From contig CAYLUP010000004.1 of NCBI GenBank assembly GCA_964386905.1, positions 1 to 61,356 of the forward strand: DNA of 61,356 nucleotides, read 5' to 3'. Below, piece after piece: positions 1 through 61,356 of this stretch (the stretch's first letter is position 1; every line of letters starts with the position of its first letter). A model generated the notes under the pieces. The model did no database searches and had not been told where the DNA came from. It saw only the letters and a list, made by a program, of their open reading frames with translations. The stretch is from an uncultured Candidatus Saccharibacteria bacterium. Lineage in GTDB: Bacteria > Patescibacteriota > Minisyncoccia > Phycocordibacterales > UBA6899. The translations under genes and the position numbers were made by a program.

Positions 1-85
1 AGTGAATAGTGATAAGTGATGAGTGAACAGAGGAATGCAGTGGTTCGTGGAAAGTAGATAAACAGAAAAAGAATTGAGCAAGAGA

Positions 86-493
86 GTGCGGGCAGGGGGT
101 CGGCGTCAGCTCACATCAATATTTTCTTTCGCGATGCTCACAAAATACTAAGTGCTCGCGACCCCGCCTCCGCGACCGTGCGTCGCTCGAAGACTCGCCG
201 ACGACGGTACCCGCGTCCGGCTTTCGATTCCCCCTGCCCGTGCAAAATGAAACCACGGAAATGTTGTCACATTTCCGTGGTCATTTTGTGCGGGGATCAT
301 CGGTCACAAGTCACTAAGTATTTTGTTTCGCCTTGCTCACAAAATACTAAGTGCTCGCGACCCCGCCTCCGCGACCGTGCGTCGCTCGAAGACTCGCCGA
401 CGACGGTACCCGCGTCCGGCTTTCGATTCCCCCTGCCCGTGCAAAATGAAACCACGGAAATGTTGTCACATTTCCGTGGTCATTTTGTGCGGG
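86..493 (-). repeat. tRNA-Gly(TCC)-anchored repeat: two tandem ~200-bp units
   Basis: 160-bp direct repeat at 135-294 and 334-493 (period 199). tRNA 3'-end fragments at 86-99, 288-294 and in the tRNA itself; inverted tRNA 3'-end copies at 223-240 and 422-439. Confidence 0.95.
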
Positions 494-558
494 CAGGGGG
501 AATCGAACCCCCGACACCTGCTTGGAAGGCAGGAGTTTTACCACTAAACTACACCCGC
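488..558 (-). tRNA. tRNA-Gly (TCC)
   Basis: Reverse complement GCGGGTGTAGTTTAGTGGTAAAACTCCTGCCTTCCAAGCAGGTGTCGGGGGTTCGATTCCCCCTGCCCGCA folds as a cloverleaf. Anticodon TCC; CCA not encoded. Confidence 0.95.
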
Positions 559-660
559 ATATTTTTGTTCACATATACTAACAAAGATACACAATTTTGC
601 AAATTACAATTGACCCCCTCATTCCACCTGATATACTCTCGGCAGGCTTTCGGAGTGAAT

Positions 661-1056
661 ATGGTAGAACATGTTCTTTCTCTTCTTCATGAAAAAAGAC
701 AACGAGAGGAGCGCCACCACGCACGCATGCAAATGCTACACAAACGTCTAGTTCGGAATGCACGCGCAATGCTCTGCACATGCTCTGAATGCAATACAAC
801 ATCACGTATTTCGGAATGGAGTTTTGTGCAGCAATACACATTTGATCGTGCTGGCTGGTTTCCAGACGACAGCGAAAAATGTCCAATTCAATGTCCAGCC
901 TGCATGTCACTCAACCGCTTCTCAAGACACAAAGATATTGCGGAAACGTTGCTTCGCCTTTTTCAGGAACATGTTTCACTACACACAATTTTTAAGGAAG
1001 TACTTCATCGTGACGGATCACGAGGGAAAATATTTCATGAACGCATGACGTCGTAA
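661..1056 (+). CDS. Hypothetical protein with Cys clusters (CxCxxC ... CPxxCPxC), possible Zn-binding
   Basis: 3' part of ORF 178-1056. ATG at 661 has GGAG upstream and a TATACT -10-like hexamer further upstream. Confidence 0.6.
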   Translation: MVEHVLSLLHEKRQREERHHARMQMLHKRLVRNARAMLCTCSECNTTSRISEWSFVQQYTFDRAGWFPDDSEKCPIQCPACMSLNRFSRHKDIAETLLRLFQEHVSLHTIFKEVLHRDGSRGKIFHERMTS

Positions 1057-1261
1057 GCAGGGACACCCCTGCTTTTTTGTTACACGTACCAAAACATGCC
1101 GTTGGTTTTTCTCTATTGATGTTACACACATCTGTAAAACGTTATCAGTGCTCACTATCAAAAATGTTATTTTTTTATTTCTTCGCGAGAGCGTATGTTC
1201 TTTTTACGGCAATGTGTGTTTCTCATCAATACATTTTTGAAACACGCAAACGCAGATACAT

Positions 1262-1903
1262 TTACCTCTGTATCGAGAGGGGGCAATTCTCGTGGGCATG
1301 TTTTCTTGCAACACAATATGTTCGCCCATATTGAATAAGGTAATATGTCAGATTCCCCCACTCCTCATTTGGAAATATATGCATAAGATCACGCTCGACA
1401 CGAAGAGGATCACTTGAGGTTGTGTAACCAAGAACACGTGCGATTCGCTTTACATGTGTATCAACAGCAATACCCTCATGAATTCCAAAGAGTCCACTCA
1501 GAACAACATTCGCTGTCTTTCTGCCAACACCTGGAATCGAAACTAATTCAGACATGGTCTTTGGAACTACACCACCATATCGAGAGAGAAGATGTGCTGC
1601 AGCCTCTTGGATATGCTTTGCTTTTGTGCGATAAAATCCTGTTGGGAAAATAATGCGTTCGACTTCTTTTCTTTTTGCAGCCACAAGACTCTCAAGAGTT
1701 GGATACGTTTTAAAAAGCGTTGGTGTCACTCGATTGACCATATCATCCGTGCACTGTGCGGAAAGAATAACTGCAAGCAAAAGCTCATAGCCTTTCGTAT
1801 GATTCAAAAAGAGATACGGCTCAGGAAAAAGTCTCTTCAACTTCTTTAGGTCACTCTGTGCTTTTTGTTGAATATCAATTGCCTTCACCTCTCTACTGTA
1901 CAT
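1262..1903 (-). CDS. nth: Endonuclease III (HhH-GPD DNA glycosylase/AP lyase)
   Basis: Motifs ELLLAVILSAQCTD, HhH LVSIPGVGRKTANVVL and IAVDTHV. The true start may be the GTG a few codons in. Confidence 0.95.
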   Translation of the reverse strand: MYSREVKAIDIQQKAQSDLKKLKRLFPEPYLFLNHTKGYELLLAVILSAQCTDDMVNRVTPTLFKTYPTLESLVAAKRKEVERIIFPTGFYRTKAKHIQEAAAHLLSRYGGVVPKTMSELVSIPGVGRKTANVVLSGLFGIHEGIAVDTHVKRIARVLGYTTSSDPLRVERDLMHIFPNEEWGNLTYYLIQYGRTYCVARKHAHENCPLSIQR

Positions 1904-2040
1904 GAAATTTGTGTCACGAAAAGGGGCTGGCTTTTTTTGCTGCGTATGCTAATATGCAAGAACAATACACAAGCGAGCCTCCGGCGACCATGGATATTGT
2001 ATGCAATTCAATCAAAGTTGAGATAGGTAGCAGCAGCGGT

Positions 2041-2245
2041 CATTCCCGCATATCGGGATCAGAGAGCGGGCGAGCCCGCAGTGATCGTGTGTGCAACGTG
2101 CGAGACAATCAAATATCGGAGTGTGGTGTAACGGCTAACATTCCCGCATATCGGGATCAGAGAGCGGGCGAGCCCGCAGTGATCGTGTGTGCAACGTGCG
2201 AGACAATCAAATATCGGAGTGTGGTGTAACGGCTAACATTCCCGC
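2041..2245 (+). repeat. Exact 98-bp tandem duplication including the 5' half of tRNA-Pro
   Basis: CATTCCCGC recurs at 2041, 2139 and 2237; 2041-2147 equals 2139-2245. Confidence 0.95.
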
Positions 2246-2287
2246 TTTGGGAGCGGGCGACTCAGGGTTCGAATCCCTGCACTCCGA
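2215..2287 (+). tRNA. tRNA-Pro (TGG)
   Basis: CGGAGTG...CACTCCGA acceptor stem, anticodon arm CCCGC-TTTGGGA-GCGGG and TTCGAAT T-loop; CCA not encoded. Confidence 0.95.
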
Positions 2288-2651
2288 CAACGAACGACAT
2301 ACATGGAAACATGTATGTCGTTTTCGTTAACAAAGCATCATGCCGCATAAAAAACTATCCAGGAACAGTACACATGAAACACTGTGCTTGCACGCACCGT
2401 ACAGAAACAATTTTTCTTCAACTTGTTTGCACACACAATATATGTCGAGCACAATACAATAACCACAATTCAACCACACACATCAGCAACGCTTTAATAC
2501 GTGACAAAAACCTTTTGCAAAATTTTTACAACATACATGGACTCGCTCCAACACCTCTACAAAAAAACACACCACAGGAACTACATCACACAGAATACCC
2601 ACGCCCGATCACTACACCTGAGAAAATAAAAAATCGGCACCGCCGATTTTT

Positions 2652-3578
2652 TTATAAAGGATAATACGAATAACTCTTGCGAAAACTTTGTCGCTGCAAT
2701 AAATGTTCTTGCTTCTTTTCAAGCGCATGTAATCTCCTTTCGAGCACCTCATCTCCTCCCCTCTTCTTGTGTAGTGCTGTCACACGCGCCGCATACAACC
2801 GGAGAACTGCATCGCGTTTGTGCTCAATCTCCTTTTTTCGTGCCTCAAAGCGTTCAGCAGTTGCAATCTCTGTAAGATCCGCTTCCATCATTTCTTGAGT
2901 GAGTTCCACGCGTTCGCGTTCAATCGAAGAGAGATCGCGATCTCGCTCAGACTCAATATCGTGAAACGAGAGAAACTCATCGTGTGTCCTTGGAGAATTG
3001 TCATGTTTGTGTGCCATCTCACGGAGTATTGCGCGACGCTCCTTTTCACATGCAGCAAACAACATCGCATCAGCAGATCGACGACCTGTAACACGAGAAA
3101 GTACTGGGCGCTGAAAAAGCGTGTCGACAAGCGTATGGATTTCGTCTGCCTCTCGTTCGTCATCTGTGTGCTCGGGTTCGCAAGCGATGCAATGTGGTAC
3201 CCCAGCTTGCGATAATCCACTTGGATGTTTAGTTGAAAGAGATACTAATCGTTTTACCCAGCGATCAGTACCCCCATCCCCTTGTGGCGATTCAACTGGA
3301 AGCTCATCTGCTGCAAAAAGGGCATTTGCAAGCGTAAGCACATTAGCAATCTCCTTGGCGGCTACAGACCTGTGAATGTCTTCGTGGTCACGAACACGTG
3401 AAGGATGGAGATCGGCCAAAGAAGAAGACTGCATCATGCGATGAATTCGTTCAGCAACTGACGCAACAGTTGCCTTTGCTTCATCAGGAAGCTGGGAGAC
3501 AACCTCACTAACAGCCAGAATCTCATGACTCTCTGGTTTTCTCTCTTCGATATATATGTACGAGTATGTATTTTTCAT
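2652..3578 (-). CDS. Hypothetical protein, charged helical/coiled-coil C-terminus
   Basis: 308-aa ORF with E/R/K-rich heptads; no recognised motif. Confidence 0.7.
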   Translation of the reverse strand: MKNTYSYIYIEERKPESHEILAVSEVVSQLPDEAKATVASVAERIHRMMQSSSLADLHPSRVRDHEDIHRSVAAKEIANVLTLANALFAADELPVESPQGDGGTDRWVKRLVSLSTKHPSGLSQAGVPHCIACEPEHTDDEREADEIHTLVDTLFQRPVLSRVTGRRSADAMLFAACEKERRAILREMAHKHDNSPRTHDEFLSFHDIESERDRDLSSIERERVELTQEMMEADLTEIATAERFEARKKEIEHKRDAVLRLYAARVTALHKKRGGDEVLERRLHALEKKQEHLLQRQSFRKSYSYYPL

Positions 3579-3588
3579 ATAGGTAAAA

Positions 3589-3936
3589 TTACACGGATAC
3601 CGGACTCTTATCTACCTCAACCTCATCGGAGGATGACGACTCATCATCAATCGTCGCAATATCTGCAAGATCAAGCTCTTTCATGACTTTTTCCTCTTCT
3701 TCAAGCACATCATGAAGATGGTGAAGGTTTCCACGGGCATCTAGCTTTTTCTTCAAACTCTTTGCTATTGCATCAACAGCAAATGGATTTTCTTCCGCAG
3801 AAAGAACAAAAAGAGTCAGCATTCCTGAATCAAGATATGGAAGTCTTTCAAACATTAATTGTTTATCAGCATCAGACAAATGGGAGTGTCGTATCACATG
3901 TCGCGCCTTCACAAGAAGTAGTGGATGGTGAGTCAT
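3589..3936 (-). CDS. Hypothetical protein with acidic tail
   Basis: 115-aa ORF, 10 bp upstream of the previous ORF on the same strand. Confidence 0.7.
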   Translation of the reverse strand: MTHHPLLLVKARHVIRHSHLSDADKQLMFERLPYLDSGMLTLFVLSAEENPFAVDAIAKSLKKKLDARGNLHHLHDVLEEEEKVMKELDLADIATIDDESSSSDEVEVDKSPVSV

Positions 3937-4829
3937 AAATAAAGAGCAGTAATAATAAGTATATGTAAGACTATATAATTATGACATACTTCCTCGATTC
4001 CACAATCCACACATCCACTTGTTCCGTAGGAACATACGTACTTGCTCTTCTCTATCGGTTTCACGTGCAACGTAAAAAAGAACCAAAAGAAACAATATTT
4101 GTACATATTCGATGTGCCTATTCCCCTATTTGTTTAGCTGTGAGATAGAACATGTTTCATGTGCAACATGTCGTGTCCAAAATTGAGCATATGATTGTAC
4201 TGATTGATAATAGACCCAAAACACTCTCAGCAAGAAAGTTGCATCTTCTTCAAGAAATACGTACACAACAGACACAAGCAATAAATTTCCGATATACATG
4301 AGGAATATCCAAGAGCATCGAGCACGGAACTGTTTCACGTGAAAACACGTACCAAGTATGGACACCTCAGTTACTCACTAGGTACCTGCGGAAACAGAAA
4401 TATGGCCGCTCAATCAAATAATATATGTCCACGGGCGATATGTTTATATTTCAATCAAAGTATGTGTTACACATGAAATCATACGTAAACATCTAAAATA
4501 ACCAAAAATTCATTTCAATACAGTCAAAATGTCTATAATTTTACAAGTTCGGGCATCACAAAAAAAGAAACAAAACCATATGACTTGTAAAAATCGAATA
4601 AAAAGAAGCGAAAAACGATATGCTGCTATAATCAATTTCCGACAAGAGAAAGTTAGATCAAAACTAAAATCAATTTAGCGATGTCTTCAGCATACTGCTC
4701 ACAATACGTTGAAATACTGTTACACATGAAACTTATGATATATTATGACGGTTTTGATAAAATATGTTCCGTAGTTACATAAATAATACAAATTACGAAA
4801 TCAATCATCACCATGAGTTTCACGTGAAA

Positions 4830-5213
4830 TTATATACTGTCAATATATACATTCTCCCTAAGCTCAATTTCAGCAGTATATGATTGATTATTTAGAGCAA
4901 TGTTCATGAGTGATATGCACCGAGGAAGACGAATAGCCCTGTTTCGCATATAGTGAGTCATAACTGTGACCAAACGCTCAATCTTTTCACGTGTAACATG
5001 TATTCTCGGATGAAATTTGCTTGAAAGACCATATGTTAAAGATGTTTTAACCTCAATACAATGTATCAATCCGTTTTTCTCAGCGATAATATCAATTTCT
5101 CCAACACCATAAAGCTCATAATTTCGATCTACGATTCGATAGCCGACACTTCTCAAGTACCGCACAGCTACAGCTTCTCCAACATTACCGCTCTGTTTAG
5201 CTATACTTACCAT
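4830..5213 (-). CDS. yraN: YraN family (UPF0102) putative endonuclease
   Basis: GxxGExxAxxYL...NY...GEIDIIAEK...IHCIEVKT PD-(D/E)xK pattern. Start trimmed to the ATG at 5213. Confidence 0.9.
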   Translation of the reverse strand: MVSIAKQSGNVGEAVAVRYLRSVGYRIVDRNYELYGVGEIDIIAEKNGLIHCIEVKTSLTYGLSSKFHPRIHVTREKIERLVTVMTHYMRNRAIRLPRCISLMNIALNNQSYTAEIELRENVYIDSI

Positions 5214-5254
5214 ACATATAGTATATATGTGAAATACCCAATATTGCAAATACT

Positions 5255-5441
5255 TGTCCTTTATCCCCATTGTCCACAGGGTTATACACAGTGTCCTTGA
5301 GTGCCACAGCCTTAATACGAGAGTTTTTACACGCAAAAGACAATCCACAATAGTTATGTGGATAAGTCTGTGGACAATGGGGATATCAAGGACATGCTGA
5401 CAGTATGTCCTTTATCCCCACTATCCACAGGGTTATGCACA
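5255..5441. promoter_or_regulatory. DnaA-box cluster made of three ~36-bp modules
   Basis: Perfect TTATNCACA boxes at 5282-5290, 5357-5365 (reverse) and 5433-5441. Near-matches at 5261, 5270, 5341, 5369 (reverse), 5412 and 5421. Confidence 0.8.
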
Positions 5442-5569
5442 TATCGGACATATTAATGTTCAGAGACAAAAGTAGCATTTCTTTTCTATGTCCGAGACCG
5501 TCTTGCACTACATTCTAATGTTCTACATGAAACATACTTTTCCACGCAAGCACCTTTTTGAGGTGCTTG

Positions 5570-5821
5570 CTCTATCCGCAACAGAGAAAGGCCCGGAGGC
5601 CTCTTTCTTTGTGGGGGTAGGGAGATATCTCACACGCTCGCAAGGCTCGCTCCTCGGAAACCCATCCTGAATCATAGTCGTAAATAGTAATTTACTTCTT
5701 GTTCAGGACAGGCTCCGACTCGCTGCCTTCCTCCACAGGGAAACGGCTGTTTCCCCGACCCCCTTCCGTTCTATTCTCCCTACCCGCACAAAGAAAAAAA
5801 GCCTTTCGGCCCTTTTCTTTG
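5570..5821 (-). repeat. tRNA-Gly(GCC)-anchored ~210-bp unit (second core family)
   Basis: Inverted copy of the tRNA 3' end at 5769-5797. Degenerate direct copy TTTCTTTGTGGGGGTAGGGAGA at 5604-5625 versus 5814-5835. Confidence 0.85.
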
Positions 5822-5892
5822 TGCGGGTAGGGAGAATCGAACTCCCGTCTCGTCCTTGGCAAGGACGCATTCTACCACTAAACCATACCCGC
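5822..5892 (-). tRNA. tRNA-Gly (GCC)
   Basis: Reverse complement GCGGGTATGGTTTAGTGGTAGAATGCGTCCTTGCCAAGGACGAGACGGGAGTTCGATTCTCCCTACCCGCA folds as a cloverleaf; CCA not encoded. Confidence 0.95.
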
Positions 5893-5968
5893 GAATTTGT
5901 TGTAGAAGTATATTATCGTATTTCAATATATTTGGCAAGTTAGCGTTTATCGTATATATTGTAGGCAC

Positions 5969-6040
5969 GCTCCTGTGGTGAAGCGGATATCACAACGGTC
6001 TTCGAAACCGTTATCCCAGGTTCGAGTCCTGGCGGGAGCA
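5969..6040 (+). tRNA. tRNA-Arg (TCG)
   Basis: GCTCCTG...CGGGAGCA acceptor stem and anticodon arm ACGGT-CTTCGAA-ACCGT; CCA not encoded. Confidence 0.95.
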
Positions 6041-6275
6041 CAAAAATACAGAGAGAAATGTGCAGCATTTCTCGACATTATTTTTGCTATACGACAGGGC
6101 TCGAAGGCCGGACCCGGGCACCGTCGCGCATGCGCAGCATCGCGCACGGTCGGGGAGGCGGGGTCGCGAGCACAGTATCTCTTGTGCATTCATACAAGGG
6201 ATACTGTGACTTGTGACCGAGTCCTGGCGGGAGCACAAAAATACAAAGAGAAATGTACAACATTTCTCCACATTT
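6041..6275 (+). repeat. tRNA-Arg(TCG)-anchored ~195-bp unit
   Basis: 28-bp exact direct repeat at 6023-6050 and 6218-6245. Core 6101-6173 is homologous to the reverse complement of ~152-226. Confidence 0.92.
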
Positions 6276-6400
6276 CCTTACCTAAGTTCAAGGTAAAATT
6301 TAATTCTCGTAAGAGTTTCTCCTATATTTTCACGTGAAACACGTGATACTCCTTATTTTAACCATGCACAGATGTTTCATGTGCAACACCGTCCTTTTCT

Positions 6401-7885
6401 ATGTCATTACTATCTATACCAAAAGAAATTGCTTTTATTGCGGCAACCCTCGAACACGCAGGCTTTGAGGCATATCTTGTTGGAGGGTGCACGCGTGATC
6501 TCCTTGAAGGGAAAACTCCCAAGGACTGGGACATCACAACCAATGCACGCCCGGAACAAATTATTGCGATCTTTCCTCATACATTCTACGAAAATGATTT
6601 CGGTACTGTTGGTATCGTCAATGACGAGATCCCAGAAGATGATACCGACCGAGCAACTCTCCGTGTTGTTGAAATCACTCCATATCGCACAGAGTCGACC
6701 TACTCAGACCATCGACGCCCAGATGCCGTCAGATTTGCTGACAGTATCTATGAAGACCTTGAACGTCGAGACTTCACAATGAATGCAATCGCGTACAACA
6801 TCGCGAAAGACGAGCTCATCGATCCATACCTTGGTATTACAGACATTCGCAACAAGACTATTCGCGCAGTAGGGGATCCACATTTGCGTTTTACGGAGGA
6901 TGCACTTCGTGTCATGCGTGCAGTCCGCTTTGTTGCCCAACTGGGATTTCAAGTTGAAGAGAAGACGCTTCAGGCTGTCATCAGTCACGCCCCTCTGGTA
7001 CAAAAAATATCCATCGAACGTGTTCGTGACGAATTCTCAAAGCTCATTATGTCCGACAATCCAATGGAGGGAATCGTTTTTCTCCATCGTGTCAATCTCC
7101 TTTCCTATGTTTGCCCAGAACTTATTGAAGGACTTGGCTGTGTGCAAAATAACTCTCACATCTATGATGTCTGGGAGCATAGTCTTCGCGCACTCCAACA
7201 TGCTGCTGACAAAAAATTTCCAATTCATGTTCGCCTTGGAGCACTCTTTCATGATATTGGGAAACCAAAATCTCGCCGATATGCTCCAGAGAGAAAGGAC
7301 TGGACGTTCTATGGGCACGAAGTCATTGGTGCGCGCATGGTAGAAAAAATTCTTGATCGACTCCGGTTCTCCCGAGACATTGTCACAAAGGTGACACTTC
7401 TCGTCCGCTATCATATGTTCTTCTCTGACATCGAGCAAATCACCCTTTCTGCAGTCCGTCGTATCGTTGCAAACGTTGGCGCAGATCTTGTATGGGACCT
7501 TATGTCTGTTCGATCCTGTGATCGCATTGGCATGGGACGCCCACTGGAAACTCCATATCGCCTTCGAAAATATCACTCGATGATTGAAGAAGCGATGCGT
7601 GCACCAGTATCTGTCAAAATGTTAAAGGTCGATGGGGGAGTTATTATGACCGAACTTGGCGAAGCACCTGGACCAAGAGTTGGCGCACTCCTCCATGCAC
7701 TCTTTGATGCAGTGCTCGAAAATCCTGAACTCAACACACGAGAGCAGCTTCTAGACCTCGCTCGCACATACCAATCTCTTTCCCATGACGAGCTTCTTGC
7801 AAAAGGAGAAGCAGGGAAGATGAGCAAAGACGAAGAAGAGAAGAAAGAAATCAAGGAGCTTCGTAAAAAATACCACGTGAAATAA
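6401..7885 (+). CDS. cca: CCA tRNA nucleotidyltransferase with HD domain
   Basis: YLVGGCTRD, DWDITT, DLERRDFTMNAIA, FTEDALRVMRAVRF, and the HD motif H..H...LFHDIGK. Confidence 0.93.
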   Translation: MSLLSIPKEIAFIAATLEHAGFEAYLVGGCTRDLLEGKTPKDWDITTNARPEQIIAIFPHTFYENDFGTVGIVNDEIPEDDTDRATLRVVEITPYRTESTYSDHRRPDAVRFADSIYEDLERRDFTMNAIAYNIAKDELIDPYLGITDIRNKTIRAVGDPHLRFTEDALRVMRAVRFVAQLGFQVEEKTLQAVISHAPLVQKISIERVRDEFSKLIMSDNPMEGIVFLHRVNLLSYVCPELIEGLGCVQNNSHIYDVWEHSLRALQHAADKKFPIHVRLGALFHDIGKPKSRRYAPERKDWTFYGHEVIGARMVEKILDRLRFSRDIVTKVTLLVRYHMFFSDIEQITLSAVRRIVANVGADLVWDLMSVRSCDRIGMGRPLETPYRLRKYHSMIEEAMRAPVSVKMLKVDGGVIMTELGEAPGPRVGALLHALFDAVLENPELNTREQLLDLARTYQSLSHDELLAKGEAGKMSKDEEEKKEIKELRKKYHVK

Positions 7886-7934
7886 CGGGGTATTTTTATT
7901 ATCTCGTGCACAACCAATAATACGAAGCATCCTT

Positions 7935-7965
7935 AAAAGAAAAAGCCCGCGCAGATTGCGCGGGC
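7935..7965 (-). terminator. Intrinsic terminator of the beta-barrel gene
   Basis: GCCCGCGCA-GAT-TGCGCGGGC hairpin followed by a U-tract on the minus strand. Confidence 0.7.
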
Positions 7966-7971
7966 AAATGG

Positions 7972-8610
7972 CTACAGATGGATAGACACTGAGAAGTACA
8001 ACACATTCCGCTTGGAATAGTTGTTTCCGTTCACATCCAGCGATCCAGAGAAAGTGGTTTTGAGACCAGCCTCAATGTTCCAAGTGGTAGCCTGACCCAC
8101 AAAACGATGACCAATACCGAAAGAGAGACCAAGACGTTTCCCGTCATACTCTTCTTTCTTGGTAAGACCTCCATGATTGACATCGAGGAGCTCTATGTCA
8201 TATGACAGATCACCAGCGAGATACAGGTGCGAATTAAAAAGGAAAGGGGCAGACATAACACCCCCGCCAAGCGACATCACCTGGTGCTTTGTGGTAGCAG
8301 TATGAATGACTCCATCAGTTGTTTCCAGCTCATGAGTGCCCTTGTGATTTGCATAAGACATCATAAGACGGGCAACAAAAACGCTTTCGCCGATTGGGAT
8401 TTCGTAACCAAAACGAAATCCGACCGCAGGGTCATGCTTTTGCTCATGGAGAGCATTATCGAGACCCTGTGCAAGAGGGCTGTTACCGGCCCGATACGTA
8501 CCGACGGGCACATTGAGGTCGATTCCAAAAAAGATGGAATCGAAGCTTTGCTGAGCGAAGACGGGGTTCGAAATGACCACGAGGAAAAGATACATGAAGA
8601 GCTTGTTCAC
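7972..8610 (-). CDS. Putative outer-membrane beta-barrel protein (OmpA-like, ~8 strands)
   Basis: Signal peptide ending VFA/QQ. Alternating strands (VGFRFGYEI, LGLSFGIGHRF, WNIEAGL, C-terminal VLYFSVSIHL). GTG start with AAGGAGG SD. Confidence 0.65.
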   Translation of the reverse strand: MNKLFMYLFLVVISNPVFAQQSFDSIFFGIDLNVPVGTYRAGNSPLAQGLDNALHEQKHDPAVGFRFGYEIPIGESVFVARLMMSYANHKGTHELETTDGVIHTATTKHQVMSLGGGVMSAPFLFNSHLYLAGDLSYDIELLDVNHGGLTKKEEYDGKRLGLSFGIGHRFVGQATTWNIEAGLKTTFSGSLDVNGNNYSKRNVLYFSVSIHL

Positions 8611-8751
8611 AGGCGCCTCCTTTGGGCTATTGTGGGGAACTTTGCTAGTTCTACCACATATTCTTTACTTTGCAAGCACCTAGACAACACTACAATTTTA
8701 TGCTATGATATGTATAGTAGCCATGCCGGCTGCTCTTTCTGGAGGTGCCAC

Positions 8752-9516
8752 ATGGCCCGAATTTCCAATTTTCTCACTGCTGCTTCGTTTACGATTGCAA
8801 CAACCGTCGTCAATGGACGCCTCTCTATCCTCATGGGTGTGAGTGTCAAAAAACGTCCAGATGGCTCGATCCCTGAACCTCGGTTAAAATGTCCCGGTGG
8901 GTGCGGAGAAGATGTGGACACCGAATGGGCGAACCTGTTCAACACAATTCTCCCGAGTGGAACACAAAAAACCGATGAGGAGCTCATCCTCAGGTTAAGC
9001 CAAATCGGCATCCCAGGTGTCCGGCCCGGTGTCATCTCGAACGACATCGTTGCTGCTGCCGCTGGTCATCGCGAGTTTTTTGCTGAGACAGGGAATGCTC
9101 TTCCTGACATCAGCCAGCTCATTCTCCAAAATCCCCAAGCGACAAATAAAATCGCCCGTGGGACAAAGGAGCAGCGGTGGCAGGTTGCTCTCATTGACCA
9201 CGAGCTGTTTACGCTCAATGCCGAGCGCGCGGAGGCGAGTGAAATGCTTCCGTTCTCGTGGATTTCTCTTGAGGACATCCTCTCGGGATACAGTGGGGGT
9301 ATGAAACTGAATCCCATGCACTGGAGTGCGACAGTGAAGTGTATTGACTTGCTCTACACTGTGCTCAAGGGTGCAAATGTTCCCGGGTGCGACTCGTGCA
9401 TTCCAGCAACCGTGCGGGCGATTGAGGAAGCGCTGGCCTATGGCCTGCGCAACCACAAGACGCTTGCGGGCCTCGCTGCCCGCATCGACTCGGATATCCG
9501 TGACCGAATTATATAG
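8752..9516 (+). CDS. Divergent NUDIX-fold protein with a split Nudix box
   Basis: KCPGG...(long insert)...AAAGHREFFAETG and a downstream FSWISLEDIL. ATG at 8752 with GGAGG SD. Confidence 0.55.
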   Translation: MARISNFLTAASFTIATTVVNGRLSILMGVSVKKRPDGSIPEPRLKCPGGCGEDVDTEWANLFNTILPSGTQKTDEELILRLSQIGIPGVRPGVISNDIVAAAAGHREFFAETGNALPDISQLILQNPQATNKIARGTKEQRWQVALIDHELFTLNAERAEASEMLPFSWISLEDILSGYSGGMKLNPMHWSATVKCIDLLYTVLKGANVPGCDSCIPATVRAIEEALAYGLRNHKTLAGLAARIDSDIRDRII

Positions 9517-9519
9517 TTT

Positions 9520-9545
9520 ACGCCACCCTTCGGGGTGGCGTTTTG
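9520..9545. terminator. Hairpin terminator between convergent genes
   Basis: ACGCCACCC-TTCG-GGGTGGCGT followed by TTT. Confidence 0.75.
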
Positions 9546-10328
9546 TTATATCTTCATATCGAGAGAAATAGGGCAGTGATCTGACCCAAGCACAGTGTTG
9601 TGTATTTCTGCAGCACGCATATGTTTTTCCAGAAAAGCATCCACAAAGATGTAGTCTATCCTCCACCCTACATTTCTGTCGCGTGCTCGTGTTTTCATAT
9701 CCCAATAGGAATACGCATCACGAAGCTCAGGGTGAAAATACCGAAAAGAGTCAATGTACTTCGCAGCAACAACCTCATCAATCCATGCTCGCTCCATTGG
9801 GAGAAAGCCCGTATTTTTCTCATTATCTTTTGGACGTGCAAGATCGATTGCTGTGTGTGCAGTATTCACGTCACCCATAAAGATGACCTTTTTCCCTTTT
9901 GTCCGATACGTCTGAATATGTTTCAAAAATGTCTTATAGAAATCCATCTTATAGGACAACCTCTCTTCTCCGCCACCACCATTAGGAAAATAGCAGTTAA
10001 TCACCACAATGTCCTTGAAGTGCGCTGCGATATACCTCCCTTCATCATCAAAACGTGGGGTTCCCATGCCGTACTCTACGGTATCCGGCTTTTCCTTACA
10101 AAAAAGGCCAACTCCGGAATATCCTTTCTTCGTTTGTGATGATGCAAAATAGGCATGCCATTCTTCTCCTCGCACAAAAGGTTTCACGACATCTACTGGG
10201 AGCTGGTCTACGTCTGCCTTAATCTCTTGCACACCAACAACATCAGCGTCTTGCGTGTTTAGCCATTCCAAGAATCCTTTTTTCACTGCCGCGCGAAGTC
10301 CGTTTACATTCCATGATATGAGTTTCAT
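9546..10328 (-). CDS. xth: Exodeoxyribonuclease III
   Basis: MKLISWNVNGLRA, QEIKA, GDVNTAH, GWRIDYIFV and SDHCP motifs. Start trimmed to 10328. Confidence 0.96.
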   Translation of the reverse strand: MKLISWNVNGLRAAVKKGFLEWLNTQDADVVGVQEIKADVDQLPVDVVKPFVRGEEWHAYFASSQTKKGYSGVGLFCKEKPDTVEYGMGTPRFDDEGRYIAAHFKDIVVINCYFPNGGGGEERLSYKMDFYKTFLKHIQTYRTKGKKVIFMGDVNTAHTAIDLARPKDNEKNTGFLPMERAWIDEVVAAKYIDSFRYFHPELRDAYSYWDMKTRARDRNVGWRIDYIFVDAFLEKHMRAAEIHNTVLGSDHCPISLDMKI

Positions 10329-10597
10329 GGAACCAGTATAACAAGATGGGAGAATGGGGTATAGGGGATAGAAGAAAACCACAATATTATCCTGCATACA
10401 GCCCAATAACGTGCCAACAAGAGACGCGGCATATAAATAGAAACACACTGCCCCCTAGCAAAAACACACTCACAATAATGAGTGTGTTTCACTGTAGTTG
10501 TATGGTGAAACGGAGAAGAGATGCTTGGTTAAAGGGGATAGGGTATGGGGTATGGAAAATACACGATACCGAATCCTTTTATCCCATACCCCATAAG

Positions 10598-11545
10598 CTA
10601 CACCCCACCTCCTCTTCTCTTTCCGTGAAACTGTTTATGGATCTCCTGTAATTTCTTATCTGTCACGTGTGTATATATTTGTGTGGTCACAATACTCGAG
10701 TGGCCAAGCATTGCCTGCACAGAACGAATATCTGCACCATTTTCCAAGAGGTCTGTTGCAAAGGAGTGACGTAAGACGTGCGGGGTGACCTTTTTCGTGA
10801 TTCCTGATAGCACCGCATAATGCTTCACAATACGCTCAACTGATCGTGTTGTGATGCGCAATGATTCAGAGCGCTTTGCGAGGTTTTTCTCACCTCCGCG
10901 ACCGATAGAAATAAAGAGTGCTGGATCGACATCTGTCCTTTTTGCAAGATAGTCCTTGATGGACTCTTTTGCATCATCAGACAAAAAGACAACACGGACT
11001 TTTTCGCCTTTTCCGCGAACCGAGAAAAAGTCGCGAGAAAGATCAATATCCCTATCGAGGGACACGAGTTCAGAGACACGCAATCCGGTAGAAAAGAACA
11101 ACTCAAGCATTGCACGATCACGCAAACTTGCGAGATCATCACCCTTTGGGGCACGTAAGAGATTCTGCAGGTCTGTCGTCCCAATCAAATCCAATTCGCG
11201 CTGAGGAACTTTTGCAAGCTCGATTTGCTCTGGCGGCAGACTCCGTACTCCTTGGCGTACAAGGTATTTTAGGAATGCACGTAGTGCAATAAGATAATAA
11301 TTCTGCGTCCTGCGCTTCATGGGAGAGGGGACAACGCCGCGTTTTCCCTGACCGACAACACGACGATTCAACCACATGCGAAATTCACGAACCATATCGC
11401 TCGTAATATCTTCCGGCGCAGACACTTTTGTTTGCTCAACAAACGTCAACAAATAGTGTTCGTAGTTCCGGACCGTATTCAAACTCCGCCCGCGTTCAAT
11501 TTCGGTGTATTCAAGAAATCTTCGGATCCAGTCAGTCATCTTCAT
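10598..11545 (-). CDS. xerC: Tyrosine recombinase XerC/XerD-like
   Basis: RDRAMLELFFSTGLRVSEL, VRGKGEKVR, TPHVLRHSFATDLL and LGHSSIVTTQIYTH. Start trimmed to 11545. XerC versus XerD cannot be resolved. Confidence 0.88.
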   Translation of the reverse strand: MKMTDWIRRFLEYTEIERGRSLNTVRNYEHYLLTFVEQTKVSAPEDITSDMVREFRMWLNRRVVGQGKRGVVPSPMKRRTQNYYLIALRAFLKYLVRQGVRSLPPEQIELAKVPQRELDLIGTTDLQNLLRAPKGDDLASLRDRAMLELFFSTGLRVSELVSLDRDIDLSRDFFSVRGKGEKVRVVFLSDDAKESIKDYLAKRTDVDPALFISIGRGGEKNLAKRSESLRITTRSVERIVKHYAVLSGITKKVTPHVLRHSFATDLLENGADIRSVQAMLGHSSIVTTQIYTHVTDKKLQEIHKQFHGKRRGGGV

Positions 11546-11612
11546 TCCTTGATTATAACAGACGTGTATCACCTGTGGACACAAAACAATAATCTCATGA
11601 TAAAATAAGAAT

Positions 11613-11903
11613 ATGAACTTTCGACCTGAAGGAAACCTACAAGAAGAAATCCTGTCACCAACAGATACACAAATTGCATGGGAGGGCTCTTCTCTCACTA
11701 ATGAGGACTTGCCTCCAATACCTAATGGAATAGAAACGAAGAATGGTATTTTCATCGACGATGGTTTTGGAGACTCCGAGCCCTCTGAGCAAGATTTTCG
11801 ATCTATTGCTGAAGTAAGAGCAGATCTTCTTGCGCGAGGAATCAATCCTGATCAATTCAATTTTGACTTTATCGACGAGTCATTACAAGGATATAGTGAA
11901 TAG
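11613..11903 (+). CDS. Small acidic hypothetical protein
   Basis: 96-aa ORF divergent from xerC. Confidence 0.6.
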   Translation: MNFRPEGNLQEEILSPTDTQIAWEGSSLTNEDLPPIPNGIETKNGIFIDDGFGDSEPSEQDFRSIAEVRADLLARGINPDQFNFDFIDESLQGYSE

Positions 11904-11906
11904 ACT

Positions 11907-12164
11907 ATGGTAGACACACAACAACCAATCAAATTCAATTTCAGTCAGGCAGTTCATGTGCACAATACTCCCAAAGTTGCCCCACATCCGCATACTGGAC
12001 CCCTCACCATTGATGACATTAACGCGGAAATTGCCGGGATGGGAATTGAGTTTATTCCACACAAAGAAATTCGCGATCCACTACTTGATTCCTTTCTTGA
12101 GACAAAGCCTGAGACATCTCAACAACCACAAAATATACCACCAAGCCCTACAGATTTTACGTAG
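11907..12164 (+). CDS. Small hypothetical protein
   Basis: 85-aa ORF, 3 bp after the previous ORF. Confidence 0.55.
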   Translation: MVDTQQPIKFNFSQAVHVHNTPKVAPHPHTGPLTIDDINAEIAGMGIEFIPHKEIRDPLLDSFLETKPETSQQPQNIPPSPTDFT

Positions 12165-12209
12165 GGCTTTCCCCTTGCAAAATTCTAAAAATGTGCTATA
12201 CTCCTTGTC

Positions 12210-12470
12210 ATGTTAACCGCAAAAAAGAAGCAGGTCATCATCGCAAAGACCCAGCGCCATGGTACCGATACTGGCTCACCAGAAGTGCAGGTATCTATAC
12301 TTTCACAGCGCATCAATGAACTCGCAAACCACCTCAAGGAGAATAAGAAGGACAACCACTCACGCCGTGGACTCCTCAAGATGGTTGCAGATCGCCGTGC
12401 TCATCTCAAATACCTCAAGAAGAAGGATGAGAAGGCATACAATGCACTCATGAAGCAAATTGGCCTATAA
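12210..12470 (+). CDS. rpsO: 30S ribosomal protein S15
   Basis: DTGSPEVQVSIL...HLKENKKDNHSRRGLLKMV. Confidence 0.98.
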   Translation: MLTAKKKQVIIAKTQRHGTDTGSPEVQVSILSQRINELANHLKENKKDNHSRRGLLKMVADRRAHLKYLKKKDEKAYNALMKQIGL

Positions 12471-12553
12471 AAAGAAAATTATCGACATTCGTGTCGGTAA
12501 TTTTTTTTCTTGACCCCATCAAAGAAAGTGCTAGGCTCAAGAGGGAGGCCATC

Positions 12554-13282
12554 ATGAAAGCATCACGACATCTTCTCATGATTGCGATTTTGCTTTTTGC
12601 TCTTTCACTCTTGTTTGGACACGCCGGGTACATCCATGCAGCGCAAACAACACGCACTGTTCTCGGGGTTGGCGTTATTCTTTGGATTGCCTTTCTTGCA
12701 ATCTGTTACGACCAACAACATCTTAACCATGCAAAACAAGTGACTTGTGAGATTCTATTTGCAGAACAGCAGCGAAAGCTCGACGATGCGGTTGAACTCA
12801 TCAGCCTCTCTCGTGCACGGTATCGACAGCCCCTCTTTGTCCCCATGGAATATCAACTTGTGTTTCAAACACTTATTTCTACACTTGAGGACACTCGACG
12901 GCTGGGAGACACACTCTCGCTTGCAATCTTACGAGCTCACCATCTCAAGATTGCTCACGATATGCTCTCACGGCAAGATTGTCATATTCAGAAACTCTAT
13001 CTTTCAGAAAGACACAGAGAATACACACTTTTCCCGCATCGCATCCTTCTTCGTCTTATTCGCATGAGAAAAGAAATTGTACTCTTTGATGCACGCTTCT
13101 TGATCCCAGAGCTCAAAAAAATTTATGTTTTTCTCAGGAAAAGACATAACCCTCTTCTCCTAATGGAAGAATACGGTGAACAATGGGAGCTACATTTCGT
13201 GAGTGAGGTAGAAAAAATCTATTGCACGATCGAAGCCACACTTCACGCGCACAAAGCACCACAACTTTACCGCCCGAAATAG
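12554..13282 (+). CDS. Hypothetical membrane protein (two N-terminal hydrophobic segments)
   Basis: ATG at 12554 with GGGAGG SD; lies between rpsO and pnp. Confidence 0.65.
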   Translation: MKASRHLLMIAILLFALSLLFGHAGYIHAAQTTRTVLGVGVILWIAFLAICYDQQHLNHAKQVTCEILFAEQQRKLDDAVELISLSRARYRQPLFVPMEYQLVFQTLISTLEDTRRLGDTLSLAILRAHHLKIAHDMLSRQDCHIQKLYLSERHREYTLFPHRILLRLIRMRKEIVLFDARFLIPELKKIYVFLRKRHNPLLLMEEYGEQWELHFVSEVEKIYCTIEATLHAHKAPQLYRPK

Positions 13283-13409
13283 GGCGGTTTTTGTTGTCTT
13301 TCACTGAGGTGATATACTGGATATATTATTCGAATAGTCCCGTGTCATTATCGCACCGAATACCATACGGACCTTTCGTTGCGCAATATGGCACAGGAAC
13401 AGTAATCAT

Positions 13410-15578
13410 ATGCAACACAAAACATATAGTATTGAGTTTGCTGGGCGCACGCTCAGCGCAGAGTTTACCGATCTTGCAGAAAATGCACATGGATCAGTCA
13501 TTCTTCGATATGACAATTCTGCCGTACTCCTCACATGCGTGATGGGGAAGAAGGAGAGAGAGGGGGGAGATTTTTTTCCACTCACCGTTGATTACGAAGA
13601 ACGCTTCTATGCCGCCGGGCAAATCCTTGGCAGTCAGTTTCTTCGTCGCGAGGGGCGACCATCAGATGAGGCAATCCTTTCAGGACGTATTATCGACCGC
13701 ACCATTCGTCCGCTATTTGACCAGCGCATGCGTCATGAAGTCCAGGTTGTTGCGACCGTTCTTGCGATTGACACATTTGAACCAGATATTCTTGCAGTGA
13801 ATGCAGCATCTCTCGCATTGTCTGTGTCAGAAATTCCATGGAATGGCCCAGTCGGAGCAATTCGCATTGCACAAAAAGCAAAACAGTGGATACTCATGCC
13901 GCCATTTCGTACTCAGAATGAAGAGGATATTGAGTATGATGCTATTCTCACGCTCTGTGGTAAATCTGGAAATATCAACATGATCGAGATGGAAGGGAGG
14001 GAGCTTCAAGAATCAGAAATTATGGAGGCACTCGAAATTGCAACACAAGAAATTTCAAAACTCGAAGCATTCCAAAAACAGATTGTCAGCGAAATTGGGC
14101 AAGCAAAAAGAGAAATTGTGTTTCCTGAAATTCCATCTGAAATGCGTGAGCTTTTTGAAGCGCACATTCGCCCACAATTTGATGCAACAATTTTTGCAAA
14201 CGAACCAGGGAGAAAAAAGGAATACGCCCTCATGGAAGAATGGCTTGCTCTCGTGAATACGCAAGAGGGTATGAACAAAAATCTTGCCGCGCATTTCTTC
14301 GATGAAGAAGTAAATATTCTCCTCCACCGAAAAGCGCTTGACGCAGGAGTGCGTCCTGATGGGCGAGATTTTGATACAGTGCGCCCTCTCTTTGCACAAG
14401 CAGGAGGTATCTCTGCAGTTCACCATGGAACAGGAGTGTTTTACCGCGGAGGAACACACATTCTCTCTGTTCTGACGTTGGGTGGTCCAAATGATGCGCA
14501 GCTCATTGAGGGCATGGAAGTGCAAGGCAAAAAGCGCTATATGCACCACTACAACTTTCCTCCATATTCATCTGGTGAAATTGGTCGCATTGGTGTTACA
14601 AACCGCCGCGCCGTCGGACATGGTGCACTTGCAGAAAAAGCATTACTCCCCGTTCTTCCACCGCAAGAAACGTTTCCATACACTATTCGCATCGTTTCTG
14701 AAGCATTCGCATCAAATGGCTCAACATCAATGGGTTCTGTCTGCGGCTCAACACTTGCACTGATGGATGCGGGTGTTCCTATCACAAAACCCGTTGCAGG
14801 TATCGCATCTGGACTCATGATGGATTCAGACACATCGTACAAAGTCCTCACAGACATCCAAGGCCCAGAAGATCATCACGGTGACATGGATTTCAAAGTC
14901 GCAGGAACACGAGATGGTGTCACTGCAATTCAGATGGATGTGAAAGTAGAAGGCATTCCTCTCCACATCCTCAAAGAAGCGTTCGAGAAGGCAAAATTGG
15001 CACGGCTTCACATTCTCAGTGTTATGCAAGCAGCAATTGCAGAACCGAGAAAAGATATCAACGTGCGTGCGCCAAAAATCCTGACGCTCAAAATTAAGCC
15101 TGAGCAAATCGGCGGCGTCATCGGCGCTGGAGGGAAAATCGTCAAAGAGATTCGTGACAAGACGGGTGCGGAAATTGACATTGAAGACGATGGAACAATC
15201 TATATCACCGGAAAATATGGTTCGGCAGAAAAAGCATACGAGTGGATTCATGACATCACAAAAGAATGGGTGCGAGGAATGCACGCACAGGGTGAAATCC
15301 TTCGTATTACCGACTTTGGAGCATTCGTCAAACTCGGACGAGCAGCAGAAGGTATGGTCCACGTATCAGAGATTGCACCATGGAGAGTCGCACGACCAGC
15401 AGATCTTCTCACTGTTGGAGAAATCGTTCCTGTTGTTGTGCTTGAGACAGACCCAGAAAGAGGGCGCATCGCTCTGTCCATTAAACAGTGCGATCCAAAG
15501 CGCTACGAAGAGAAACGCCCAAAAGAAACACCTCGACCAACACCACCACAGGCGGCAGCACAACCAGAAACAAAATAA
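13410..15578 (+). CDS. pnp: Polyribonucleotide nucleotidyltransferase
   Basis: FFPLTVDYEER, RPDGR, HHYNFPPYS, SNGSTSMGSVC and GDMDFKVAGT, followed by KH and S1 domains. Confidence 0.98.
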   Translation: MQHKTYSIEFAGRTLSAEFTDLAENAHGSVILRYDNSAVLLTCVMGKKEREGGDFFPLTVDYEERFYAAGQILGSQFLRREGRPSDEAILSGRIIDRTIRPLFDQRMRHEVQVVATVLAIDTFEPDILAVNAASLALSVSEIPWNGPVGAIRIAQKAKQWILMPPFRTQNEEDIEYDAILTLCGKSGNINMIEMEGRELQESEIMEALEIATQEISKLEAFQKQIVSEIGQAKREIVFPEIPSEMRELFEAHIRPQFDATIFANEPGRKKEYALMEEWLALVNTQEGMNKNLAAHFFDEEVNILLHRKALDAGVRPDGRDFDTVRPLFAQAGGISAVHHGTGVFYRGGTHILSVLTLGGPNDAQLIEGMEVQGKKRYMHHYNFPPYSSGEIGRIGVTNRRAVGHGALAEKALLPVLPPQETFPYTIRIVSEAFASNGSTSMGSVCGSTLALMDAGVPITKPVAGIASGLMMDSDTSYKVLTDIQGPEDHHGDMDFKVAGTRDGVTAIQMDVKVEGIPLHILKEAFEKAKLARLHILSVMQAAIAEPRKDINVRAPKILTLKIKPEQIGGVIGAGGKIVKEIRDKTGAEIDIEDDGTIYITGKYGSAEKAYEWIHDITKEWVRGMHAQGEILRITDFGAFVKLGRAAEGMVHVSEIAPWRVARPADLLTVGEIVPVVVLETDPERGRIALSIKQCDPKRYEEKRPKETPRPTPPQAAAQPETK

Positions 15579-15639
15579 CACACACTGTGTGTTATTTTTA
15601 TTGACGCGTAAAAAAAGCTCATACATAATAGAGAGACAC

Positions 15640-16377
15640 ATGCATTTCGAGAAAACACAAATTCACAAATTTTTTCGAGTCGCTTTTTTTATTTTTGCCT
15701 TCACTCTCGGCATTGGCCTCTATGCATTATTCGAAGCACCGATTATGCACCTCTCGGATTCTCCGCTCTTGCAACGAACATCATCTCTCATGCATGCAGC
15801 ATCGCTCCATATGTTCTCTCACACCCCCTCTGCCAAACAACACACTCTTGAGCTCATAAAAAACAAAGATGATGTTTTTTATGCACTCAAGAACTTGCTT
15901 ATCGAAAAAGCACTTGCCCCAGAAGAAAAAGTTGCGATAAAACTCACCCAACACACCACCCACACTTCTCCATCCTTGTTTTTCCACTATCTTTATGGAC
16001 ACCCCGTTCCCTTTGCGGATCGCTATATGTCGGAAATGGAATACTATGTGACTCGAAAAGGAACAGAGCACTCTGGCTTACTCTTGTTTTCTCTCACAGA
16101 CTCCGAACACGTCCTTGCAGGGATACTCACAAGTGAATCGCGCTTCCTCTCAGAGATCCTTCCGTTTATTCGACCGCTTTCATCTGTACGTGAGCGAAAT
16201 ACACTTATTGCTCTTGCTCCATACACGATTCGTGTCGAAAACACAGACGTTCGTGTCTTAGGAGAAGAAATGGATCCATCTCTACTCTGGGGGATAGTAG
16301 GCAACTCTCTTGTTATTACAGGAGATATGGAGACGTATAGAGAAGCACAAAGCATTCTCGAACACACTCAGAACTAG
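15640..16377 (+). CDS. Hypothetical membrane-anchored protein
   Basis: N-terminal TM segment (VAFFIFAFTLGIGLYALF). Start trimmed to avoid overlap with pnp. Confidence 0.7.
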   Translation: MHFEKTQIHKFFRVAFFIFAFTLGIGLYALFEAPIMHLSDSPLLQRTSSLMHAASLHMFSHTPSAKQHTLELIKNKDDVFYALKNLLIEKALAPEEKVAIKLTQHTTHTSPSLFFHYLYGHPVPFADRYMSEMEYYVTRKGTEHSGLLLFSLTDSEHVLAGILTSESRFLSEILPFIRPLSSVRERNTLIALAPYTIRVENTDVRVLGEEMDPSLLWGIVGNSLVITGDMETYREAQSILEHTQN

Positions 16378-16416
16378 GGTGTGTTTTAGTATACTTTTTT
16401 ATAGTATACTAAAACC

Positions 16417-17946
16417 ATGCCTTTCTCACGAACTCATGCATTTCAAGCAGGTGTGCACAGAGCGCAACCAATTACTATTGATGTCGACAACCATCGGGCC
16501 GAGGCGAACATCCAAATCATTGGATTGGGGGATAAAGCAATTATTGAATCAAAAGAGCGTGTGCGTGCAGCACTTCGCAATTTGCGATCTATTGCAGTAG
16601 AACAACGCATTGGGCAAGTAATGATCTCTCTTGCTCCTGCTGATGTTCCAAAACATGGCCCATCGTTCGATCTTCCAATTGCCGTTGGCGTATTGAAGAG
16701 CATTGGTCTACTAAAGGAGCCTTCTCAATCACGTTGTGCATATGCCGGAGAGCTTGCGCTCGATGGAAGCGTACGGCCGATACGAGGCATGTTGTCGATT
16801 GCGCAGGCAGCAAAGGCAACGGGGGTGCAACATCTCTTTGTCCCACATGAAAATGCAGAAGAAGCAGCTCTTGTTCATGGGATAGAGATCTTCCCCGTCC
16901 ACACACTCGAAGATATTCTCCTCCATTTCCAATCGATTCTTACTGGAGGCCTTGGGGCGATTCCTGTACAAACAAAAACATTCTACACTCCACTCGAGCC
17001 AACAGGAGAACAATACTTTTCTATCGTTGGACAAGAACGTGCCAAACGAGGCCTATGTATTGCCGCAGCAGGAGGACACAACATTGCGTTCTTCGGACCC
17101 CCCGGTACAGGAAAAACGATGCTCGCGCGTGCTTTTGCAGAATTACTTCCCCCGCTTTCTGAAGAGGAGATGCTATCCACAACAAGTATTCATTCGCTCG
17201 CAGGGACACTTCATGAATCTACCCTCCACCATCCTCCATTTCGCGCCCCACATCACACATCATCAACAGCAGCACTCATTGGCGGAGGCCAACAGATGCG
17301 ACCAGGAGAAATCGCACTTGCTCACCACGGCGTACTGTTTCTTGATGAATTTCCAGAATTCTCTTCCCAGATTATTGAGGCACTCAGAGAACCACTCGAA
17401 GACGGAGTTGTGCGCATCTCACGTGCCAAGGGAAGCGTTGAATATCCTTCTCGTTTTGTACTGATTGCCGCTATGAATCCTTGTCCGTGTGGATTCTTCG
17501 GAGATGACAAACGCCCGTGCACATGCACACAACAACGTATTGATGCGTATAAGAAAAAAATATCTGGACCGATTATCGATCGCATTGATATGTGGATACC
17601 CGTTCTTCGCGTATCTCATGAGGCACTTTTTCAAACACACAACGAAAGCGCAGAGTCATTTCGTGCGATCCGCACGACCATTGCGAACGCACGAACATTT
17701 GCAGAACATCGACAAGGTAAAGGGAAAAGGAATGCCTGGATTCCTGCACACCAGGTACACATATTCTGCAAACTTTCTCCTGCACTTCAGGCAGAATGTG
17801 TTGCGTTTGGGGAGAAACTCCATCTTTCAGGACGAGCAATTCATCGCACACTTCGGCTTGCACGTACAATTGCAGACCTCGCACATTCACAAGACATTAC
17901 CAGAGAACACCTCCTTGAAGCGCTTGCATATCGAAGAAAAACATAA
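16417..17946 (+). CDS. comM: YifB/ComM Mg-chelatase-like AAA+ ATPase
   Basis: KESKERVRAAL, PKHGPSFDLPIA, GPPGTGKTMLA, PFRAPHHT, LFLDEFPEF, AAMNPCPCG and ISGPIIDRID. Confidence 0.93.
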   Translation: MPFSRTHAFQAGVHRAQPITIDVDNHRAEANIQIIGLGDKAIIESKERVRAALRNLRSIAVEQRIGQVMISLAPADVPKHGPSFDLPIAVGVLKSIGLLKEPSQSRCAYAGELALDGSVRPIRGMLSIAQAAKATGVQHLFVPHENAEEAALVHGIEIFPVHTLEDILLHFQSILTGGLGAIPVQTKTFYTPLEPTGEQYFSIVGQERAKRGLCIAAAGGHNIAFFGPPGTGKTMLARAFAELLPPLSEEEMLSTTSIHSLAGTLHESTLHHPPFRAPHHTSSTAALIGGGQQMRPGEIALAHHGVLFLDEFPEFSSQIIEALREPLEDGVVRISRAKGSVEYPSRFVLIAAMNPCPCGFFGDDKRPCTCTQQRIDAYKKKISGPIIDRIDMWIPVLRVSHEALFQTHNESAESFRAIRTTIANARTFAEHRQGKGKRNAWIPAHQVHIFCKLSPALQAECVAFGEKLHLSGRAIHRTLRLARTIADLAHSQDITREHLLEALAYRRKT

Positions 17947-17975
17947 ACAAAAAAACAGCCAATGCTGTTTTTTGT

Positions 17976-19097
17976 TTAAAAAGGATTCCGAGCACCACGA
18001 ACTTCAAAATGGAGATGTGGACCAGTGGATCGTCCTGTATTTCCGAGGCCACCGAGCGTCTGTCCCCGATCCACAGATTGTCCAACTCGTACTGCGACTG
18101 ACGAGAGGTGGCTATACAGTGTCTGCGTCCCATTCGAATGTTTCACAACAACGTATTTTCCATACCCACCACCCCAACCTGATGTGTTTGCGACAATAAC
18201 AACACCGTCTGCTGCTGCACGGATAGCTGTTCCTACTGGAGCGACCAAGTCGACAGCATTATGGCCGTGGATGCCCTGAGTTTTTCGATACGATGCGAGT
18301 GGAGACAAGAAATACCCACCGACATCACGACTCGATACAAATGCGCCAGTTTTTGGAGATGTTGCCTTTGGTGCAACTGGGGTAGCGGGCATTTCTCCAT
18401 TTGGGATAATCACAGTTTGACCGACAATAATTTTTCCATCCTCAATGTCGTTATATGCAATTATTTCCTCTATATCTCCACCGTATTTCTTTGCAATTGC
18501 AGGAATTGTGTCACCTTTCTGAATTTTATGCTGTACGCTGGTGATTGGAAGGATAACCAATGTTTGTCCAACCTTCAGGGGAGATTTTTTATTCAACCCA
18601 TTTGCCCACAAAATCGTGTTTGAAGAGATGCCATACTTCAATGCAATGGATGCGACAGTATCACCCTCCTCAACAATATATGTACTAATTTCACCTCGAG
18701 CGGTTTGTTGTTGAAGCTCCGTAAGCTCAGCAACGCCCCCCATAGGGCCAGAAAGTGCAAGAAGTGCGCCACTATCCGCAACCACATATTCATGAAGTGA
18801 GCTCTGGACTTCTGATTGGGAAGAGAGAAGGGGTACGCTCTGAGAAGAAAACACGTGCTCTTCTTCAACAACTGCTGATTCGGCAAACACCCTCCCGATT
18901 AAGTCACTAAAAAAGCCTGCATAAGCGTATTTTGCAGTTCCAGCAAAAATTCCTATACATGCCATGAGGTACACGATGACATAGCGGAAATGTATAGTTG
19001 CGCTATGTGTTTGTAAAGATTTCAAATGAATAAGCCGTAGAATTAGTCGCCCAACCAGCACAGGGAGGGCACATGCCCCTCTGTATCTCATCCTCAT
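17976..19097 (-). CDS. LysM (x2) plus M23 metallopeptidase
   Basis: YIVEEGDTVASIA and HKIQKGDTIPAIA LysM repeats; HNAVD, YSHLS and TGPHLHFEV M23 motifs. Confidence 0.92.
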   Translation of the reverse strand: MRMRYRGACALPVLVGRLILRLIHLKSLQTHSATIHFRYVIVYLMACIGIFAGTAKYAYAGFFSDLIGRVFAESAVVEEEHVFSSQSVPLLSSQSEVQSSLHEYVVADSGALLALSGPMGGVAELTELQQQTARGEISTYIVEEGDTVASIALKYGISSNTILWANGLNKKSPLKVGQTLVILPITSVQHKIQKGDTIPAIAKKYGGDIEEIIAYNDIEDGKIIVGQTVIIPNGEMPATPVAPKATSPKTGAFVSSRDVGGYFLSPLASYRKTQGIHGHNAVDLVAPVGTAIRAAADGVVIVANTSGWGGGYGKYVVVKHSNGTQTLYSHLSSVAVRVGQSVDRGQTLGGLGNTGRSTGPHLHFEVRGARNPF

Positions 19098-19324
19098 TGC
19101 TTCCGTATCAGTCAGTATAGCAGAAATACGGTATTATCTCAAGCATATTTTCCAAAGAGAAAAGCCGAAAGAAGGCTATGCTGGGCCATATTCTACCACG
19201 ACATGAAAAATATCATTATTTCTAGCCATAAATTTTCCTGTGCACAACCTATCCCCAGTTTGCAATTTTACGGCCCTACATAGCCATTTTGGACAAATAA
19301 TCAACAACATGTCATATTATTCCA

Positions 19325-21301
19325 ATGAATACCTTGCTCTCTTCTTTAAACGAAAAACAACGCGAGGCTGCATCCACTCTTTCTGGTCCAGTCTTGATTG
19401 TTGCAGGAGCCGGGGCCGGAAAAACAAAGACGATTACTCATCGCATCGGAAATCTTATTCAAAGTGGAGTTCCAGCAGAACGCATTCTTGCTATTACTTT
19501 CACGAATAAGGCGGCAACAGAAATGCGCCAACGGATCTTTTCGCTTCTAGGGAGACCGCAATCGATAGGGAATAGGGTCTTTTATGCACAGGGAATTCCC
19601 TGGATAAGCACATTTCATAGTCTTGGTATTGCAATCCTAAAGGAATACGGGAATCGTATCGGCATCCCTCCTTCTGTCACAATCCTCGACCAAGACGATG
19701 CAAAAAAGCTGGTAAAAGAAGCGCTCAAGTCACTCAATATTGACCCAAAGACGCAAGACCCAGGGAAGATCCTCTCTCGGATTAGTCGACACAAAAATTC
19801 CATGGGAACGTGGGAGACGATAACTGAAACAACACCAAATCTCCGTTTTGGAGAGCTCTTATCCAACGCAATGCGCCTTTACGAAGCAGCACTTCGAAAA
19901 GCGAATGCGCTCGATTTCGATGATCTCCTCGAAAAAACTGTTCGCTTGTTATCAGACCATCCTGATATCTGCGCATTCTACAACCGCCGCTGGTCGCACA
20001 TTCATGTTGATGAATATCAAGACACAAATGATGTGCAGTACGCCCTCACAAAGCTTCTCGCGGGAGCGCAACATAATATTTGTGTCGTCGGCGACTCAGA
20101 TCAATCTATCTACTCCTGGAGAGGCGCATCTCTTGCAAACATTCTCAACTTTGAAAAAGATTACCCCGAGGCACGCGTGATTGTCCTCGAACAGAACTAC
20201 CGATCAACACAACATATCCTACATGCTGCAAATGCAGTTATTCAGCACAATACCCTTCGAAAAGAAAAGCGCCTGTTTACAGAAAATCCTCCAGGAGAGA
20301 AAATCTGTGTCCTCTCTGGATATGATGAGGGGGACGAAGCGAGAAAAATAGTCGAACGCATTTCTCATCTTCTTACTCAAGGAGTTGAACCAAAAGATAT
20401 CGCAATACTCTATCGCACGAATGTACAAAGTCGTGTCCTTGAAGAAGCGATGCTCTTTGCGGGTATCCCATATCAAGTCCTTGGAACACGCTTTTATGAC
20501 CGAAAAGAAGTTAAGGACCTTGTCGCATATATCCGTGCAGCGCAAAATAAAGAAAATGGAATTGATATCGCGCGCATCATCAATGTCCCAGCACGAGGGA
20601 TTGGAGAAAAAACACTCGAAAAAGTGCTCCGAGGGGGGATAGACACGTTGAGCACATCAATGCAGCAAAAAGTGCATCAGTTTTATACATTACTCTCTCG
20701 ACTGAAGGAGGCCTCCCAAACACAAAAACCCTCTGAGTATATTCTCTTCGCCATTAAAGAAACTGGGCTTGAATCGTTATATGCCGATGGCGACGAAGAA
20801 GACAATGAGCGAAAGGGGAATATGTACGAGCTCGTTTCTATCGCACGACGATATGATGATATGGGGCCAGATGGAATAGCAGCATTTCTTGATGATGTTG
20901 CACTTGAAGGGGAACAGGACCGAATGACGGGAGCAAATGCCGTTCGACTCATGACTGTCCACGCATCAAAAGGACTCGAATTTGATTACGTCTTTATTTC
21001 CGGCCTCGAGCAAGACCTCTTTCCCTCAAACAAAACGCGAGAGCATGAATCCTTAGAATCCCAAGAAGAAGAGCGTCGGCTCTTCTATGTCGCGATCACT
21101 CGTGCAGCGAAGCGTGTCTTCTTGTCTCATGCATCAATGCGTACTGTCTTTGGGAGTCGAAATTTTACAACCCGGAGTGAATTTATTGACGATATCGACG
21201 TATCTCTTCTGGAAGAAGACACACCAAAAATCGAGCAAAAACCGAAAAGAAAAATCAGCCTTCTCGACGATCCATTTGATGAAGAAACATATTTTTGGTA
21301 A
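19325..21301 (+). CDS. pcrA: UvrD/PcrA superfamily 1 DNA helicase
   Basis: VAGAGAGKT, ITFTNKAA, VDEYQDTN, EQNYRST, LMTVHASKGLEF and EERRLFYVAITRA. Confidence 0.96.
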   Translation: MNTLLSSLNEKQREAASTLSGPVLIVAGAGAGKTKTITHRIGNLIQSGVPAERILAITFTNKAATEMRQRIFSLLGRPQSIGNRVFYAQGIPWISTFHSLGIAILKEYGNRIGIPPSVTILDQDDAKKLVKEALKSLNIDPKTQDPGKILSRISRHKNSMGTWETITETTPNLRFGELLSNAMRLYEAALRKANALDFDDLLEKTVRLLSDHPDICAFYNRRWSHIHVDEYQDTNDVQYALTKLLAGAQHNICVVGDSDQSIYSWRGASLANILNFEKDYPEARVIVLEQNYRSTQHILHAANAVIQHNTLRKEKRLFTENPPGEKICVLSGYDEGDEARKIVERISHLLTQGVEPKDIAILYRTNVQSRVLEEAMLFAGIPYQVLGTRFYDRKEVKDLVAYIRAAQNKENGIDIARIINVPARGIGEKTLEKVLRGGIDTLSTSMQQKVHQFYTLLSRLKEASQTQKPSEYILFAIKETGLESLYADGDEEDNERKGNMYELVSIARRYDDMGPDGIAAFLDDVALEGEQDRMTGANAVRLMTVHASKGLEFDYVFISGLEQDLFPSNKTREHESLESQEEERRLFYVAITRAAKRVFLSHASMRTVFGSRNFTTRSEFIDDIDVSLLEEDTPKIEQKPKRKISLLDDPFDEETYFW

Positions 21302-21352
21302 ATCGCGCATGCGCGATTTTTGTTTTCTCGCCTCCTGTGGTACTGTACATCC

Positions 21353-22195
21353 ATGAGTCTTTATGCGAAGAAAACACTCGGACAACATTTCCTCAAATCA
21401 GACAAAGCGATTCGGGAAATAGTACAAGCAGGAAATGTTACTTCTGCAGACATTGTCCTAGAAATTGGGCCCGGAGAGGGGGTGCTCACTGAGGCACTTC
21501 TTCAGACAGGGGCGACAGTGTTTGCTGTAGAGATGGATGATCGCTGTATCCCCGTGCTCACCGAGCGATTCTCCCCATATATTGCACAAAAGAAATTTAT
21601 CCTTCTCCATGGAGATGTTCGGGACGGAAATCTGCTCTCCCTTTTGTTTTCACCATCACACATCGGGGGCACACCCTACAAACTGATCGCAAATATTCCA
21701 TACTACATCACAGGTCTTCTCTTTCGCATGTTTTTAGAGACTCAACCACCTGTTCAACAACCAACCTGCATGGTATATCTTATTCAAAAAGAAGTTGCGG
21801 AAGAGCTTGTCGGAAGAAAAGGAAAGCTAGGGAACCTCTCCCTCGCCGCGCTACTCTATGGGACTCCGAAGCTCATATCCAAGGTGCCAAAAGGTGCCTT
21901 TCTCCCTCCACCAAAGGTTGACTCTGCCATCATCGCCATTACAAATATCTCAAAACAACACGTCCAAGGTTTTACTGAAACAGAGTACTTCGCTGTTGTC
22001 CATGCAGGATTAGCAAAAAAGAGAAAACAACTCTTTGGAAATCTTCGTGAGCATTTCCGGATTCCTCAAGAACACCTTGAGTCAATTTTCACCGAACTCA
22101 ATATTGAAAAATCTATTCGAGGGGAAGACCTTCCTTTTCCTTCCTGGATTTCACTCGTTCAAGCACTCTCAAAACAAAAACTCATCACAACGTGA
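21353..22195 (+). CDS. rsmA: 16S rRNA dimethyladenosine transferase
   Basis: KKTLGQHFL, LEIGPGEG, IANIPYYIT and FLPPPKVDSA. Confidence 0.96.
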   Translation: MSLYAKKTLGQHFLKSDKAIREIVQAGNVTSADIVLEIGPGEGVLTEALLQTGATVFAVEMDDRCIPVLTERFSPYIAQKKFILLHGDVRDGNLLSLLFSPSHIGGTPYKLIANIPYYITGLLFRMFLETQPPVQQPTCMVYLIQKEVAEELVGRKGKLGNLSLAALLYGTPKLISKVPKGAFLPPPKVDSAIIAITNISKQHVQGFTETEYFAVVHAGLAKKRKQLFGNLREHFRIPQEHLESIFTELNIEKSIRGEDLPFPSWISLVQALSKQKLITT

Positions 22196-22205
22196 TGAGT
22201 TTTTG

Positions 22206-22568
22206 TTATTTCGAAGGGAGAGAAGTTCCCATCATAATGATTGGCATTCCCGCCCCCGAAGGAGCACACCCCGTGCCAGCATAGACCATACATGGCACAG
22301 GAGTCATACTTGCTGTTCCAATCTGCTGGACTCCTGGAATAAGAGCCATAAAATACATATATAATGTTGTAACACCAGGATAATAAATAAACATTCCTGG
22401 TTTTGGTCCAGTGATAGTCAGAAGATATGCATTCATGCACGTGCAGTAAAAAACGGTTGTCAACCTGCCACCAAACGCATACAGAGGGCTTGTCGCATAT
22501 GCGGATGTTGCAGTTGAACCAAATACAAGTGTGCACACAAGAGTAAATGAAATTATTTGGCGTTTCAT
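22206..22568 (-). CDS. Small secreted Cys-containing protein
   Basis: Signal peptide ending AYA; YCTC and PCMVYAGTGC Cys pairs; adjacent to PG-binding genes. Confidence 0.7.
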   Translation of the reverse strand: MKRQIISFTLVCTLVFGSTATSAYATSPLYAFGGRLTTVFYCTCMNAYLLTITGPKPGMFIYYPGVTTLYMYFMALIPGVQQIGTASMTPVPCMVYAGTGCAPSGAGMPIIMMGTSLPSK

Positions 22569-22569
22569 A

Positions 22570-23355
22570 TTATTGGAGCGTAAGTTGCAACACATTAGAA
22601 TACTGCCCATCAACCCCAACAACGATGAAAAATGGAAGTTCATTTGGAAGGACGCCTTCTTTCGTACGCATGTTTTGGTCAGCATCAAGAACGATCTCTA
22701 ATTCGGTCCCCCCATTATAGGAAGAAACATTTTCATATCTTTTCACTGTGGTAAGTATTTCATTTTCGTCTGGAGAAAAATATTCTCCCGTAATACGTAT
22801 GCGTGTTCCAATATTTCCTTGGGTTGGGGAAATCGAACGAAGCACTGGTTTTCGATTTTGAACGGTAGGCGTTGTGACTACAGAAGGGGCAGGAGAAAAT
22901 ACAGGCGGCAGGAGTTCTGTCTTGGCCCGGTTTGACACCTCCTCCTGGATACGCGCAATTTCGTCTCTTATCCAAGACACAGTATTATTTGTCGCTTGTG
23001 TGTCTTCTTTTTTTTCACACAATACCTGCTGTACAAACATTCTTGATTTTTCTCCAAAATATCCAGTTGGTGTACTGATCCCGAGAGGGAGTAATACAGT
23101 TTGTGCGTGTGTTTTTTGAAATTCTCCTACCGCACGTTTTGTTGCTTGCCCAAAATATGTTGTTTCCAAGCCAGGTGACCCTGGTCCAGAGAGAGAAACA
23201 GGAAATCCATTTGTATTGAGATATTTCTGAAGCTCACGAACATCTTCCCCCGAAGAACCGACCGAGAGGTTTCGAGGAAACTGTGTACAAGCAAAAGATG
23301 ACACTGGAAACAACAAGAGAATAACCGCGTAGGTAATTGTTGAAATATGATTCAT
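22570..23355 (-). CDS. Secreted peptidoglycan-binding protein with IPT/TIG-like domain
   Basis: LSVGSSGEDVRELQKYLN...GPGSPGLETTYFGQATKRAV PG_binding_1 pattern; C-terminal SISPTQG..GTRIRITG. Confidence 0.85.
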   Translation of the reverse strand: MNHISTITYAVILLLFPVSSFACTQFPRNLSVGSSGEDVRELQKYLNTNGFPVSLSGPGSPGLETTYFGQATKRAVGEFQKTHAQTVLLPLGISTPTGYFGEKSRMFVQQVLCEKKEDTQATNNTVSWIRDEIARIQEEVSNRAKTELLPPVFSPAPSVVTTPTVQNRKPVLRSISPTQGNIGTRIRITGEYFSPDENEILTTVKRYENVSSYNGGTELEIVLDADQNMRTKEGVLPNELPFFIVVGVDGQYSNVLQLTLQ

Positions 23356-23394
23356 GATGTTCTGTATTATATTATGCGTCCCCGTTTGCGTATG

Positions 23395-24312
23395 TTATGG
23401 TCGGACTGTCCCGCCTTGAAGTTCTATAACACGCACGGAAAGCACTTGCTCCGCAGGCGCCCCAGCAACACGGAGAGCATATGTCCCCGGAGTGATATTT
23501 CTTGGCACTACAAATTCCAGCGCGAGTCCATATAATTGAGCGACAGTATCTCCTATTTCCATATTTTGGAGATATACTTTTTGTCCACTCGCCAACCCAG
23601 AACCATAAATCGTCGCTTTCTGTCCTGGAATAAGCAAAATTGGGGTTACAGCATCAAGTGAAACTCCAGTTCGTAACTGTGCACCAGGGAGGAGTTCTCC
23701 TTCTGGACCAACCACACTTTGAATATACTGTAGAGCCGTGCTCACTCGCAACTGCATCTCTTTCATATAGTCAAACTGCTGAATTGTTTTTTGCATTTCT
23801 ATAGAGTGCTTCAAACTCTCAATTCTCATTTCTGCGGACGCAATAGTCATACGCTTTTTCAAGTCGTCTACCTTTGCAAAAAGTGCTCTCTTTCTCGATT
23901 GAATCTCTTCTGCGGTAGGAATCGCTTTATCAAAATCTATGGACATTGTTTCTGGGTCAAATGAAATATCCCCCAACGAGGAAGACCCGCGACCAAGGTG
24001 TGCCCGCGTACTCTTACCCACAACGCCAGTGGGTGTTGTTAGATTTTGTGGGTGCAGTATTTCAGCGGCAAAATGTTGCTGATATTTTTTTACAGCCTGC
24101 TCAGTTGCGCGCCCAAAAAAAGTTGTTTCATTCCCCGGTGAACCAGGTCCTTCATATGCAATGCGCGTTTGAGGTAAGGCATTAAGCAATACTTGAAGCT
24201 CTCGGACATCTGTACCACTCATACCATAGCGGAGAGTACGCTCAATTGCCGCTTCTCCAATAAGGGGAGTCCATATAAGAAGGGATACAAGAATATAATG
24301 CGTGTGTTTCAT
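23395..24312 (-). CDS. Secreted peptidoglycan-binding protein (paralogous domain), coiled-coil linker, Ig-like end
   Basis: LRYGMSGTDVRELQVLLN...GPGSPGNETTFFGRATEQAVKKYQ. Start trimmed to 24312. Confidence 0.85.
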   Translation of the reverse strand: MKHTHYILVSLLIWTPLIGEAAIERTLRYGMSGTDVRELQVLLNALPQTRIAYEGPGSPGNETTFFGRATEQAVKKYQQHFAAEILHPQNLTTPTGVVGKSTRAHLGRGSSSLGDISFDPETMSIDFDKAIPTAEEIQSRKRALFAKVDDLKKRMTIASAEMRIESLKHSIEMQKTIQQFDYMKEMQLRVSTALQYIQSVVGPEGELLPGAQLRTGVSLDAVTPILLIPGQKATIYGSGLASGQKVYLQNMEIGDTVAQLYGLALEFVVPRNITPGTYALRVAGAPAEQVLSVRVIELQGGTVRP

Positions 24313-24375
24313 GCATACATTATATATCAAAAGATGAAGCCACAAAAGAAAACGAAAGCATGGTACAATATGCGC

Positions 24376-25326
24376 ATGAAACAGATTCTCTCTTTTCTCC
24401 GTGAACACAAGGCGGTGATTGCGAGTACAGGCATCGCTTTGGGTATTGTCCTTATTGGCTGGTACACACTTCTCTCGCCAACAACAATTACTCCCCCAAG
24501 CACGCAGGAGACATCAGGGCCTATAGAAAAAGTTCCAGAAGTGGATTCTGATGGGGATGGAATGCCAGATTGGGTAGAATTTGCATATGGGACAAACCCG
24601 CATGACCCCGACACAGATAAAGACGGAACCACAGATAATGAAGAGCTCTCTCTCGGTAGAAACCCACTTGTTGCAGGACCACAAGATATCCTTCACATTT
24701 TAAGCACCACACAAACAGCAGCATCATCAACAGAACAAGATCCGGCACTTTTTCTCAATGCATTTCTCAGTTCACAGGCACGTACGGTTCAAACGTCAGT
24801 TGTACGAGAACTTCTTGCACAGTTTGATCCAAAAGAAGTTCAAGATCGGTATAGCATTAAAGATCTTCGGGTTTCCTATGAGATCTCCGCATCTTCAACA
24901 AAACACTACGCAAATACAATTGCTGCGCTTTTCGAAAAATATCGAAAAGCGAACATCGAATCCGAGGTCACGCTTTTAAAGAAAGCACTTGAATCAAGAA
25001 AGGCAAGTGATCTCTCAAAAATCGAACTCCCCGCACTTCAATATCGGGATATTAGTGCTGAGCTTCGCACAATTACTATCCCAACCTCATTCGCACAAAC
25101 ACATCTTGAACTCGTGAATGCGTTTGACGTCATGAGTAGGGGACTTATGTTTACAACGCAACTCTTTACTGAACCCATTGTTGGGAGCGGTGGATGGCAG
25201 GCATATTTTGTAAAATCTATTCTCTTGAACAAAATATTTTCGGACATTATCCTGAAAGTACAAGATGCACAGATTGTATTTACCCCAGATGAACCTGGTA
25301 TTATTTTCCAAGACAAGATACAATAA
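24376..25326 (+). CDS. Membrane-anchored protein with DxDxDG Ca-binding (TSP3-like) repeats
   Basis: N-terminal TM segment, then DSDGDGMPDWVE...TNPHDPDTDKDGTTDNEE. Confidence 0.8.
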   Translation: MKQILSFLREHKAVIASTGIALGIVLIGWYTLLSPTTITPPSTQETSGPIEKVPEVDSDGDGMPDWVEFAYGTNPHDPDTDKDGTTDNEELSLGRNPLVAGPQDILHILSTTQTAASSTEQDPALFLNAFLSSQARTVQTSVVRELLAQFDPKEVQDRYSIKDLRVSYEISASSTKHYANTIAALFEKYRKANIESEVTLLKKALESRKASDLSKIELPALQYRDISAELRTITIPTSFAQTHLELVNAFDVMSRGLMFTTQLFTEPIVGSGGWQAYFVKSILLNKIFSDIILKVQDAQIVFTPDEPGIIFQDKIQ

Positions 25327-25330
25327 AGTT

Positions 25331-26515
25331 ATGAATCGTTTTGTATATACAGTATTCGCAACTCTCGGCATCTTTGCGGGTATTCCTTTTATTGCACATG
25401 CTGCAGACACCGTATATGTCGACTGTCGTCCACAAGATCCACTCGCTCTTACGACGGTATACTGTCGCACAAGCGGACTCCCATACATGGACAAACTTCA
25501 TATTAGCTGGTTCATAGGAGAAAACTTTACCGAAGGGGCTATTGGTCAAACAAGTTTCTCTTTCCGAACTGCAGCGTCAGGAACAGCATATATGGTCCAG
25601 GCGCAAGTACGGAAAAGTGATGGCACTACCGTTGTTGGAAGTACAGCCTTTCAAACACGAAGCTTTGGCACCACTCGAGCAGAGGCACGTTTTCGAACAA
25701 TCACTAAAACATCATCTGCCGCCTTTCGTGTTCAAATCAGTCCCCCATACCCACGAGCATACACAAAAGTCACTCTCTCGCTCATTCCAACAGGAACAGG
25801 TAAAGAAATAGAGGAGCGTAGAAAAATTATTTCTGAGGCAAAAGGTGAGGATATTCAATGGTATGAAAGGGACAATAATACTGTTGCTGGAAATGGCACA
25901 ACACTTTCCATTCGACTTGCAAGCGGACTCGAAAAAGACAAGGTCCCATTCAGAGTTACCGTAAAAGGTCTTGGTGAAGTCTCAGGAGAGCTTATCCCCC
26001 AAGATAATTTTGTTCCAGAAAACGACAATTTTGCACGAGCAGGATACTGTGCCGCACAAACACTCGATCGTTTTGCAAATACAATCGAATCTCTCGACAA
26101 GGAAGTCTCACGTACCCTAGAACAACTCACCAACCTTCAACAGCAACTCGAGGAAGACTTCGAGGTCATCATGAGCTTCATGTTCACCATCACTCACGAT
26201 ATTGAACGAGATGCAGAAATGATTACTGCAGCAGCACAAGCAGTGTCAACTTGTAATGGTATCGTTGCATGTCTCCGCGCAGGGTCAAGGGGTATTATTG
26301 AAGCGCTTCGTGTCTACACGGGAGCAACAGGACTCACTGCTCGTAGAATTGCACGTTTTGAAAAAGCAATTCAAAACATTAGCACATTCAAAGAAACCGT
26401 CGAAGAACTCAAAAACCAAAAGATTCGTATGCTTGAAAGCGTTGCCGCGCAAAGCGAACGACAACTACAGCGGTGTGAACAAATGTTTCAACAAGTCAAC
26501 ACACATGGATTATAA
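25331..26515 (+). CDS. Secreted protein: beta-rich N-terminus, long helical C-terminus
   Basis: Signal peptide ending AHA; ORF continuous in the operon. Confidence 0.75.
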   Translation: MNRFVYTVFATLGIFAGIPFIAHAADTVYVDCRPQDPLALTTVYCRTSGLPYMDKLHISWFIGENFTEGAIGQTSFSFRTAASGTAYMVQAQVRKSDGTTVVGSTAFQTRSFGTTRAEARFRTITKTSSAAFRVQISPPYPRAYTKVTLSLIPTGTGKEIEERRKIISEAKGEDIQWYERDNNTVAGNGTTLSIRLASGLEKDKVPFRVTVKGLGEVSGELIPQDNFVPENDNFARAGYCAAQTLDRFANTIESLDKEVSRTLEQLTNLQQQLEEDFEVIMSFMFTITHDIERDAEMITAAAQAVSTCNGIVACLRAGSRGIIEALRVYTGATGLTARRIARFEKAIQNISTFKETVEELKNQKIRMLESVAAQSERQLQRCEQMFQQVNTHGL

Positions 26516-26569
26516 ACAGCCCCATAGGGCTGTTTCTTTATCTCGGTGTACTCATGATATACTAGACGC

Positions 26570-28123
26570 ATGGCATACAAGGCTTCAATAGTATTTACAC
26601 TTTTCTGTGCAAGCGTGCTCATTTTTTCTCAAAACGGGAAGTACGCACACGCAGCCGATGACACAGCACTTCATGTCCCTGTAAACACAGGCCTTTCTCC
26701 AGCACTTCAGTCGCTCGATAGCTCAATGAGGGATATCGTGGGTCGACTCACAACACAAACAGATATTCTTCAAAGATTGCTCTATACTGACGAAAGTTCT
26801 ATTCGCACGTTTTTATCTGCAAATCCAGGGCCAAAAGACTCTGCGGCTCTCTTTCTTCCAGGAACCACACCAACCGCAGGGGGAGGAAAAAGCGATACCC
26901 CTGTGCTTGCTTGTGCAACTCGAGCAATTACCAACCCTGACGCCGCAAGAGCACTTCCTGGAGGAGCGTGGGAAAAATTGATAAAATCTGGTGAAGTCGA
27001 CCCAACATCGTATGCTGGAGTTCGCGTGAACGACTCCTCTTCACTCTCTTGTCTTCTTCAAGAAATCGTTGAGCAAAACAAGCTCGCACTCAATTTGCAA
27101 ATTCATCAACTGCTTAACGAACATATTCGTGCAGCGCAAGCAAAAGCATTCGCAAATCAAGCACAAAATATGACGATTGCAGCAAATATTGAATGGATGA
27201 GGAAGGGAAATATTCGCACAAAAATTGATGAGAATGGAGAGGTTGTCGAAGAAAAACTCCTCTCCGTATTCGATGATCCAGAAAGCTTACAGCAAGATAC
27301 GATTGAACGCGAAACAGATGCGCTTGTTCGACTCCTCCTTGGAGGAGATGAATTGTCATCACAAGTAAAACTTGCCCCAGGTATTGATCCCTATCGCGTC
27401 GCACGCAATATTGTTATGGAAATGCGCTCAGAAAAGAGCTCACAGAAAGAAAATGCTATCCGCATCGCATCGTGTGATGTACTCGCACCACTCTCAGCTG
27501 GGGGACTCGGTTTTGAAAGCGAAGATGCGTTTCTTCGTTTTATGGGAGGAGATACATCTGTCTATAAAGGCTCATATACTGCCGTTCTTCGCGCAATGCA
27601 AGCGAATCCTGCATGTACAGAGAATGGTGTTGCAAGTGCGCTCCGCTCCCTCATACAATCTCGGTCAACACGTATCACAGAAAAGCTGGAAGCTGATAGA
27701 ATGGCAAACAATGGTATCCAATCTATATACAAATGCAAAGATGCTGATTGTTCAGAAACCGTTGTCGCCCTTCCAGGTTCTGCTGTAAGTTCAATCTTTA
27801 ATATGGGCATCACCGCGCAGGAAAGAAGGCTCGAAAACGTTGAAAACGACAAAGATCTCTCTGCTATTGAAGGAAATGAGTCTATTTCTACATCACTTTT
27901 CATTTCTGGTATTCAAGGGTTTAACACTGATCAGCTCGGCAACACCTCTGTAGATGCCGCGATAGGGAAATTCCATGATGCAATAAAAAATGGATATTTT
28001 GACCTCCAGGGAGGGACTACTGATTGGGCACTTGGTGCAATGCTTCAAATGTACGATCAGCTTGTTGGGAGAGAAGGGGAAATTCGACCAGACTCAAATA
28101 CGCAAGGACAAGGAACTCAATAA
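26570..28123 (+). CDS. Secreted hypothetical protein of the T4SS-like locus
   Basis: 517 aa with a signal-like N-terminus ending AHA; directly upstream of the VirB6-like gene. Confidence 0.75.
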   Translation: MAYKASIVFTLFCASVLIFSQNGKYAHAADDTALHVPVNTGLSPALQSLDSSMRDIVGRLTTQTDILQRLLYTDESSIRTFLSANPGPKDSAALFLPGTTPTAGGGKSDTPVLACATRAITNPDAARALPGGAWEKLIKSGEVDPTSYAGVRVNDSSSLSCLLQEIVEQNKLALNLQIHQLLNEHIRAAQAKAFANQAQNMTIAANIEWMRKGNIRTKIDENGEVVEEKLLSVFDDPESLQQDTIERETDALVRLLLGGDELSSQVKLAPGIDPYRVARNIVMEMRSEKSSQKENAIRIASCDVLAPLSAGGLGFESEDAFLRFMGGDTSVYKGSYTAVLRAMQANPACTENGVASALRSLIQSRSTRITEKLEADRMANNGIQSIYKCKDADCSETVVALPGSAVSSIFNMGITAQERRLENVENDKDLSAIEGNESISTSLFISGIQGFNTDQLGNTSVDAAIGKFHDAIKNGYFDLQGGTTDWALGAMLQMYDQLVGREGEIRPDSNTQGQGTQ

Positions 28124-28146
28124 AACACACCTTCGGGTGTGTTTTT
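28122..28146 (+). terminator. Intrinsic terminator
   Basis: AAAACACAC-CTTCGG-GTGTGTTTT hairpin. Confidence 0.65.
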
Positions 28147-28224
28147 CACAGAATAAATATTTTTACACACATATAAGAAAATCTCTGTTATAATAATACT
28201 ATCTTTTGAGGAGGAAACTGTTTT

Positions 28225-31029
28225 ATGATGCAAACACTCAAGAAACTCACCGGCCACATGGCACAATCTCGTCTCTTCTCGAGAGTTTTTTCTTTTCTCT
28301 GTGTTTTTGCTCTTTTCCTCACCCCGCTTGCACTTTCAACTGAAAACGGCATACACCTCCTTAATGCGGAAGCGGCAAACCCGATAAAATTTTTTACAGA
28401 CCCCCTTGGGTACCTCAAACAAAGTTTTGTAGACCTTCTTCTTGTTATCACAGCAGGTATTCTTCGTATTCTTGTGTTTTTTGCGTCTTTATCAAGTAAA
28501 TTCTTTACATTAGCAGCAGATTACTCGACGCGAGGCTCCGTGTACGCTGATCTTCCTTTCATTACCGTAGGATGGACTTTTATTCGCGATCTTGTAAATT
28601 CGACATTCATCTTTATTGTTTTATTTGCAGCGTTTAAAGAACTCCTCACCTTCAACTCTCCGGCAACAGGAAGACTCCAAGACCTTGCGGTAAAAATCAC
28701 CATTGCAGCACTGCTTATCAACTTCAGTCTCTTTTTCACAAAAGTTGGCATCGATGCATCAAACTATCTCTCACGAACACTTGTCTGTCGCATGCAAGTT
28801 GTCGACACATCAGTAAATCCACCAATACGAACCTGTGACCCAGGCGAAGTACTTGTTGCAGGATTACGCCTTCATACATTTGATTTCTCAAACATGGGTG
28901 AAGCAAATCCTCTGCTCAAGGCAAGTCTCTACGGTCAGACCGATGTGCTTATGAATACGGTGTTTTCAAATATTGGCGGCATTCTCGTCAGTATCATTGC
29001 CATCATCGCATTCTTCAGTGCCGCGTTTATGTTTATGGCTCGCATCTTTATACTGGTAATCATTATGGTGTTTTCACCACTCATGTTCGCCGCAACGGCA
29101 TTAAACTTTAGAATGGTCAAGGAGATGCAAGCAAAATGGAAATCGGAATTTTATGCACAACTTTCATTTCCATTAATATTTCTTCTCACTATTTATCTTG
29201 CGGTTCGATTTATCCGACTTGATGGTTTTGTTCCAAAAGGAGGAGAGAATACGGGTGGAACATTTTCTTTTGCGGAAGCTTTCGTTGGAACACCAAATGC
29301 ATTTCCTATTATTTTGAATTATGGTTTTGTCATTATTATCATGCTTGTCGGCCTAAAAGCTGCACGTGCAGCAAGTGGAACAGCAAAGGTCATGGGAGAC
29401 AAAACATCAAGCCTTGTTGCGAATAAAACCCTTGCGATGGCTGGGGCACTCGGAAGACAAACCGCCGGTCGCTTTGCAAAAAGTGTTGCAGAGAGCGATA
29501 AGCTTAAAGCATGGTCACAGAAAAGCGGCTTTAATCGCTTTGTGGGTGATAAGGTGATGCGAGGAGCGAATAAGGTTTCAGGGAGCTCCTTTGATATGCG
29601 AAACTCGAAAGCATTCGGATCATCATTTGGAACTGTTGGAAAACAGCTTGGTGTTGGCTTTGAAAAGGGGAGCAACAAAAACTTTACGAAAGATGGAAAA
29701 TCCATTGCAGCCATCGGACCAAGCGCGATGCGACAAATATCCGCGGATCTTGGTTTCAAAATGTCCAAAACCGAGGAAGAGGCGCTTACAAAAAACCGCA
29801 GCGCAAAACTTATCGAGAAATATGGATATAGCGGAGAAATGTTGGCTACTTATGCTAAATCTGAATTTGGAGATAAGTTGATGGATAAAGAGCACAAAGA
29901 TCTTCGAGAGGAAATCGTGAAAAAGATTAGAGACGAACACAAGAAAGATCCTGGTGCAGCAGTTACCGCCCTTAAACGTGTGTTTGGAGATTCTGGAACA
30001 GGGTCAGAGAAAAAGAATACCTTTGCAACAAACAAAGAATTCAAAGCAGCAAGGCAAGAACTTGCGAAAGACATGCTTGAAGCGCTAAAAGAGAATCCGG
30101 ACTACAAAGACAAGCACAAAGAAATCGAAGAAAATATTGCTGCGGCATTCGGAAAAGATGAGTACGAAAAATCAAAAGACTTCGAAGAAATTCGTGGACA
30201 ACTCAAAGGAGAAATATCAAAAGAACGTCTCAAGGGAAGTGCGAAGGACTACATTAAAGCATTTGATGAACTTAATAAGCAGAAAGCACTTGTTGCCGCC
30301 GACGATCCTTCGCTTATTCCTCTCAAAGAAAAACTTGCCGCACAAGCAGAAGCATTCCAAAAAGCGTCTCTCAATGCAAAACCAGAGGTTATTGCAGATC
30401 TTGCAGCCGCAGACATAGACAAGCTCCATTCTCAACTCAAGAAGGCACATATTCTTGCAATACAAAAGAAACGAGCAACTCCAGGTGGGTACTCTGGCCA
30501 AACCGGAGACAAGACTGAAGAGCAGTTGATAGATGAAATGATGCAAAAAATGCTTATCGATGGTGAAAACGCGAATCCCATCTTGAGCGAATATATTGCA
30601 ACAGAACTTATCAAAGACACGTCACCATTTGATATCGACCTTGCTCCATCGTTTGGGGATCTTCTTGTACAAAAGAACCTCGCAAGCAGTCTTGATGATA
30701 GAGCGCGACTCGAGAAACAAACCAAGCGTCTCGTTCAAGCAATGCGACCAGAGCACCTTCTGAAGGTCAGCCATCATGATATCCTTCGTCCTGAAGTGAT
30801 TCCAAATATCCATCCAAATTCATTATTTGAGTTTAGACAAGCATTGGAGTCCCAAGGAAAAACCGATGCCATCGCCGAACTCGAAGCAACAGCAAATCAA
30901 ATTGAAAATCAATCAATATCTGCTGGGACAGGTTCATTTGCAAGATTCTTCGATAATGACAATCAAAAGAAAAAGACAGTAGCCGCTTTGCGAGGGAAAA
31001 ATCCAAATACCGTCAGAAAGAAGAAATAA
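28225..31029 (+). CDS. VirB6/TrbL-like polytopic membrane protein with a long helical cytoplasmic tail
   Basis: GWTFIRDLVN, multiple TM helices, ARIFILVIIMVFSPL and W..EF pattern, then a Gly/Ala-rich segment and ~450 aa of charged helices. Confidence 0.7.
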   Translation: MMQTLKKLTGHMAQSRLFSRVFSFLCVFALFLTPLALSTENGIHLLNAEAANPIKFFTDPLGYLKQSFVDLLLVITAGILRILVFFASLSSKFFTLAADYSTRGSVYADLPFITVGWTFIRDLVNSTFIFIVLFAAFKELLTFNSPATGRLQDLAVKITIAALLINFSLFFTKVGIDASNYLSRTLVCRMQVVDTSVNPPIRTCDPGEVLVAGLRLHTFDFSNMGEANPLLKASLYGQTDVLMNTVFSNIGGILVSIIAIIAFFSAAFMFMARIFILVIIMVFSPLMFAATALNFRMVKEMQAKWKSEFYAQLSFPLIFLLTIYLAVRFIRLDGFVPKGGENTGGTFSFAEAFVGTPNAFPIILNYGFVIIIMLVGLKAARAASGTAKVMGDKTSSLVANKTLAMAGALGRQTAGRFAKSVAESDKLKAWSQKSGFNRFVGDKVMRGANKVSGSSFDMRNSKAFGSSFGTVGKQLGVGFEKGSNKNFTKDGKSIAAIGPSAMRQISADLGFKMSKTEEEALTKNRSAKLIEKYGYSGEMLATYAKSEFGDKLMDKEHKDLREEIVKKIRDEHKKDPGAAVTALKRVFGDSGTGSEKKNTFATNKEFKAARQELAKDMLEALKENPDYKDKHKEIEENIAAAFGKDEYEKSKDFEEIRGQLKGEISKERLKGSAKDYIKAFDELNKQKALVAADDPSLIPLKEKLAAQAEAFQKASLNAKPEVIADLAAADIDKLHSQLKKAHILAIQKKRATPGGYSGQTGDKTEEQLIDEMMQKMLIDGENANPILSEYIATELIKDTSPFDIDLAPSFGDLLVQKNLASSLDDRARLEKQTKRLVQAMRPEHLLKVSHHDILRPEVIPNIHPNSLFEFRQALESQGKTDAIAELEATANQIENQSISAGTGSFARFFDNDNQKKKTVAALRGKNPNTVRKKK

Positions 31030-31070
31030 GAAATAGCCAACACGCACATATGCATGTTGGCTATTTTGTA

Positions 31071-31664
31071 TTACTTTCTCCAGGGTTTTCCGCGCCCTGG
31101 TTGGTCTCGTCGCTGGTTTTGATTTTCATTCTTCCTGCGCAGGCCACCAGTAGACCTGAGCTCAAGGAGGTCGTCGATTGCTCGCTGCACTTTCTCGTGC
31201 TTGAGCGTAAGGAGTTCCTCATCAATCGAAGAACCATTCTGTTGAGCGGTCTGGATGTCTGCGAGCAAAGACTGTTCGAGAACATTCAACTCATCCTCAA
31301 GCTCAGCAATGAGCTGCGGGTGAAGTGCAGCAGGCATCGACGCGATGATTTCTACCGCATCGAGAAACGCGCTCTTCTTATAGCGTGCAAGTAACTGTGC
31401 GTACTCGCTATCCCTCAAGGAGAACTTGAAGGAAGACTCGATGAGTCTCACATCTGAAAATTTTGCTCGCTTGAGCGCCTCTTCCCAGATGGAACTCTTG
31501 ACAGTTGCCGCGACTGCTGGAATTGGGATCCGCAGTGCAACTTCGACGGCTGCCTTCCACTGAGAAGCAGCAACGTAGTTCTGGCACTGCTCCTCCGGTG
31601 TCCCAGAAGGCCTTCCTGCCGCCTCCAGACCGAGCGCACGTCGTCGCTCTTCGAGATAGCTCAT
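31071..31664 (-). CDS. Orphan helical protein
   Basis: ATG at 31664 with AAGGAG SD; visibly GC-richer than its neighbours. Confidence 0.65.
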   Translation of the reverse strand: MSYLEERRRALGLEAAGRPSGTPEEQCQNYVAASQWKAAVEVALRIPIPAVAATVKSSIWEEALKRAKFSDVRLIESSFKFSLRDSEYAQLLARYKKSAFLDAVEIIASMPAALHPQLIAELEDELNVLEQSLLADIQTAQQNGSSIDEELLTLKHEKVQRAIDDLLELRSTGGLRRKNENQNQRRDQPGRGKPWRK

Positions 31665-31683
31665 ATGAATCTCCTTTTTCCTT

Positions 31684-32118
31684 TTATCTCGGAAACAGTT
31701 TATACCCACCAACAATCCAGATGATTGTCGCGGGAAAGATGAGGATAAGTGTCGCTTTTGGGAGGAATTCAACCCACACAAGAACGACTCCGAAAATGCT
31801 CAGAAAGGGAAGTACTGTCAAAAAACATAACAGTAAACCCGGTAGCACGACTTTTCCCTCACCACTTTCAGATTCAAATGCAGTTTTCAAATACTTTCTG
31901 TACCCGATTCCTGCATAGATCAAAAGAAGTGCCCAGATAACATCTGCTGTCATCCACACACCACTCATGAAATCTCCAAAAGTAGCAGGGGAAAACACCC
32001 TACCCCCCATTACGTGCATCCTCTCAAAAAGGATTCCGAAGGTGGTGAGCAGAATGAGGAAATAGAAGATTCGCAGCCCTAATAGCCACGGCTTAAAAAT
32101 GTACTTACTTAGGCTCAT
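31684..32118 (-). CDS. Orphan multi-pass membrane protein
   Basis: About four hydrophobic segments; GGAGG SD 5 nt before the ATG. Confidence 0.7.
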   Translation of the reverse strand: MSLSKYIFKPWLLGLRIFYFLILLTTFGILFERMHVMGGRVFSPATFGDFMSGVWMTADVIWALLLIYAGIGYRKYLKTAFESESGEGKVVLPGLLLCFLTVLPFLSIFGVVLVWVEFLPKATLILIFPATIIWIVGGYKLFPR

Positions 32119-32227
32119 AGCCACCTCCTACACATATTATACAGTAGATTTTGTATCTGTCAATTGCTTACAAGCCAATATGTTGACTATTTTACTAATT
32201 CATTATATAATGTTTTCAGGAGGTCTC

Positions 32228-32875
32228 ATGGGCACACATATCGATGTCCTTGTTCACAAAGCTAAAAATGCCCCCAACAAAAAGAATTGGAGGGGTGCGC
32301 CGAGCGAGCGCCAAAAGGCGCAAGAAGAGCTGCTTCAAATCATGGAAAAGAAAGACCATTGGATTCTTCTGGCAAATTACGGGGAAACCAAAGAAATCCG
32401 TGAAAAAGCCGTAGATCGCTGGATCATGGAAGGTCTTGGGAGCGGTGACGCACTCAACCTTTTTCTTGCATCAAAAGACTCATCCGTCAAAATGAAAATT
32501 ATTGCCTTGTTTGGCAAGGAGGGAAGTGGGCGATCTGCAAGCAATCTGTGGTCCATCATCCGACATGAGCCAGAGAGCCCGTGTGGGAAAGAAGCGCTGA
32601 AGCAGCTGTTTCAGATTGCAAAGGATGATGCGAAAACAGAGGCTGCAAAACGTGAAAAGTTGTGCGCACTCAATGCCCTAAAATCACTTGCCCATGAAGA
32701 AAAAGGCGAGTGCGCGCGTGAAGCGTTTGACCATCTCTGGCATCTCGACCAACTTGAGATGCAGAAGTCGGGGAAGCAGTTCACCGTCCTTTCCATACCC
32801 AACAACATAACGTTCTGGGTAACAAAGGCGAAGAACCCCATCGTCCAAAGAGCATGCAAATCGCTCTTGAAATAA
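32228..32875 (+). CDS. Orphan helical-repeat-like protein
   Basis: GGAGG SD; repeated short helices; followed by the hairpin GCGCCCCGATCGGGGCGC. Confidence 0.65.
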   Translation: MGTHIDVLVHKAKNAPNKKNWRGAPSERQKAQEELLQIMEKKDHWILLANYGETKEIREKAVDRWIMEGLGSGDALNLFLASKDSSVKMKIIALFGKEGSGRSASNLWSIIRHEPESPCGKEALKQLFQIAKDDAKTEAAKREKLCALNALKSLAHEEKGECAREAFDHLWHLDQLEMQKSGKQFTVLSIPNNITFWVTKAKNPIVQRACKSLLK

Positions 32876-32924
32876 TCGAGCGCCCCGATCGGGGCGCTTT
32901 TGTTTTCTATGATATACTAGGCAC

Positions 32925-33494
32925 ATGAATAGTGTTGCTCAAAAACTTCTTGCCACACCAACAGAGATTCAACAGCTCGTTGAAAGTGACGCTCTCACAC
33001 AAGTCCTACACACCATCTGTGCAGAACACGATATCCCCGAATCTTGGTCGGGAGAACTTATTCGTGGAACAATTCGTATTCTTTGCGGAGAGATGAAGCC
33101 CGCTGATTTCATCGATTTCATCATGCGTGAATATTGGGTAGAAGAAGAGGAAGCCCTATCAATCGCACAAAAAATCAATCTCCGTATTTTCTCTCTTGTA
33201 AAACCACAGCTCGCACTAGTTCATAATATTTCGGATCAGAATCTCGCGCACCGCGTGAAGGTGCCAAAAAAGCCAAAAGAATCAACGGAGCATATCGAAA
33301 TTCCTGCAACACAACCAAAAGAAGCACCATCACCATACATGGTAACAACCCCACAAAACAGTGAAACGGCGCAACGTGTCCCCCAAGAACACACACCACG
33401 ATCAACACCACAACCTGAAACAAAACCATCTATTCAAACAAGCCTTAGCTCCAAACTCAGTGGGCAAACGAAAGATCCATATCGAGAATTTTAA
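32925..33494 (+). CDS. Hypothetical protein upstream of prgI (Pro-rich tail ending DPYRE)
   Basis: 189-aa ORF co-oriented with the PrgI gene. Confidence 0.8.
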   Translation: MNSVAQKLLATPTEIQQLVESDALTQVLHTICAEHDIPESWSGELIRGTIRILCGEMKPADFIDFIMREYWVEEEEALSIAQKINLRIFSLVKPQLALVHNISDQNLAHRVKVPKKPKESTEHIEIPATQPKEAPSPYMVTTPQNSETAQRVPQEHTPRSTPQPETKPSIQTSLSSKLSGQTKDPYREF

Positions 33495-33497
33495 TCT

Positions 33498-33914
33498 ATG
33501 CGATTTCAAGTACCACAATTTATTGATATTGAAGACAAGATTGTTGGACCACTTTCCCTCAATCAGTTTATATACATCGCAGGAAATGCCGCGCTTGCTT
33601 TTGTCTCCTATCGACTTATTCCTGTTGCTATTATTGGCATTCTTCTTGGTGCGGCATTTATCACTTTTGGTCTTCTTCTCGCATTCTACAAACACAACAA
33701 TCGACCACTCATTCACCTTGTTTCTGCAATGGTGAATTTCGCCATAAAACCAAAACTCTACATTTGGAAACCAAGACCAAAAAAAGAAGATACAGTCATA
33801 GACTTTTCTTCATTTAAACCAACAAATCGCATAGTGACAGTAGCAAAAAATGAAACTCCAAGCACGAGCAAACTGAGTGACATGTCATGGCAACTCGACA
33901 TGGAACCACAATAA
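33498..33914 (+). CDS. prgI: PrgI family protein (VirB3-like)
   Basis: MRFQVPQFIDIEDKIVGPLSLNQF, two TM segments, and KPKLYIWK. Confidence 0.88.
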   Translation: MRFQVPQFIDIEDKIVGPLSLNQFIYIAGNAALAFVSYRLIPVAIIGILLGAAFITFGLLLAFYKHNNRPLIHLVSAMVNFAIKPKLYIWKPRPKKEDTVIDFSSFKPTNRIVTVAKNETPSTSKLSDMSWQLDMEPQ

Positions 33915-33995
33915 ACACTTTCTGGTGTTTATTTTTATTATATTGCCAAAATAGAATTTTGTGGTATAATATATGAAACTTGCCTTGGAGGGCTC

Positions 33996-34460
33996 ATGTT
34001 CATTTACTTCCGTGTTCTCGGACTCATTGCCATTATTCTCTGTTCCGCTTGTTCAAAACCCGCTTTTTATGGTTTCGAACCAAATGGAAGCAGAGCGTTT
34101 TGGGAGCAACACCACACACAACCCATCACATTTCTGCCAGGAATAGGCGAGCGAGGCTCTTCGGTTACTGGGCCACTGCGAATCACGTATTCGAAGCCAG
34201 TAACTCTTGAGTCAAACAATATTCTCCTCTACTCCACAGCGAATCCCTCAATGTATATTCGCTGCAGAGTTGTCCCTTACGGTGACGGGAGAACGTATTC
34301 GTTTTACCCAAGAATCCCGCTTCGGTTCTCACAGACGTATCTGTGGAGAATTACCCAAGTGAAAGATTCTTCGGGGAAATCCGTTCCGGATTTTCATGGA
34401 TATTTTCAAACCGAAGGAGACGAAAAGCGCAACATCGCGGCTCATATGTGGGGGCGATGA
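33996..34460 (+). CDS. Putative lipoprotein with an Ig-like (SbsA/Big_5-type) domain
   Basis: Lipobox-like LCSAC; ITYSKPV...YSFYPRIPL...Y..RITQVKD.SG......FQT pattern. Confidence 0.65.
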   Translation: MFIYFRVLGLIAIILCSACSKPAFYGFEPNGSRAFWEQHHTQPITFLPGIGERGSSVTGPLRITYSKPVTLESNNILLYSTANPSMYIRCRVVPYGDGRTYSFYPRIPLRFSQTYLWRITQVKDSSGKSVPDFHGYFQTEGDEKRNIAAHMWGR

Positions 34461-34903
34461 TGAAAATTCTCTACGTTTTTCTCCCTCTAGCTCTTATGGG
34501 GTGTCGGGAACCAAGACAACAGGGGTATGCGGATTATTATTTCCTCAAACACCCCAGTGTGGTCAGTGTATTTCCCGTTGCACAAAAGAATGGGTATGAA
34601 ATACTCACTTCCACAAATGTGTGGTTTTCTATGAGCCACACAACGCACCCAGTATTCGTCCTTTTCAATAAAGCAGGGAAGCGGGTTGAAGGGGTACTCC
34701 TTCAAATAAACCCAACAACGTACTGCTTCAAACCAAAAAAATGTTTAGAGGAGTATGCTCAATACTCTTATACAATTTCCGCACCCGAGATGATTCCTGT
34801 TTCTGTATCCTTCCGTACACATGGACACAGAAGCGAGAAAAATACTCTTCGGTACGGATGGTGGGGAGGGGCAGCGCAGCCCACCCAGACGCATATTCGA
34901 TAA
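34457..34903 (+). CDS. Putative lipoprotein with an Ig-like (Big_5-type) domain
   Basis: Lipobox LMGC; VVSVFP...VWFS...FKPKKCLEEYAQYSYTI...VSFRT. Overlaps the previous stop (ATGA). Confidence 0.65.
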   Translation: MMKILYVFLPLALMGCREPRQQGYADYYFLKHPSVVSVFPVAQKNGYEILTSTNVWFSMSHTTHPVFVLFNKAGKRVEGVLLQINPTTYCFKPKKCLEEYAQYSYTISAPEMIPVSVSFRTHGHRSEKNTLRYGWWGGAAQPTQTHIR

Positions 34904-34964
34904 ATCTACGCCCGGCACCAGCCGGGCGTTCTCATTTGAAGTATCATCATGATATACTATGTGC

Positions 34965-35597
34965 ATGGCGACACCTGGAAAATCTTCACAAACTTTTGTT
35001 CCAATAAAAGAAATCCGCGATGGTATTATTGTTCTCGAAAATGGGGAACTCCGTCGCATTCTCATTACCTCTACTTTAAATTTTGGACTCAAATCAGCAG
35101 AAGAGCAATATGCACTTCTTGGACAATTCCAGTCTTTCTTGAATGGGCTCGATTTTTCAATTCAAATTGTCATCCAAAGTAAGCGCCTCGACATTCGTCC
35201 ATATATTAATCTCTTGAAAGAAAGGGAGAAAGTCCAACTCATTGATGCAATGAAAATTCAAGTGCATGAGTATATTGCATTTATCGAAGACTTCACACAA
35301 CGTTCAAATATTATGTCGAAAAGCTTCTTTGTTGTTGTGCCGTATTCAAGCAGTATTCAATCAGGAAAAACACTAGGAGTACTCGCAAACATTCCAGGGC
35401 TGGGTGACAAAAAACTCCCACAAATTAACCGCACTTTTGAAGAAGCACGCATGCAACTCGAACAACGTGTTGCGGTTGTCCAGCAGGGGCTTGCTGGGTG
35501 TGATATCCGCACAGCACCTCTCGGAACTGAAGAAGTGACAGAAATATTTTATAAGAAATTCAATCCTGGAGAGCTCGAAACAGCTATCGTAAAATAA
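34965..35597 (+). CDS. T4SS-locus protein related to the VirB4/TraC N-terminal region
   Basis: SSQTFVPIKEIRDGII, NFGLKSAEEQ, FQSFLNGLDFSIQIVIQS and FFVVVPY; immediately upstream of VirB4. Confidence 0.7.
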   Translation: MATPGKSSQTFVPIKEIRDGIIVLENGELRRILITSTLNFGLKSAEEQYALLGQFQSFLNGLDFSIQIVIQSKRLDIRPYINLLKEREKVQLIDAMKIQVHEYIAFIEDFTQRSNIMSKSFFVVVPYSSSIQSGKTLGVLANIPGLGDKKLPQINRTFEEARMQLEQRVAVVQQGLAGCDIRTAPLGTEEVTEIFYKKFNPGELETAIVK

Positions 35598-35598
35598 T

Positions 35599-37362
35599 AT
35601 GGACCAAATACTTCCACCAGAGGCTGCAGACAATGGACAAGACGTCAACCTTAAAGACATCTTGGCGCCAGCAGCAGTAAAAATAAACCCCAACGAGCTC
35701 TATATTGGATCAAAGATGGCACGAACGCTTTTTGTTATCTCATATCCAAGAAACCTTACCCAAGACTGGTTTACCCCAATCATCAATCTCGACAAGGCGT
35801 ACGATGTATCCATTCACATTCATCCTATTTCAACAGAGGATGCGCTGCACGCATTTCAAAAGAAAGTTGCTGAGGTACAAAGCCAAATTGTCGATCGCGA
35901 AGCAAAAGGTCTTGTTCGTGACCCTATGCTTGATACAGCATATCAAGATCTTGAAAATCTTCGTGACGGACTCCAACAGGCATCAGAAAAGCTGTTTGAT
36001 GTTGGTTTGTATATTACGATATACGGCAATGACACCCAAGACCTCGATAGGGTTGAGAGTGAAATCAAATCGATCCTTGATGCAAAAATGGTATTTCTAA
36101 AGCCCGCGATATTTCAACAGGAAACAGGTTTCCGCTCTATTCTTCCTATTGCAACAGACGAACTTGAAGTACACTACAAGCTTAATTCTGCTCCACTTTC
36201 ATCGATATTTCCATTTGTGTCTTTTGACCTTACTTCTGATAAAGGAATTCTCTGGGGAATCAATCGACACAACGCTTCACTTGTGTTATTCGATCGATTT
36301 TCTATGCCAAACTATAATTCAGTGATGTTTGCAACATCTGGCTCAGGAAAATCATTTACCACAAAACTCGAGATTATCCGAACACTCATGTTCGACGCAG
36401 ATGTTATTGTGATCGACCCAGAGCAAGAATACCTTTTTCTCGCAGAAGCAACTGGGGGAAGATTCTTCAATATCTCTCTTACTTCGGAACACCATATCAA
36501 CCCATTTGATATTCCGGCACCGAGTGAAGACGAAGCCTTTGGTGATGTTCTCCGCTCAAACATTATTTTCTTAGTAGGACTCTTCCGTGTGATGCTTGGG
36601 GGCCTCACTCCAGTAGAAGACGGTATTTTAGACCGAGCAATCACAGAAACCTACGCATTAAAAGACATTAATGAGAACTCAACATGGGACCACATAGAGC
36701 CACCACTTTTAAGTGACCTTGAAATGGTTCTTTCGGGAATGGACGGCACAGAGAACATTCTTTCTCGCCTTGAAAAATACACGCGAGGGACGTGGTCAGG
36801 ATTCCTCAATCAGCCAACAAATGTTGATATTACAAAGCGTTTTACCGTCTTTTGTATTCGCAACATGGAAGAGGAGTTGAAGCCGATTGCTATGCACATC
36901 ATTACGCATCACATTTGGACGGCAGTACGAAAAGAGCTTCGGAAACGTCTTTTGATTGTAGATGAGGCATGGATTATGATGAAATCAGAAGATACCGCCT
37001 CCTTCCTCTTTGGGCTTGCAAAGCGTGGTCGTAAATACTACCTTGGTATTGCAACAATCACTCAAGACGTCAACGACTTCCTTAAATCCCCATACGGACT
37101 CCCAATTCTGACAAACTCATCCATCCAAATTCTACTCAAACAATCCCCAATGACGATCGATGCAGTGCAAAATGCATTCCATTTGACGGATGAGGAGAAG
37201 TTTCTGCTTTTAGAATCTGGAGTAGGAGAGGGCATCTTCTTTGCCGGACTCAAACACGTAGCAATGAAAGTATACGCTTCCTACACAGAAGAGCAGATAA
37301 TTACCTCCGACCCAGCACAAATGCTCGCCATCAAAAAGGCAAAGGCGGATCTTGCAACATAA
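35599..37362 (+). CDS. virB4: VirB4-like conjugal-transfer ATPase
   Basis: Walker A ATSGSGKS, VIDPEQEY, HINPFD, LIVDEAW, KRGRKY and ITQDVNDF. Confidence 0.88.
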   Translation: MDQILPPEAADNGQDVNLKDILAPAAVKINPNELYIGSKMARTLFVISYPRNLTQDWFTPIINLDKAYDVSIHIHPISTEDALHAFQKKVAEVQSQIVDREAKGLVRDPMLDTAYQDLENLRDGLQQASEKLFDVGLYITIYGNDTQDLDRVESEIKSILDAKMVFLKPAIFQQETGFRSILPIATDELEVHYKLNSAPLSSIFPFVSFDLTSDKGILWGINRHNASLVLFDRFSMPNYNSVMFATSGSGKSFTTKLEIIRTLMFDADVIVIDPEQEYLFLAEATGGRFFNISLTSEHHINPFDIPAPSEDEAFGDVLRSNIIFLVGLFRVMLGGLTPVEDGILDRAITETYALKDINENSTWDHIEPPLLSDLEMVLSGMDGTENILSRLEKYTRGTWSGFLNQPTNVDITKRFTVFCIRNMEEELKPIAMHIITHHIWTAVRKELRKRLLIVDEAWIMMKSEDTASFLFGLAKRGRKYYLGIATITQDVNDFLKSPYGLPILTNSSIQILLKQSPMTIDAVQNAFHLTDEEKFLLLESGVGEGIFFAGLKHVAMKVYASYTEEQIITSDPAQMLAIKKAKADLAT

Positions 37363-37422
37363 CAACAGCGAAAGCTGTTTTTATGTTGCAAAAACGTGTA
37401 AAAATTGAGGTATACTATACCT

Positions 37423-38484
37423 ATGGCGCCCCAATTGAGCGGCAAATCATTCAAGGCTGTGTCTCGATCAAAAGCGAGTGTTTCGGCAGGAAAACCACTT
37501 CCATCTAAAAAAGAGATAAGTGGTGCTTTTCAAAAACAAAAACAAGGGTTTCAGGGACCAGTTGCTGGTTATACTGGAAACGAAAAAGAAAAAACAACAA
37601 CAGAAATCATTAATGAATATACAAAAGGAGAAAAATATAGCACGAACACAAAAAACACTCAAAATGAACACAAAGCAATAGGGGAGCGTAATCCTCATAC
37701 GCACCAGATGCAAAGTGCGCATGAGGTTACTGTTCGGCAAATCGAATCTATTGAAGATCCTGAAGAAAAAGAATCCGCAACCAGGCGCATCGAGCGCATA
37801 TATGAAGAGCAGCTCTCCACATCGCCCCCAATTGTGCTTGCAGCGAAACCTGTTGGGGGCATTGGGTATTATGCAACGTTCTTTATTGTCATGGCCAAAG
37901 ACCTTATTGATATTCTTTGGGAAGTAATTAGCCTTTTTGCTGATATCACAGTGATTCTTGGTATTATTACATGGTGCATTAGCACAGTAATGGATATCAT
38001 GGTGTTTCTCATCACATCATTCTACTTTTGGTACGTTGATCTCCACGGTGGAAGCGTTCGTGCAAAAGCACAGACAATTTCCATGTTTACTGAAATTCTT
38101 CCAATTGGTGGGTTTGTCCCTGCACAATCTATGGCATATTGGTGGATTGTGCATCAAGAAAACAAAAGGCGAAAGCGCGAAAAAGAGGAACTCCAACAAC
38201 AAAAAAATATTGAACACCAAGAACGCATTCAATACGCCATAAACGCTCAACAAGAACTCCGTGAAATGTCTATGCAAAACACACATGTCACACAATCTCA
38301 CCAAGACACACAAAACACCCCTCCATCTGTTCGTGCTGGGAATAAAATACCACAACACACATTCCAAAGCACATTTGCACCTCAACCTCATACTCCAGAG
38401 CAGAAAAAAACTGCTACAATACAACAAGAGCAGCAAAGAAGAATACCACCAGCACAAGTCATACAGGCTTCACAAAAACCATGA
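37423..38484 (+). CDS. Hypothetical membrane protein with a Q/T-rich tail
   Basis: Central hydrophobic region and EILPIGGFVP motif; in the operon after virB4. Confidence 0.75.
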   Translation: MAPQLSGKSFKAVSRSKASVSAGKPLPSKKEISGAFQKQKQGFQGPVAGYTGNEKEKTTTEIINEYTKGEKYSTNTKNTQNEHKAIGERNPHTHQMQSAHEVTVRQIESIEDPEEKESATRRIERIYEEQLSTSPPIVLAAKPVGGIGYYATFFIVMAKDLIDILWEVISLFADITVILGIITWCISTVMDIMVFLITSFYFWYVDLHGGSVRAKAQTISMFTEILPIGGFVPAQSMAYWWIVHQENKRRKREKEELQQQKNIEHQERIQYAINAQQELREMSMQNTHVTQSHQDTQNTPPSVRAGNKIPQHTFQSTFAPQPHTPEQKKTATIQQEQQRRIPPAQVIQASQKP

Positions 38485-39440
38485 AATATATACACATCAT
38501 CCTCTTAATCTTGTTCATCCTTCCATATTCTGCCGAACAAGCAAGTCCTATACAGCTTAGAGTGCACGGAGAACCTACTCCGTACTCTTTTGTTTCCATT
38601 TTTGCTGAATCATCATTTCTTGATCTGACAAATACAACAATTGAATGGTCTGCTGATGGTGAACCAATCCATCAAGGAAAAGGTGCGGTAAAACAAGACA
38701 TCTTCCTTGAAGATCCTGGATACCCAAAAGAAATACGCGTGCGCGCAATTACATCACAAGGAGCGGTAGAAGAAACATTGATTATTCTTCCTGGTATTCT
38801 TGATGTTCTCTGGGAAGCACAAACAGTAACTCCACCATTCTTTCGTGGAAAAGCAATTCCAACAGATAGAAGTATTATTCGAGCAATGGCGATCCCATAT
38901 TGGGATAAGAGTATTCCACAAAAAGATATTTTCTTTTCTTGGAAAAAAGATTCTACCATTGCACTTTCAAAAACAAAGGAAATTGCTTCTACACAAATGA
39001 TTGGCGCATGGGAAGGGAAAACCTTAACCATTGACACAACAGCTGAATTTTCTGGTCATTCGCTCACAAAAAAAACAACAATACCAACCCAAAACGTCCG
39101 ACCTCTCTTTTACCGTATCCATCCTTTTACTGGAGTTGAAACAAAAAACACCCTCACAAATCAAGAATATATTCAATCTCCAACCCTCTCTCTCCTTGCT
39201 GTCCCATTTGGATTATCAATCGAGGATGCGAAAAAAAACAAGGTACTCTTCGAATGGAAAGTTAATTCGCAGACAATTGAACATGGAGTCGGTCTTCAAC
39301 ATAGTAGAATCACATTTGCGAAAAACGAACAAGAAAAGAATGGAACCATATCTATTTTTCTTAAAGTTCAAAACACAGTAAATGTTATGCAATATGGGGA
39401 AGCACATATTCAATGGAATACTAACTCAAATACACCATGA
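38481..39440 (+). CDS. Secreted beta-rich (Ig-like) hypothetical protein
   Basis: Signal peptide and WEAQTVTPPFFRGKAIP motif; overlaps the upstream stop. Confidence 0.78.
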   Translation: MKYIHIILLILFILPYSAEQASPIQLRVHGEPTPYSFVSIFAESSFLDLTNTTIEWSADGEPIHQGKGAVKQDIFLEDPGYPKEIRVRAITSQGAVEETLIILPGILDVLWEAQTVTPPFFRGKAIPTDRSIIRAMAIPYWDKSIPQKDIFFSWKKDSTIALSKTKEIASTQMIGAWEGKTLTIDTTAEFSGHSLTKKTTIPTQNVRPLFYRIHPFTGVETKNTLTNQEYIQSPTLSLLAVPFGLSIEDAKKNKVLFEWKVNSQTIEHGVGLQHSRITFAKNEQEKNGTISIFLKVQNTVNVMQYGEAHIQWNTNSNTP

Positions 39441-40669
39441 TTGATCACATTCCAACACAACACACCGAGCAACAAAAAAATATTCGAATTATTCTCCTTA
39501 TTCTCCTTGTTGTAGTGCTCAGTGTTGGTGTATCAGTGTTTATATGGAAAACACAAAAGAGTTCTCCATTGATCACTTCAACACCAATACAAGAATCGGG
39601 AGAAGGTTTGGCTAGTGAAGAAACACAAGAGACAAGCTCTTCAAGTGAAATTCTTGTACGCACACAAGATCCATATATTCAAATTTACACAGGAGACGTT
39701 GGGGGCTATACCCTCCTTGAAGATAACAAGATTCGTCTTTTTGATAAAAAGAAAGGATTTGTTGTTGATATACAACCAGGGGAAGAAAAAGAGACTCTCG
39801 TGAATGCAAACCCAATCTTATATACCCATGATGCATATTTTATTGACGAAAACAAACTCATTCTGCGATCTCTTGATGATAAAAATACAATTAAAACACA
39901 TCTCTATACAATACAAGCACTAGAAAAACAATCACTTCAAATACAAACCACCTTTTCAGATAATGTGCGAGAAATAGCAATCAGTCCCAACAAGAAATAT
40001 ATCGCATTGCTCATACAGGAAGAAACAGGATCAAAGGTAGATGTTGTTGATATAGAAAAAGAAAAAATTACAACACTATTTCGATCTCCTCTTCAAGAAT
40101 GGATACCAAGCATAAACAATGAACAGGAAATTGTGTTAACCGCAAAGGCTGCATCATTTGCACAAAGTGGTGTGTACGTGATACAAAATAACTCACTCCG
40201 TACTTTTGTACGCGCTGAAAATGCCCTTACTGCCTCTCTTTCCCCAAATCACACATATATATTCTCCACACGCCCAACCGGAACATGGTCTCCAAAAATA
40301 CACTCACTTTTCCGAGATAATCCAACAGAAACAGCAGTATCCATAAACCTCTCGACAATCGCTGATAAATGCGCCTGGTCAAAAGATGAAAAAACTCTTT
40401 CATGTGGAGAACCTATTACCCCACAAGAAGAAGTGTTTATTGATAAGTGGTATCTTGGAGACATGTTTAGTGCCGACATTATCGCACAATACACGATTGG
40501 GTCAGAAAGACCTTACAGAATACTTTCTGAATCATTCATGAAACAAAAGATAGATATCACGCAAGTACAGCATCATGACACGACACAAAATGTATATTTT
40601 GTAGACAAGAAAACAGGAAACCTGTGGATGGTTACCAATAAACCCATTGATACTCATGAACAAGAATAG
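39437..40669 (+). CDS. Membrane-anchored beta-propeller-like protein
   Basis: Single N-terminal TM segment; repeated ISP/WS blade-like motifs (ISPNKKYIA, LSPNHTYI, CAWSKD). Confidence 0.75.
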   Translation: MIDHIPTQHTEQQKNIRIILLILLVVVLSVGVSVFIWKTQKSSPLITSTPIQESGEGLASEETQETSSSSEILVRTQDPYIQIYTGDVGGYTLLEDNKIRLFDKKKGFVVDIQPGEEKETLVNANPILYTHDAYFIDENKLILRSLDDKNTIKTHLYTIQALEKQSLQIQTTFSDNVREIAISPNKKYIALLIQEETGSKVDVVDIEKEKITTLFRSPLQEWIPSINNEQEIVLTAKAASFAQSGVYVIQNNSLRTFVRAENALTASLSPNHTYIFSTRPTGTWSPKIHSLFRDNPTETAVSINLSTIADKCAWSKDEKTLSCGEPITPQEEVFIDKWYLGDMFSADIIAQYTIGSERPYRILSESFMKQKIDITQVQHHDTTQNVYFVDKKTGNLWMVTNKPIDTHEQE

Positions 40670-42305
40670 AAAAATCTCATTATTACTTCTGGGGATTGCA
40701 TGCACTCTTGTTTTACAAACACTTCCACATCACAGCGAGGCACAAACAACACCACAAAACACAGGAAACACACACACCGTATCTGTTCCCCCAAGTGAAT
40801 CGCTTGGAACAGCCAATACGCATGCATATTATCAATTTATTGCTCCGATCGAACCACTTATAGAAGGAATCACAATCGCATCACCAGATGGAACAAAACA
40901 GTATTCTGATGTCTCACGAGATGACGCACTCCAACAATATCTTCGAGCATGGTTTAAATTTCTCATAGGAATTGCAGGAATTATTGGAGTGATTCGCTTA
41001 GTATTTTCTGGTTTCTCAATCATTCTTGGATCCTCGAAGCCCGGTGTATACTCGAAAGCAAAAGACGAACTTACATCCATCATTCTCTCTTTGTTAATCA
41101 TTGCTGCATCCTGGATTTTCCTCAACACAATAAACCCGCGGCTTGTTGACACAAATCTTCTTATTGAGGTTGCAACAACGACACCAGCAGAACTCACAAT
41201 CGCACCAGAACCCTCAGCACCAGGATGGTATTTTAAGTATCAATTCAAAAAATCTGGATATATTCGTTATAGTGGCCCATATAAAACAAACGAGGGTGAG
41301 AATAACGAAAACTTAAAAATCATGTATCTTACACAACGGACCATAATGGATTCTGTGGGTGATAGTCTTGCTATGATGACAATGGGGGCATCAAAACTTG
41401 CTGAAGGACCTATCAAAGACATGCTGATTTCTGGGACCGTTGGATGTCCATATGAAAGAGAATTTTATGTAAAAAATCGCCCCTCTCTTAATCCACTAAA
41501 ACTCTTACGTGAGGACGTCGAAGTATTGACTCCGTGTGAATGGTTTCCCAAAGGGAAACCTGCATTGAACCCAGATGGTACTCCTGTTTCAGAATATGGA
41601 TCCCCTGGTTTCAATTATTCAAAAGCAGAAGACGACAATCGAGCACTATTTAATAATAGTGGAATCCTAATAAATAAAAATGCGTGTCCAACGCCAAATG
41701 CAACCGATTGTACTACTGTTGGAAACCTTGATGCGCAATCCCTTCTCACACATTTCAAGAAACTTGCTCAAACGGGTGGTTTTGAAAATTTATGTCAACT
41801 CGAATCAAAAAATTGCCCTATCGTTATTACTGGTGGGGGAGAGGCTGGACATAAAACACATGGGGGTCCATATACACTCGACATACGAAAGAATACAGAA
41901 TACGTAGAAAAAACACTCCTGAATAATGCTCTTGCAATTGCTCCAGGATTAAATGCGGGATCACCACGGTATTATTTTGATGGATACTGGTATAACGATG
42001 AAAGAGCAAGTGGTGTAACCCCACATTTCCACATATGTAAAACACAACCCCCAATACGACAGGGAGAACTCAGTAATACTCGTCTCTGTGGAACAGTATG
42101 GGCACCAGACAAAGTCAAAGACCGAAGAGAGCTCGAATGTGTACGGAACCCCCAAAATGAAAATCAATGGCTCTGTCGATCAAAAGACTATAAAACAGTA
42201 TGTCCACTTCCTGTCTGTAAAACTCCAGAAATATGGGAAAATTCTGGAACAAACAAAAATGCACCACCGATTGAAACAAAGCTTTTGAAGGATATTATCC
42301 AATAA
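40656..42305 (+). CDS. T4SS pilin (TrbC/VirB2-like) domain fused to a putative M15-type peptidase
   Basis: YL..WFKFLIGIAGIIGVIRLVFSG...KAKDELTSIILSLLII.ASW.FLNTINP pilin pattern; C-terminal HKTHGGPYTLD (H-x6-D) and PHFH. Confidence 0.7.
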   Translation: MNKNRKISLLLLGIACTLVLQTLPHHSEAQTTPQNTGNTHTVSVPPSESLGTANTHAYYQFIAPIEPLIEGITIASPDGTKQYSDVSRDDALQQYLRAWFKFLIGIAGIIGVIRLVFSGFSIILGSSKPGVYSKAKDELTSIILSLLIIAASWIFLNTINPRLVDTNLLIEVATTTPAELTIAPEPSAPGWYFKYQFKKSGYIRYSGPYKTNEGENNENLKIMYLTQRTIMDSVGDSLAMMTMGASKLAEGPIKDMLISGTVGCPYEREFYVKNRPSLNPLKLLREDVEVLTPCEWFPKGKPALNPDGTPVSEYGSPGFNYSKAEDDNRALFNNSGILINKNACPTPNATDCTTVGNLDAQSLLTHFKKLAQTGGFENLCQLESKNCPIVITGGGEAGHKTHGGPYTLDIRKNTEYVEKTLLNNALAIAPGLNAGSPRYYFDGYWYNDERASGVTPHFHICKTQPPIRQGELSNTRLCGTVWAPDKVKDRRELECVRNPQNENQWLCRSKDYKTVCPLPVCKTPEIWENSGTNKNAPPIETKLLKDIIQ

Positions 42306-42330
42306 AAAACCTCCGAATGGAGGTTTTTTT
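42304..42330. terminator. Bidirectional terminator
   Basis: AAAAAACCTCC-GAAT-GGAGGTTTTTT between convergent genes. Confidence 0.75.
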
Positions 42331-42334
42331 ATTT

Positions 42335-42805
42335 TTAGAGGTGGAGTTCTTCTTTTGGTTTACATTGAATGACCACATGTCGTTGCATTCCTACTCCTTC
42401 GGATTGAGTAGAAATATCCGACATATGTGCAAGTGCCGCATGGACAATCAAACGATCATAAGGATTCATGGGGTCGAGGTGTACTGGTGTTCCAAAGAAA
42501 CGTGCGCGCTCTGCATAAATCTTGGCCATATCTGAAAGTTTTCTCTTGTGCGATGCAGCATATCCGCCAATATCAATATGAAATGTTGTTGGAAGATTTT
42601 TTTGTTCGGCAATACGTTTCGCAATATAGTTTATTGCTTGAAGTCGTGTTCCACCTTCTCCAATAAGCATTTTATTTTCTTGTGTTTCAACAATAAACAG
42701 TATTCCACCAGAAACATCATCTTCGGTCTGAAAATCAAGAATAGTTCCACCAAGTTTTTCAATAAGTGTTTTAACGATATCTTGTATTGTTTCTTGCTGT
42801 TCCAT
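42335..42805 (-). CDS. jag: Jag/KhpB-like RNA-binding protein (KH + R3H), lacking the N-terminal Jag domain
   Basis: LIGEGGTRLQAINY and MNPYDRLIVHAAL...SEGVGMQRHVVI; downstream of yidC. Confidence 0.88.
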   Translation of the reverse strand: MEQQETIQDIVKTLIEKLGGTILDFQTEDDVSGGILFIVETQENKMLIGEGGTRLQAINYIAKRIAEQKNLPTTFHIDIGGYAASHKRKLSDMAKIYAERARFFGTPVHLDPMNPYDRLIVHAALAHMSDISTQSEGVGMQRHVVIQCKPKEELHL

Positions 42806-42816
42806 AGATTGATATA

Positions 42817-43548
42817 TTATGCCTTCTTTTCAAATTTTGTGACCCACACCTCTTGTCCAATACTAAATACATTACTCGTTACCCAATACAATGCAACTGC
42901 TCCAGGAAGATTTGCGGCGGTAAAACCAAGAATAACAGGAAGCATGTATCGCATATTCAACTGCATGGATTGTTGAAAATCTTCCGCAAACGTTGGTTTT
43001 TCACCATCTTTTTTCACTTCTTTTATTGGTTTCCCTAAAGAAAGTCGTGTTGTTGCATATTGTGTAACAGCAACAAGAACTGCAAGGACAAGACTTTTTG
43101 CTGTTAGGTCTAAACCGAGAAATGCCATATTTGGAACAAATGTGCTTGGGACAAATGCATAGAGAAGATCAGTATTTACTGTTCCAACACCTTTTAAGAC
43201 AAAGAACAATGTTGAGATAATAGGAATCTGAATAAGCAAAGGGAGACACCCACTCATTGGAGAAATTTTTTCTTTCTTATACAACTCCATTGTTGCAACC
43301 GCTTGTTGACTTCTGTCATCCTTAAACTTTTCTTTAATTGCCTTCAGTTCGGGCTCTATCTTTTTCATTGCCCGTTGTGCACGAATAGATTTCAGTGTAA
43401 GAGGGTAAATTGCGAATCGAACAAGAATTGTCAGCATAATAACCGCAACTCCAACATAATGACCCGGAGAAAAAGCAAGAAGAATAAAAAACGCATTATA
43501 TATTGGGGTATACACCAACGTCGTCCATAAAGTTTTCATGTTGCTCAA
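42817..43548 (-). CDS. yidC: Membrane protein insertase YidC/Oxa1
   Basis: AVIMLTILVRFAIYPL, SPMSGCLPLLIQIP and LYWVTSNVFSIGQ. Confidence 0.95.
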   Translation of the reverse strand: MSNMKTLWTTLVYTPIYNAFFILLAFSPGHYVGVAVIMLTILVRFAIYPLTLKSIRAQRAMKKIEPELKAIKEKFKDDRSQQAVATMELYKKEKISPMSGCLPLLIQIPIISTLFFVLKGVGTVNTDLLYAFVPSTFVPNMAFLGLDLTAKSLVLAVLVAVTQYATTRLSLGKPIKEVKKDGEKPTFAEDFQQSMQLNMRYMLPVILGFTAANLPGAVALYWVTSNVFSIGQEVWVTKFEKKA

Positions 43549-43668
43549 ATAGTATCAGAAATAGGGGATTAGGGAAATAGTCTTTCTCTTTATCTTATAT
43601 AGGTGTTTTTCATGAAAAACAAAGAAACTCTTGCTTTTTTTGCAAAAATGTTATAAAGTACACACACT

Positions 43669-43806
43669 ATGTCTCAAACGTATCAGCCAAAGAAGCTCAA
43701 GCGCGTACGTACCCACGGTTTCCTTGCACGCAAGGCAACTGCAACTGGTCGTAAAATCCTCGCTGCACGACGTGCACAAGGACGAAAGCGTTTGGTTACT
43801 GTATAA
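43669..43806 (+). CDS. rpmH: 50S ribosomal protein L34
   Basis: Manual translation [45 protein letters not shown]; too short for the supplied ORF track. Confidence 0.97.
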
Positions 43807-43874
43807 CACAGGAGAAAACCCCAATATTATTGGGGTTTTCTTTATTTTTCCTTATTTCTCTCTATAATACATAT

Positions 43875-44222
43875 ATGCTTCCACAATCCTACCGTATCCC
43901 AAGACGATCATTCCCTCATCCACAGACAAAAATGCGTACTTGGTTAGGAACCGTATTGAAAATTCGCTCATATAAAGGAGAGGAATCTACATTTCACACA
44001 GCTATTATCACCTCAAAAAAAACATACACCACAAAACCTGAACGCAACCTCTTTAAACGTCGTGTGTGTGCAGCTCTACAAAAGCACCTTCACAAAAGCA
44101 CTCATGTTCCTTGTGATTATGTATTAGTATTTCCACTTATCCACACAAAAGATATTTCGTTTTCTCAGATTGAAAAAGATATAGCGAACTATTTTTCATC
44201 CTCCTTTACAAAAAAAGTATGA
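43875..44222 (+). CDS. rnpA: Ribonuclease P protein component
   Basis: MLPQSYRI...IITSKK...ERNLFKRRV (RNR-like motif); directly after rpmH. Confidence 0.85.
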   Translation: MLPQSYRIPRRSFPHPQTKMRTWLGTVLKIRSYKGEESTFHTAIITSKKTYTTKPERNLFKRRVCAALQKHLHKSTHVPCDYVLVFPLIHTKDISFSQIEKDIANYFSSSFTKKV

Positions 44223-44431
44223 AACGAATGATTCGTATTTATCAATACCTTCTTTCTCCAGATAAGGGGGTATTCTCACTTGGAAGAAGAACGTGTGCAA
44301 TGCACCCAACATGCTCTGAATACATGGAACAGTCTATTGAAAAATATGGCTTATTAAAAGGATTTTTAAGAGGGATCCGAAGAATAGGGAGGTGTCATCC
44401 ATGGCAAAAAAACCTTATCGATCTCCCATAG
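44219..44431 (+). CDS. yidD: Membrane protein insertion efficiency factor YidD
   Basis: IRIYQYLLSP...CAMHPTCSEY...G..RIGRCHPW. Confidence 0.93.
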   Translation: MKRMIRIYQYLLSPDKGVFSLGRRTCAMHPTCSEYMEQSIEKYGLLKGFLRGIRRIGRCHPWQKNLIDLP

Positions 44432-44666
44432 AAAATATATATATAAAAAAATGCACAATTCTTATCGTGGTATTCCATAAAAAATGAGTTGTGTTTTTTT
44501 GTATCACCGAAACACATTCGTCAACATTGTATTCTGCAAGCCTTTCACGTATGCTTCAAGTCAACACATTATCCACAGAGTTATGAACAGTTTTCATTGT
44601 GGCGTAAATCACTTTCTCTCGGCTATAATGTGCTCACGTTAGACGGGTTTAACAATTTTTTAGCTT
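44432..44666. promoter_or_regulatory. dnaA upstream region with DnaA boxes (oriC candidate part 1)
   Basis: Perfect TTATCCACA at 44569-44577 and TTATGAACA at 44581-44589. Confidence 0.55.
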
Positions 44667-46052
44667 ATGAATATGGAGACAAAGGAATTGTGGACACGCG
44701 CTCTTATTGATATTGAACTTGAAGTTTCTCCAGCAAACTTTACAACATGGTTCAAAAACACAAAGATCACGCGTATTGAGCAGGGTACTGCTTTTGTGGG
44801 CACAACAAATGAATTTGCACGGGATTGGCTCGCAAATAAATACAATTCAACAATTCTTCGCATCCTCCGAAATATCTCTCCAGATATTCGTTCAGTAGAA
44901 TTTGTTATCGCAAAAAATATCACACCAAACCAACCAGGAAGGGATATTCAATTTGATAAAACGGATTTTTCTCCAAAATCACGACAGTCTTCATATAATA
45001 TGGGATCCGAACTCCCTCTTAATGAAGCGTATGTAAGTAGGGAGGATGGTTTAAACCCTCGATATACATTTGATAATTTCATTACTGGTCCATTTAACGA
45101 ACTCGCTTTTGCAGCAGCACAAGCAGTGCTTCGGAAACCGGGTATTATGTACAATCCGTTTTATGTCTACGGACAAACCGGTATTGGAAAAACCCACCTC
45201 ACTCAAGCAATAGGGAATGGGATCAAGAAGAGTTTTCCAGGGAAACGCATTCAGTATATTAGCTCTGAGCGTTTTGCAAATGATTATGTTTCTGCTGTTC
45301 AATCAGGAAAAACAGCAGAGTTTAAAGAGCGGTATCGTAAACATGATGTGCTTATCATGGACGATATTCAATTCTTTGCAGGAAAAGAAAAAACACAAGA
45401 AGAGCTTTTTCATTTATACGAAGCACTTCATGGGAATAATAAACAAATTATTTTCTCCTCAGATAGACATCCAAATTATATTAACGGCCTAGAAGATCGT
45501 TTAAAATCTCGTTTTGGTGCTGGAATGATTGTTGAAATAGCACTCCCAGATTTTGAGACACGACTTGCTATTCTTCGTGAAAAAACACGTCAACAAGGGG
45601 TTATTTTAAGTGATGATATCCTTACATATGTTGCGGAAACAATCCAAACATCAGTCCGCGAGCTTGAGGGGACATTAAACCTTGTTATATGCCAAGCACA
45701 ACTCAAACAGCGTGAATTAAGCCTCCTAGACATCAAATCACTCATTAAAAACAATACAAAACCAACAAAACCAGTATCAATTAAAGATATTGTGCGTGTT
45801 ATTTCTGGTTTTTATAACATTGATGAGAGGTATATTTATGAAAAAACACGAAGAAAAGAAGTTGTTCGACCAAGACAGATTCTTATGTTTATCCTTCGTG
45901 AAGATTTTAATATTTCATACCCACTTATTGGTCAAAAATTAGGGGGGAGGGATCATACTACAGTGATCCATAGTTGTGAGAAAGTAAAAACAGATATCAA
46001 AAGTGATAGTATTTTAATGCAAGAAATTGAACAAATTCGCGCATTATTCTAA
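44667..46052 (+). CDS. dnaA: Chromosomal replication initiator DnaA
   Basis: LNPRYTFDNF, YNPFYVYGQTGIGKTHL, DDIQF, RLKSRF and GGRDHTTVIHS. Confidence 0.98.
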   Translation: MNMETKELWTRALIDIELEVSPANFTTWFKNTKITRIEQGTAFVGTTNEFARDWLANKYNSTILRILRNISPDIRSVEFVIAKNITPNQPGRDIQFDKTDFSPKSRQSSYNMGSELPLNEAYVSREDGLNPRYTFDNFITGPFNELAFAAAQAVLRKPGIMYNPFYVYGQTGIGKTHLTQAIGNGIKKSFPGKRIQYISSERFANDYVSAVQSGKTAEFKERYRKHDVLIMDDIQFFAGKEKTQEELFHLYEALHGNNKQIIFSSDRHPNYINGLEDRLKSRFGAGMIVEIALPDFETRLAILREKTRQQGVILSDDILTYVAETIQTSVRELEGTLNLVICQAQLKQRELSLLDIKSLIKNNTKPTKPVSIKDIVRVISGFYNIDERYIYEKTRRKEVVRPRQILMFILREDFNISYPLIGQKLGGRDHTTVIHSCEKVKTDIKSDSILMQEIEQIRALF

Positions 46053-46460
46053 AAACATAGGTAAAACCTATGTTTTTTGTTTCGATACATCTTATTGTGC
46101 ATCCTTTTTATATAGAATACAGTGTATGTTGTTCGGAGTATTATATGAAGAATAGGTGAATAGTATTTTTATTTCTTAAATCTTGAATCATAAATCATTC
46201 TTCTCTTCATACTATCAATGTGGATTATGTGTGGAAACCTCGGGTAAAACTGTGGGTTTCCACGTGGGTAAAAGTAAGGTATTCTTGAAAGGTAGGTGGG
46301 GATGAAAATGGTGATACATGTTACATCTGGGGATATCTTCAATTGGTTCGTTTTTTACCCACAGAGAGTATTCCTGTGAAACATAAACTTTGCTTGATAA
46401 AATCATCATCATCCACATACCCACAGGTCTCTTAATAATAATGTATTTATATATAAAGAT
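46053..46460. promoter_or_regulatory. dnaA-dnaN intergenic AT-rich region (oriC candidate part 2)
   Basis: ~400 bp AT-rich spacer with degenerate boxes (TGTGGATTA 46219-46227, TTACCCACA 46355-46363, others near 46410-46427). Confidence 0.5.
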
Positions 46461-47564
46461 ATGAAGCTCGAATGTGTAAAACTGAATTTGAAAGACGCTC
46501 TTCTTACTGCTGAACGTTTTACAGCGAAGCAAGCAACACTCCCTGTGTTGCGTTACGTTCTTCTTATTGCAAACAATACATCTCTTCGTCTCCGAGCAAC
46601 AAACCTTGATCTTGGTATTGAAATAGAGCTTCCTGCACGCGTAGAAAGAGAGGGTGTTCTAGCAATACCCGCTGATACACTCGGAGCATTTTTAAATAAC
46701 CTTCCACAAGAGCGCAATGTAACCCTAGAACAAGTTGGAGAGCATTTAACAATTACTGGAGATAAATACTCAACACTAATTAAGAGTTATGGATACGAGG
46801 ACTTCCCAACACTTCCGTTTATGGAAAAAGGGTCTCACGTTACCATTCCTTCAAAAAACCTTATTGCAGCTTTTAAATCAACACAATATGCAGCCGCTAT
46901 TTCTGATATAAAACCAGAATTTGCTTCTGTTTTAGTAACCATTGATCATAATACGTTATATTTCGTTGCAACAGATTCTTCCCGCCTTGCGGAGAAGAAA
47001 ATTCCGCTCAAAACTATACCTGACGAAGAGTTTCGTGTTCTTATTCCATCAAAAAATGTTACTGAAATTACCCGTGCACTTGATGGTATTGAAGAAGATG
47101 TTCATGTGTTTTATTCAAAAACACAACTTACTCTTGTGTGTGGTTCAATGAAGCTCACAACACGTCTTATTGATGGGATATTTCCTGATTATTATCAGAT
47201 TATTCCAAAAACAATTACAACTGAGGCGACAATGTTGAAGCAGGATTTAACAGAGCGATTAAAACTGACAACAGTGTTTTCTGGAAAGCTTCAACAGGTT
47301 CGCGTAAAGATATACCCACAAGAAGGAGTGTTTGAGGTAGAAGCAAAGAATGATGAGGTTGGTGAAACATCACAACAGATTGAATCTGTCCTTTCTGGTG
47401 AACCTGTTGAGTATTTACTCAACACTCGATATATTAATGATGTTCTTGGGGTTATTCCTTCAGATTCTCTTGTGTTTAAATGTGCAGGTCCAGGGAGGCC
47501 GATTATTATTGAAGGTGTTGGGGATGGGTCATTTCGATATCTTTTAATGCCAATGAGAGGGTAG
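46461..47564 (+). CDS. dnaN: DNA polymerase III beta clamp
   Basis: ATNLDLGI, VATDSSRLA, RLIDGIFPDY and FRYLLMPMR. Confidence 0.97.
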   Translation: MKLECVKLNLKDALLTAERFTAKQATLPVLRYVLLIANNTSLRLRATNLDLGIEIELPARVEREGVLAIPADTLGAFLNNLPQERNVTLEQVGEHLTITGDKYSTLIKSYGYEDFPTLPFMEKGSHVTIPSKNLIAAFKSTQYAAAISDIKPEFASVLVTIDHNTLYFVATDSSRLAEKKIPLKTIPDEEFRVLIPSKNVTEITRALDGIEEDVHVFYSKTQLTLVCGSMKLTTRLIDGIFPDYYQIIPKTITTEATMLKQDLTERLKLTTVFSGKLQQVRVKIYPQEGVFEVEAKNDEVGETSQQIESVLSGEPVEYLLNTRYINDVLGVIPSDSLVFKCAGPGRPIIIEGVGDGSFRYLLMPMRG

Positions 47565-47705
47565 AAAATTTGAGATCTACGATTTATGATTTAAGAAGAA
47601 TGAATAAAAAATGGCTTTGCCATTTTTTTATTTCATATCAATGATTCATACTACCTTATTATTCTTGCTTTCATTAGTGATATAATGTAAAACAGTTACA
47701 TTCCT

Positions 47706-50267
47706 ATGGAGCACACACATATACATCGGACAAAGAAGAAGCTTGGGAAAATGTATTGGTTTCAATATATTCTCACATGGTTCTTCCTTCTTATGACGCT
47801 TTGTACAAGTGTTTTTCTTGTTTGGGCACTTACACTTCGTATTCCAGATTTCCAACTTCTTGATACACGTTTTCGTGCACAATCGACAAAGATATTTGAT
47901 CGCACTGGGGAACAAGTGCTTTATGATGTGTATGGAGATGTGCAACGCACTATTATTCCACTTGAAAGTATTCATAAGAATATTCAAGATGCAACTATCG
48001 CTATTGAAGATGCGGAATTTTATCAGCATTACGGCATAAAACCACGTGCAATCCTTCGCTCCGTTTTTGTGAATGTGACATCTGGGGAATATGCACAGGG
48101 AGGGTCGACGATTACTCAGCAAGTTGTAAAAAATGCACTCCTTACACAAGAAAAGACAATTACACGAAAAGTGAAAGAGTGGATTCTTGCAATAAAACTC
48201 GAGAGAGTGAAAACAAAAGAAGATATTCTCGAGTTGTATTTAAATGATGCCCCGTATGGAGGAACGCTTGTTGGGGTAGAGGAAGCGTCACTTGGGTATT
48301 TTAATAAACATGCAAGTAATGTAACTCTTGCTGAGGCTGCATATCTTGCAGCACTTCCACAATCACCAACACGTTTGCGCCCACATGGAGGTAACCGAGA
48401 ACAACTTGAGAAAAGAAAAAATCTCGTCTTAAAAAGAATGAAGGAATTGGGGATGATTTCTGCACAGGAAGAGAAGAGTGCACGTGAGGAGAAGATTGAG
48501 TTTCTTGTGCCGCAAAATCTTGGTGGAAGTTTAAAAGCACCACATTTTGTCATGGAGGTGAAACAGCAACTTGAAGAAGAATTTGGTGAAGAATATGTAA
48601 AGAATGGCGGATTACGAGTTGTGACAACGCTTGATGTTGGTATGCAGAAAATTGCCGAGAATACTATCGCAAACCATCGCGATCGTATGAGTACAGATTT
48701 TAATGCCGATAACCTCGCCCTTGTAGCTGTTGATCCAAAAACAGGAGAAATCCTTGCTATGGTCGGATCACGAAACTATCAAGAAAAAGGATATGGAATG
48801 TTTAATGTGATTGTTGATGGACGACGACAACCGGGTTCTTCTTTTAAACCTATTGTATATGCTGAAGCATTTCGTCAGGGTATGCTTCCAAACACTGTTG
48901 TATTTGATGCACTCACAAGTTTTGATACGCGTTGTGATATTGATGTTCGGAATATTGAAGAACTAAACACAGAGTGTTATGTTCCAAAGAATTATGACGA
49001 TACATATCATGGGCCGGTGTCATTGCGAAGCGCCCTTGCAATGTCGTTGAATATTCCAGCAGTAAAAACGTATTATATTGTTGGGGCAAAAAATGCTCTT
49101 GGATTGGCAGAGAAACTCGGAATTACAACTCTATCTGGTGCGGACCGTTTTGGTCTCTCCCTTGTTCTTGGTTCTGGAGAAGTGTCCCCATTAGAGATAA
49201 CACAAGCGTATGCTGCGTTTGCGAATGATGGAATTGGACAAGAAACAAAAAGCATACTCCGTATTGAAGATCAAGAAGGGAATATTATTAAAGAGTACGA
49301 TTCTCAACCAAAAGAAGTTCTTGAAACACAAGTTGCTCGTTTAATAAATGATGTTCTCTCTGATAATGTTGCCCGAACACCATCTTTTGGTGCACAATCT
49401 GATCTTTATTTTTCAGACAGACAAGTTGCAGCAAAAACAGGTACAACGAATGATTCTCGAGATTTTTGGGTTATTGGATATACACCATCTCTTGTAGCAA
49501 CAGTCTGGGCGGGAAACCATGATAATAGCCCAATGATAAAAAAGACTGCAGGCTTTGCGGTTGCCCCAATATGGCATGAATTTCTTCAAAACATTTTTAG
49601 TGAGTACCCGGAAAAATATCCAAAAGAAGAACGATTTATTACCCCAGAGCCTATTGCACAAAGTATTAAACCCGCACTTCGTGGTGTATGGATGTCAACA
49701 TCGTATTACACAATAGATACACGAACAGGTTTGGTTGCAAATGAAAACACTCCAGATCAATACAAAGAACAACGAATGATTCCAAATGTATCGGATGGAC
49801 ATGATATTCTTCATTTTATTGAACGTGGAAATGTTTCTGGAAATCCACCAGTAAACCCATATCAAGATGAACAGTATCCCCGTTGGGAATTTTCTGCAAA
49901 ACGATGGCTTCAAGAGCATGGAATACCAATAAGCGCGTTGATGACAGTAACAAATACAACAGTAAGTCAAACTATTGCTCCAAAAATTGAAATCATTCCA
50001 AAAGTTGCTCAGGAAAATCTCATTCTCGCCCCTATTCGAGAGAAATATGTTATTGAGACAAAAGTGTCTTCTTCGAAAGAGATTGAACGTGTAGATTTTT
50101 TCCTTGACGGAAAATTTCTTGGAACAGTGAAAAGAGCACCATATGATTTTGCTTTCATACCTGAAGAGCATGGTTTTATGGCTGGAACACATACAATAAA
50201 GGCTGTTGTTGTAAATACGGATGGAACAGTTGGGGAAAGTGTTATGGATCAAGATTTTATTGAATAA
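47706..50267 (+). CDS. Class A penicillin-binding protein (PBP1A family) with a C-terminal Ig-like domain
   Basis: AIEDAEFY.H.G, GGSTITQQVVKN and RKVKE transglycosylase motifs; QPGSSFKP, SLN and KTGT transpeptidase motifs. Confidence 0.95.
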   Translation: MEHTHIHRTKKKLGKMYWFQYILTWFFLLMTLCTSVFLVWALTLRIPDFQLLDTRFRAQSTKIFDRTGEQVLYDVYGDVQRTIIPLESIHKNIQDATIAIEDAEFYQHYGIKPRAILRSVFVNVTSGEYAQGGSTITQQVVKNALLTQEKTITRKVKEWILAIKLERVKTKEDILELYLNDAPYGGTLVGVEEASLGYFNKHASNVTLAEAAYLAALPQSPTRLRPHGGNREQLEKRKNLVLKRMKELGMISAQEEKSAREEKIEFLVPQNLGGSLKAPHFVMEVKQQLEEEFGEEYVKNGGLRVVTTLDVGMQKIAENTIANHRDRMSTDFNADNLALVAVDPKTGEILAMVGSRNYQEKGYGMFNVIVDGRRQPGSSFKPIVYAEAFRQGMLPNTVVFDALTSFDTRCDIDVRNIEELNTECYVPKNYDDTYHGPVSLRSALAMSLNIPAVKTYYIVGAKNALGLAEKLGITTLSGADRFGLSLVLGSGEVSPLEITQAYAAFANDGIGQETKSILRIEDQEGNIIKEYDSQPKEVLETQVARLINDVLSDNVARTPSFGAQSDLYFSDRQVAAKTGTTNDSRDFWVIGYTPSLVATVWAGNHDNSPMIKKTAGFAVAPIWHEFLQNIFSEYPEKYPKEERFITPEPIAQSIKPALRGVWMSTSYYTIDTRTGLVANENTPDQYKEQRMIPNVSDGHDILHFIERGNVSGNPPVNPYQDEQYPRWEFSAKRWLQEHGIPISALMTVTNTTVSQTIAPKIEIIPKVAQENLILAPIREKYVIETKVSSSKEIERVDFFLDGKFLGTVKRAPYDFAFIPEEHGFMAGTHTIKAVVVNTDGTVGESVMDQDFIE

Positions 50268-50322
50268 GCGCGCAATGCGTGCTTATTCTTTTTTTTCTCA
50301 GAATTTCAAGTACTATACAGGT

Positions 50323-50589
50323 ATGGAGAACTCCAAAAACCCATTACAAGGCCTTCTACAGCAATACACGAAGCAGATCGAGCGTGTGCATGAGGAAAAA
50401 CAGCAGATTATTCGTATATGCTCAGAGGTTTGCGGGATAACACTAAAAGAATCGGAGATTGAGATTGAAGGGAGTGTTCTTCGTATATTGACACATCCAG
50501 CGAAACGACAAGTATTATTTATGAAAAAACCAGATATTCTCCACATGCTCCAAACTACACATTTTCCTTCTCTTCGAGATATATGTTAG
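50323..50589 (+). CDS. Small hypothetical protein, possibly DUF721/DciA-like
   Basis: 88 aa helix-strand-strand-helix pattern (EIEIEGSVLRIL...KRQVLFMKK..IL..L). The family call is inference. Confidence 0.5.
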   Translation: MENSKNPLQGLLQQYTKQIERVHEEKQQIIRICSEVCGITLKESEIEIEGSVLRILTHPAKRQVLFMKKPDILHMLQTTHFPSLRDIC

Positions 50590-50626
50590 TTTTGCTTTCC
50601 ATTCTGTCATTTGCTAGTATTGAGGA

Positions 50627-52030
50627 ATGAAGAAATACACCAAAGAAGAAGCAGAGCATATTGTACAAGAGCTTTTGACGCGAGGCGTTGGTACATTTGT
50701 TGATCCTGGTGACACTTTTCGAAAGAAACTTATTGCAAAAGCGCTTGGTGAATATCAAAAGCCCATTCATATTAAGTTTGGTGTTGACCCAACAAAGCCA
50801 GATATACACCTAGGACACGCTGTGGTCCTCAGGAAGCTGCGTCAGATGCAGGATTTGGGGTGTCATGTCATTTTTTTGATTGGAGACTACACAGCCCAAA
50901 TTGGTGACCCAACAGGAAAGAATAAAACACGACCAGATATTGAACAATCTGCTGTTGAAGAGAATATGCATACCTATCTTGCACAGGTTGGGAAAATCTT
51001 ACGAACAGATACTGAAGTCTTTTCTTGGATTCGGAATTCAGATTGGTTTGTGAGTCCAACAGATATCCTTCTCCCGGATGATGCTGTTGTGGAATTTCAT
51101 CAAGATCAAACCCACCTACGGCTCCCACCACAGTCTTTGATGGGAAAGATGGCTGCATACCAAGAGACGCGCATGCAAGCAAAGAAAGGATCTGGTGTTG
51201 TTCATACTGTTTCTTTGACAAATCTTTTGTGGGTAATCAAGCATATTACCCTTGCTCAACTATCTGAACGGGATATGTTTCAGAAACGTATTCATGAAGG
51301 GGAGTCTTTGCATATGCATGAAATGTTATATCCAGTTATTCAGGGGATTGACTCCGATGTTCTCGCGCGTATTTATGGGAGTTGCGATCTTGAAGTTGGT
51401 GGGACAGATCAAACATTTAATTTATTGATGGGAAGAAGGGTGATGGAAATGAATAAGCGCGAACCCCAAGCGGTTTTATCTTTTGAATTACTTGTTGGAT
51501 TGGATGGAAAAGAAAAGATGAGTAAATCATTAGATAATTACATAAGTATTATTGATACCCCCACTGAAATGTTTGGAAAAGTAATGTCATTATCTGATGA
51601 GATGATGCCAATATACTATACATTATGTACTTTTACTCCAATTGAAGAGATTGGGCGTATTGAAAAGCGTATTCAAGCTGGTGAATTGCATCCAAAACAA
51701 GCGAAGCAAGAACTCGCACAACAGATTACTGAAATGTATTATGGGCAAGAGGATGCACGGAAGGCACGCGAAAATTTTGATGCAACGTTTCAAAAAGGTG
51801 GTGTTCCAGAAGAGATGACTACTGTCTCTTGTAGGTCAGGAAGTGTTCTTGTTGATGTCTTACTTGCGCATCATATTGTTGAATCAAAAACTGAATATCG
51901 ACGTCTTCTTGAGGCTGGCGCAGTAAAACGAAATGGTGAGGAAAAGATTATTGATCCATTTCTTACAGTAACAGAGATGCTTATTGTGAAGGTAGGAAAA
52001 CACCGTTTTGTAAAAATTGTTATTGAGTAA
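50627..52030 (+). CDS. tyrS: Tyrosine--tRNA ligase
   Basis: GVDPTKPDIHLGH, YPVIQGID, GGTDQTFN, KMSKS and a C-terminal S4 domain. Confidence 0.96.
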   Translation: MKKYTKEEAEHIVQELLTRGVGTFVDPGDTFRKKLIAKALGEYQKPIHIKFGVDPTKPDIHLGHAVVLRKLRQMQDLGCHVIFLIGDYTAQIGDPTGKNKTRPDIEQSAVEENMHTYLAQVGKILRTDTEVFSWIRNSDWFVSPTDILLPDDAVVEFHQDQTHLRLPPQSLMGKMAAYQETRMQAKKGSGVVHTVSLTNLLWVIKHITLAQLSERDMFQKRIHEGESLHMHEMLYPVIQGIDSDVLARIYGSCDLEVGGTDQTFNLLMGRRVMEMNKREPQAVLSFELLVGLDGKEKMSKSLDNYISIIDTPTEMFGKVMSLSDEMMPIYYTLCTFTPIEEIGRIEKRIQAGELHPKQAKQELAQQITEMYYGQEDARKARENFDATFQKGGVPEEMTTVSCRSGSVLVDVLLAHHIVESKTEYRRLLEAGAVKRNGEEKIIDPFLTVTEMLIVKVGKHRFVKIVIE

Positions 52031-52101
52031 AAGTTTCCTTAGAAGCGAAAGTGTATTATGGGCTTCCTGTTCATTATTCACTTTTCACTAATCACTATAC
52101 A

Positions 52102-52635
52102 ATGTCAGGACATAATAAATGGGCACAAATCAAAAGACAGAAAGGTGCCGAAGATGCCAAAAAGAGTAAGATTTTTGGAAAATATGGTTCATTGATTGCT
52201 AATGAGGTTAAAAAACAAAAAGGTGATGTGAATGCTGCATCAGTTCGTGCACTTATTGAAAAAGCAAAGAAAGAAAACATGCCAAAAGATACTATCGATC
52301 GTGCTTTGAAAAAGGGACAGTCGAGTGATATGGAAGAGGCGGAGGAGTTGGTGTATGAGGCATATGGACCAGGTGGGTGTGCAATGATTATTGTTGCTTT
52401 TTCCTCAAATCGAAACAAGGCGGCGCAGGAAGTAAAACACATCCTCTCAAAAAACAATATTTCTCTTGCCTCTGCGGGTTCTGCTGCTTGGGCGTTTACA
52501 CGGAACCCAGATGGGGAGTATGTTCCAAATTCAACAATGGATTTAAGTGATGATGATCTTCAAGCCCTCTCAAAAGTTGTTGATGAGTTGGAGGCAAATG
52601 AAGAAGTGCAAGATGTGTATACAAATGTAGAATAG
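52102..52635 (+). CDS. yebC: YebC/PmpR family protein (short form)
   Basis: MSGHNKWAQIK, YEAYGPGG, SNRNKA, GSAAWAF and EEVQDVYTN; 177 aa. Confidence 0.92.
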   Translation: MSGHNKWAQIKRQKGAEDAKKSKIFGKYGSLIANEVKKQKGDVNAASVRALIEKAKKENMPKDTIDRALKKGQSSDMEEAEELVYEAYGPGGCAMIIVAFSSNRNKAAQEVKHILSKNNISLASAGSAAWAFTRNPDGEYVPNSTMDLSDDDLQALSKVVDELEANEEVQDVYTNVE

Positions 52636-52742
52636 TCATGAGTCATGAGAAAAAACAGCACACGCTGTTTTTTCTTATACGTTCATTATTTCGTATTTCT
52701 CTGTTCACTCATTACTTTTCACTATTCACTTTATTCAGTTCT

Positions 52743-52846
52743 GAGTTGCTTGGAATAGTTTTAGTTAAAGTTTTAGTTTATACAAAATACTCATACCGTC
52801 CTGGATTGCCACCAACTCTCGAAGACTCGAGGTTGTCGCAATGACA
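52743..52846 (+). repeat. Palindromic intergenic repeat, copy 1
   Basis: 43-bp exact match (52804-52846) to the reverse complement of 55406-55448; similarity extends ~100 bp. Confidence 0.9.
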
Positions 52847-52983
52847 ATACGAGGCACACGTACTTACATCTTCATTCATAAATCATAAATCTCTTTTTCT
52901 AATCACTAATCACTTATCACTATTCACTTCTTCTTATCCACCATCCACTATCCATCGCATTCCCAACGTGCTATTCTTCCACT

Positions 52984-53472
52984 ATGAGGGCTATTGCAAT
53001 TGATCCTGGTTTTGGAAGATGTGGTGTTGCTGTTGTTGAAGAAACGAAACAATTATCTCGTGTATATTCAACATGTTTAGAGACGACAGGAAAAGAAAAG
53101 AATACAAAGCGCATGTATACGATTGTGTCGACTGTAGAAAAACTTATACAAACATATCAACCAGATGTTTTTGTGATAGAAGGATTATTTTTTTCAAATA
53201 ATCAAAAAACCGCTCTTCAGGTAGCAGAGGTTCGTGGTGCGTTGTTGTATATTGCTGAGAAATATGCACTCCCAATTTATGAAATACATCCAAGTGCAGT
53301 AAAAATTGCACTAACGGGGTTTGGAAAAGCAACAAAAGTTCAGGTTATGTATATGGTGAAACAACTCCTTTCTCTTTCGGATGAGAAACGTGTTGATGAT
53401 GAGTATGATGCTCTTGCACTTGGAATCGCTGGTCTTGCCGAGTGTGTACATCAAAAAAAAGTGGGCCAATAG
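52984..53472 (+). CDS. ruvC: Holliday junction resolvase RuvC
   Basis: AIDPG, VIEGLFFSNN, KIALTGFGKATK and DDEYDALALG. Confidence 0.95.
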   Translation: MRAIAIDPGFGRCGVAVVEETKQLSRVYSTCLETTGKEKNTKRMYTIVSTVEKLIQTYQPDVFVIEGLFFSNNQKTALQVAEVRGALLYIAEKYALPIYEIHPSAVKIALTGFGKATKVQVMYMVKQLLSLSDEKRVDDEYDALALGIAGLAECVHQKKVGQ

Positions 53473-53568
53473 TGAAGATATATTACACTATCCACAGGCA
53501 TGTTTGTAAAAGGTGCACAAGTGTAAAATTCAGTGGTATATTCCAGTTAATCTATTCAATAAATTCAA

Positions 53569-53952
53569 ATGAACACCATGAGTGATGATGTTGTAGGGGT
53601 AATCCCAGATGATAATCTTGATGATGAGACACAGGGTTTTGGTCCAACAAGTGATGATCTTGTTGATGATGCAGATGCAGATATTGTTGCAATTGACGAC
53701 CTTGATGTTCTCGCAGATGAAGCGGAACACCCTCTTGAGGATGATGGATTTTTGTTTGAAGATGATGAGCTTCTTGGGCAAAAGAAGAAGAAAAAGAGTG
53801 AGGTTGCTATAGAAGATGAAGAGCTTGCAGAAGTTGGAATCATTGAAGATGTGGAAGAGGAGGAAGACGATGAAGATTTCTTTGGTGATGAAGATGATGA
53901 GGCACGTTATAATTATCGCGCAGAGGAAGATCTTTTAGATGAAGGATTTTAA
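53569..53952 (+). CDS. Extremely acidic low-complexity protein with a KKKKK tract
   Basis: 52 of 127 residues are D/E by hand count; followed by a hairpin terminator at 53953-53985. Confidence 0.75.
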   Translation: MNTMSDDVVGVIPDDNLDDETQGFGPTSDDLVDDADADIVAIDDLDVLADEAEHPLEDDGFLFEDDELLGQKKKKKSEVAIEDEELAEVGIIEDVEEEEDDEDFFGDEDDEARYNYRAEEDLLDEGF

Positions 53953-53990
53953 AAAACACAACCCCCTATATGGGGGTTGTGTTTATATTC

Positions 53991-54148
53991 TTACTCTTAC
54001 CCTCAATCGATTACCACAAACCGGAGTATGTGGTGAAATGCATTCCTGAGGAGATCCCCAGCAACAGTCGCTAGGCGCTGAACCAAGAAATCCTTGGATC
54101 TACATCATGGAAGCCTGTGGGGCTCTAATCGCTTGAGGGTAAGAGTAA
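53991..54148. ncRNA. Putative rod-shaped structured ncRNA (6S-like candidate)
   Basis: 23-nt terminal arms TTACTCTTACCCTCAATCGATTA and TAATCGCTTGAGGGTAAGAGTAA pair with one mismatch, with internal helices. Strand unresolved. Confidence 0.45.
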
Positions 54149-54306
54149 CAATCGTTCGGTGATTCATATACTATCACAGAATATGTAATATGTCAAGTAT
54201 TTTTCTTGGCGAGTGTGTTTTTTGGTTATTTACCCCTTGCCTGGTATACTACATACATCGTAAAGTGCGTTTATGAATCGAGTGTAATATATCATGTAAT
54301 TCTCGT

Positions 54307-55323
54307 ATGTCAAGTGATTTTTCAACACATATCCCTACTCAAAAAAGTGAAGCCATATTTCTTGATCAGCGGCTTCGTCCAGAAACATGGGATGAATATA
54401 TTGGGCAAGATCATATTAAGCAAAATTTACATATTCTTTTAACTGCAGCAGCAGAACGTGGTCATCCACCAGAACATGTCTTGTTTTATGGACCACCCGG
54501 TCTTGGTAAAACAACACTTGCACATCTCATTGCCCTAGAAACTAAAGCACAATTAAAGGTAACATCTGGTCCAGCAATAGAGAAGGTGGGGGATCTCGCC
54601 TCGCTTCTTACAAACATGAAGGCGGGTGATATTCTCTTTATCGATGAAATCCATCGACTGAACAAGATGGTTGAAGAGGTGTTGTATCCAGCAATGGAAT
54701 CAGGTGTGCTTGATATTATTATCGGAAAAGGCCCATCTGCGCGAACAATTCAATTAGAATTACCACCCTTTACATTAATTGCGGCAACAACGCGCATTGC
54801 TGCACTTTCCGCACCTCTTCGTTCACGATTTGGTGGTGGTGTGTTCCGTCTCGAATTTTATTCCGAAGAAGAAATCGCACGCATTATTACGCGCTCCGCA
54901 AATATTCTTGGTGTTTCTTTGGAGCATGGGGCAGCACTCGCAATCGCAAAACGTGCACGATTTACACCACGCACGGCAAATCATTTTTTAAAGCGAGCAC
55001 GAGATTATGCACAGGTACATAAGAAACCTTTGGATGAAACCGTTGTTCGTGAATCTCTCGCATTACTAGAGATTGATGGGTTGGGTCTTGGGACACCAGA
55101 TCGAGAACTTCTTAGTGTGATGATTGAAAAATTTAACGGTGGCCCTGTGGGGTTGAATACTCTTGCTGCGGCAACTGCCGAGGAAATGGCGACAATTGAA
55201 GAGGTGTATGAGCCATACTTACTGAAATTAGGTTTTATTGATCGTACTCCGCGTGGACGGACTGCGACAAAAAAAGCTTATGATCATCTCGGGTTTGAAT
55301 ATGATCGCTCGGGGGATGAGTAA
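54307..55323 (+). CDS. ruvB: Holliday junction branch-migration ATPase RuvB
   Basis: LRPETWDEYIGQ, GPPGLGKTT, FIDEIHRL, TLIAATTR and EVYEPYL...RTPRGR. Confidence 0.97.
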   Translation: MSSDFSTHIPTQKSEAIFLDQRLRPETWDEYIGQDHIKQNLHILLTAAAERGHPPEHVLFYGPPGLGKTTLAHLIALETKAQLKVTSGPAIEKVGDLASLLTNMKAGDILFIDEIHRLNKMVEEVLYPAMESGVLDIIIGKGPSARTIQLELPPFTLIAATTRIAALSAPLRSRFGGGVFRLEFYSEEEIARIITRSANILGVSLEHGAALAIAKRARFTPRTANHFLKRARDYAQVHKKPLDETVVRESLALLEIDGLGLGTPDRELLSVMIEKFNGGPVGLNTLAAATAEEMATIEEVYEPYLLKLGFIDRTPRGRTATKKAYDHLGFEYDRSGDE

Positions 55324-55405
55324 ATAGTGATACGTGATTAGTGAACAGGGAAATACAGAGGTTAGTACATGGTGGGTGCGTAATTCCAGGCGAAATACAA
55401 CGCAC

Positions 55406-55515
55406 TGTCATTGCGACAACCTCGAGTCTTCGAGAGTTGGTGGCAATCTAGGACTGTGTTGGTATTTCGCATGAACTAAAACTAAAACTGTAGCTAAAAC
55501 TATCTCAGGCAATCT
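55406..55515 (-). repeat. Palindromic intergenic repeat, copy 2 (inverted)
   Basis: Reverse complement of 52743-52846. Confidence 0.9.
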
Positions 55516-55626
55516 AGGGTGGTGGTAATATAAATTGTGGACTACAAAGACAGACCAAAATGGTCTGTTTTTGTAATAACAATATATAATTCTTTTTACT
55601 CCATTCCTCACTTTTTCTTTCACTCC

Positions 55627-55875
55627 CTATTCGAACATGTTTTGAGTGTCAATGGAAGGTGTGGGGATAGTTTGTTCGAATGATATAGTATTTTTAGGAA
55701 AGTTCATTTTATGAGGTTTGTATGTTGCATTCCAGCCATCCTGTTCAACCCTCCCTCTTCTCTTCCCGAGAGCTTGCACGTCTTCATACGAAGCGCCCAC
55801 ATACTCTCGAGCTTGTTGTGGACGAAGAATCGCCACAACAAAACCCCGTTCATACGCCTGAAGGACTCGTTCCAT
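55627..55875 (-). CDS. Possible small orphan protein (82 aa)
   Basis: MERVLQAYERGFVVAILRP... fills an otherwise empty gap; weak GAAGG upstream. Confidence 0.35.
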   Translation of the reverse strand: MERVLQAYERGFVVAILRPQQAREYVGASYEDVQALGKRRGRVEQDGWNATYKPHKMNFPKNTISFEQTIPTPSIDTQNMFE

Positions 55876-55950
55876 TATTTGACCTTCATGAGGTCTCGTA
55901 AGACAATATGCGCCCGAATGGGCGCTTTTTTCATGTGTTATGATAAAGCA

Positions 55951-57609
55951 ATGAGTATAGATCCTATTCAAGAACATCGAGAACGAGAAGCGGAGGATTT
56001 GGCAAAAATTCTTGCAGAACGATATGGTTTGGGGTATGTCAATTTGGGTGCAGTTATTATCAAAAACACTGCACTTCATATGATTGATGAAGAGGTTGCA
56101 CGAAGGGCACATATTGTTCTTTTTGATATTGATCGGCATACAGTAAAACTCGCCGTGCAAACTCCAAATAACCCTGAACTTCAGTCGATTGTTGATGGCC
56201 TCCGAGAACAATCACTAGAAGTTGAAATATATCTCGCTTCAGAGTTTAGTATTAAGAAAGCGCTTGATGTGTATAAGGAGACACAACACACAACAGTGAT
56301 GCAGGGAGGTGCTCTTGGTATTTCTGAAGAAACAGTGAAGAAGTACATGGCACAAACAAAGCAAATTAAAGATGTCACGCGTGTTATTGAAGAGGTGAAG
56401 CAGGAAAATAGCGCACATGCAACATCACAGATTGCAGAGATTGTGATGGGGTGCGCTGTTGGTCTTGGAATTTCTGATGTCCATATTGAACCAGAAGAGT
56501 TTGCTGTTCGTGTTCGGTATCGTCTTGATGGTGTGCTTTATTATGTGGCAAATATTAGTCATGAGGCGTATCGAAAAATGCTCGCACGTCTCAAGTTGAT
56601 GGCAGGGATTAAATTGAATGTTACTGCAGAAGCACAAGATGGACGCTTCACGATTAAAATGGCTGACGCCAATATTGAGGTACGTGTTTCCATTGTTCCA
56701 TCAGCATACAATCAGTCTGTTGTTATGCGTTTGTTAAACCCAAAATCTATCAGTGTACCACTCGAGGCTTTGGGTATGGATGAGGTGTTTTACTCCATTA
56801 TGATGGAGGAAATTAAAAAGCCAAATGGTATGTTGGTGACGACTGGTCCCACAGGATCAGGAAAAACGACAACATTGTATGCGACACTCAAGAAGCTCCT
56901 CACGCCAGAAATCAAAATAATCACTATCGAAGATCCAATCGAATATCATGTTGCCGGTATTGCACAAACGCAAATTGATCATAGTAAGGGATACGATTTT
57001 GCAGCAGGACTCCGTGCTGCTGTTCGTCAAGATCCTGACGTGGTGATGGTTGGAGAAATTCGCGACAATGAAACAGCGACGGTTGCTGTGGAGGCGGCAT
57101 TGACAGGACACCTTGTTCTTTCCACCCTCCACACAAATTCTGCAGCAGGTGCAATTCCTCGTTTTATTGATATTGGTGTGAATCCAAAAATTCTTCCATC
57201 GTCACTCAACTTTATGATTGGGCAGCGTTTGGTTCGTCGTTTGTGCCCGCAGTGCCGAGAGCAGTACGCTCCTGTGGGGTATGAAGCTGAGAGTATTTTG
57301 CGAGAACTTCCAGAAATCCAAAAGTATCGTCCAGGGCTAACGTATACTGGAGTCCTCTTCCGTCCAAAAGGGTGTGCTGCGTGCAATGATATTGGTTTTA
57401 AGGGGCGTGTGTCGATCTATGAGGGTATCCGTATGGATCGGGCGATTGAGAATATGATTGCGAATAATCCATCAGAAAGAGAAATTATTGAAGCGGCACG
57501 ACCACAGGGGCTCCTTTCTATGCGACAAGACGGTATTGTAAAAGCAATCAATGGAATAACCGCATTATCCGAAATTGCAGATGCGGTTGGATTAAGTGAT
57601 TCGCGATAA
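55951..57609 (+). CDS. pilB: GspE/PilB family type IV pilus assembly ATPase
   Basis: SDVHIEP, QDGRF, TGPTGSGKTTT, ITIEDPIEY, RQDPDVVMVGEIRD and CxxC...CxxC Zn motif. Start trimmed to 55951. Confidence 0.88.
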   Translation: MSIDPIQEHREREAEDLAKILAERYGLGYVNLGAVIIKNTALHMIDEEVARRAHIVLFDIDRHTVKLAVQTPNNPELQSIVDGLREQSLEVEIYLASEFSIKKALDVYKETQHTTVMQGGALGISEETVKKYMAQTKQIKDVTRVIEEVKQENSAHATSQIAEIVMGCAVGLGISDVHIEPEEFAVRVRYRLDGVLYYVANISHEAYRKMLARLKLMAGIKLNVTAEAQDGRFTIKMADANIEVRVSIVPSAYNQSVVMRLLNPKSISVPLEALGMDEVFYSIMMEEIKKPNGMLVTTGPTGSGKTTTLYATLKKLLTPEIKIITIEDPIEYHVAGIAQTQIDHSKGYDFAAGLRAAVRQDPDVVMVGEIRDNETATVAVEAALTGHLVLSTLHTNSAAGAIPRFIDIGVNPKILPSSLNFMIGQRLVRRLCPQCREQYAPVGYEAESILRELPEIQKYRPGLTYTGVLFRPKGCAACNDIGFKGRVSIYEGIRMDRAIENMIANNPSEREIIEAARPQGLLSMRQDGIVKAINGITALSEIADAVGLSDSR

Positions 57610-57670
57610 AAAACACATTATTTGATGTGTTTTTTTGTATAAAAAAAGCACGGACGAATCCGTGCTCTCG

Positions 57671-59056
57671 TTATGAACAGAGATACTCCATTGCATCAGC
57701 GACAGAGTATTGAGTTTTTCCTTGAAGGAGATGTGTAAGAAATGAACAGTCGCTTCCGAGGGTGAGAGCTGCAGGGCTTCCCTCGATTCCAAGTTCGCAT
57801 GCATTCAAGAGGGCATTGCATAAACAGACAACCCCCTCTGTTCGACTCTTGTCACCACCTTTTTTCTCAAATTTTAGTGAGGGTTCAGCGGGACACCGAT
57901 AAGAGAGAAAGTTTGCTCGAGTGAAGTATGGAGAAAGGAGTGCACCGATATTGCATTGAGGTGTTCGTGAAAGAATGTGCTTCTTTTCTGCTGTTGTTCC
58001 ATGTAGGGCCACAATACGAAATGGGAAACCCGTAGGTGATGCTTGTGTGTCTGCAACACCAAAGAGTCCTTGTGTTTTCCATTGCGTCAATGCTGCATGC
58101 TTTAGATCTTTTCGCAAACCGGATTCTTCTGCAAGCGCAAAAAGTGAACCAATTTGGACACCAGAGGCACCACATGCTTCCGCTTCTGTGCGTTTTTCTT
58201 TTGAGTGATATCCACCCGCGAGCCAAAAAGGGATTTCAAGTTCTCGAATACGTTCCATGTTTGCAGTGTCGCGTTCAGAATATATTGGTTCTCCGAGTTC
58301 GTTTATGGAATACTTTCCGCGAGGAGGAGCATTGTGTCCACCCGCAGAGAAGTGCTCAATAATCAAACCCTGAATATTTCCTTTCGTTTTCTTGAAGAGG
58401 ATGTGTGCGAGTGCGTCAGTGCTCACAATGGGGAGAAAATCTGGGCGTTTCGGAAACACGACAGTGCGCTTGAACATATGGTGTATATCGATTGCAGCGG
58501 TTATGCCTCCATGAGTACTATCTTCAATATGGAGCATGTGTTCAGCGCGACCTTCTGTGTACAAGGAATCGATGATTCCTGGTACTTGAGTTGGTATCCC
58601 GGCTCCTATGACAACCTCATCAACTCCTGCAAGCATTGCACCCGCGAGCGCATACAAAAACGGGAGTTGTACTTTTTCAAGATAGTTTATTGCTATCGGT
58701 TGAGCGTGTCCTTCTTTTGCTAGCCACACAAGGGCAAAATTTGCACACATAATGAGAGCACGATGTTCTTCAGAGTGATCAATCGTGGGGAAAGGGATGC
58801 GAAGAGGTGTGGTGTCTTCAGTGTTTTTTCGGAGGTACTTTTGGATCACCTGCTCTGCTATTTCAGGAACAGGGAAGTGGGATAGGGCGCGAACGACATC
58901 TCCTCCCGGATCCCCATTATGAAGAAGGCGTGCCAGGATGTGATCTGCGAGTGTTCCAGACACTGTTCCGATGCCACCTGCAAGAGAAACTGCCTTTGCG
59001 AGCCGTGGGGTAGATATATATACACCCATCCCGCCCTGTCGGATGACGCGTGTCAT
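57671..59056 (-). CDS. Nitronate monooxygenase / FabK-like FMN-dependent dioxygenase family
   Basis: IRQGGMGV, IGAGIP, AGGHN, FWLAGG and GVQIGSLFALAEESGL. ATG at 59056 with GGAG SD. Confidence 0.8.
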   Translation of the reverse strand: MTRVIRQGGMGVYISTPRLAKAVSLAGGIGTVSGTLADHILARLLHNGDPGGDVVRALSHFPVPEIAEQVIQKYLRKNTEDTTPLRIPFPTIDHSEEHRALIMCANFALVWLAKEGHAQPIAINYLEKVQLPFLYALAGAMLAGVDEVVIGAGIPTQVPGIIDSLYTEGRAEHMLHIEDSTHGGITAAIDIHHMFKRTVVFPKRPDFLPIVSTDALAHILFKKTKGNIQGLIIEHFSAGGHNAPPRGKYSINELGEPIYSERDTANMERIRELEIPFWLAGGYHSKEKRTEAEACGASGVQIGSLFALAEESGLRKDLKHAALTQWKTQGLFGVADTQASPTGFPFRIVALHGTTAEKKHILSRTPQCNIGALLSPYFTRANFLSYRCPAEPSLKFEKKGGDKSRTEGVVCLCNALLNACELGIEGSPAALTLGSDCSFLTHLLQGKTQYSVADAMEYLCS

Positions 59057-59170
59057 GAGTGTTCTCCAATGAACGATCTGAAGCAAGAATACGGGAAAGC
59101 ACAAAGAAAGCAAGAATATGGCCATAAAAATAGTATTGACTAATATGTAAAATATGGTATAATATACACC

Positions 59171-60802
59171 ATGCAAAAGATTCTCTTCATTATTCTCGGT
59201 TTCGCGATGTTTTCACCATTTTGGGCAAGTGCTGGAACTATTGCTCCATCAGTGGAAACAAAAATCGCAAAAAACATTACGCATAACAGTGCGGAGATTT
59301 ACGCGAGCGTGGCAGGTGGGTCTGCAGAAGATAATGGATACTGGTTTGAGTGGGGTGTTGTTGGTGTATATGATGATGTTGTCTTTCGTACACAGCGACG
59401 TACTATAAGCACAAATGCGAGTGTTCGAACAGTGAACGCCACTATTCGTGGGCTCGCTCCAAAAACACAATATTATTTCCGCATTGTTGCGGATAACCAA
59501 AAAAGTTCTGTTGCTGGAAATGTGGTATATTTCACCACGCGTGACCTCGAAGTTCCTGTTGCTCCCGTGGTATTGGTGACGACACGCCAAGCGACAACTG
59601 TTCGTGATGATACGGCGAAGGTGTTTGGATATGTCGCACCGCATGGTGGTTCCGCAGAATATTGGTTTGATTATGGAACAGACGATAAGCTCACAATGCA
59701 TTCAGGTGCACAACGTGTAAGTGGAAACGGTGTCGAAGTTAATGTAATACTTAAGGCATTGACTCCGGGGACAACCTATTATTACCGTATTGCTGCTGAG
59801 AACGATCGAGGTGTTACATATGGCGCAATAAAGAGTTTTAAGACTGCAGGAGAAAAGCCTGTTATTGAAGTTAAATCAACACAAAAAGTTACTCAACCTG
59901 CAAAGGCAACTGCAAGCTCGACACCACCAAAGACAACAAAAGAGTCTTCAGGATTTTCTTTCTTCGGAAAAGGTTCTGATTCCAAAGAAGAGCAAGTGGT
60001 GACACCAGGGAAGGGGAAAGCAAAAGATGATCTTACGGGTGCGGTGGGGAGCTCGGTACAGGGTGTTTCCGTTTCTGTAAAAACTCTCGCAAACCGTGAC
60101 TCAAAAGAGACTATTGAATACCGCATATCATATACATATAATCGCACAGAGTCTGCATCAAAAGCGGAATTGCGCGTTGTTGTACCACAGTCTCTTGTGT
60201 ACATTGGCGACACAACCGCAAATGAATTACTTGTTGCGGAAGCAACAAATGGTTCAAAGGTCTACATTCTCCCAATTGGTACTATTAAGAAAGGGGATAC
60301 ACGCACAATCAGTATTATGACCATGAATACTGGAGAGTCCTCACGGGCTCCAAAAGTTGATGCAAAACTCTTGTTTACAACAAAGGCTGGGAAAGTGATG
60401 ACAGCAAATGCACTTCTCGCATCAACAGGATCGTCTCAGGACGGCACAAAGGGCGTATTCCCTTCAACGCTTATTCTTTGGGTTGTTGTATTGAATCTGA
60501 TTGTCGCTGCGCTTATTTTTGCAGTGAAGGCAAAGGACTGGTACACACGCATGCAGGAGCAGAAGCGTGCTGATGATACAAAGAGTGCTGTAGCTGAAAA
60601 GCATATTGAAGATACACTTGCATTTCAGGCACAGGTTCCACTTCCAGCATTTGTGAGTGTCGCCTCACAGGGTGATGCAATGGTTGTCCCTAGTGTTCCA
60701 AAGAAGCCAAAGATTACTGACTTTACACCATCGGTGCGTATTCAAGATGTTGGTCTTCCTGGGATGGAAATTATTGAAGATACACAACCTCAGGTGCAAT
60801 AA
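59171..60802 (+). CDS. Surface protein with two fibronectin-III-like domains and a C-terminal TM segment
   Basis: WFEWG...GLAPKTQYYFRIVA and WFDYG...LTPGTTYYYRIAAEN repeats; signal peptide; TM segment LILWVVVLNLIVAALIFAV. Confidence 0.8.
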   Translation: MQKILFIILGFAMFSPFWASAGTIAPSVETKIAKNITHNSAEIYASVAGGSAEDNGYWFEWGVVGVYDDVVFRTQRRTISTNASVRTVNATIRGLAPKTQYYFRIVADNQKSSVAGNVVYFTTRDLEVPVAPVVLVTTRQATTVRDDTAKVFGYVAPHGGSAEYWFDYGTDDKLTMHSGAQRVSGNGVEVNVILKALTPGTTYYYRIAAENDRGVTYGAIKSFKTAGEKPVIEVKSTQKVTQPAKATASSTPPKTTKESSGFSFFGKGSDSKEEQVVTPGKGKAKDDLTGAVGSSVQGVSVSVKTLANRDSKETIEYRISYTYNRTESASKAELRVVVPQSLVYIGDTTANELLVAEATNGSKVYILPIGTIKKGDTRTISIMTMNTGESSRAPKVDAKLLFTTKAGKVMTANALLASTGSSQDGTKGVFPSTLILWVVVLNLIVAALIFAVKAKDWYTRMQEQKRADDTKSAVAEKHIEDTLAFQAQVPLPAFVSVASQGDAMVVPSVPKKPKITDFTPSVRIQDVGLPGMEIIEDTQPQVQ

Positions 60803-60809
60803 TATACAC

Positions 60810-60835
60810 AAAAACCCGCTTCGTGCGGGTTTTTG
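60810..60835. terminator. Bidirectional terminator
   Basis: AAAAACCCGC-TTCGT-GCGGGTTTTT between convergent genes. Confidence 0.75.
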
Positions 60836-60836
60836 T

Positions 60837-61340
60837 TTAATTCAGGAGTGTGATTTCGCGCGTTGTGTCGTTTATAAAAGTAAATTGTATGCGACGAATA
60901 TTTTTCGGTGTGTGCTCTCCGAGCATTTCTGGCCATTCGATAAAGATAATATTTCTTCCATCATGAAGAAGATCGGGTAGACGGAGGACATCTGCCTCAC
61001 GGTCGTCTTCCATGCGATACGCGTCGATATGGATAAGCTCATGGAAATGTGGATGAGCGCGAAGGTCTTTGGCCCCCTCAAGAGTTTCGAGTGGAGTGTC
61101 TTCACGAGGAAGTGTGTAGGATTTTGTAATAATGAATGTAGGTGATGAGATGGTTTCAGAAATACCAAGGTGTTTCGCGACGCTTTTTACAAAAGCAGTT
61201 TTTCCTGAGCCAAGATCTCCTGTGAGTCCAAATACTGTCGCGGTTGTGTCTGTTGCGTCAACAAATGGGAGAAACTCATGTTCAACAAAGTTGTCTAATG
61301 CTTCAAGAGAAGAAATGGTGTATGTGTGTCCTATAATCAT
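60837..61340 (-). CDS. tsaE: tRNA threonylcarbamoyladenosine biosynthesis ATPase TsaE
   Basis: LTGDLGSGKT, ISSPTF, HIDAYR and FIEWPE. Confidence 0.95.
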   Translation of the reverse strand: MIIGHTYTISSLEALDNFVEHEFLPFVDATDTTATVFGLTGDLGSGKTAFVKSVAKHLGISETISSPTFIITKSYTLPREDTPLETLEGAKDLRAHPHFHELIHIDAYRMEDDREADVLRLPDLLHDGRNIIFIEWPEMLGEHTPKNIRRIQFTFINDTTREITLLN

Positions 61341-61356
61341 AAAGAAAGAGTACCAT

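Follow-up and report, generated by a model that had tools for sequence, protein, structure and literature searches.

Repeats at the 3' ends of tRNA and other genes of Patescibacteria are apparently miniature, gene-less mobile elements of an undescribed family

Introduction

Tyrosine-integrase islands and CIMEs, their derivatives without an integrase, integrate into tRNA and tmRNA genes, either in the T-loop or at the extreme 3' end, and also into protein genes at their 3' ends; they carry a replacement gene end, leave the displaced end as a direct repeat, and accrete in tandem. The elements analysed here share these traits, but they measure 125-250 nt, contain no gene, have no linked integrase, include the target sequence in inverted copy and possess a core under single-strand structural selection, and in at least one insertion the partners shared hardly any nucleotide identity. 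Integron attC sites and the attP(+) site of CTX phage (IMEX) are likewise comparable in that structure counts over sequence, strand-specific hairpins contain wobbles or mismatches, and tandem arrays are formed. The CTX hairpin imitates the duplex of its chromosomal target, and in both systems a single strand exchange is enough, so that heterology can be tolerated. Unlike these sites, the present elements lack R/L boxes (GTTRRRY), an integron platform or a dif target, have dozens of targets, and place the crossover at the very foot of a hairpin rather than between two recombinase-binding boxes.

IS200/IS605 elements, PATEs and REP/RAYT sequences offer a further parallel, as gene-less, strand-specific hairpin minis without terminal inverted repeats, often situated behind genes, whose ends are set by hairpin feet and whose short hairpin-adjacent 'guides' recognise the target. 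IS200/IS605 elements use one fixed 4-5 nt target without duplicating or restoring it, whereas the present elements have repeats of 3-57 nt, many targets and two dissimilar end hairpins, and no TnpA or TnpB was seen. IS110 bridge RNAs (seekRNAs) resemble them as structured non-coding segments of ~100-200 nt with target-matching sequence and re-programmable specificity; however, bridge RNAs have two internal loops (target and donor) and adjoin a DEDD recombinase gene, whereas the variable parts here are both arms of one hairpin and there is no recombinase gene. DGR target sites and class C group II introns share the orientation-specific insertion at a gene 3' end or after a terminator-type hairpin, but the present elements have neither an RT nor paired template and variable repeats showing A-specific changes, and ribozyme domains are absent, Rfam giving no match.

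Repeated units in the window

We analysed a window of 61,356 nt, the whole stretch of contig CAYLUP010000004.1 from an uncultured Candidatus Saccharibacteria bacterium. It carries three copies of one element, a tandem pair behind tRNA-Gly(TCC) and a single copy behind tRNA-Arg(TCG) (Table 1). The positions of both tRNA genes in a first-pass annotation were reproduced by ARAGORN and Rfam, and the repeats that it reported proved real and beyond chance: the 20-mer GGAGGCGGGGTCGCGAGCAC was exact at 152-171(-), 351-370(-) and 6154-6173(+), with 0 occurrences in 100 shuffles, and the 15-mer GTGACTTGTGACCGA was identical at 300-314(-) and 6206-6220(+). The GAAATGT..CATTTC hairpin occurred at four places in the window, confined to the Gly-TCC and Arg-TCG units.

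Table 1. Positions of the units, their parts and neighbouring tRNA genes in the window
Feature	Position	Strand	Basis
tRNA-Gly(TCC), target gene	488-558 (487/488 start)	-	ARAGORN, Rfam, sequence
Unit 1, replacement copy X (last 18 nt of tRNA-Gly(TCC), T-loop CGA to discriminator)	505-488	-	sequence
Unit 1, trailer and inner terminator-like hairpin, CCACGGAAATGT-GACA-ACATTTCCGTGG with A/T tracts	442-487	-	
Unit 1, antisense arm X' CACGGGCAGGGGGAATCGAA	422-441	-	inverted repeat I4, fold
Unit 1, conserved core (P1, P2, GGG linker, P3/P4)	303-421	-	model R1 match 301-424, 80.6 bits
Displaced tRNA 3' end, truncated, between units 1 and 2, CGATGATCCCCGCA	289-302	-	sequence, alignment A1
Unit 2, tandem copy, 199-nt period	103-288	-	direct repeat D1, 98%
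Unit 2, hairpin	288-243	-	
Unit 2, X'	242-223	-	
Unit 2, core	222-103	-	
Last displaced copy, original tRNA-Gly 3' end, CGA-CCCCCTGCCCGCA	87-102	-	direct repeat D8, sequence
tRNA-Pro(TGG)	2215-2288	+	
tRNA-Gly(GCC)	5821/5822-5892	-	
Family 2 (sister-family) unit behind tRNA-Gly(GCC)	5587-5820	-	I5, D9, sequence
Family 2 unit, palindrome arms	5813-5842/5768-5797	-	
Family 2 unit, core	5767-5626	-	
Family 2 unit, displaced copy	5625-5587	-	
tRNA-Arg(TCG), target gene	5969-6040/41	+	ARAGORN, Rfam
Arg unit, replacement copy X	6023-6040	+	
Arg unit, trailer and inner hairpin, GAGAAATGT-GCAGC-ATTTCTC	6041-6079	+	
Arg unit, antisense arm X' ATTTTTGCTATACGACAGGGCTCGAA, imperfect complement of 6022-6047	6080-6105	+	folds
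Arg unit, conserved core (P1/P2/P3/P4)	6106-6217	+	model R1 match 6103-6219, 48.1 bits
Displaced copy, tRNA-Arg T-loop CGA to end, with trailer and hairpin	6218-6274	+	direct repeat D4

The two 199-nt units behind tRNA-Gly(TCC) were 98% identical (120-294 versus 319-493). Inverted tRNA copies, as described earlier, were present in both: the arms at 215-250 and 414-449 were complementary to 480-515 (36 nt, 86%), and in unit 1, X' is the complement of the tRNA from T-loop to discriminator and closes a long palindrome. The inverted copy of the Arg unit was more degenerate than its Gly-TCC counterparts. The direct copies were also real, long at Arg (6023-6079 versus 6218-6274, 57 nt, 93% identity) and short at Gly (302-289 truncated, 102-87 final, the latter followed by unrelated host sequence), but they start in the T-loop (TT/CGA) rather than at the tRNA 3' end to which they had been assigned. 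The terminal GTGACTTGTGAC of the core lay at 314-303 in Gly unit 1 and at 6206-6217 in the Arg unit, while the right end of the Gly unit 2 core was degenerate (model R1 match 103-225, 34.4 bits). To the two tRNAs for which this layout had been noted, we add a third, tRNA-Gly(GCC), whose family 2 unit has the layout of the other three copies with a different core; L125 and L127 contain orthologues and relatives of this unit.

Element anatomy and the foreign gene end

The element is non-coding and ~125-250 nt long, with a core of ~70-130 nt. Read in the sense of the target, a unit begins with the replacement copy X, which runs from the insertion point to the gene end, and its trailer, followed by a terminator-like hairpin, the antisense arm X', the conserved core (P1/P2, P3/P4) with its invariant ...GTGAC, and the displaced old target end. 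X, hairpin and X' constitute a single long hairpin with the left junction at its 5' foot, and the right junction, directly after GTGAC, is the last base pair of the core. The gene is restored, and its displaced old 3' end stays downstream as a direct repeat. X' is complementary to the target at the insertion point, reaching 1-2 nt across.

The displaced copies of ftsZ and rplL differed at 10/36, 10/36 and 6/18 nt with 0 amino-acid changes, and the longest identical run between the replacement and displaced ends of rplL was 3 nt. Since these differences are synonymous only, the replacement end is foreign and carried by the element. X' agreed with the functional copy, not with the displaced copy. 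Two paralogous copies in L109 (tRNA-Lys and tRNA-Leu) agreed at every position from the end of the tRNA through GTGAC, outside of which they were unrelated. The left copy and the antisense arm move together with the element. The flanks had been described as copied from the host tRNA; they do match it, but the synonymous-only differences and the L109 paralogues indicate that they are element-borne.

One unlikely but serious possibility is that the core is an RNA or ssDNA scaffold for an effector and the antisense arm a programmable guide that base-pairs with the target strand, its end fixing the exact cut site. This logic would be analogous to IS200/IS605 DNA guides, IS110 bridge RNAs and omega-RNAs. 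The only constant of the variable arm is its complementarity spanning the left junction (4-6 nt at 3'-end insertions, 12-16 nt at some ftsZ insertions, and up to ~40 nt in the T-loop); the 3' arm of the palindrome stopped exactly 1 nt short of P1 in 58 of 88 elements; near-identical cores sit at differing targets in L078 and in L109; and a conserved G.U lies close to the joining site. However, no effector was linked within ±4 kb of the cores, and to our knowledge none has been identified. The integrated arm is already paired in cis with the element's own target copy, guides so unequal in length would be unusual, and the upstream terminator-like hairpin speaks against efficient transcription of the core.

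Structure of the core

In the core alignment, which was fitted to the structure of the model and in which P3 was fixed by the search pattern for most sequences, 97.4% of cells were paired and double changes occurred in 16 of 18 pairs. The double-change cells numbered 261, compared with 71.6 ± 6.3 in shuffles and at most 35 in slid alignments. P1 and P2a covaried among GC, CG and AU, and P3 showed compensatory variants among relatives. The sense strand of the unit forms three hairpins with linkers of ~1, 3 and 0 nt, and the predicted fold is a three-way junction where both element ends meet; the Arg unit folded as ssDNA gave exactly three hairpins (-56.1 kcal/mol, z -9.3), and the antisense-strand fold was 11 kcal/mol worse. 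A G.T/U wobble in P3 was conserved in 125 of 130 sequences, and the palindrome mismatches comprised 62 G.T versus 29 A.C. Among the loops, which look DNA-like in type, C(GNA)G triloops are the prevailing form and few are of the GNRA or UUCG type. An RNA would be equally compatible with the conserved G.U pairs and with read-through out of strongly expressed genes.

Distribution and targets

A wider search of metagenome contigs with the loosened pattern GGGGTCGCGAGCAC..GTGACNNGTGAC revealed more than 120 further copies, and one copy lay behind tRNA-Glu in a Saccharibacteria MAG. Because more than 120 independent contigs, measuring up to 710 kb, share this architecture, an assembly artefact, raised as a concern in the first-pass annotation, is excluded. 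No copies were found in viral, plasmid or phage collections, Rfam 15 gave no match, and the searchable literature yielded no description of the family, consistent with the initial impression that it is undescribed.

Among the 99 cores with sufficient upstream sequence, 60 were located within 200 nt downstream of a same-strand tRNA or tmRNA gene, representing 25 anticodons plus tmRNA. The elements target no fewer than 25 tRNA species and tmRNA, besides the terminal codons of ftsZ and rplL, and are invariably oriented like the target gene. The tRNA junctions fall at TT/CGA in the T-loop or at about -3 from the ARAGORN-called tRNA end, that is, at a position adjoining the discriminator. Near-identical cores occupied differing targets on one contig, ftsZ and tRNA-Glu in L078 and tRNA-Lys and tRNA-Leu in L109. 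The family is not tRNA-specific, and its matches do not always lie 3' of tRNAs. The earlier proposal of a non-autonomous, tRNA-targeting mini-element amplified in tandem is essentially right, yet too narrow, because the same core is also found at the 3' ends of tmRNA, ftsZ and rplL.

Targets that are all 3' ends of highly expressed RNAs, used in one orientation, could also suggest that the core RNA is copied by a cellular RT, with template switching or snap-back at terminator hairpins producing the inverted copy and the duplication. The discrete, hairpin-defined core ends, the terminator hairpin at the centre of the palindrome and the insertion class adjoining the discriminator agree with such retro-insertion. 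We nevertheless consider it very improbable, since there is no RT in the window or next to 120 copies, no CCA, poly-A or A-biased change, the element brings its own inner hairpin and trailer instead of copying them at the new site, the replacement ends of the genes are of foreign origin, and the loop types look DNA-like. For a primer-binding site used in tRNA-primed reverse transcription, as also suggested, the evidence is unfavourable: there is no CCA complement, X' includes trailer sequence, and no RT was seen in the window or beside 120 copies. The further suggestion, decoy att sites, is unsupported.

Turnover and linked enzymes

Tandem and nested pile-ups of units were common, and copies pile up and decay. 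Comparison of relatives, as recommended at the outset, revealed both filled and empty sites: the tRNA-Arg site was empty in an 80%-identity relative and filled in the window and in 74% relatives, and the tRNA-Pro site was filled in L125 and unfilled in the window. The same three tRNAs carry family elements in genomes only 74% identical in a housekeeping protein, and in such a relative the substitutions keep the structure. These shared sites could reflect long vertical persistence, perhaps with a host function, rather than frequent movement.

Retention at the same three tRNAs with structure-preserving substitutions, and a position always just behind a gene, would suit a non-mobile host cis-module (a terminator, processing signal or tRNA 3'-end regulator) subject to local duplication and gene conversion only. 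This explanation is scarcely credible, because elements also occupy the coding ends of ftsZ and rplL, where the replacement codons are foreign, empty sites exist, copies accumulate and decay, near-identical cores occur at unrelated targets in one genome, and the G+C content of the core is ~0.6 compared with 0.36-0.49 for the window. The variant proposed earlier, an RNA cis-element controlling tRNA maturation, finds no support: protein genes are targets too, one relative has an empty site, and the core is preceded by a terminator-like hairpin.

No mobilising protein was enriched within ±4 kb of the cores. The window, in which no mobilising enzyme had been seen, does contain a tyrosine-recombinase ORF (10598-11845), but it is Xer-like, lies 4 kb off and is syntenic in relatives. 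Its presence would accord with a distinctly unlikely alternative, namely double-stranded, CIME-like 'attP-only' mini-cassettes that have lost their integrase and are inserted and excised by a tyrosine integrase elsewhere, the core holding protein-binding arm sites. The insertions fall in the T-loop, at the extreme 3' end and possibly in the anticodon loop (window 2041-2236; L125 7440-7640), which matches the three sublocations known for tyrosine integrases and reportedly distinguished by Williams in 2002. Gene restoration, direct repeats of variable length, the tmRNA target and tandem accretion point the same way. However, the recombinase is 82% conserved versus 74% for its neighbours, and no tyrosine-recombinase homologue was found in 120 metagenome loci (~700 kb around the copies). 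Moreover, compensatory covariation, freely varying hairpin sequences and strand-specific wobbles are constraints on a single strand, not on double-strand binding sites; the identity run of at most 3 nt between element-borne and displaced rplL ends is too short for a 6-8 bp overlap region; and duplex DNA circularised at 125-200 bp would be very rigid.

Discussion

We favour, at a probability of roughly 0.55, the interpretation that these units are miniature non-coding, non-autonomous elements with site-specific insertion, acting in the form of a folded single strand and mobilised in trans by an enzyme. Judging from structure, the element would move as a folded single strand, with DNA likelier than RNA. 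An enzyme whose gene lies elsewhere in the genome may cut and join the element at the three-way junction; candidates are HUH, tyrosine-recombinase and junction-resolvase types of strand-transferase, and the conserved P3 hairpin would be the handle of this enzyme. The target may be defined by the antisense arm, which would either pair with it or mimic it in double-stranded form, and re-targeting could occur by change of the outer palindrome arms. In the rplL event, the arm would match the recipient site at only ~9/14 positions, so insertion does not require a long guide and perhaps makes no use of one. A classical double-strand tyrosine-integrase reaction would likewise yield T-loop and 3'-end sublocations, restored genes, direct repeats and tmRNA as a target.

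The repeats are thus apparently miniature, gene-less mobile elements of Patescibacteria belonging to an undescribed family, and the antisense copy that each carries of its own insertion site hints at a possibly re-targetable insertion mechanism.

Layout of the units in the window

The first-pass annotation had reported two exact words recurring behind tRNA genes, and both lie where it placed them: the 20-mer at 152-171 and 351-370 on the minus strand and at 6154-6173 on the plus strand, a recurrence not attributable to chance (0 in 100 shuffles), and the 15-mer at 300-314 (minus) and 6206-6220 (plus). The tandem pair that it described 3' of tRNA-Gly(TCC), one of four tRNA genes in the window, consists of two 199-nt units that are 98% identical. 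In tRNA sense, the order it gave was also recovered: tRNA 3' end, A/T-flanked hairpin, inverted tRNA copy, GC-rich core, second hairpin, GTGACTTGTGAC and direct tRNA copy. The inverted copy spans the tRNA from T-loop to discriminator, and the direct copy begins at the CGA of the T-loop. No ORF was found inside the units, and RNA folds of tRNA plus unit gave z-scores of -12 and -10.

The unit behind tRNA-Gly(GCC) has a layout identical to that of the other units but a different core. It contains a 30-nt palindrome (97%) taking in the tRNA end, then ~140 nt of structured sequence, followed by a direct copy of the tRNA end and a hairpin. Sister units of this second family occur in syntenic relatives of the window, behind tRNA-Gly(GCC) and tRNA-Pro in one and behind tRNA-Arg in another, and their core was not detected by R1, the covariance model of the main core family. 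That units with unrelated cores are built alike suggests that their architecture reflects mechanism.

Upstream of tRNA-Pro, the window carries a perfect 98-bp tandem duplication. Each unit comprises 67 nt with small GC hairpins, preceded by the 5' half of tRNA-Pro as far as the anticodon stem (CGGAGTG...CATTCCCGC), the junction being the start of the anticodon loop. An analogous duplicated tRNA-Arg 5' half, with an insert of ~120 nt, lies at 7440-7640 of the syntenic relative L125. The two may represent a third, anticodon-loop class of small insertion.

Features located in the window (positions in nt of the forward strand)
Feature	Position	Strand	Remark
tRNA-Gly(TCC)	487/488-558	-	tRNA call
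Tandem duplication at tRNA-Pro	2041-2236		
tRNA-Pro(TGG)	2215-2288	+	tRNA call
DnaA-box-like cluster	5261-5441		
Unit behind tRNA-Gly(GCC)	5587-5820		different core
tRNA-Gly(GCC)	5821-5892	-	tRNA call
tRNA-Arg(TCG)	5969-6040/41	+	tRNA call
Exo/endonuclease/phosphatase-family gene	9546-10448		conserved neighbour of tyrosine-recombinase ORF
Tyrosine-recombinase ORF	10598-11845		Xer-like; only one in window
Same-strand genes, T4SS-like in appearance	35599-42305		
Likely replication origin	44137-47564		perfect DnaA boxes at 44137, 44569
dnaA	44667-46052		
dnaN	46461-47564		

Copies elsewhere and their targets

We searched 185,579 species genomes with the exact 20-mer and obtained one true match, in a Saccharibacteria MAG, where a minimal version of ~125 nt lies 3' of tRNA-Glu(CTC) with its parts in the same order. 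Three further matches, in high-GC actinobacteria, were rejected as chance, having no model match. The exact 20-mer is too narrow a search pattern because it includes the variable P1 triplet of the core. A looser two-block pattern matched at least 120 metagenome contigs. Among the matches listed there were 120 distinct cores, 99 of them with at least 150 nt of upstream sequence, and 60 of these 99 had a same-strand tRNA or tmRNA no more than 200 nt upstream, with no fewer than 25 anticodons plus tmRNA represented. By our own rough estimate (~1 Mb genome, ~45 tRNAs), the chance expectation for such placement is well under 1%. The expectation that cores lie 3' of tRNAs was thus borne out for these 60 but not as an exclusive rule, since the core is also found at the last codons of ftsZ (at least six loci) and rplL (at least two loci) among the matches listed. 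Copies are often found at the ends of contigs, where a repeat that interrupts assembly would be expected. No copies were found in viral contigs (two patterns), PLSDB plasmids or GenBank phages. By the names of its closest CCA-enzyme homologues, the organism of the window is Parcubacteria-like, so with the Saccharibacteria MAG the elements span at least two Patescibacteria lineages.

Replacement ends and junctions

In filled ftsZ and rplL genes, the last 5-11 codons are an element-side copy, and the displaced copy lies behind the core. In the best-preserved cases, the two copies differ at 10/36 and 10/36 nt (ftsZ) and at 6/18 nt (rplL), all differences being synonymous and the encoded peptide identical. 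A dead copy drifting after insertion would gain mostly non-synonymous changes, so both copies must have evolved under coding constraint in different lineages, and the replacement end was therefore brought by the element, across lineages. The antisense arm in these cases matches the functional element-side copy and not the displaced one. A tyrosine-integrase overlap is an identical segment of ~6-8 bp; the direct repeats at tRNAs (15-57 nt) contain one of this kind, and the longest identical run between the repeats is 3 nt at rplL and 8-12 nt at ftsZ. Two copies on one contig, at tRNA-Lys and tRNA-Leu, are near-identical from the last tRNA bases to GTGAC and unrelated beyond, which defines the right boundary and shows that the core travels as one piece with the antisense arm, inner hairpin and trailer.

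Two classes of left junction were distinguished at tRNAs. In the T-loop class, the repeat runs from TT|CGA, typically for 18-22 nt and for up to 57 nt with trailer; the antisense arm covers the T-stem 3' strand and acceptor, and the palindrome arms are ~41-43 bp. In the 3'-end class, the start adjoins the discriminator (~-3 from the tRNA end as called by ARAGORN), 3-8 nt are shared (CA(A/C)A), the palindrome arms are ~23 bp, and the antisense arm matches the tRNA over 4-6 nt only. The inner palindrome of this class (..GCGTTAAGAAA-stem-CTGC-stem-TTTTTAGC..) is conserved across different tRNAs, with compensatory stem changes. In some ftsZ copies the antisense arm is only 12-16 nt and matches junction-proximal sequence alone. 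All that stays constant across the junction classes is that the arm is complementary to sequence on both sides of the left junction. In 58 of the 88 distinct elements, exactly 1 nt separates the end of the 3' palindrome arm from the first core helix.

Further small motifs were observed. T-loop elements at three metagenome loci (L021, L012, L032) carry an extra small CTGC-loop hairpin in the antisense arm, e.g. GCGAGTGAA-CTGC-TTCACTCGC, between its acceptor-complementary and T-stem-complementary parts; it is the inner hairpin of the 3'-end elements, and the family looks modular. The motif GGTGTACAG(A/T)(A/T)CCTGTAAGG, a TACAG/CTGTA hairpin, lies ~5-45 nt after GTGAC at L022 and L065, preceded there by an inverted copy of the tRNA-Lys acceptor strand, and also inside the long P2 arms of L017, L061 and L090.

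Gain, loss and pile-ups

The first-pass annotation had proposed comparing relatives for filled and empty sites, and both were found. The tRNA-Arg site is empty in a relative of 80% identity (L128) and filled in two of 74% (L125, L127), where the copies have diverged with their structure preserved; tRNA-Pro is empty in the window and carries a second-family unit in L125. At tRNA-Gly(TCC), the window and L125 hold two units each. Arrays and nested remnants are common, with four copies in 2 kb at L032 and a decaying pile behind tRNA-Lys at L056, and behind 3'-end elements there also lies the tail of an older T-loop element with its displaced tRNA end. The elements are thus both gained or lost and long-lived. 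A purely host function for the units is contradicted by the protein-gene targets, the empty sites and the decay. Taken together, the results show that the family consists of miniature, non-coding, site- and orientation-specific insertion elements that restore their target.

At L010 (1-1200), tRNA-Glu (53-124) is separated from a displaced copy of its last bases (~996-1008) by two small ORFs (145 and 114 aa); degenerate and intact elements follow. This could be a cargo-carrying insertion of ~0.9 kb at the tRNA-Glu 3'-end site.

Fold of the core

The core structure was derived from an alignment of 40 cores. It comprises P1 (3 bp), a variable hairpin P2 with three covarying basal pairs, and P3, a 12-bp helix that has a bulged A and ends in the variable hairpin P4. 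Pairs were counted in 130 model-aligned copies; P3 is fixed by the search pattern in most rows. In this alignment, which was fitted to the model, paired cells make up 97.4%, double changes occur at 16 of 18 pairs, and double-change cells number 261 vs 71.6±6.3 in shuffles and no more than 35 in the slid controls. Independent compensatory P3 variants occur in relatives L125 and L127. One P3 G.U(T) pair is kept in 125 of 130 copies, palindrome mismatches are more often G.T (62) than A.C (29), and the ssDNA fold of the Arg unit (-56.1 kcal/mol, z -9.3) consists of exactly three hairpins joined by linkers a few nt long, the opposite strand of the unit folding 11 kcal/mol worse. The core fold is thus strand-specific, and the results show that the sense strand of the element is under selection for the three-hairpin fold.

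Such a fold implies that the unit, as a circle or in tandem, would form a three-way junction; in the predicted fold, P3 runs without a linker into the palindrome 5' arm, and the ends of the element meet there. Apical loops are mainly C(GNA)G triloops, with GNRA and UUCG rare. C-G-closed GNA triloops such as d(GCGAAGC) were reportedly found by Hirao and colleagues to form exceptionally stable DNA mini-hairpins. Because of these loops and the terminator-like hairpin before the core, we tentatively favour DNA rather than RNA as the structured form.

Search for a mobilising enzyme

The first-pass annotation had seen no mobilising enzyme in the window. Pfam scans of 40 window ORFs indeed detected no RT, transposase or HUH protein, and no TnpA (HUH Y1) was seen in the 61-kb window, but one Xer-like tyrosine recombinase, syntenic in relatives, is present. 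As a tblastn query against all loci, it matched only in syntenic relatives, and no tyrosine-recombinase homologue was found in the 120 metagenome loci among the matches listed. Its ORF is 415 aa as listed; the syntenic homologues (314 aa) align from residue ~97, so that the real start is probably downstream. When the ORFs of 120 aa or longer found up to 4 kb to either side of the 120 cores among the matches listed were all clustered, no mobilising family was enriched and the recurring families were housekeeping only.

These results bear on two of the main rivals. The junctions are well accounted for if a classical integrase acts on a double-stranded "attP-only" cassette, but the single-strand covariation, the missing integrase and the rplL event do not fit such a reaction. 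Retro-insertion conflicts with the carried trailer, and no RT was found among the 40 scanned window ORFs or near the cores. We favour a model in which the element would move as a folded single strand, with a trans-acting enzyme cutting and joining it at the three-way junction; P3 would serve as a handle, and the antisense arm would define the target.

Other features of the window

Eight DnaA-box-like 9-mers (TTATCCACA, at most one mismatch) lie within 180 bp, inside 36-nt direct/inverted repeats between a UPF0102/NERD gene and tRNA-Gly(GCC), ~40 kb from dnaA; L125 has a similar cluster at the syntenic place (6660-7010). The cumulative GC-skew minimum falls at ~44-46 kb, where the dnaA-dnaN region is likely the replication origin. 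Lagging-strand bias of the elements was rejected, as the three loci in the window, all in one replichore, are not confined to a single strand. The same-strand genes that look like a T4SS cluster include a VirB4/TraG-type ATPase and a type IV secretion pilin-domain protein, and several ORFs among them had no Pfam match.

Comparison with known systems

The family had been taken as undescribed, and we likewise found no description in Rfam 15 or the literature, including searches with the conserved sequences as text. At gathering score, Rfam 15 returned tRNAs only, and at E<=10 the units gave generic hairpin/miRNA noise. The elements are non-autonomous site-specific insertion elements without a previous description in these sources, and they fail at least one defining feature of every known system compared.

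Tyrosine-integrase elements and CIMEs likewise enter tRNA, tmRNA or protein genes in their 3' part, with element-borne restoration and a flanking direct repeat, but have an integrase gene inside or beside them (a CIME may instead have a cognate integrase-bearing element at its site), and none is linked here. MITEs have terminal inverted repeats, a fixed-length target-site duplication and a related autonomous IS, whereas the present ends are not inverted copies of each other, the repeats range over 3-57 nt, and no parent was found near the 120 cores or in viral contigs, plasmids or phages. IS200/IS605 miniatures (PATEs) share subterminal hairpins, strand-specific structure and the lack of terminal inverted repeats, but they make no target duplication and insert 3' of one fixed tetra- or pentanucleotide, whereas here the direct repeats reach 57 nt and the targets differ and number in the dozens. 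Integron attC sites carry R''/R' (RYYYAAC / GTTRRRY) in cassette arrays next to intI/attI; the present ends, from the replacement copy (X) to GTGAC, are not GTTRRRY, and the neighbours are housekeeping genes. IS110 bridge-RNA elements have an adjacent DEDD recombinase gene and separate target and donor internal loops, whereas the present units hold no ORF, and their internal loops are conserved and hairpin arms variable. Retrons and tRNA-primed retroelements have an adjacent RT, found neither among the scanned window ORFs nor near the cores, and the PBS of the latter is complementary to the mature tRNA end including CCA, whereas the arm here covers the trailer and lacks TGG.

Three other candidates were rejected: a self-cleaving ribozyme or retrozyme-like tandem unit (no Rfam match; the unit does not end in a known cleavage context), a tRNA-like minihelix from X'-core-X, X' being the antisense arm (it fails at protein genes, where X' matches the upstream and not the downstream copy), and a casposon- or DDE-type staggered cut (repeat length not fixed).

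Significance

In junction behaviour the elements resemble tyrosine-integrase islands and CIMEs, in build IS200/IS605 miniatures and folded attC or CTX substrates, and in logic guide-bearing elements. A true guide mechanism is attractive, but no effector was found for it. We consider it possible, though rather unlikely, that the family represents a new class of programmable, re-targetable mini element, in which a ~100-nt hairpin scaffold and a short antisense arm that alone sets the joining site would act with a candidate enzyme, possibly a housekeeping one, via a single-stranded three-way junction. Natural re-targeting could then have reached at least 25 tRNA species, tmRNA, ftsZ and rplL, each version carrying a gene repair patch.

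To our knowledge, gene-restoring insertion, hairpin-only miniatures and a target-matching arm beside a conserved scaffold have not been known together before; they recall, respectively, integrases, single-strand transposons and guide-bearing elements. If the antisense arm sets the target, the family would offer a new, very compact way to direct DNA insertion and would point to a so far unrecognised enzyme. The genomes of Patescibacteria are tiny and few mobile elements have been recognised in them, yet this family seems to be present at many of their tRNA loci and is a repeated cause of broken assemblies. On the conservative reading too, it accounts for duplicated tRNA ends and broken contigs in candidate-phyla genomes, is a marker for strain-level variation, and should be masked or modelled in annotation.

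Follow-up and report, generated by a model that had tools for sequence, protein, structure and literature searches.

Clusters of DnaA boxes that do not serve as replication origins are known from a handful of model bacteria, in which their function is a matter of continuing debate. Escherichia coli has small clusters of this kind, datA, DARS1 and DARS2, which modulate the initiator pool; they work via IHF- or Fis-dependent hydrolysis of DnaA-ATP or release of ADP and have a defined box geometry, and datA, with an essential IHF site between its boxes, is replicated early. The DnaA sites at the centromere of Caulobacter are few and weak and lie approximately 8 kb from Cori; DnaA at that centromere is reported to act on partition and to be required, independently of replication, for the centromere to move. 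In Bacillus subtilis, initiation is kept in check by DnaA-box clusters proximal to oriC, whose loss leads to early initiation that an ectopic copy corrects, and a genetic interaction links these clusters to Spo0J/Soj (Okumura et al., 2012; PMC3245932). At oriCII of Pseudomonas aeruginosa, which is not reported to fire replication, DnaA controls the transcription of gidAB-parAB (PMC13438810).

Here, a cluster of DnaA boxes is described from an uncultured wastewater bacterium. The window, meaning the whole stretch of 61,356 nucleotides that was analysed, is the entire contig C4 of a genome of 35 contigs and 860 kb. As in B. subtilis, the cluster comprises several near-consensus boxes that are intergenic and located outside but near oriC; as in Caulobacter, the boxes are situated within the parS region, both in the window and in its relatives. 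No account of this element in CPR bacteria turned up when the literature was searched. The reading favoured here, with a probability of roughly 0.6, is that of a non-origin DnaA-box cluster that would serve at the centromere both as an operator and as a sink for DnaA, replication being initiated from the spacer between dnaA and dnaN.

The repeated module and its setting

The cluster is built from a 36-nt module that consists of TGTCCTTTAT followed by three head-to-tail DnaA boxes, the first two abutting and the third placed after 3 bp; three copies are located between the yraN start and a tRNA-Gly gene (Table 1). A preliminary description of this DNA had claimed a direct repeat with an inverted variant between its copies. 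Both were recovered, the former as modules A and C (5255-5290 and 5406-5441; 36 nt, 92% identity) and the latter as module B (5357-5385/5394; arms of 29-31 nt with 84-90% complementarity), which departs from the strict template by one additional base in its prefix. With a DnaA box defined as a 9-mer with at most one mismatch to TTATCCACA, eight boxes fall within 181 bp (5261, 5270, 5282, 5357(-), 5369(-), 5412, 5421 and 5433) and two further boxes have two mismatches (5341-5349 and 5378-5386(-)), making the earlier figure of about nine boxes a fair one. The additional claim that three of them are perfect holds for the looser TTATNCACA (5282, 5357 and 5433) and not for the strict TTATCCACA, which is matched without mismatch by 5357(-) only.

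Table 1. Coordinates of the features discussed in the text, numbered from the first letter of the window.
Feature	Position	Strand	Remarks
AT-rich, almost gene-free gap	3937..4829	.	contains six parS sites
parS array	4057..6388	.	ten sites, 2-4 mismatches to TGTTTCACGTGAAACA; brackets the DnaA-box cluster
yraN (UPF0102 nuclease-like)	4830..5213	-	Pfam PF02021, E=3.3e-17; conserved left neighbour of the module
yraN promoter candidate	5220..5249	-	consensus-type, TTGCAA-18-TATACT; pattern match only; ends 6 bp from module A
Module A	5255..5290	+	TGTCCTTTAT, box TTATCCCCA, abutting box TTGTCCACA, spacer GGG, box TTATACACA
Extra TGTCCTT word	5292..5298	+	immediately 3' of module A
Weak extra box	5341..5349	+	CAATCCACA; 2 mismatches
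Module B, inverted	5357..5394	-	TGTGGATAA-GTC-TGTGGACAA-TGGGGATAT-C-AAGGACA
Central palindrome	5388..5412	.	AAGGACA-N11-TGTCCTT; joins modules B and C
Module C	5406..5441	+	TGTCCTTTAT, TTATCCCCA, CTATCCACA, GGG, TTATGCACA
cca (CCA-adding enzyme)	6401..7885	+	Pfam PF01743; conserved right neighbour of the module
dnaA	44667..46052	+	cumulative G-C minimum at 45,200, inside dnaA
Probable oriC (dnaA-dnaN spacer)	46053..46460	+	leftward boxes at 46219-46300
Unwinding core	46409-46460		TCATCCACA-TACCCACAG-GT-CTC TTA ATA ATA ATG, then AT-rich tract to the dnaN ATG

The window as a whole contains 35 boxes, compared to 17.8 +/- 4.3 in shuffled sequence, and this total was attained in none of 100 shuffles. 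A template of the full module, applied with up to 6 mismatches, gave no match in 20 shuffles. Across the genome, boxes occur at a density of 0.36 per kb, and the cluster represents the maximum over all 35 contigs, with 8 boxes per 200 bp compared to 4 for the runner-up; it accounts for 8 of the genome's 308 near-consensus boxes. Alignment of DnaA domain IV to 1J1V and 8BTG showed that R399, P423 and the DHTTVxH motif are conserved, such that all base-contact residues are retained (R399, P423, D433, H434, T435 and H439 in E. coli numbering). Thus, both features that mark membership among DnaA boxes, an excess over chance and the kept contact residues of domain IV, are present, and the array of candidate DnaA sites is real and conserved.

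The sequence of the window is contained in wastewater metagenomes from five studies. Moreover, the three-module layout is reproduced in independently assembled contigs from three wastewater studies with either zero differences or one outside the modules, and an artefact of repeat assembly is ruled out by these independent contigs, which span the modules. One contig of another wastewater study carries a G>A difference at position 5446, 5 bp past module C, its modules being identical.

Ten parS-like sites at 4057-6388 surround the cluster, seven to the left of the boxes and three to the right, in agreement with its claimed placement inside a parS array. A second parS cluster was looked for across the genome and none was found; parB is carried on a contig other than that of the window. 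The AT-rich stretch that had been noted nearby is likewise present (34.9% GC at 4001-5000), and the yraN gene stands between the AT-rich gap and the boxes. On the other side, cca is displaced by ~960 bp from the cluster by two tRNA genes and tRNA-end cassettes. The stretch at 5570-5841 is structured, with a 22-bp long-range stem, carries a direct and an inverted copy of the tRNA-Gly 3' end and terminator, and matches nothing in Rfam. A search of 5442-5820 for known RNAs with Rfam at a permissive threshold returned only the two tRNAs and chance matches to microRNA-type hairpins.

The TGTCCTTTAT prefix is invariant across modules, and this invariance shows that something besides DnaA is also read at the site. 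Modules B and C diverge from the central palindrome formed by this word, and TGTCCTTTA palindromes also occur away from the cluster, at C2:190530-190565 and C11:10456-10481, in the forms TTAAAGGACATGCACGAATTCGTGCATGTCCTTTAA and TAAAGGACA-N8-TGTCCTTTA, the latter adjoining two DnaA boxes. Because the same word makes palindromes elsewhere without DnaA boxes, the prefix, or TGTCC word, is probably bound by a further protein that acts as a dimer, and its occurrences suggest a separate DNA-binding dimer that may have a small regulon of its own. Smaller groups of DnaA boxes are found at C1:54111-54170, C2:61279-61400 and C1:60393-60480, their settings being the start of a dnaB-type helicase gene, a position just past gyrB, and a third intergenic region. 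These groups suggest that DnaA may act as a regulator in this genome and hint at a possible DnaA regulon of replication genes.

Distribution and position of the module among relatives

An exact search pattern, TGTCCTTTAT-N3-CA-N-T-N3-CACA-N3-TT-N-T-N-C-N-CA, was found in at least 119 genome contigs, all of them from Patescibacteria of Parcubacteria type; names on related contigs include Candidatus Lloydbacteria, Nomurabacteria, Yonathbacteria and Kaiserbacteria. In the consensus of 127 module copies, the 27 nt that remain after the prefix are three canonical TTATCCACA boxes. When genomes were sampled evenly across the class, the exact pattern was present in 3 of 401, all belonging to one order, and a claim of class-wide conservation was dropped on this ground and limited to the order. 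Within that order, 36 of 121 sampled families (~30%) have a match at up to 3 mismatches, as compared to 1 control match. Conservation in relatives, on which the preliminary description had made its proposal depend, is thus borne out, the module being kept across the order at a fixed locus. Between species of the genus, modules alone align (BLAST matches of 29-45 nt at 87-97%) and the spacers do not.

A total of 111 of the 119 loci carry a single module. Two to five modules are present in the window's family, and in the window's genus the module has been amplified to 3-5 copies. When the loci are read with the module on the plus strand, the gene to its left is yraN, on the minus strand, in 83 of the 119, and the gene to its right is cca, on the plus strand, in 68; the usual place of the module is the divergent yraN-cca spacer, as a rule 60-200 bp away from where yraN starts. 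In nearly all 119 loci, parS lies within 2.5 kb of the module, usually as 3-8 sites. In 21 of 22 genomes, a distance of 20-60 kb separates the module from dnaA, and the module is found on the rpmH side; this arrangement was confirmed on DNA in seven genomes, and in the others a shared contig was deduced from coordinates. The exception is G060, in which the coordinates of dnaA do not fit the contig of the module. In the window, the distance of 39 kb from dnaA given earlier is correct and corresponds to ~4.5% of 860 kb.

Position of the origin and orientation of genes

The preliminary description had noted a switch in strand composition near dnaA, and the GC, GC3 and four-fold-site skews all turn there, with GC skew in the window negative from 1 to ~45 kb and positive past ~45 kb. 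When calculated for plus-strand genes, four-fold GC skew is -0.213 to the left of dnaA (n=21) and +0.110 to the right (n=12; p=3.5e-4). Since the skew still switches at dnaA with plus-strand genes alone, the switch is not an effect of gene orientation. In G001, a genome of the same genus with dnaA at 89-91 kb and modules at 138.6-139.1 kb, the turn in GC and GC3 skew comes at 90 kb, and both remain positive through the modules. Similarly, in G012, from a sister genus, the skew turns at ~62 kb, the position of dnaA, and the module is located at 11.6 kb. For two distant genomes, G041 and G054, the skew also turns at dnaA and is too weak to decide the matter, and a third, G053, has no clear skew switch anywhere.

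A common layout, comprising two abutting boxes, a short G/C spacer, 3-5 NTA triplets and an AT tract, precedes dnaN in all seven genomes examined, and this dnaA-dnaN core conforms to the rules that have been published for basal unwinding at oriC (PMC8287927). The dnaA-dnaN spacer of the window holds 3 boxes at no more than one mismatch and ~5 more at 2 mismatches. The claim that a single perfect intergenic box is found near dnaA is correct for the box at 44569 (another, at 44137, is inside rnpA) and incomplete as to the spacer, with its further near-consensus boxes. An unwinding core was also looked for next to the modules and none was found, the sequence 3' of the modules not being conserved even within the genus; the flanks of the 127 modules are low in information. 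Of the features of an origin, gene divergence is found at the cluster, and a skew switch and a conserved core are not.

The turn of the skew at dnaA, together with the finding that nothing core-like is conserved by the modules, indicates that the cluster is not an active origin, and replication probably starts in the dnaA-dnaN spacer. The real or second origin considered in the preliminary description was therefore rejected on the basis of skew in the window and relatives, of the cluster having no conserved unwinding core, and of the presence of such a core in the dnaA-dnaN spacer. For annotation of these genomes it follows that the densest DnaA-box cluster is not to be equated with the origin, which is to be placed in the dnaA-dnaN spacer, where the box pair and the trios are found.

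Throughout the genome, genes follow the G-rich strand, with plus-strand coding of ~80% on contigs of positive skew and of 0-40% on those of negative skew. Between 5.9 and 42.3 kb of the window, 76% of coding bases are nevertheless on the plus strand despite negative skew; the GC, GC3 and four-fold skews at 5900-42300 mark the plus strand as lagging, and this 36-kb block is therefore mostly head-on to forks arriving from dnaA. The block includes type IV secretion genes, and the position of such genes near dnaA in these bacteria has already been described (PMC12102498). The same head-on arrangement is seen in G001 (90-135 kb), with the flip in orientation at the modules, and G041 and G054 show a less sharp flip near the module. 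It is thus from the centromere with its box module, and not from oriC, that genes diverge, and this divergence is the one origin-like trait of the site.

Several observations concern gene order nearby and elsewhere in the genome. At 43549-44666 of the window, rpmH, rnpA and a small yidD-like frame share the strand of dnaA; to the left of the origin only yidC and a jag-like R3H gene diverge, leaving a minus-strand island of just 1.2 kb. On C1:160000-210000, GC skew passes from positive to negative at ~165-180 kb, beside a 20-kb run of minus-strand genes. The sole parB gene is located at ~190 kb of C1, in the negative-skew part, and a terminus and a rearrangement are both possible there.

Possible roles and comparison with described systems

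That the cluster is a non-origin accessory DnaA site is well supported; occupancy by DnaA, an effect on a promoter and an effect as a sink are what we infer. The earlier alternative of a titration locus or an origin, with a leaning to titration because of the strand switch near dnaA, is retained in part: box density, order-wide conservation and the domain IV residues argue for a non-origin, putatively DnaA-binding cluster, and the origin falls away. Tightly packed consensus boxes would be expected to nucleate short DnaA oligomers on double-stranded DNA. With neither DnaA-trios nor an unwinding element after the boxes, no opening would be predicted at the cluster; oligomers formed on a module presumably could not go on to opening because the third box occupies the place of the spacer and trios. 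DnaA on the module would act on the adjacent yraN promoter, ancestrally on the yraN/cca pair, and the TGTCC-word protein probably acts jointly with bound DnaA. Ancestrally, the single module would have served as an operator in the control region from which yraN and cca diverge, and that protein would have used the operator as well. In the amplified state, ~ten good sites may keep the initiator from the weaker boxes of oriC, and the sink would be duplicated soon after initiation; an amplified store replicated that early would make a plausible sink.

These roles differ in how far the locus points to them. A sink role is suggested by a sole hint, the amplification of the module in the window's family. 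One module per genome, as in most relatives, is too few for a meaningful sink, and titration may be neither the ancestral nor the main role. The single copy at a fixed yraN-cca place, together with the second word, points at least equally to an operator or a centromere-linked role. Partition is just as possible a role, given that the site, as judged from the positions of parS-like sites, is always inside parS. Weighing against the favoured reading are the small share that the cluster has in the genome's near-consensus boxes, the divergence of genes from it, as would be expected of an origin, and the invariant prefix, which points to a reader besides DnaA.

Four other explanations were weighed against a combined operator and sink. 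The site could be a purely transcriptional operator at which DnaA and the TGTCC-word protein control yraN, and ancestrally cca, the extra copies in this genus being neutral duplications that leave initiation unaffected. Such an operator would fit the constancy of position and orientation that the module shows between yraN and cca in most loci, the one copy in 111 of 119 loci, the promoter-like site that adjoins module A, the palindromes of its own that the companion word makes at other promoters, and the DnaA boxes at dnaB and gyrB. However, three packed consensus boxes kept order-wide exceed the needs of a simple operator, multi-copy arrays are retained in several species of the family with modules conserved and spacers not, and cca is ~960 bp off in the window; promoter control also does not account for the constant embedding in parS, and an operator alone is considered doubtful. 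The site could also serve in coupling to the centromere, with DnaA in the parS array acting on partition, for example by shaping or blocking the loading and sliding of ParB, or by timing segregation to initiation. The module is within the genome's sole parS array (7 sites to the left, 3 to the right), parS is no more than 2.5 kb away in nearly all 119 loci, and the B. subtilis DnaA-box clusters are genetically linked to Spo0J/Soj (PMC3245932). The co-location may, however, reflect the retention of both elements in one old intergenic region near oriC, and parB is on a different contig; coupling as the principal function is thus judged quite unlikely.

The gene divergence described above keeps alive, at low odds, the idea of a former or conditional origin. 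A real, second or retired origin here, in the form of an oriC like that of E. coli, apart from dnaA and joined to the centromere, and active either today or in the ancestor of the order, would account for boxes more numerous and better than those at oriC, for the AT-rich gap close by, for the position among parS sites and for genes that diverge from the site, with 76% plus-strand coding at 5.9-42.3 kb and a flip at the module in G001. A loose run of four NTN triplets, identified by eye under the rules of PMC8287927, is also present 8 bp after module C. Nevertheless, such an origin is very improbable: GC, GC3 and four-fold skew are unswitched at the module in the window, G001 and G012 and switch at dnaA, the weaker skews of G041 and G054 likewise turn at dnaA, the sequence after the modules is unconserved even within the genus, conservation across the order is instead seen for the unwinding core between dnaA and dnaN, and yraN intervenes between the AT-rich gap and the boxes. 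Scarcely credible is the proposal that DnaA does not read the sites and that they are iterons of another protein with a chance resemblance to DnaA boxes. In its favour, the TGTCCTTTAT prefix, which is invariant, is no DnaA box and alone forms palindromes elsewhere, but the 27-nt remainder of 127 copies has a consensus of three canonical TTATCCACA boxes, the same boxes make up the dnaA-dnaN core, and DnaA retains every base-contact residue. As a conjecture that we consider improbable, the parS array, TGTCC word and box trio might represent the fused centromere and former or conditional origin of a CPR order, from which genes would still diverge because replication began there in the past and, in some lineages or conditions, might do so even now; firing would later have moved to the dnaA-dnaN core, and the retained loading of DnaA would now couple initiator level to ParB-driven segregation.

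With the operator and sink retained as the preferred reading, the locus represents a non-origin DnaA-box cluster that has stayed in place for as long as a large order of uncultured, ultra-small bacteria has existed. Its notable aspects are the fixed union with a centromere, the pairing with a second conserved word and the amplification in one family. If DnaA binds, the locus would be a natural system in which control of initiation, partition and a promoter share ~200 bp, and its single-copy and multi-copy relatives would provide a built-in comparison of operator and sink.

Among described systems, the B. subtilis clusters share with this locus dense consensus boxes in intergenic promoter regions near but outside oriC, and both are without an unwinding element and linked to Spo0J/Soj-parS. 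The likeness extends to the proposed roles, in which the cluster regulates genes beside it and restrains initiation. Unlike the B. subtilis clusters, the one described here consists of repeats of a fixed 36-nt module whose prefix word is not a DnaA box, is physically inside the parS array and occupies the same locus across an order. P. aeruginosa oriCII is similarly a second box cluster apart from that of dnaA, on the rpmH side and beside partition functions, but oriCII adjoins the parAB genes, whereas here the boxes are among parS sites, parB is on another contig and the neighbouring genes are yraN and cca. E. coli datA, DARS1 and DARS2 are, like this cluster, small and non-origin, and have no sequence relation to it; DARS has a three-box core of defined opposed orientation that releases ADP from DnaA, and each module here has three boxes pointing one way, modules B and C being opposed to each other. 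DnaA sites in the parS region at a short distance from the origin are shared with Caulobacter, whereas the sites here are tandem consensus triplets 20-60 kb away. Finally, the first two boxes of the module abut in the same manner as the core pair of the dnaA-dnaN spacer in the basal unwinding system (PMC8287927), but the place that the G/C spacer, DnaA-trios and AT tract have in a real core is taken in the module by a third box, such that the module looks like a core without its opening part.

Follow-up and report, generated by a model that had tools for sequence, protein, structure and literature searches.

A candidate family of non-autonomous mobile elements with a structured RNA core behind tRNA genes of Patescibacteria

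R2 elements, the non-autonomous SIDEs derived from them (both with an HDV-like ribozyme) and retrozymes (with a hammerhead ribozyme) are retroelements with specific insertion sites. They are transcribed along with a host RNA gene and their ribozyme processes the transcript; the ribozyme helix of R2 is built partly from host sequence. Genomes of the Patescibacteria (CPR) measure about 1 Mb and are generally regarded as poor in selfish DNA. Bacterial repeats of the REP, BIME, REPIN and MITE types are reviewed in PMC3184786, and PMC10879173 describes HDV-like theta ribozymes that adjoin phage tRNAs.

The locus described here lies in a stretch of 61,356 nucleotides, referred to as the window. The original prediction had listed a tRNA end, an antisense hairpin arm, a core and a degenerate direct copy at 5570-5841, and each of these parts was found in its place in minus-strand (transcript) sense. 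In the layout that we propose the integrated form would be T - terminator hairpin - T' - E - T. Here T would be the last 15-25 nt of the target gene (for tRNAs from the T-loop onward), T' the reverse complement of T and E the constant part. E measures 65-140 nt and no ORF is located within the element. In the window copy we distinguished the following features:

5821-5892, minus strand: tRNA-Gly(GCC), the target gene, intact and without an encoded CCA (ARAGORN; Rfam tRNA model, 70.3 bits)
5822-5842, minus strand: T_prox, tRNA G53 to A73 (GTTCGATTCTCCCTACCCGCA), the 5' arm of the long palindrome (repeat analysis and sequence)
5789-5821, minus strand: trailer and hairpin tip, the terminator-like centre of the palindrome (sequence and RNA fold), with A-tract CAAAGAAAA (5813-5821), GGGCC-GAAA-GGC tip (5801-5812) and U-tract TTTTTTTCTTTG (5789-5800)
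5768-5788, minus strand: T', antisense of tRNA G53-A73 (TGCGGGTAGGGAGAATAGAAC), complementary at 20/21 positions, with its 3' end at the complement of G53
5757-5767, minus strand: linker GGAAG and conserved single-stranded motif GGGGTC (family consensus NGRAAG-GGGGUC)
5737-5756, minus strand: core hairpin 1, GGGGAAAC-AGCC-GTTTCCCT (CM R1)
5709-5736, minus strand: junction GTGGAGGAAGG (5726-5736), then a remnant of the optional hairpin 1b (CAGCGAGTC...) (sequence)
5665-5716, minus strand: copy-specific 52-nt segment with an AT-rich hairpin (TCCTGAAC...TTCAGGA, 5665-5708; CCTGAAC...TTCAGGA)
5635-5664, minus strand: remnant of the loop and 3' strand of hairpin 2 (TGGGTTTCCGAGGAG, 5650-5664) and variable hairpin 3 (CGAGCCTTGCGAGCG, 5635-5649)
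5626-5634, minus strand: pseudo-T-loop junction TGTGAGATA, of which GAGATATCTCCC is shared with L121 (sequence comparison)
5582-5625, minus strand: T_dist, decayed direct copy of the tRNA 3' end and trailer with a GGCC-TCCG-GGCC hairpin (repeat analysis)
5570-5581, minus strand: degenerate second antisense arm (TTGCGGATAGAG) closing the distal hairpin (sequence)
5547-5569, minus strand: next hairpin, CAAGCACC-TCAAAAA-GGTGCTTG, outside the repeat and, going by sequence only, probably the original downstream terminator

The inverted repeat consists of two arms of 30 nt each (5768-5797 and 5813-5842), which are 97% complementary and separated by a 15-nt gap with GGGCCGAAAGGC at the tip. Its far arm is the reverse complement of tRNA-Gly(GCC) G53-A73 plus the trailer. 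For the RNA fold of 5768-5842 we obtained -56 kcal/mol compared to -17.8 +/- 2.8 for the shuffles (z = -13.8), and 0/200 shuffles reached the same value. A simple terminator scan did not flag the window tip (GGCC-GAAA-GGC followed by T7CTTTG), whose stem is too short for that scan; the inner hairpin of other copies is a clear A-tract/stem/U-tract terminator. The direct repeat (5587-5625 versus 5797-5835) showed 79% identity over 39 nt at a spacing of 210, and T_dist is 95% complementary to T' over 22 nt. Between these flanks the core GGAAGGGGGTCGGGGAAAC-AGCC-GTTTCCCTGTGGAGGAAGG... spans 5626-5767.

A 15-nt core motif had one match inside the window compared to 0.55 expected (at most 3 mismatches), which is not significant alone; its reality rests on the copies outside and on the covariance-model score. 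In the sense of the upstream gene E starts with NGRAAG-GGGGUC and continues with hairpin 1, the junction GUGGNGGAAGG, an optional hairpin and hairpin 2 with the conserved loop (A)CCGNNGGG, followed by GGAG and a variable hairpin. The covariance model CM R1 defines the B family by NGRAAG-GGGGUC, hairpin 1, the junction and hairpin 2 with its loop. It matched the window copy at 5692-5770 of the minus strand with 52.4 bits (E = 1.8e-10), so that this copy belongs to the B-core family. Hairpin 2 was not recovered here because its 5' half has been replaced: the 52-nt segment stands in place of the canonical 19 nt TTCGAGCGTCGGAAAACCG, which make up the 5' strand and loop of hairpin 2. On a contig of run X1 the canonical 19 nt are present between the equivalents of 5664 and 5717, and the model alignment passes over the window segment. 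The replacement is the lesion that breaks the window core.

The original prediction had also called for a test of covariation, and the core helices do covary. We counted 219 double-sided changes in the B core; both core hairpins covary strongly and in helix 2 all 7/7 pairs do so. For hairpin 1 we observed the compensatory variants GGGAGAGG/CCTCTCCC in L121 and GGAGGAAC/GTTCCTCC in L010. Across the helices 97.7% of the cells are paired compared to 85.7% in shuffles and 31-71% when the alignment is slid. There is also an asymmetry between the strands, with 19 G-U compared to 7 A-C, and the sense strand folds better than the antisense strand in 95/102 copies. We infer that E acts as RNA. The G-U bias and the GNRA-like tips would fit folded single-stranded DNA as well. 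The junction mirrors the stem of hairpin 2 in 80% of the cells compared to 25-49% out of register, and the final three bases of the junction form this mirror image where the copy is intact; from this pattern the two may form a purine-type base-triple stack (triplex). A sequence scan revealed no promoter-like site inside the element.

The exact motif was located in at least 120 stretches by a species-level genome scan, nearly all of them from Patescibacteria MAGs, and was thus widespread as the original prediction required. With the covariance model we obtained 108 matches in L001-L100 and further ones in L101-L125; in total the same core with covarying helices is present at more than 130 loci in many CPR lineages. 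The B family appears to be restricted to Patescibacteria. Among the 2.9 million viral contigs of IMG/VR there were 0 matches to the B core and we rejected carriage of the element by phages. Theta ribozymes (PMC10879173) are likewise small structured RNAs directly 3' of tRNA genes. They abut the tRNA 3' end, whereas E begins about 60-80 nt later, past the hairpin and T'; moreover, E has no match to HDV-like models and B has none in viral contigs.

A tRNA on the same strand ends within 200 nt upstream in 55/110 assessable copies, compared to about 1.6% expected, which bears out the predicted adjacency to tRNAs; a tRNA on the opposite strand was found for only 2. The tRNA-linked copies begin at a median of 70.5 nt behind the tRNA and cover 32 anticodon species. 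About half of the copies follow protein genes, rpsI among them, or form dispersed units that resemble MITEs. In four genomes the target is the 3' end of rpsI, and there are dispersed copies away from any gene end. Some copies are found in 5' UTR-like positions without T or T', which counts against the mobile-element layout. Like REP, BIME, REPIN and MITE repeats, the elements are short, GC-rich, hairpin-forming intergenic repeats downstream of genes with many copies per genome. They differ in that E is not a simple palindrome but has covarying helices, conserved single-stranded motifs and a possible triplex, in that the flanks of B are copied from the target and in that the GTAG-type REP head is absent.

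The flanks follow the target closely. A T' matching the upstream sequence was present in 63/103 copies compared to 0 controls, and a direct copy downstream of the core in 30/103 copies compared to 1 control. In 35/55 tRNA-linked copies T' ends exactly at tRNA G53, and the start of T_dist lies within the T-loop. For L075, a pristine copy, the direct repeat starts in the T-loop and runs up to the terminator end, and T' begins exactly at the end of the terminator palindrome. The direct repeats that flank tRNA-linked copies are 13-57 nt long. We observed the antisense copy at 51/66 tRNAs with a core and at 8/63 without. The suggestion that the tRNA geometry is a functional unit is supported in part: the antisense copy goes with the core, but the tRNA is not the sole target, given the copies at rpsI and the dispersed ones.

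Inverted copies next to hairpins can also be created by fold-back synthesis and quasi-palindrome correction. The flanks could on this basis be ascribed to slippage or template switching at the terminator palindromes of tRNA genes, with no element involved and the G-rich core as chance filler, and partial tRNA duplications do occur on the 5' side too (window tRNA-Pro at 2041-2236; a pseudo-tRNA-Arg in L121). We regard this as scarcely credible. It is already contradicted by the recurrence of one covarying core at so many loci across CPR lineages and by the rarity of T' at tRNAs without a core.

The same geometry (target end, hairpin, antisense, core, direct copy) is common to several different cores, as the original prediction had anticipated, and recurs beyond the B family. 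Besides B at this locus we found core A at the Gly-TCC and Arg tRNAs of the window, a related GCCGGAGC...GAGGCGGTGCC core at L108, L032 and L093 and at least one further core at L098 and L029, which gives at least three non-B core families. Two other statements had to be given up. The A and B cores are not unrelated, as both have GG(A/C)GGGGTCG followed by a hairpin plus a GCGAGTCTTCGAGCG module, and at a single tRNA the two can be fused or stand in tandem (L123, L049). Nor is a spacing of about 200 bp the unit: the distance between the T copies follows the length of the core, and the direct copy starts anywhere from 64 to about 160 nt after the motif.

To place the element among known classes we searched Rfam 15 at the gathering score with the whole window and 16 other loci, which returned only tRNAs; the families covered included HDV-like, hammerhead, twister, pistol, hatchet and hairpin ribozymes, group I/II introns, IS605-orfB and HEARO. 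At E values up to 5 the only matches in window positions 1-7000 were generic microRNA-hairpin models on the palindrome, far under their gathering scores, which we rejected as generic matches to a long hairpin. None of the HDV-like, hammerhead, pistol, twister or hairpin-ribozyme layouts fits the minimal 64-nt core by eye. A 94-nt 'tRNA-His' reported by ARAGORN across the core of L016 is an artefact, because T_dist supplies a T-arm and acceptor strand. We also clustered all ORFs of at least 90 aa within 8 kb of 120 listed loci. No linked enzyme emerged, as the only recurrent families were housekeeping ones (ABC transporter, EF-G/Tu, FtsX, RF, RecG, RpoA, S9 and others), and no TnpA, TnpB, RT or guide effector was linked or enriched in these neighbourhoods. 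In the full-text literature we found no published description of the element family. No usable coverage of the element was obtained from metatranscriptome contigs, whether of the window's own study, of a wastewater RNA library or of a New Zealand (NZ) groundwater study; stray contigs of related elements were seen in run X17, whose run type is uncertain.

Integrase-mediated tRNA islands and prophages (attL/attR) resemble the tRNA-linked copies in the tRNA 3' direct repeat from the T-loop, in the regenerated gene end that leaves the tRNA functional and in the possibility of precise loss. We did not assign the element to this class: the tRNA-end repeat is present but there is no ORF inside the element. 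The B insert is only 130-260 bp long, has no integrase, contains an additional inverted copy of the att-like segment and uses dozens of different tRNAs and rpsI with a single core family. The nearest integrase (10598-11845) is Xer-like and syntenic, and relatives have the same gene at the same place. We did not class the element as a MITE either, as the repeats on its flanks reproduce the end of the target gene and have no fixed length.

The IS200/IS605 PATEs and TnpB omega-RNAs are alike in having no ORF, in strand-specific insertion and in similar subterminal hairpins at both ends. This hairpin-core-hairpin (H-E-H) layout was also found in L035, L038 and L010 and in the dispersed subtype. 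On inspection by eye the dispersed copies have, like the PATEs, neither terminal inverted repeats nor any obvious short duplication of the target, and the structured RNA at the right end is followed by flank-derived sequence. Unlike in the PATEs, there is no TnpA/TnpB within 8 kb, E is too short for the Rfam IS605-orfB models and does not resemble them, the left hairpin of B is built from the target gene's own end and the tRNA-linked copies have long direct repeats.

By a slight balance of probability we consider the region to be an ancient insertion, by now defective, that belongs to a family of non-autonomous mobile elements, B, with a structured RNA core. The elements have proliferated within genomes: cores in the same genome are 100%, 95% and 91% identical despite differing flanks or targets, and L041a and L041b are near-identical scaffolds in one genome with different T/T'. 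Tandem or mixed arrays are present in L034, L062, L049, L123 and at the window Gly-TCC. Presence and absence are polymorphic as well. The tRNA-Arg has no element in L124 and in a near-identical strain of run X6, and a B copy at tRNA-Pro in L121 has no counterpart in the window. The empty site of X6 could equally be explained as a deletion between 57-nt repeats.

An older date had been proposed for the window copy and the comparison agrees with it. The copy is orthologous to the insertion at the same tRNA in L121, where the CCA enzymes are 74% identical, and its hairpin 2 is without the 5' strand and the loop. The exact-protein look-up of the window CCA enzyme returned no match and homologues were used instead. 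Between the window and L121 T' is identical at 20/21 positions and the remaining spacer has diverged. The T-hairpin-T' palindrome is nearly perfect in both while E decays, which points to selection on the palindrome or to its self-correction. This retention is not predicted by a purely selfish model and counts against the mobile-element reading.

Every step of the movement itself is something we infer. The element would settle directly behind a conserved gene's terminator, in most cases that of a tRNA. By a first route a small unit [T-hairpin-T'-E] might recombine with the chromosomal T in a Campbell-type insertion; a unit that carries its own T/T' poorly explains retargeting to 32 tRNA species, which counts against this route. 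By a second route the growing strand might fold back at the palindromic terminator and copy T into T', after which E would be copied from another copy and the strand would rejoin the target at the universal T-loop sequence; such de novo templating requires three template switches, which counts against it. Since the gene end would arrive with the unit or be regenerated by it, the tRNA would remain intact, and the repeated T copies would permit tandem amplification and precise loss. On paper, none of self-primed RT, integron/CTX-type folded single-stranded DNA, P-nucleotide hairpin opening and TPRT with target duplication alone yields T-hairpin-T'-E(sense)-T. No transposition scheme known to us predicts what is observed for B, namely flanks in which the target is rewritten both forwards and backwards, and a constant breakpoint at tRNA G53.

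The conserved palindrome could alternatively reflect a benefit to the host. The T:T' hairpin and E would then form a cis-acting RNA module on the read-through transcript of the tRNA (or rpsI), as a terminator booster, a signal for processing or decay or, by analogy with the HDV-like theta ribozymes, a self-cleaving 3'-trailer ribozyme, and would have spread through usefulness. We consider this unlikely. Copies on the same strand directly downstream of highly expressed genes, the palindrome preserved between window and L121 with compensatory changes in the trailer, the conserved junction GAGATATCTCCC that is able to pair with T' and the conserved fold of E are what such a module would show, and theta ribozymes set a precedent for tRNA-adjacent ribozymes (PMC10879173). 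However, close relatives in which the same tRNA has no element show no visible harm (tRNA-Arg of L124; tRNA-Pro of the window), half of hairpin 2 is gone from the window copy next to a tRNA that is still intact and dispersed copies are found away from any gene end. A transcribed T' would also compete with the acceptor and T stems of the tRNA itself, and no known ribozyme model matches.

The variable flanks also bring to mind a guide RNA. In RNA-guided homing T' on the 5' side of the scaffold E and/or T_dist on its 3' side would lead a nuclease, recombinase or transposase encoded elsewhere to unoccupied targets, with a logic that can be likened to TnpB/IscB omega-RNAs, IS110 bridge RNAs and the dual-strand guides of TIGR-Tas. 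The constant scaffold is indeed joined to a variable, target-complementary segment of 11-31 nt at a set position (G53 followed by a linker of 6 nt), each of the two flanks is the complement of a different DNA strand of one target, the near-identical scaffolds of L041a/b combine with different T/T' in the same genome and CPR genomes host unusual RNA-guided systems (TIGR-Tas, PMC12045711). Even so we think it quite unlikely. There is no effector among the neighbours of the 120 listed loci, and T_prox remains intact at the occupied site, which would expose the element's own locus to the nuclease. Compared with bridge or TIGR guides the guide-like segments are much longer, they overlap in a way that those guides do not, and E matches no Rfam omega-RNA, tracrRNA or bridge-RNA model. 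For the same reason, a guide-like T' but no linked effector, we did not assign the element to the CRISPR, omega-RNA, IS110 bridge RNA or TIGR-Tas classes; TIGR-Tas in particular consists of 36-nt TIGR units (PMC12045711), an architecture different from that of the B unit and judged unrelated.

B resembles R2, SIDE and the retrozymes in its small non-autonomous copies, which keep strictly to one orientation behind an RNA gene with high transcription, in having at the junction a structured RNA that can draw host-derived sequence into its closing helix and, at some B loci, in tandem units of about 200 bp. A retroelement of this kind would require E to be a new self-cleaving (and ligating) ribozyme that excises unit-length RNA from read-through or tandem transcripts. 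The RNA would be circularised or joined to tRNA 3' fragments, reverse transcribed in trans, possibly self-primed from the terminator hairpin to give T', and returned to a tRNA gene by homology. This appears very unlikely to us. In L075 the direct repeat does correspond to the 3' part of the primary transcript, T-loop to terminator end, and T' starts where a folded-back terminated transcript would begin extension; the tandem arrays, the breakpoints in tRNA loops and the compact fold of E with its possible triplex point the same way. On the other hand, no RT gene is linked or enriched, no ribozyme family matches and simple self-primed extension predicts an antisense E after T', whereas E is in sense. 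B elements further differ in having no RT among their neighbours and no HDV-like or hammerhead match, for which reasons we did not place them in the retrozyme or R2-SIDE class, and in their bacterial (CPR) host. R2 and retrozymes also do not give rise to a target end in two orientations, as is seen in B. We also rejected T' as a PBS-like primer site for the mature tRNA because it runs into the complement of the trailer and not of CCA.

A further reading is rather doubtful. B could be a new self-targeting mobile RNA/DNA in which E is templated into gene ends and T'/T serve as automatically reprogrammed guides or as the closing helix of a new ribozyme, or else E could be the scaffold for an RNA-guided recombinase or nuclease that is still undiscovered and has its gene elsewhere in CPR genomes. 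In the first case an E of about 65 nt containing a triplex would be written into any conserved gene end, with the target in both orientations around it. Either arrangement, if real, would amount to a homing system able to switch between all tRNA species although it has no protein gene of its own.

The B elements apparently constitute an undescribed family of structured RNAs whose covariation is good and which may contain a purine-type base-triple stack. Should T'/T be guides or E a ribozyme, they would provide a compact programmable part; should the element only hitch-hike on host recombination, it would still be of use for tracing strain-level variation and horizontal exchange among uncultured lineages. 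The elements would readily explain partial tRNA duplications, long palindromes and assembly breaks beside tRNAs in CPR MAGs and are a warning for the annotation of tRNAs and terminators in such genomes. In the window itself 3/4 tRNA genes bear such elements at their 3' end.

The composite structure predicted behind tRNA-Gly(GCC), one of four tRNA genes in the window, is present and all of its parts were found at their coordinates. They are listed in transcript sense (minus strand), where T is the end of the target gene and T' its reverse complement.

Parts of the B copy behind tRNA-Gly(GCC)
5821-5892, minus strand: tRNA-Gly(GCC)
5822-5842, minus strand: T, last 21 nt of the tRNA (G53 to A73)
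5813-5821, minus strand: A-rich trailer
5801-5812, minus strand: tip GGGCC-GAAA-GGC
5789-5800, minus strand: U-tract
5768-5788, minus strand: T', antisense of the tRNA end, 20/21 complementary
directly after T', minus strand: GGAAG-GGGGTC
after GGAAG-GGGGTC, minus strand: hairpin GGGGAAAC-AGCC-GTTTCCCT
after this hairpin, minus strand: GTGGAGGAAGG
5665-5708, minus strand: AT-rich hairpin, within the stretch after GTGGAGGAAGG
after this stretch, minus strand: TGGGTTTCCGAGGAG, then a small hairpin, then TGTGAGATA
5570-5625, minus strand: decayed tRNA-end copy in direct orientation, carrying a GGCC hairpin of its own and a second, degenerate antisense arm

The repeat finder reported palindrome arms of 30 nt (5768-5797 and 5813-5842) at 97%, and as RNA the T-T' hairpin has a predicted energy of −56 kcal/mol (z = −13.8 against shuffles). 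The tRNA end and its direct copy agree at 79% over 39 nt and have a spacing of 210.

The 15-nt core motif occurs once in the window and has no significance there alone. We scanned one genome per GTDB species with the exact pattern GGGGTCGGGGAAAC-N2-10-GTTTCCC and at least 120 stretches matched; the matches listed came almost entirely from Patescibacteria MAGs (Parcubacteria lineages, Moranbacteria, Jorgensenbacteria, Taylorbacteria and others). With a covariance model derived from 35 copies, the window had one match (52.4 bits), the comparison loci L001-L100 had 108 and L101-L125 had more. The window core is one member of a large family (B). The exact pattern had no match in 2.9 million viral contigs, no Rfam 15 family matched the core in the window or 16 other loci, and a full-text literature search found no description of the element family.

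A same-strand tRNA ended within 200 nt upstream in 55 of the 110 copies with enough upstream sequence (median 70.5 nt) and an opposite-strand tRNA in two of them, compared to a chance expectation of about 1.6% based on the tRNA density of these loci, which are themselves tRNA-rich already. The targets comprise 32 anticodon species. The view that the elements belong to tRNAs only has to be revised: the last codons of rpsI (uS9; ...PQWSKR*) are a recurrent target (L008, L017, L025, L038), a dispersed subtype with a unit of ~230 bp has unrelated outer flanks, and start codons lie directly downstream of a few copies.

The common order is T - hairpin - T' - NGRAAG-GGGGUC - hairpin 1 - GUGGNGGAAGG - optional hairpin - hairpin 2 with loop (A)CCGNNGGG - GGAG - variable hairpin - GACG - T. 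The hairpin between T and T' is often a clear terminator with A-tract, stem and U-tract. For the 30 nt preceding the core, a reverse-complement match upstream (score ≥10) was observed in 63 of 103 copies and in none of the shuffled controls; a direct copy downstream was found in 30 of the 103 (one control). Among the tRNAs of the loci, T' is present at 51/66 with a downstream core compared to 8/63 without, and those eight carry other cores in the same geometry. The central idea of the original prediction, that the geometry is the unit, holds; the proposed spacing of ~200 bp needs correction. Among these other cores, one group (L108, L032, L093) resembles the window's family A (behind Gly-TCC and Arg).

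The elements have sharply defined boundaries. The complement of G53 is the exact end of T' in 35 of the 55 copies linked to a tRNA, and a 6-nt linker and GGGGUC come next. Exact direct copies usually start at nt 60/61 or 57, are preceded by a pseudo-T-loop (GUGAGAU or GUUCGAU) and end mostly 0-7 nt beyond the tRNA 3' end. L075 is a pristine copy: its direct repeat covers 46 nt, from the T-loop through the terminator end, and the end of the terminator palindrome is the exact start of T'.

The core folds as a single strand, which is probably RNA. In a 108-row alignment 97.7% of the cells were paired, compared to 85.7% for shuffles and 31-71% with partners slid, and double-sided changes occurred at 14 of 16 pairs (219 cells in total), with covariation at all seven pairs of hairpin 2. 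The sequence of hairpin 1 is fixed by the search pattern; copies reached by other routes show the compensatory variants GGGAGAGG/CCTCTCCC (L121) and GGAGGAAC/GTTCCTCC (L010). G-U pairs outnumber A-C pairs 19 to 7. Of the two strands, the sense strand gives the better fold in 95/102 copies, which is supportive only, because G-richness contributes. In 80% of the cells the last three junction bases mirror the 5' strand of hairpin 2 (25-49% out of register, 43% in shuffles), with or without the optional hairpin between them. This mirror repeat covaries (alignment A2, columns 60-62 versus 93-95 and 136-138); in the window copy the junction lies at 5726-5728 and the stem is lost. The implied triples, A.A-U, G.G-C, U.A-U and C.C-G, are suggestive, though not proof, of a three-layer major-groove triplex with three stacked base triples. 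Downstream of the B copy in L024, the contig's last ~45 nt (CTGATGAGTCCAAAAGGACG) resemble the conserved hammerhead ribozyme core and are ended by the contig edge; they have no Rfam match.

Syntenic loci were reached via homologues of the window's CCA-adding enzyme. The gene of this enzyme (6401-7885) comes directly after tRNA-Arg and the element there; CCA is encoded by none of the four window tRNA genes. In L121 (74% identical) the corresponding tRNA-Gly(GCC) likewise carries a B element, and this locus shares with the window an identical tRNA, 20/21 of T', the GGGGTCGGG motif, the junction and GAGATATCTCCC; hairpin 1 is compensated and the remainder has diverged. The canonical TTCGAGCGTCGGAAAACCG is present in a contig from sequencing run X1 and is replaced in the window by 52 nt (5665-5716). 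The window copy, which is old and defective, has thereby lost the loop of hairpin 2 and the 5' strand of its stem. The T-hairpin-T' palindrome is near-perfect in both the window and L121 lineages, with different trailers that are each mutually compensated, and is under either selection or continual palindrome correction.

Several comparisons support mobility. Two sets of same-genome cores (L048/L074/L080 and L021/L031) agree at 100% and differ in their outer flanks, the two L041 cores agree at 95% and differ in T and T', and L009/L036, also from one genome, share 91%; the median between genomes is 63%. tRNA-Pro carries a B element in L121 and none in the window. The other family stands behind tRNA-Arg in L121, L123 and L125, and this site is empty in L124, the closest relative (80%). 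L123 combines both families in one composite; the claim that their cores are unrelated needs correction. Arrays, tandem or mixed, were found in L034, L062 and L049 and at Gly-TCC in the window.

Family A elements in the window
120-493, minus strand: two tandem 199-bp units adjoining tRNA-Gly(TCC) at 487-558, 98% identical over 175 nt
6023-6274, plus strand: element behind tRNA-Arg(TCG) at 5969-6041

The Arg element is flanked by 57-nt direct repeats (93% identical, terminator hairpin included). A near-identical contig from wastewater run X6 lacks exactly the 195-bp Arg unit, a difference that would fit a gain of the unit as well as its repeat-mediated loss. The Gly-TCC units have diverged 3' ends and are accompanied by a third, perfect 13-nt tRNA-end copy at 86-99; the uneven identity along the units suggests gene conversion inside an older array. 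In L100 (2690-2790) a sequence of ~110 nt whose ends are inverted over 19 nt (GGGACTGTTGCCGAATAGC... / ...GCCATTCGGCAACAGTCCC) sits inside hairpin 2 of a B copy otherwise identical to L021 and L031, an insertion within an insertion.

We somewhat favour the reading that the family consists of mobile elements which are non-autonomous and built around a structured RNA core. A processing or termination module useful to the host is unlikely in our estimate, and a retrozyme-like ribozyme element appears unlikely too. No enzyme family was enriched within 8 kb of the elements, and RNA-guided homing through an unlinked effector seems to us rather improbable. For mobile elements, a small unit [T-hairpin-T'-E], E being the constant core, would insert Campbell-type at a chromosomal T and yield the integrated geometry. 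Alternatively, fold-back copying at the terminator would come first and E would then be copied from another element, the switches falling at the universal T-loop sequence. Both routes would fit the integrated geometry equally; Campbell-type insertion leaves the easy retargeting unexplained and fold-back copying requires three template switches.

An exact 98-bp tandem duplication (2041-2236) lies upstream of and overlaps tRNA-Pro(TGG) (2215-2288). The duplicated sequence contains the 5' flank together with tRNA positions 1-31; a variant anticodon arm and a GCGGGC-GA-GCCCGC fold-back come next. This arrangement, whose breakpoint lies in the anticodon loop, is the counterpart on the 5' side to the elements at the 3' end. 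In L121 (7470-7636) a pseudo-tRNA-Arg directly upstream of the real gene consists of 5' flank, positions 1-44, a structured variable-loop insert of ~100 nt and a T-arm that breaks off within the T-loop. In the interval from the UPF0102 gene to tRNA-Gly(GCC), eight DnaA-box-like 9-mers (TTATCCACA, at most one mismatch) occur within 180 bp (5261-5441), a cluster that may mark oriC and is also kept in L121 (about 6680-7000). The cumulative GC skew of the window turns at ~46 kb, where another possible oriC, a looser DnaA-box-like cluster, is located (43.9-46.4 kb).
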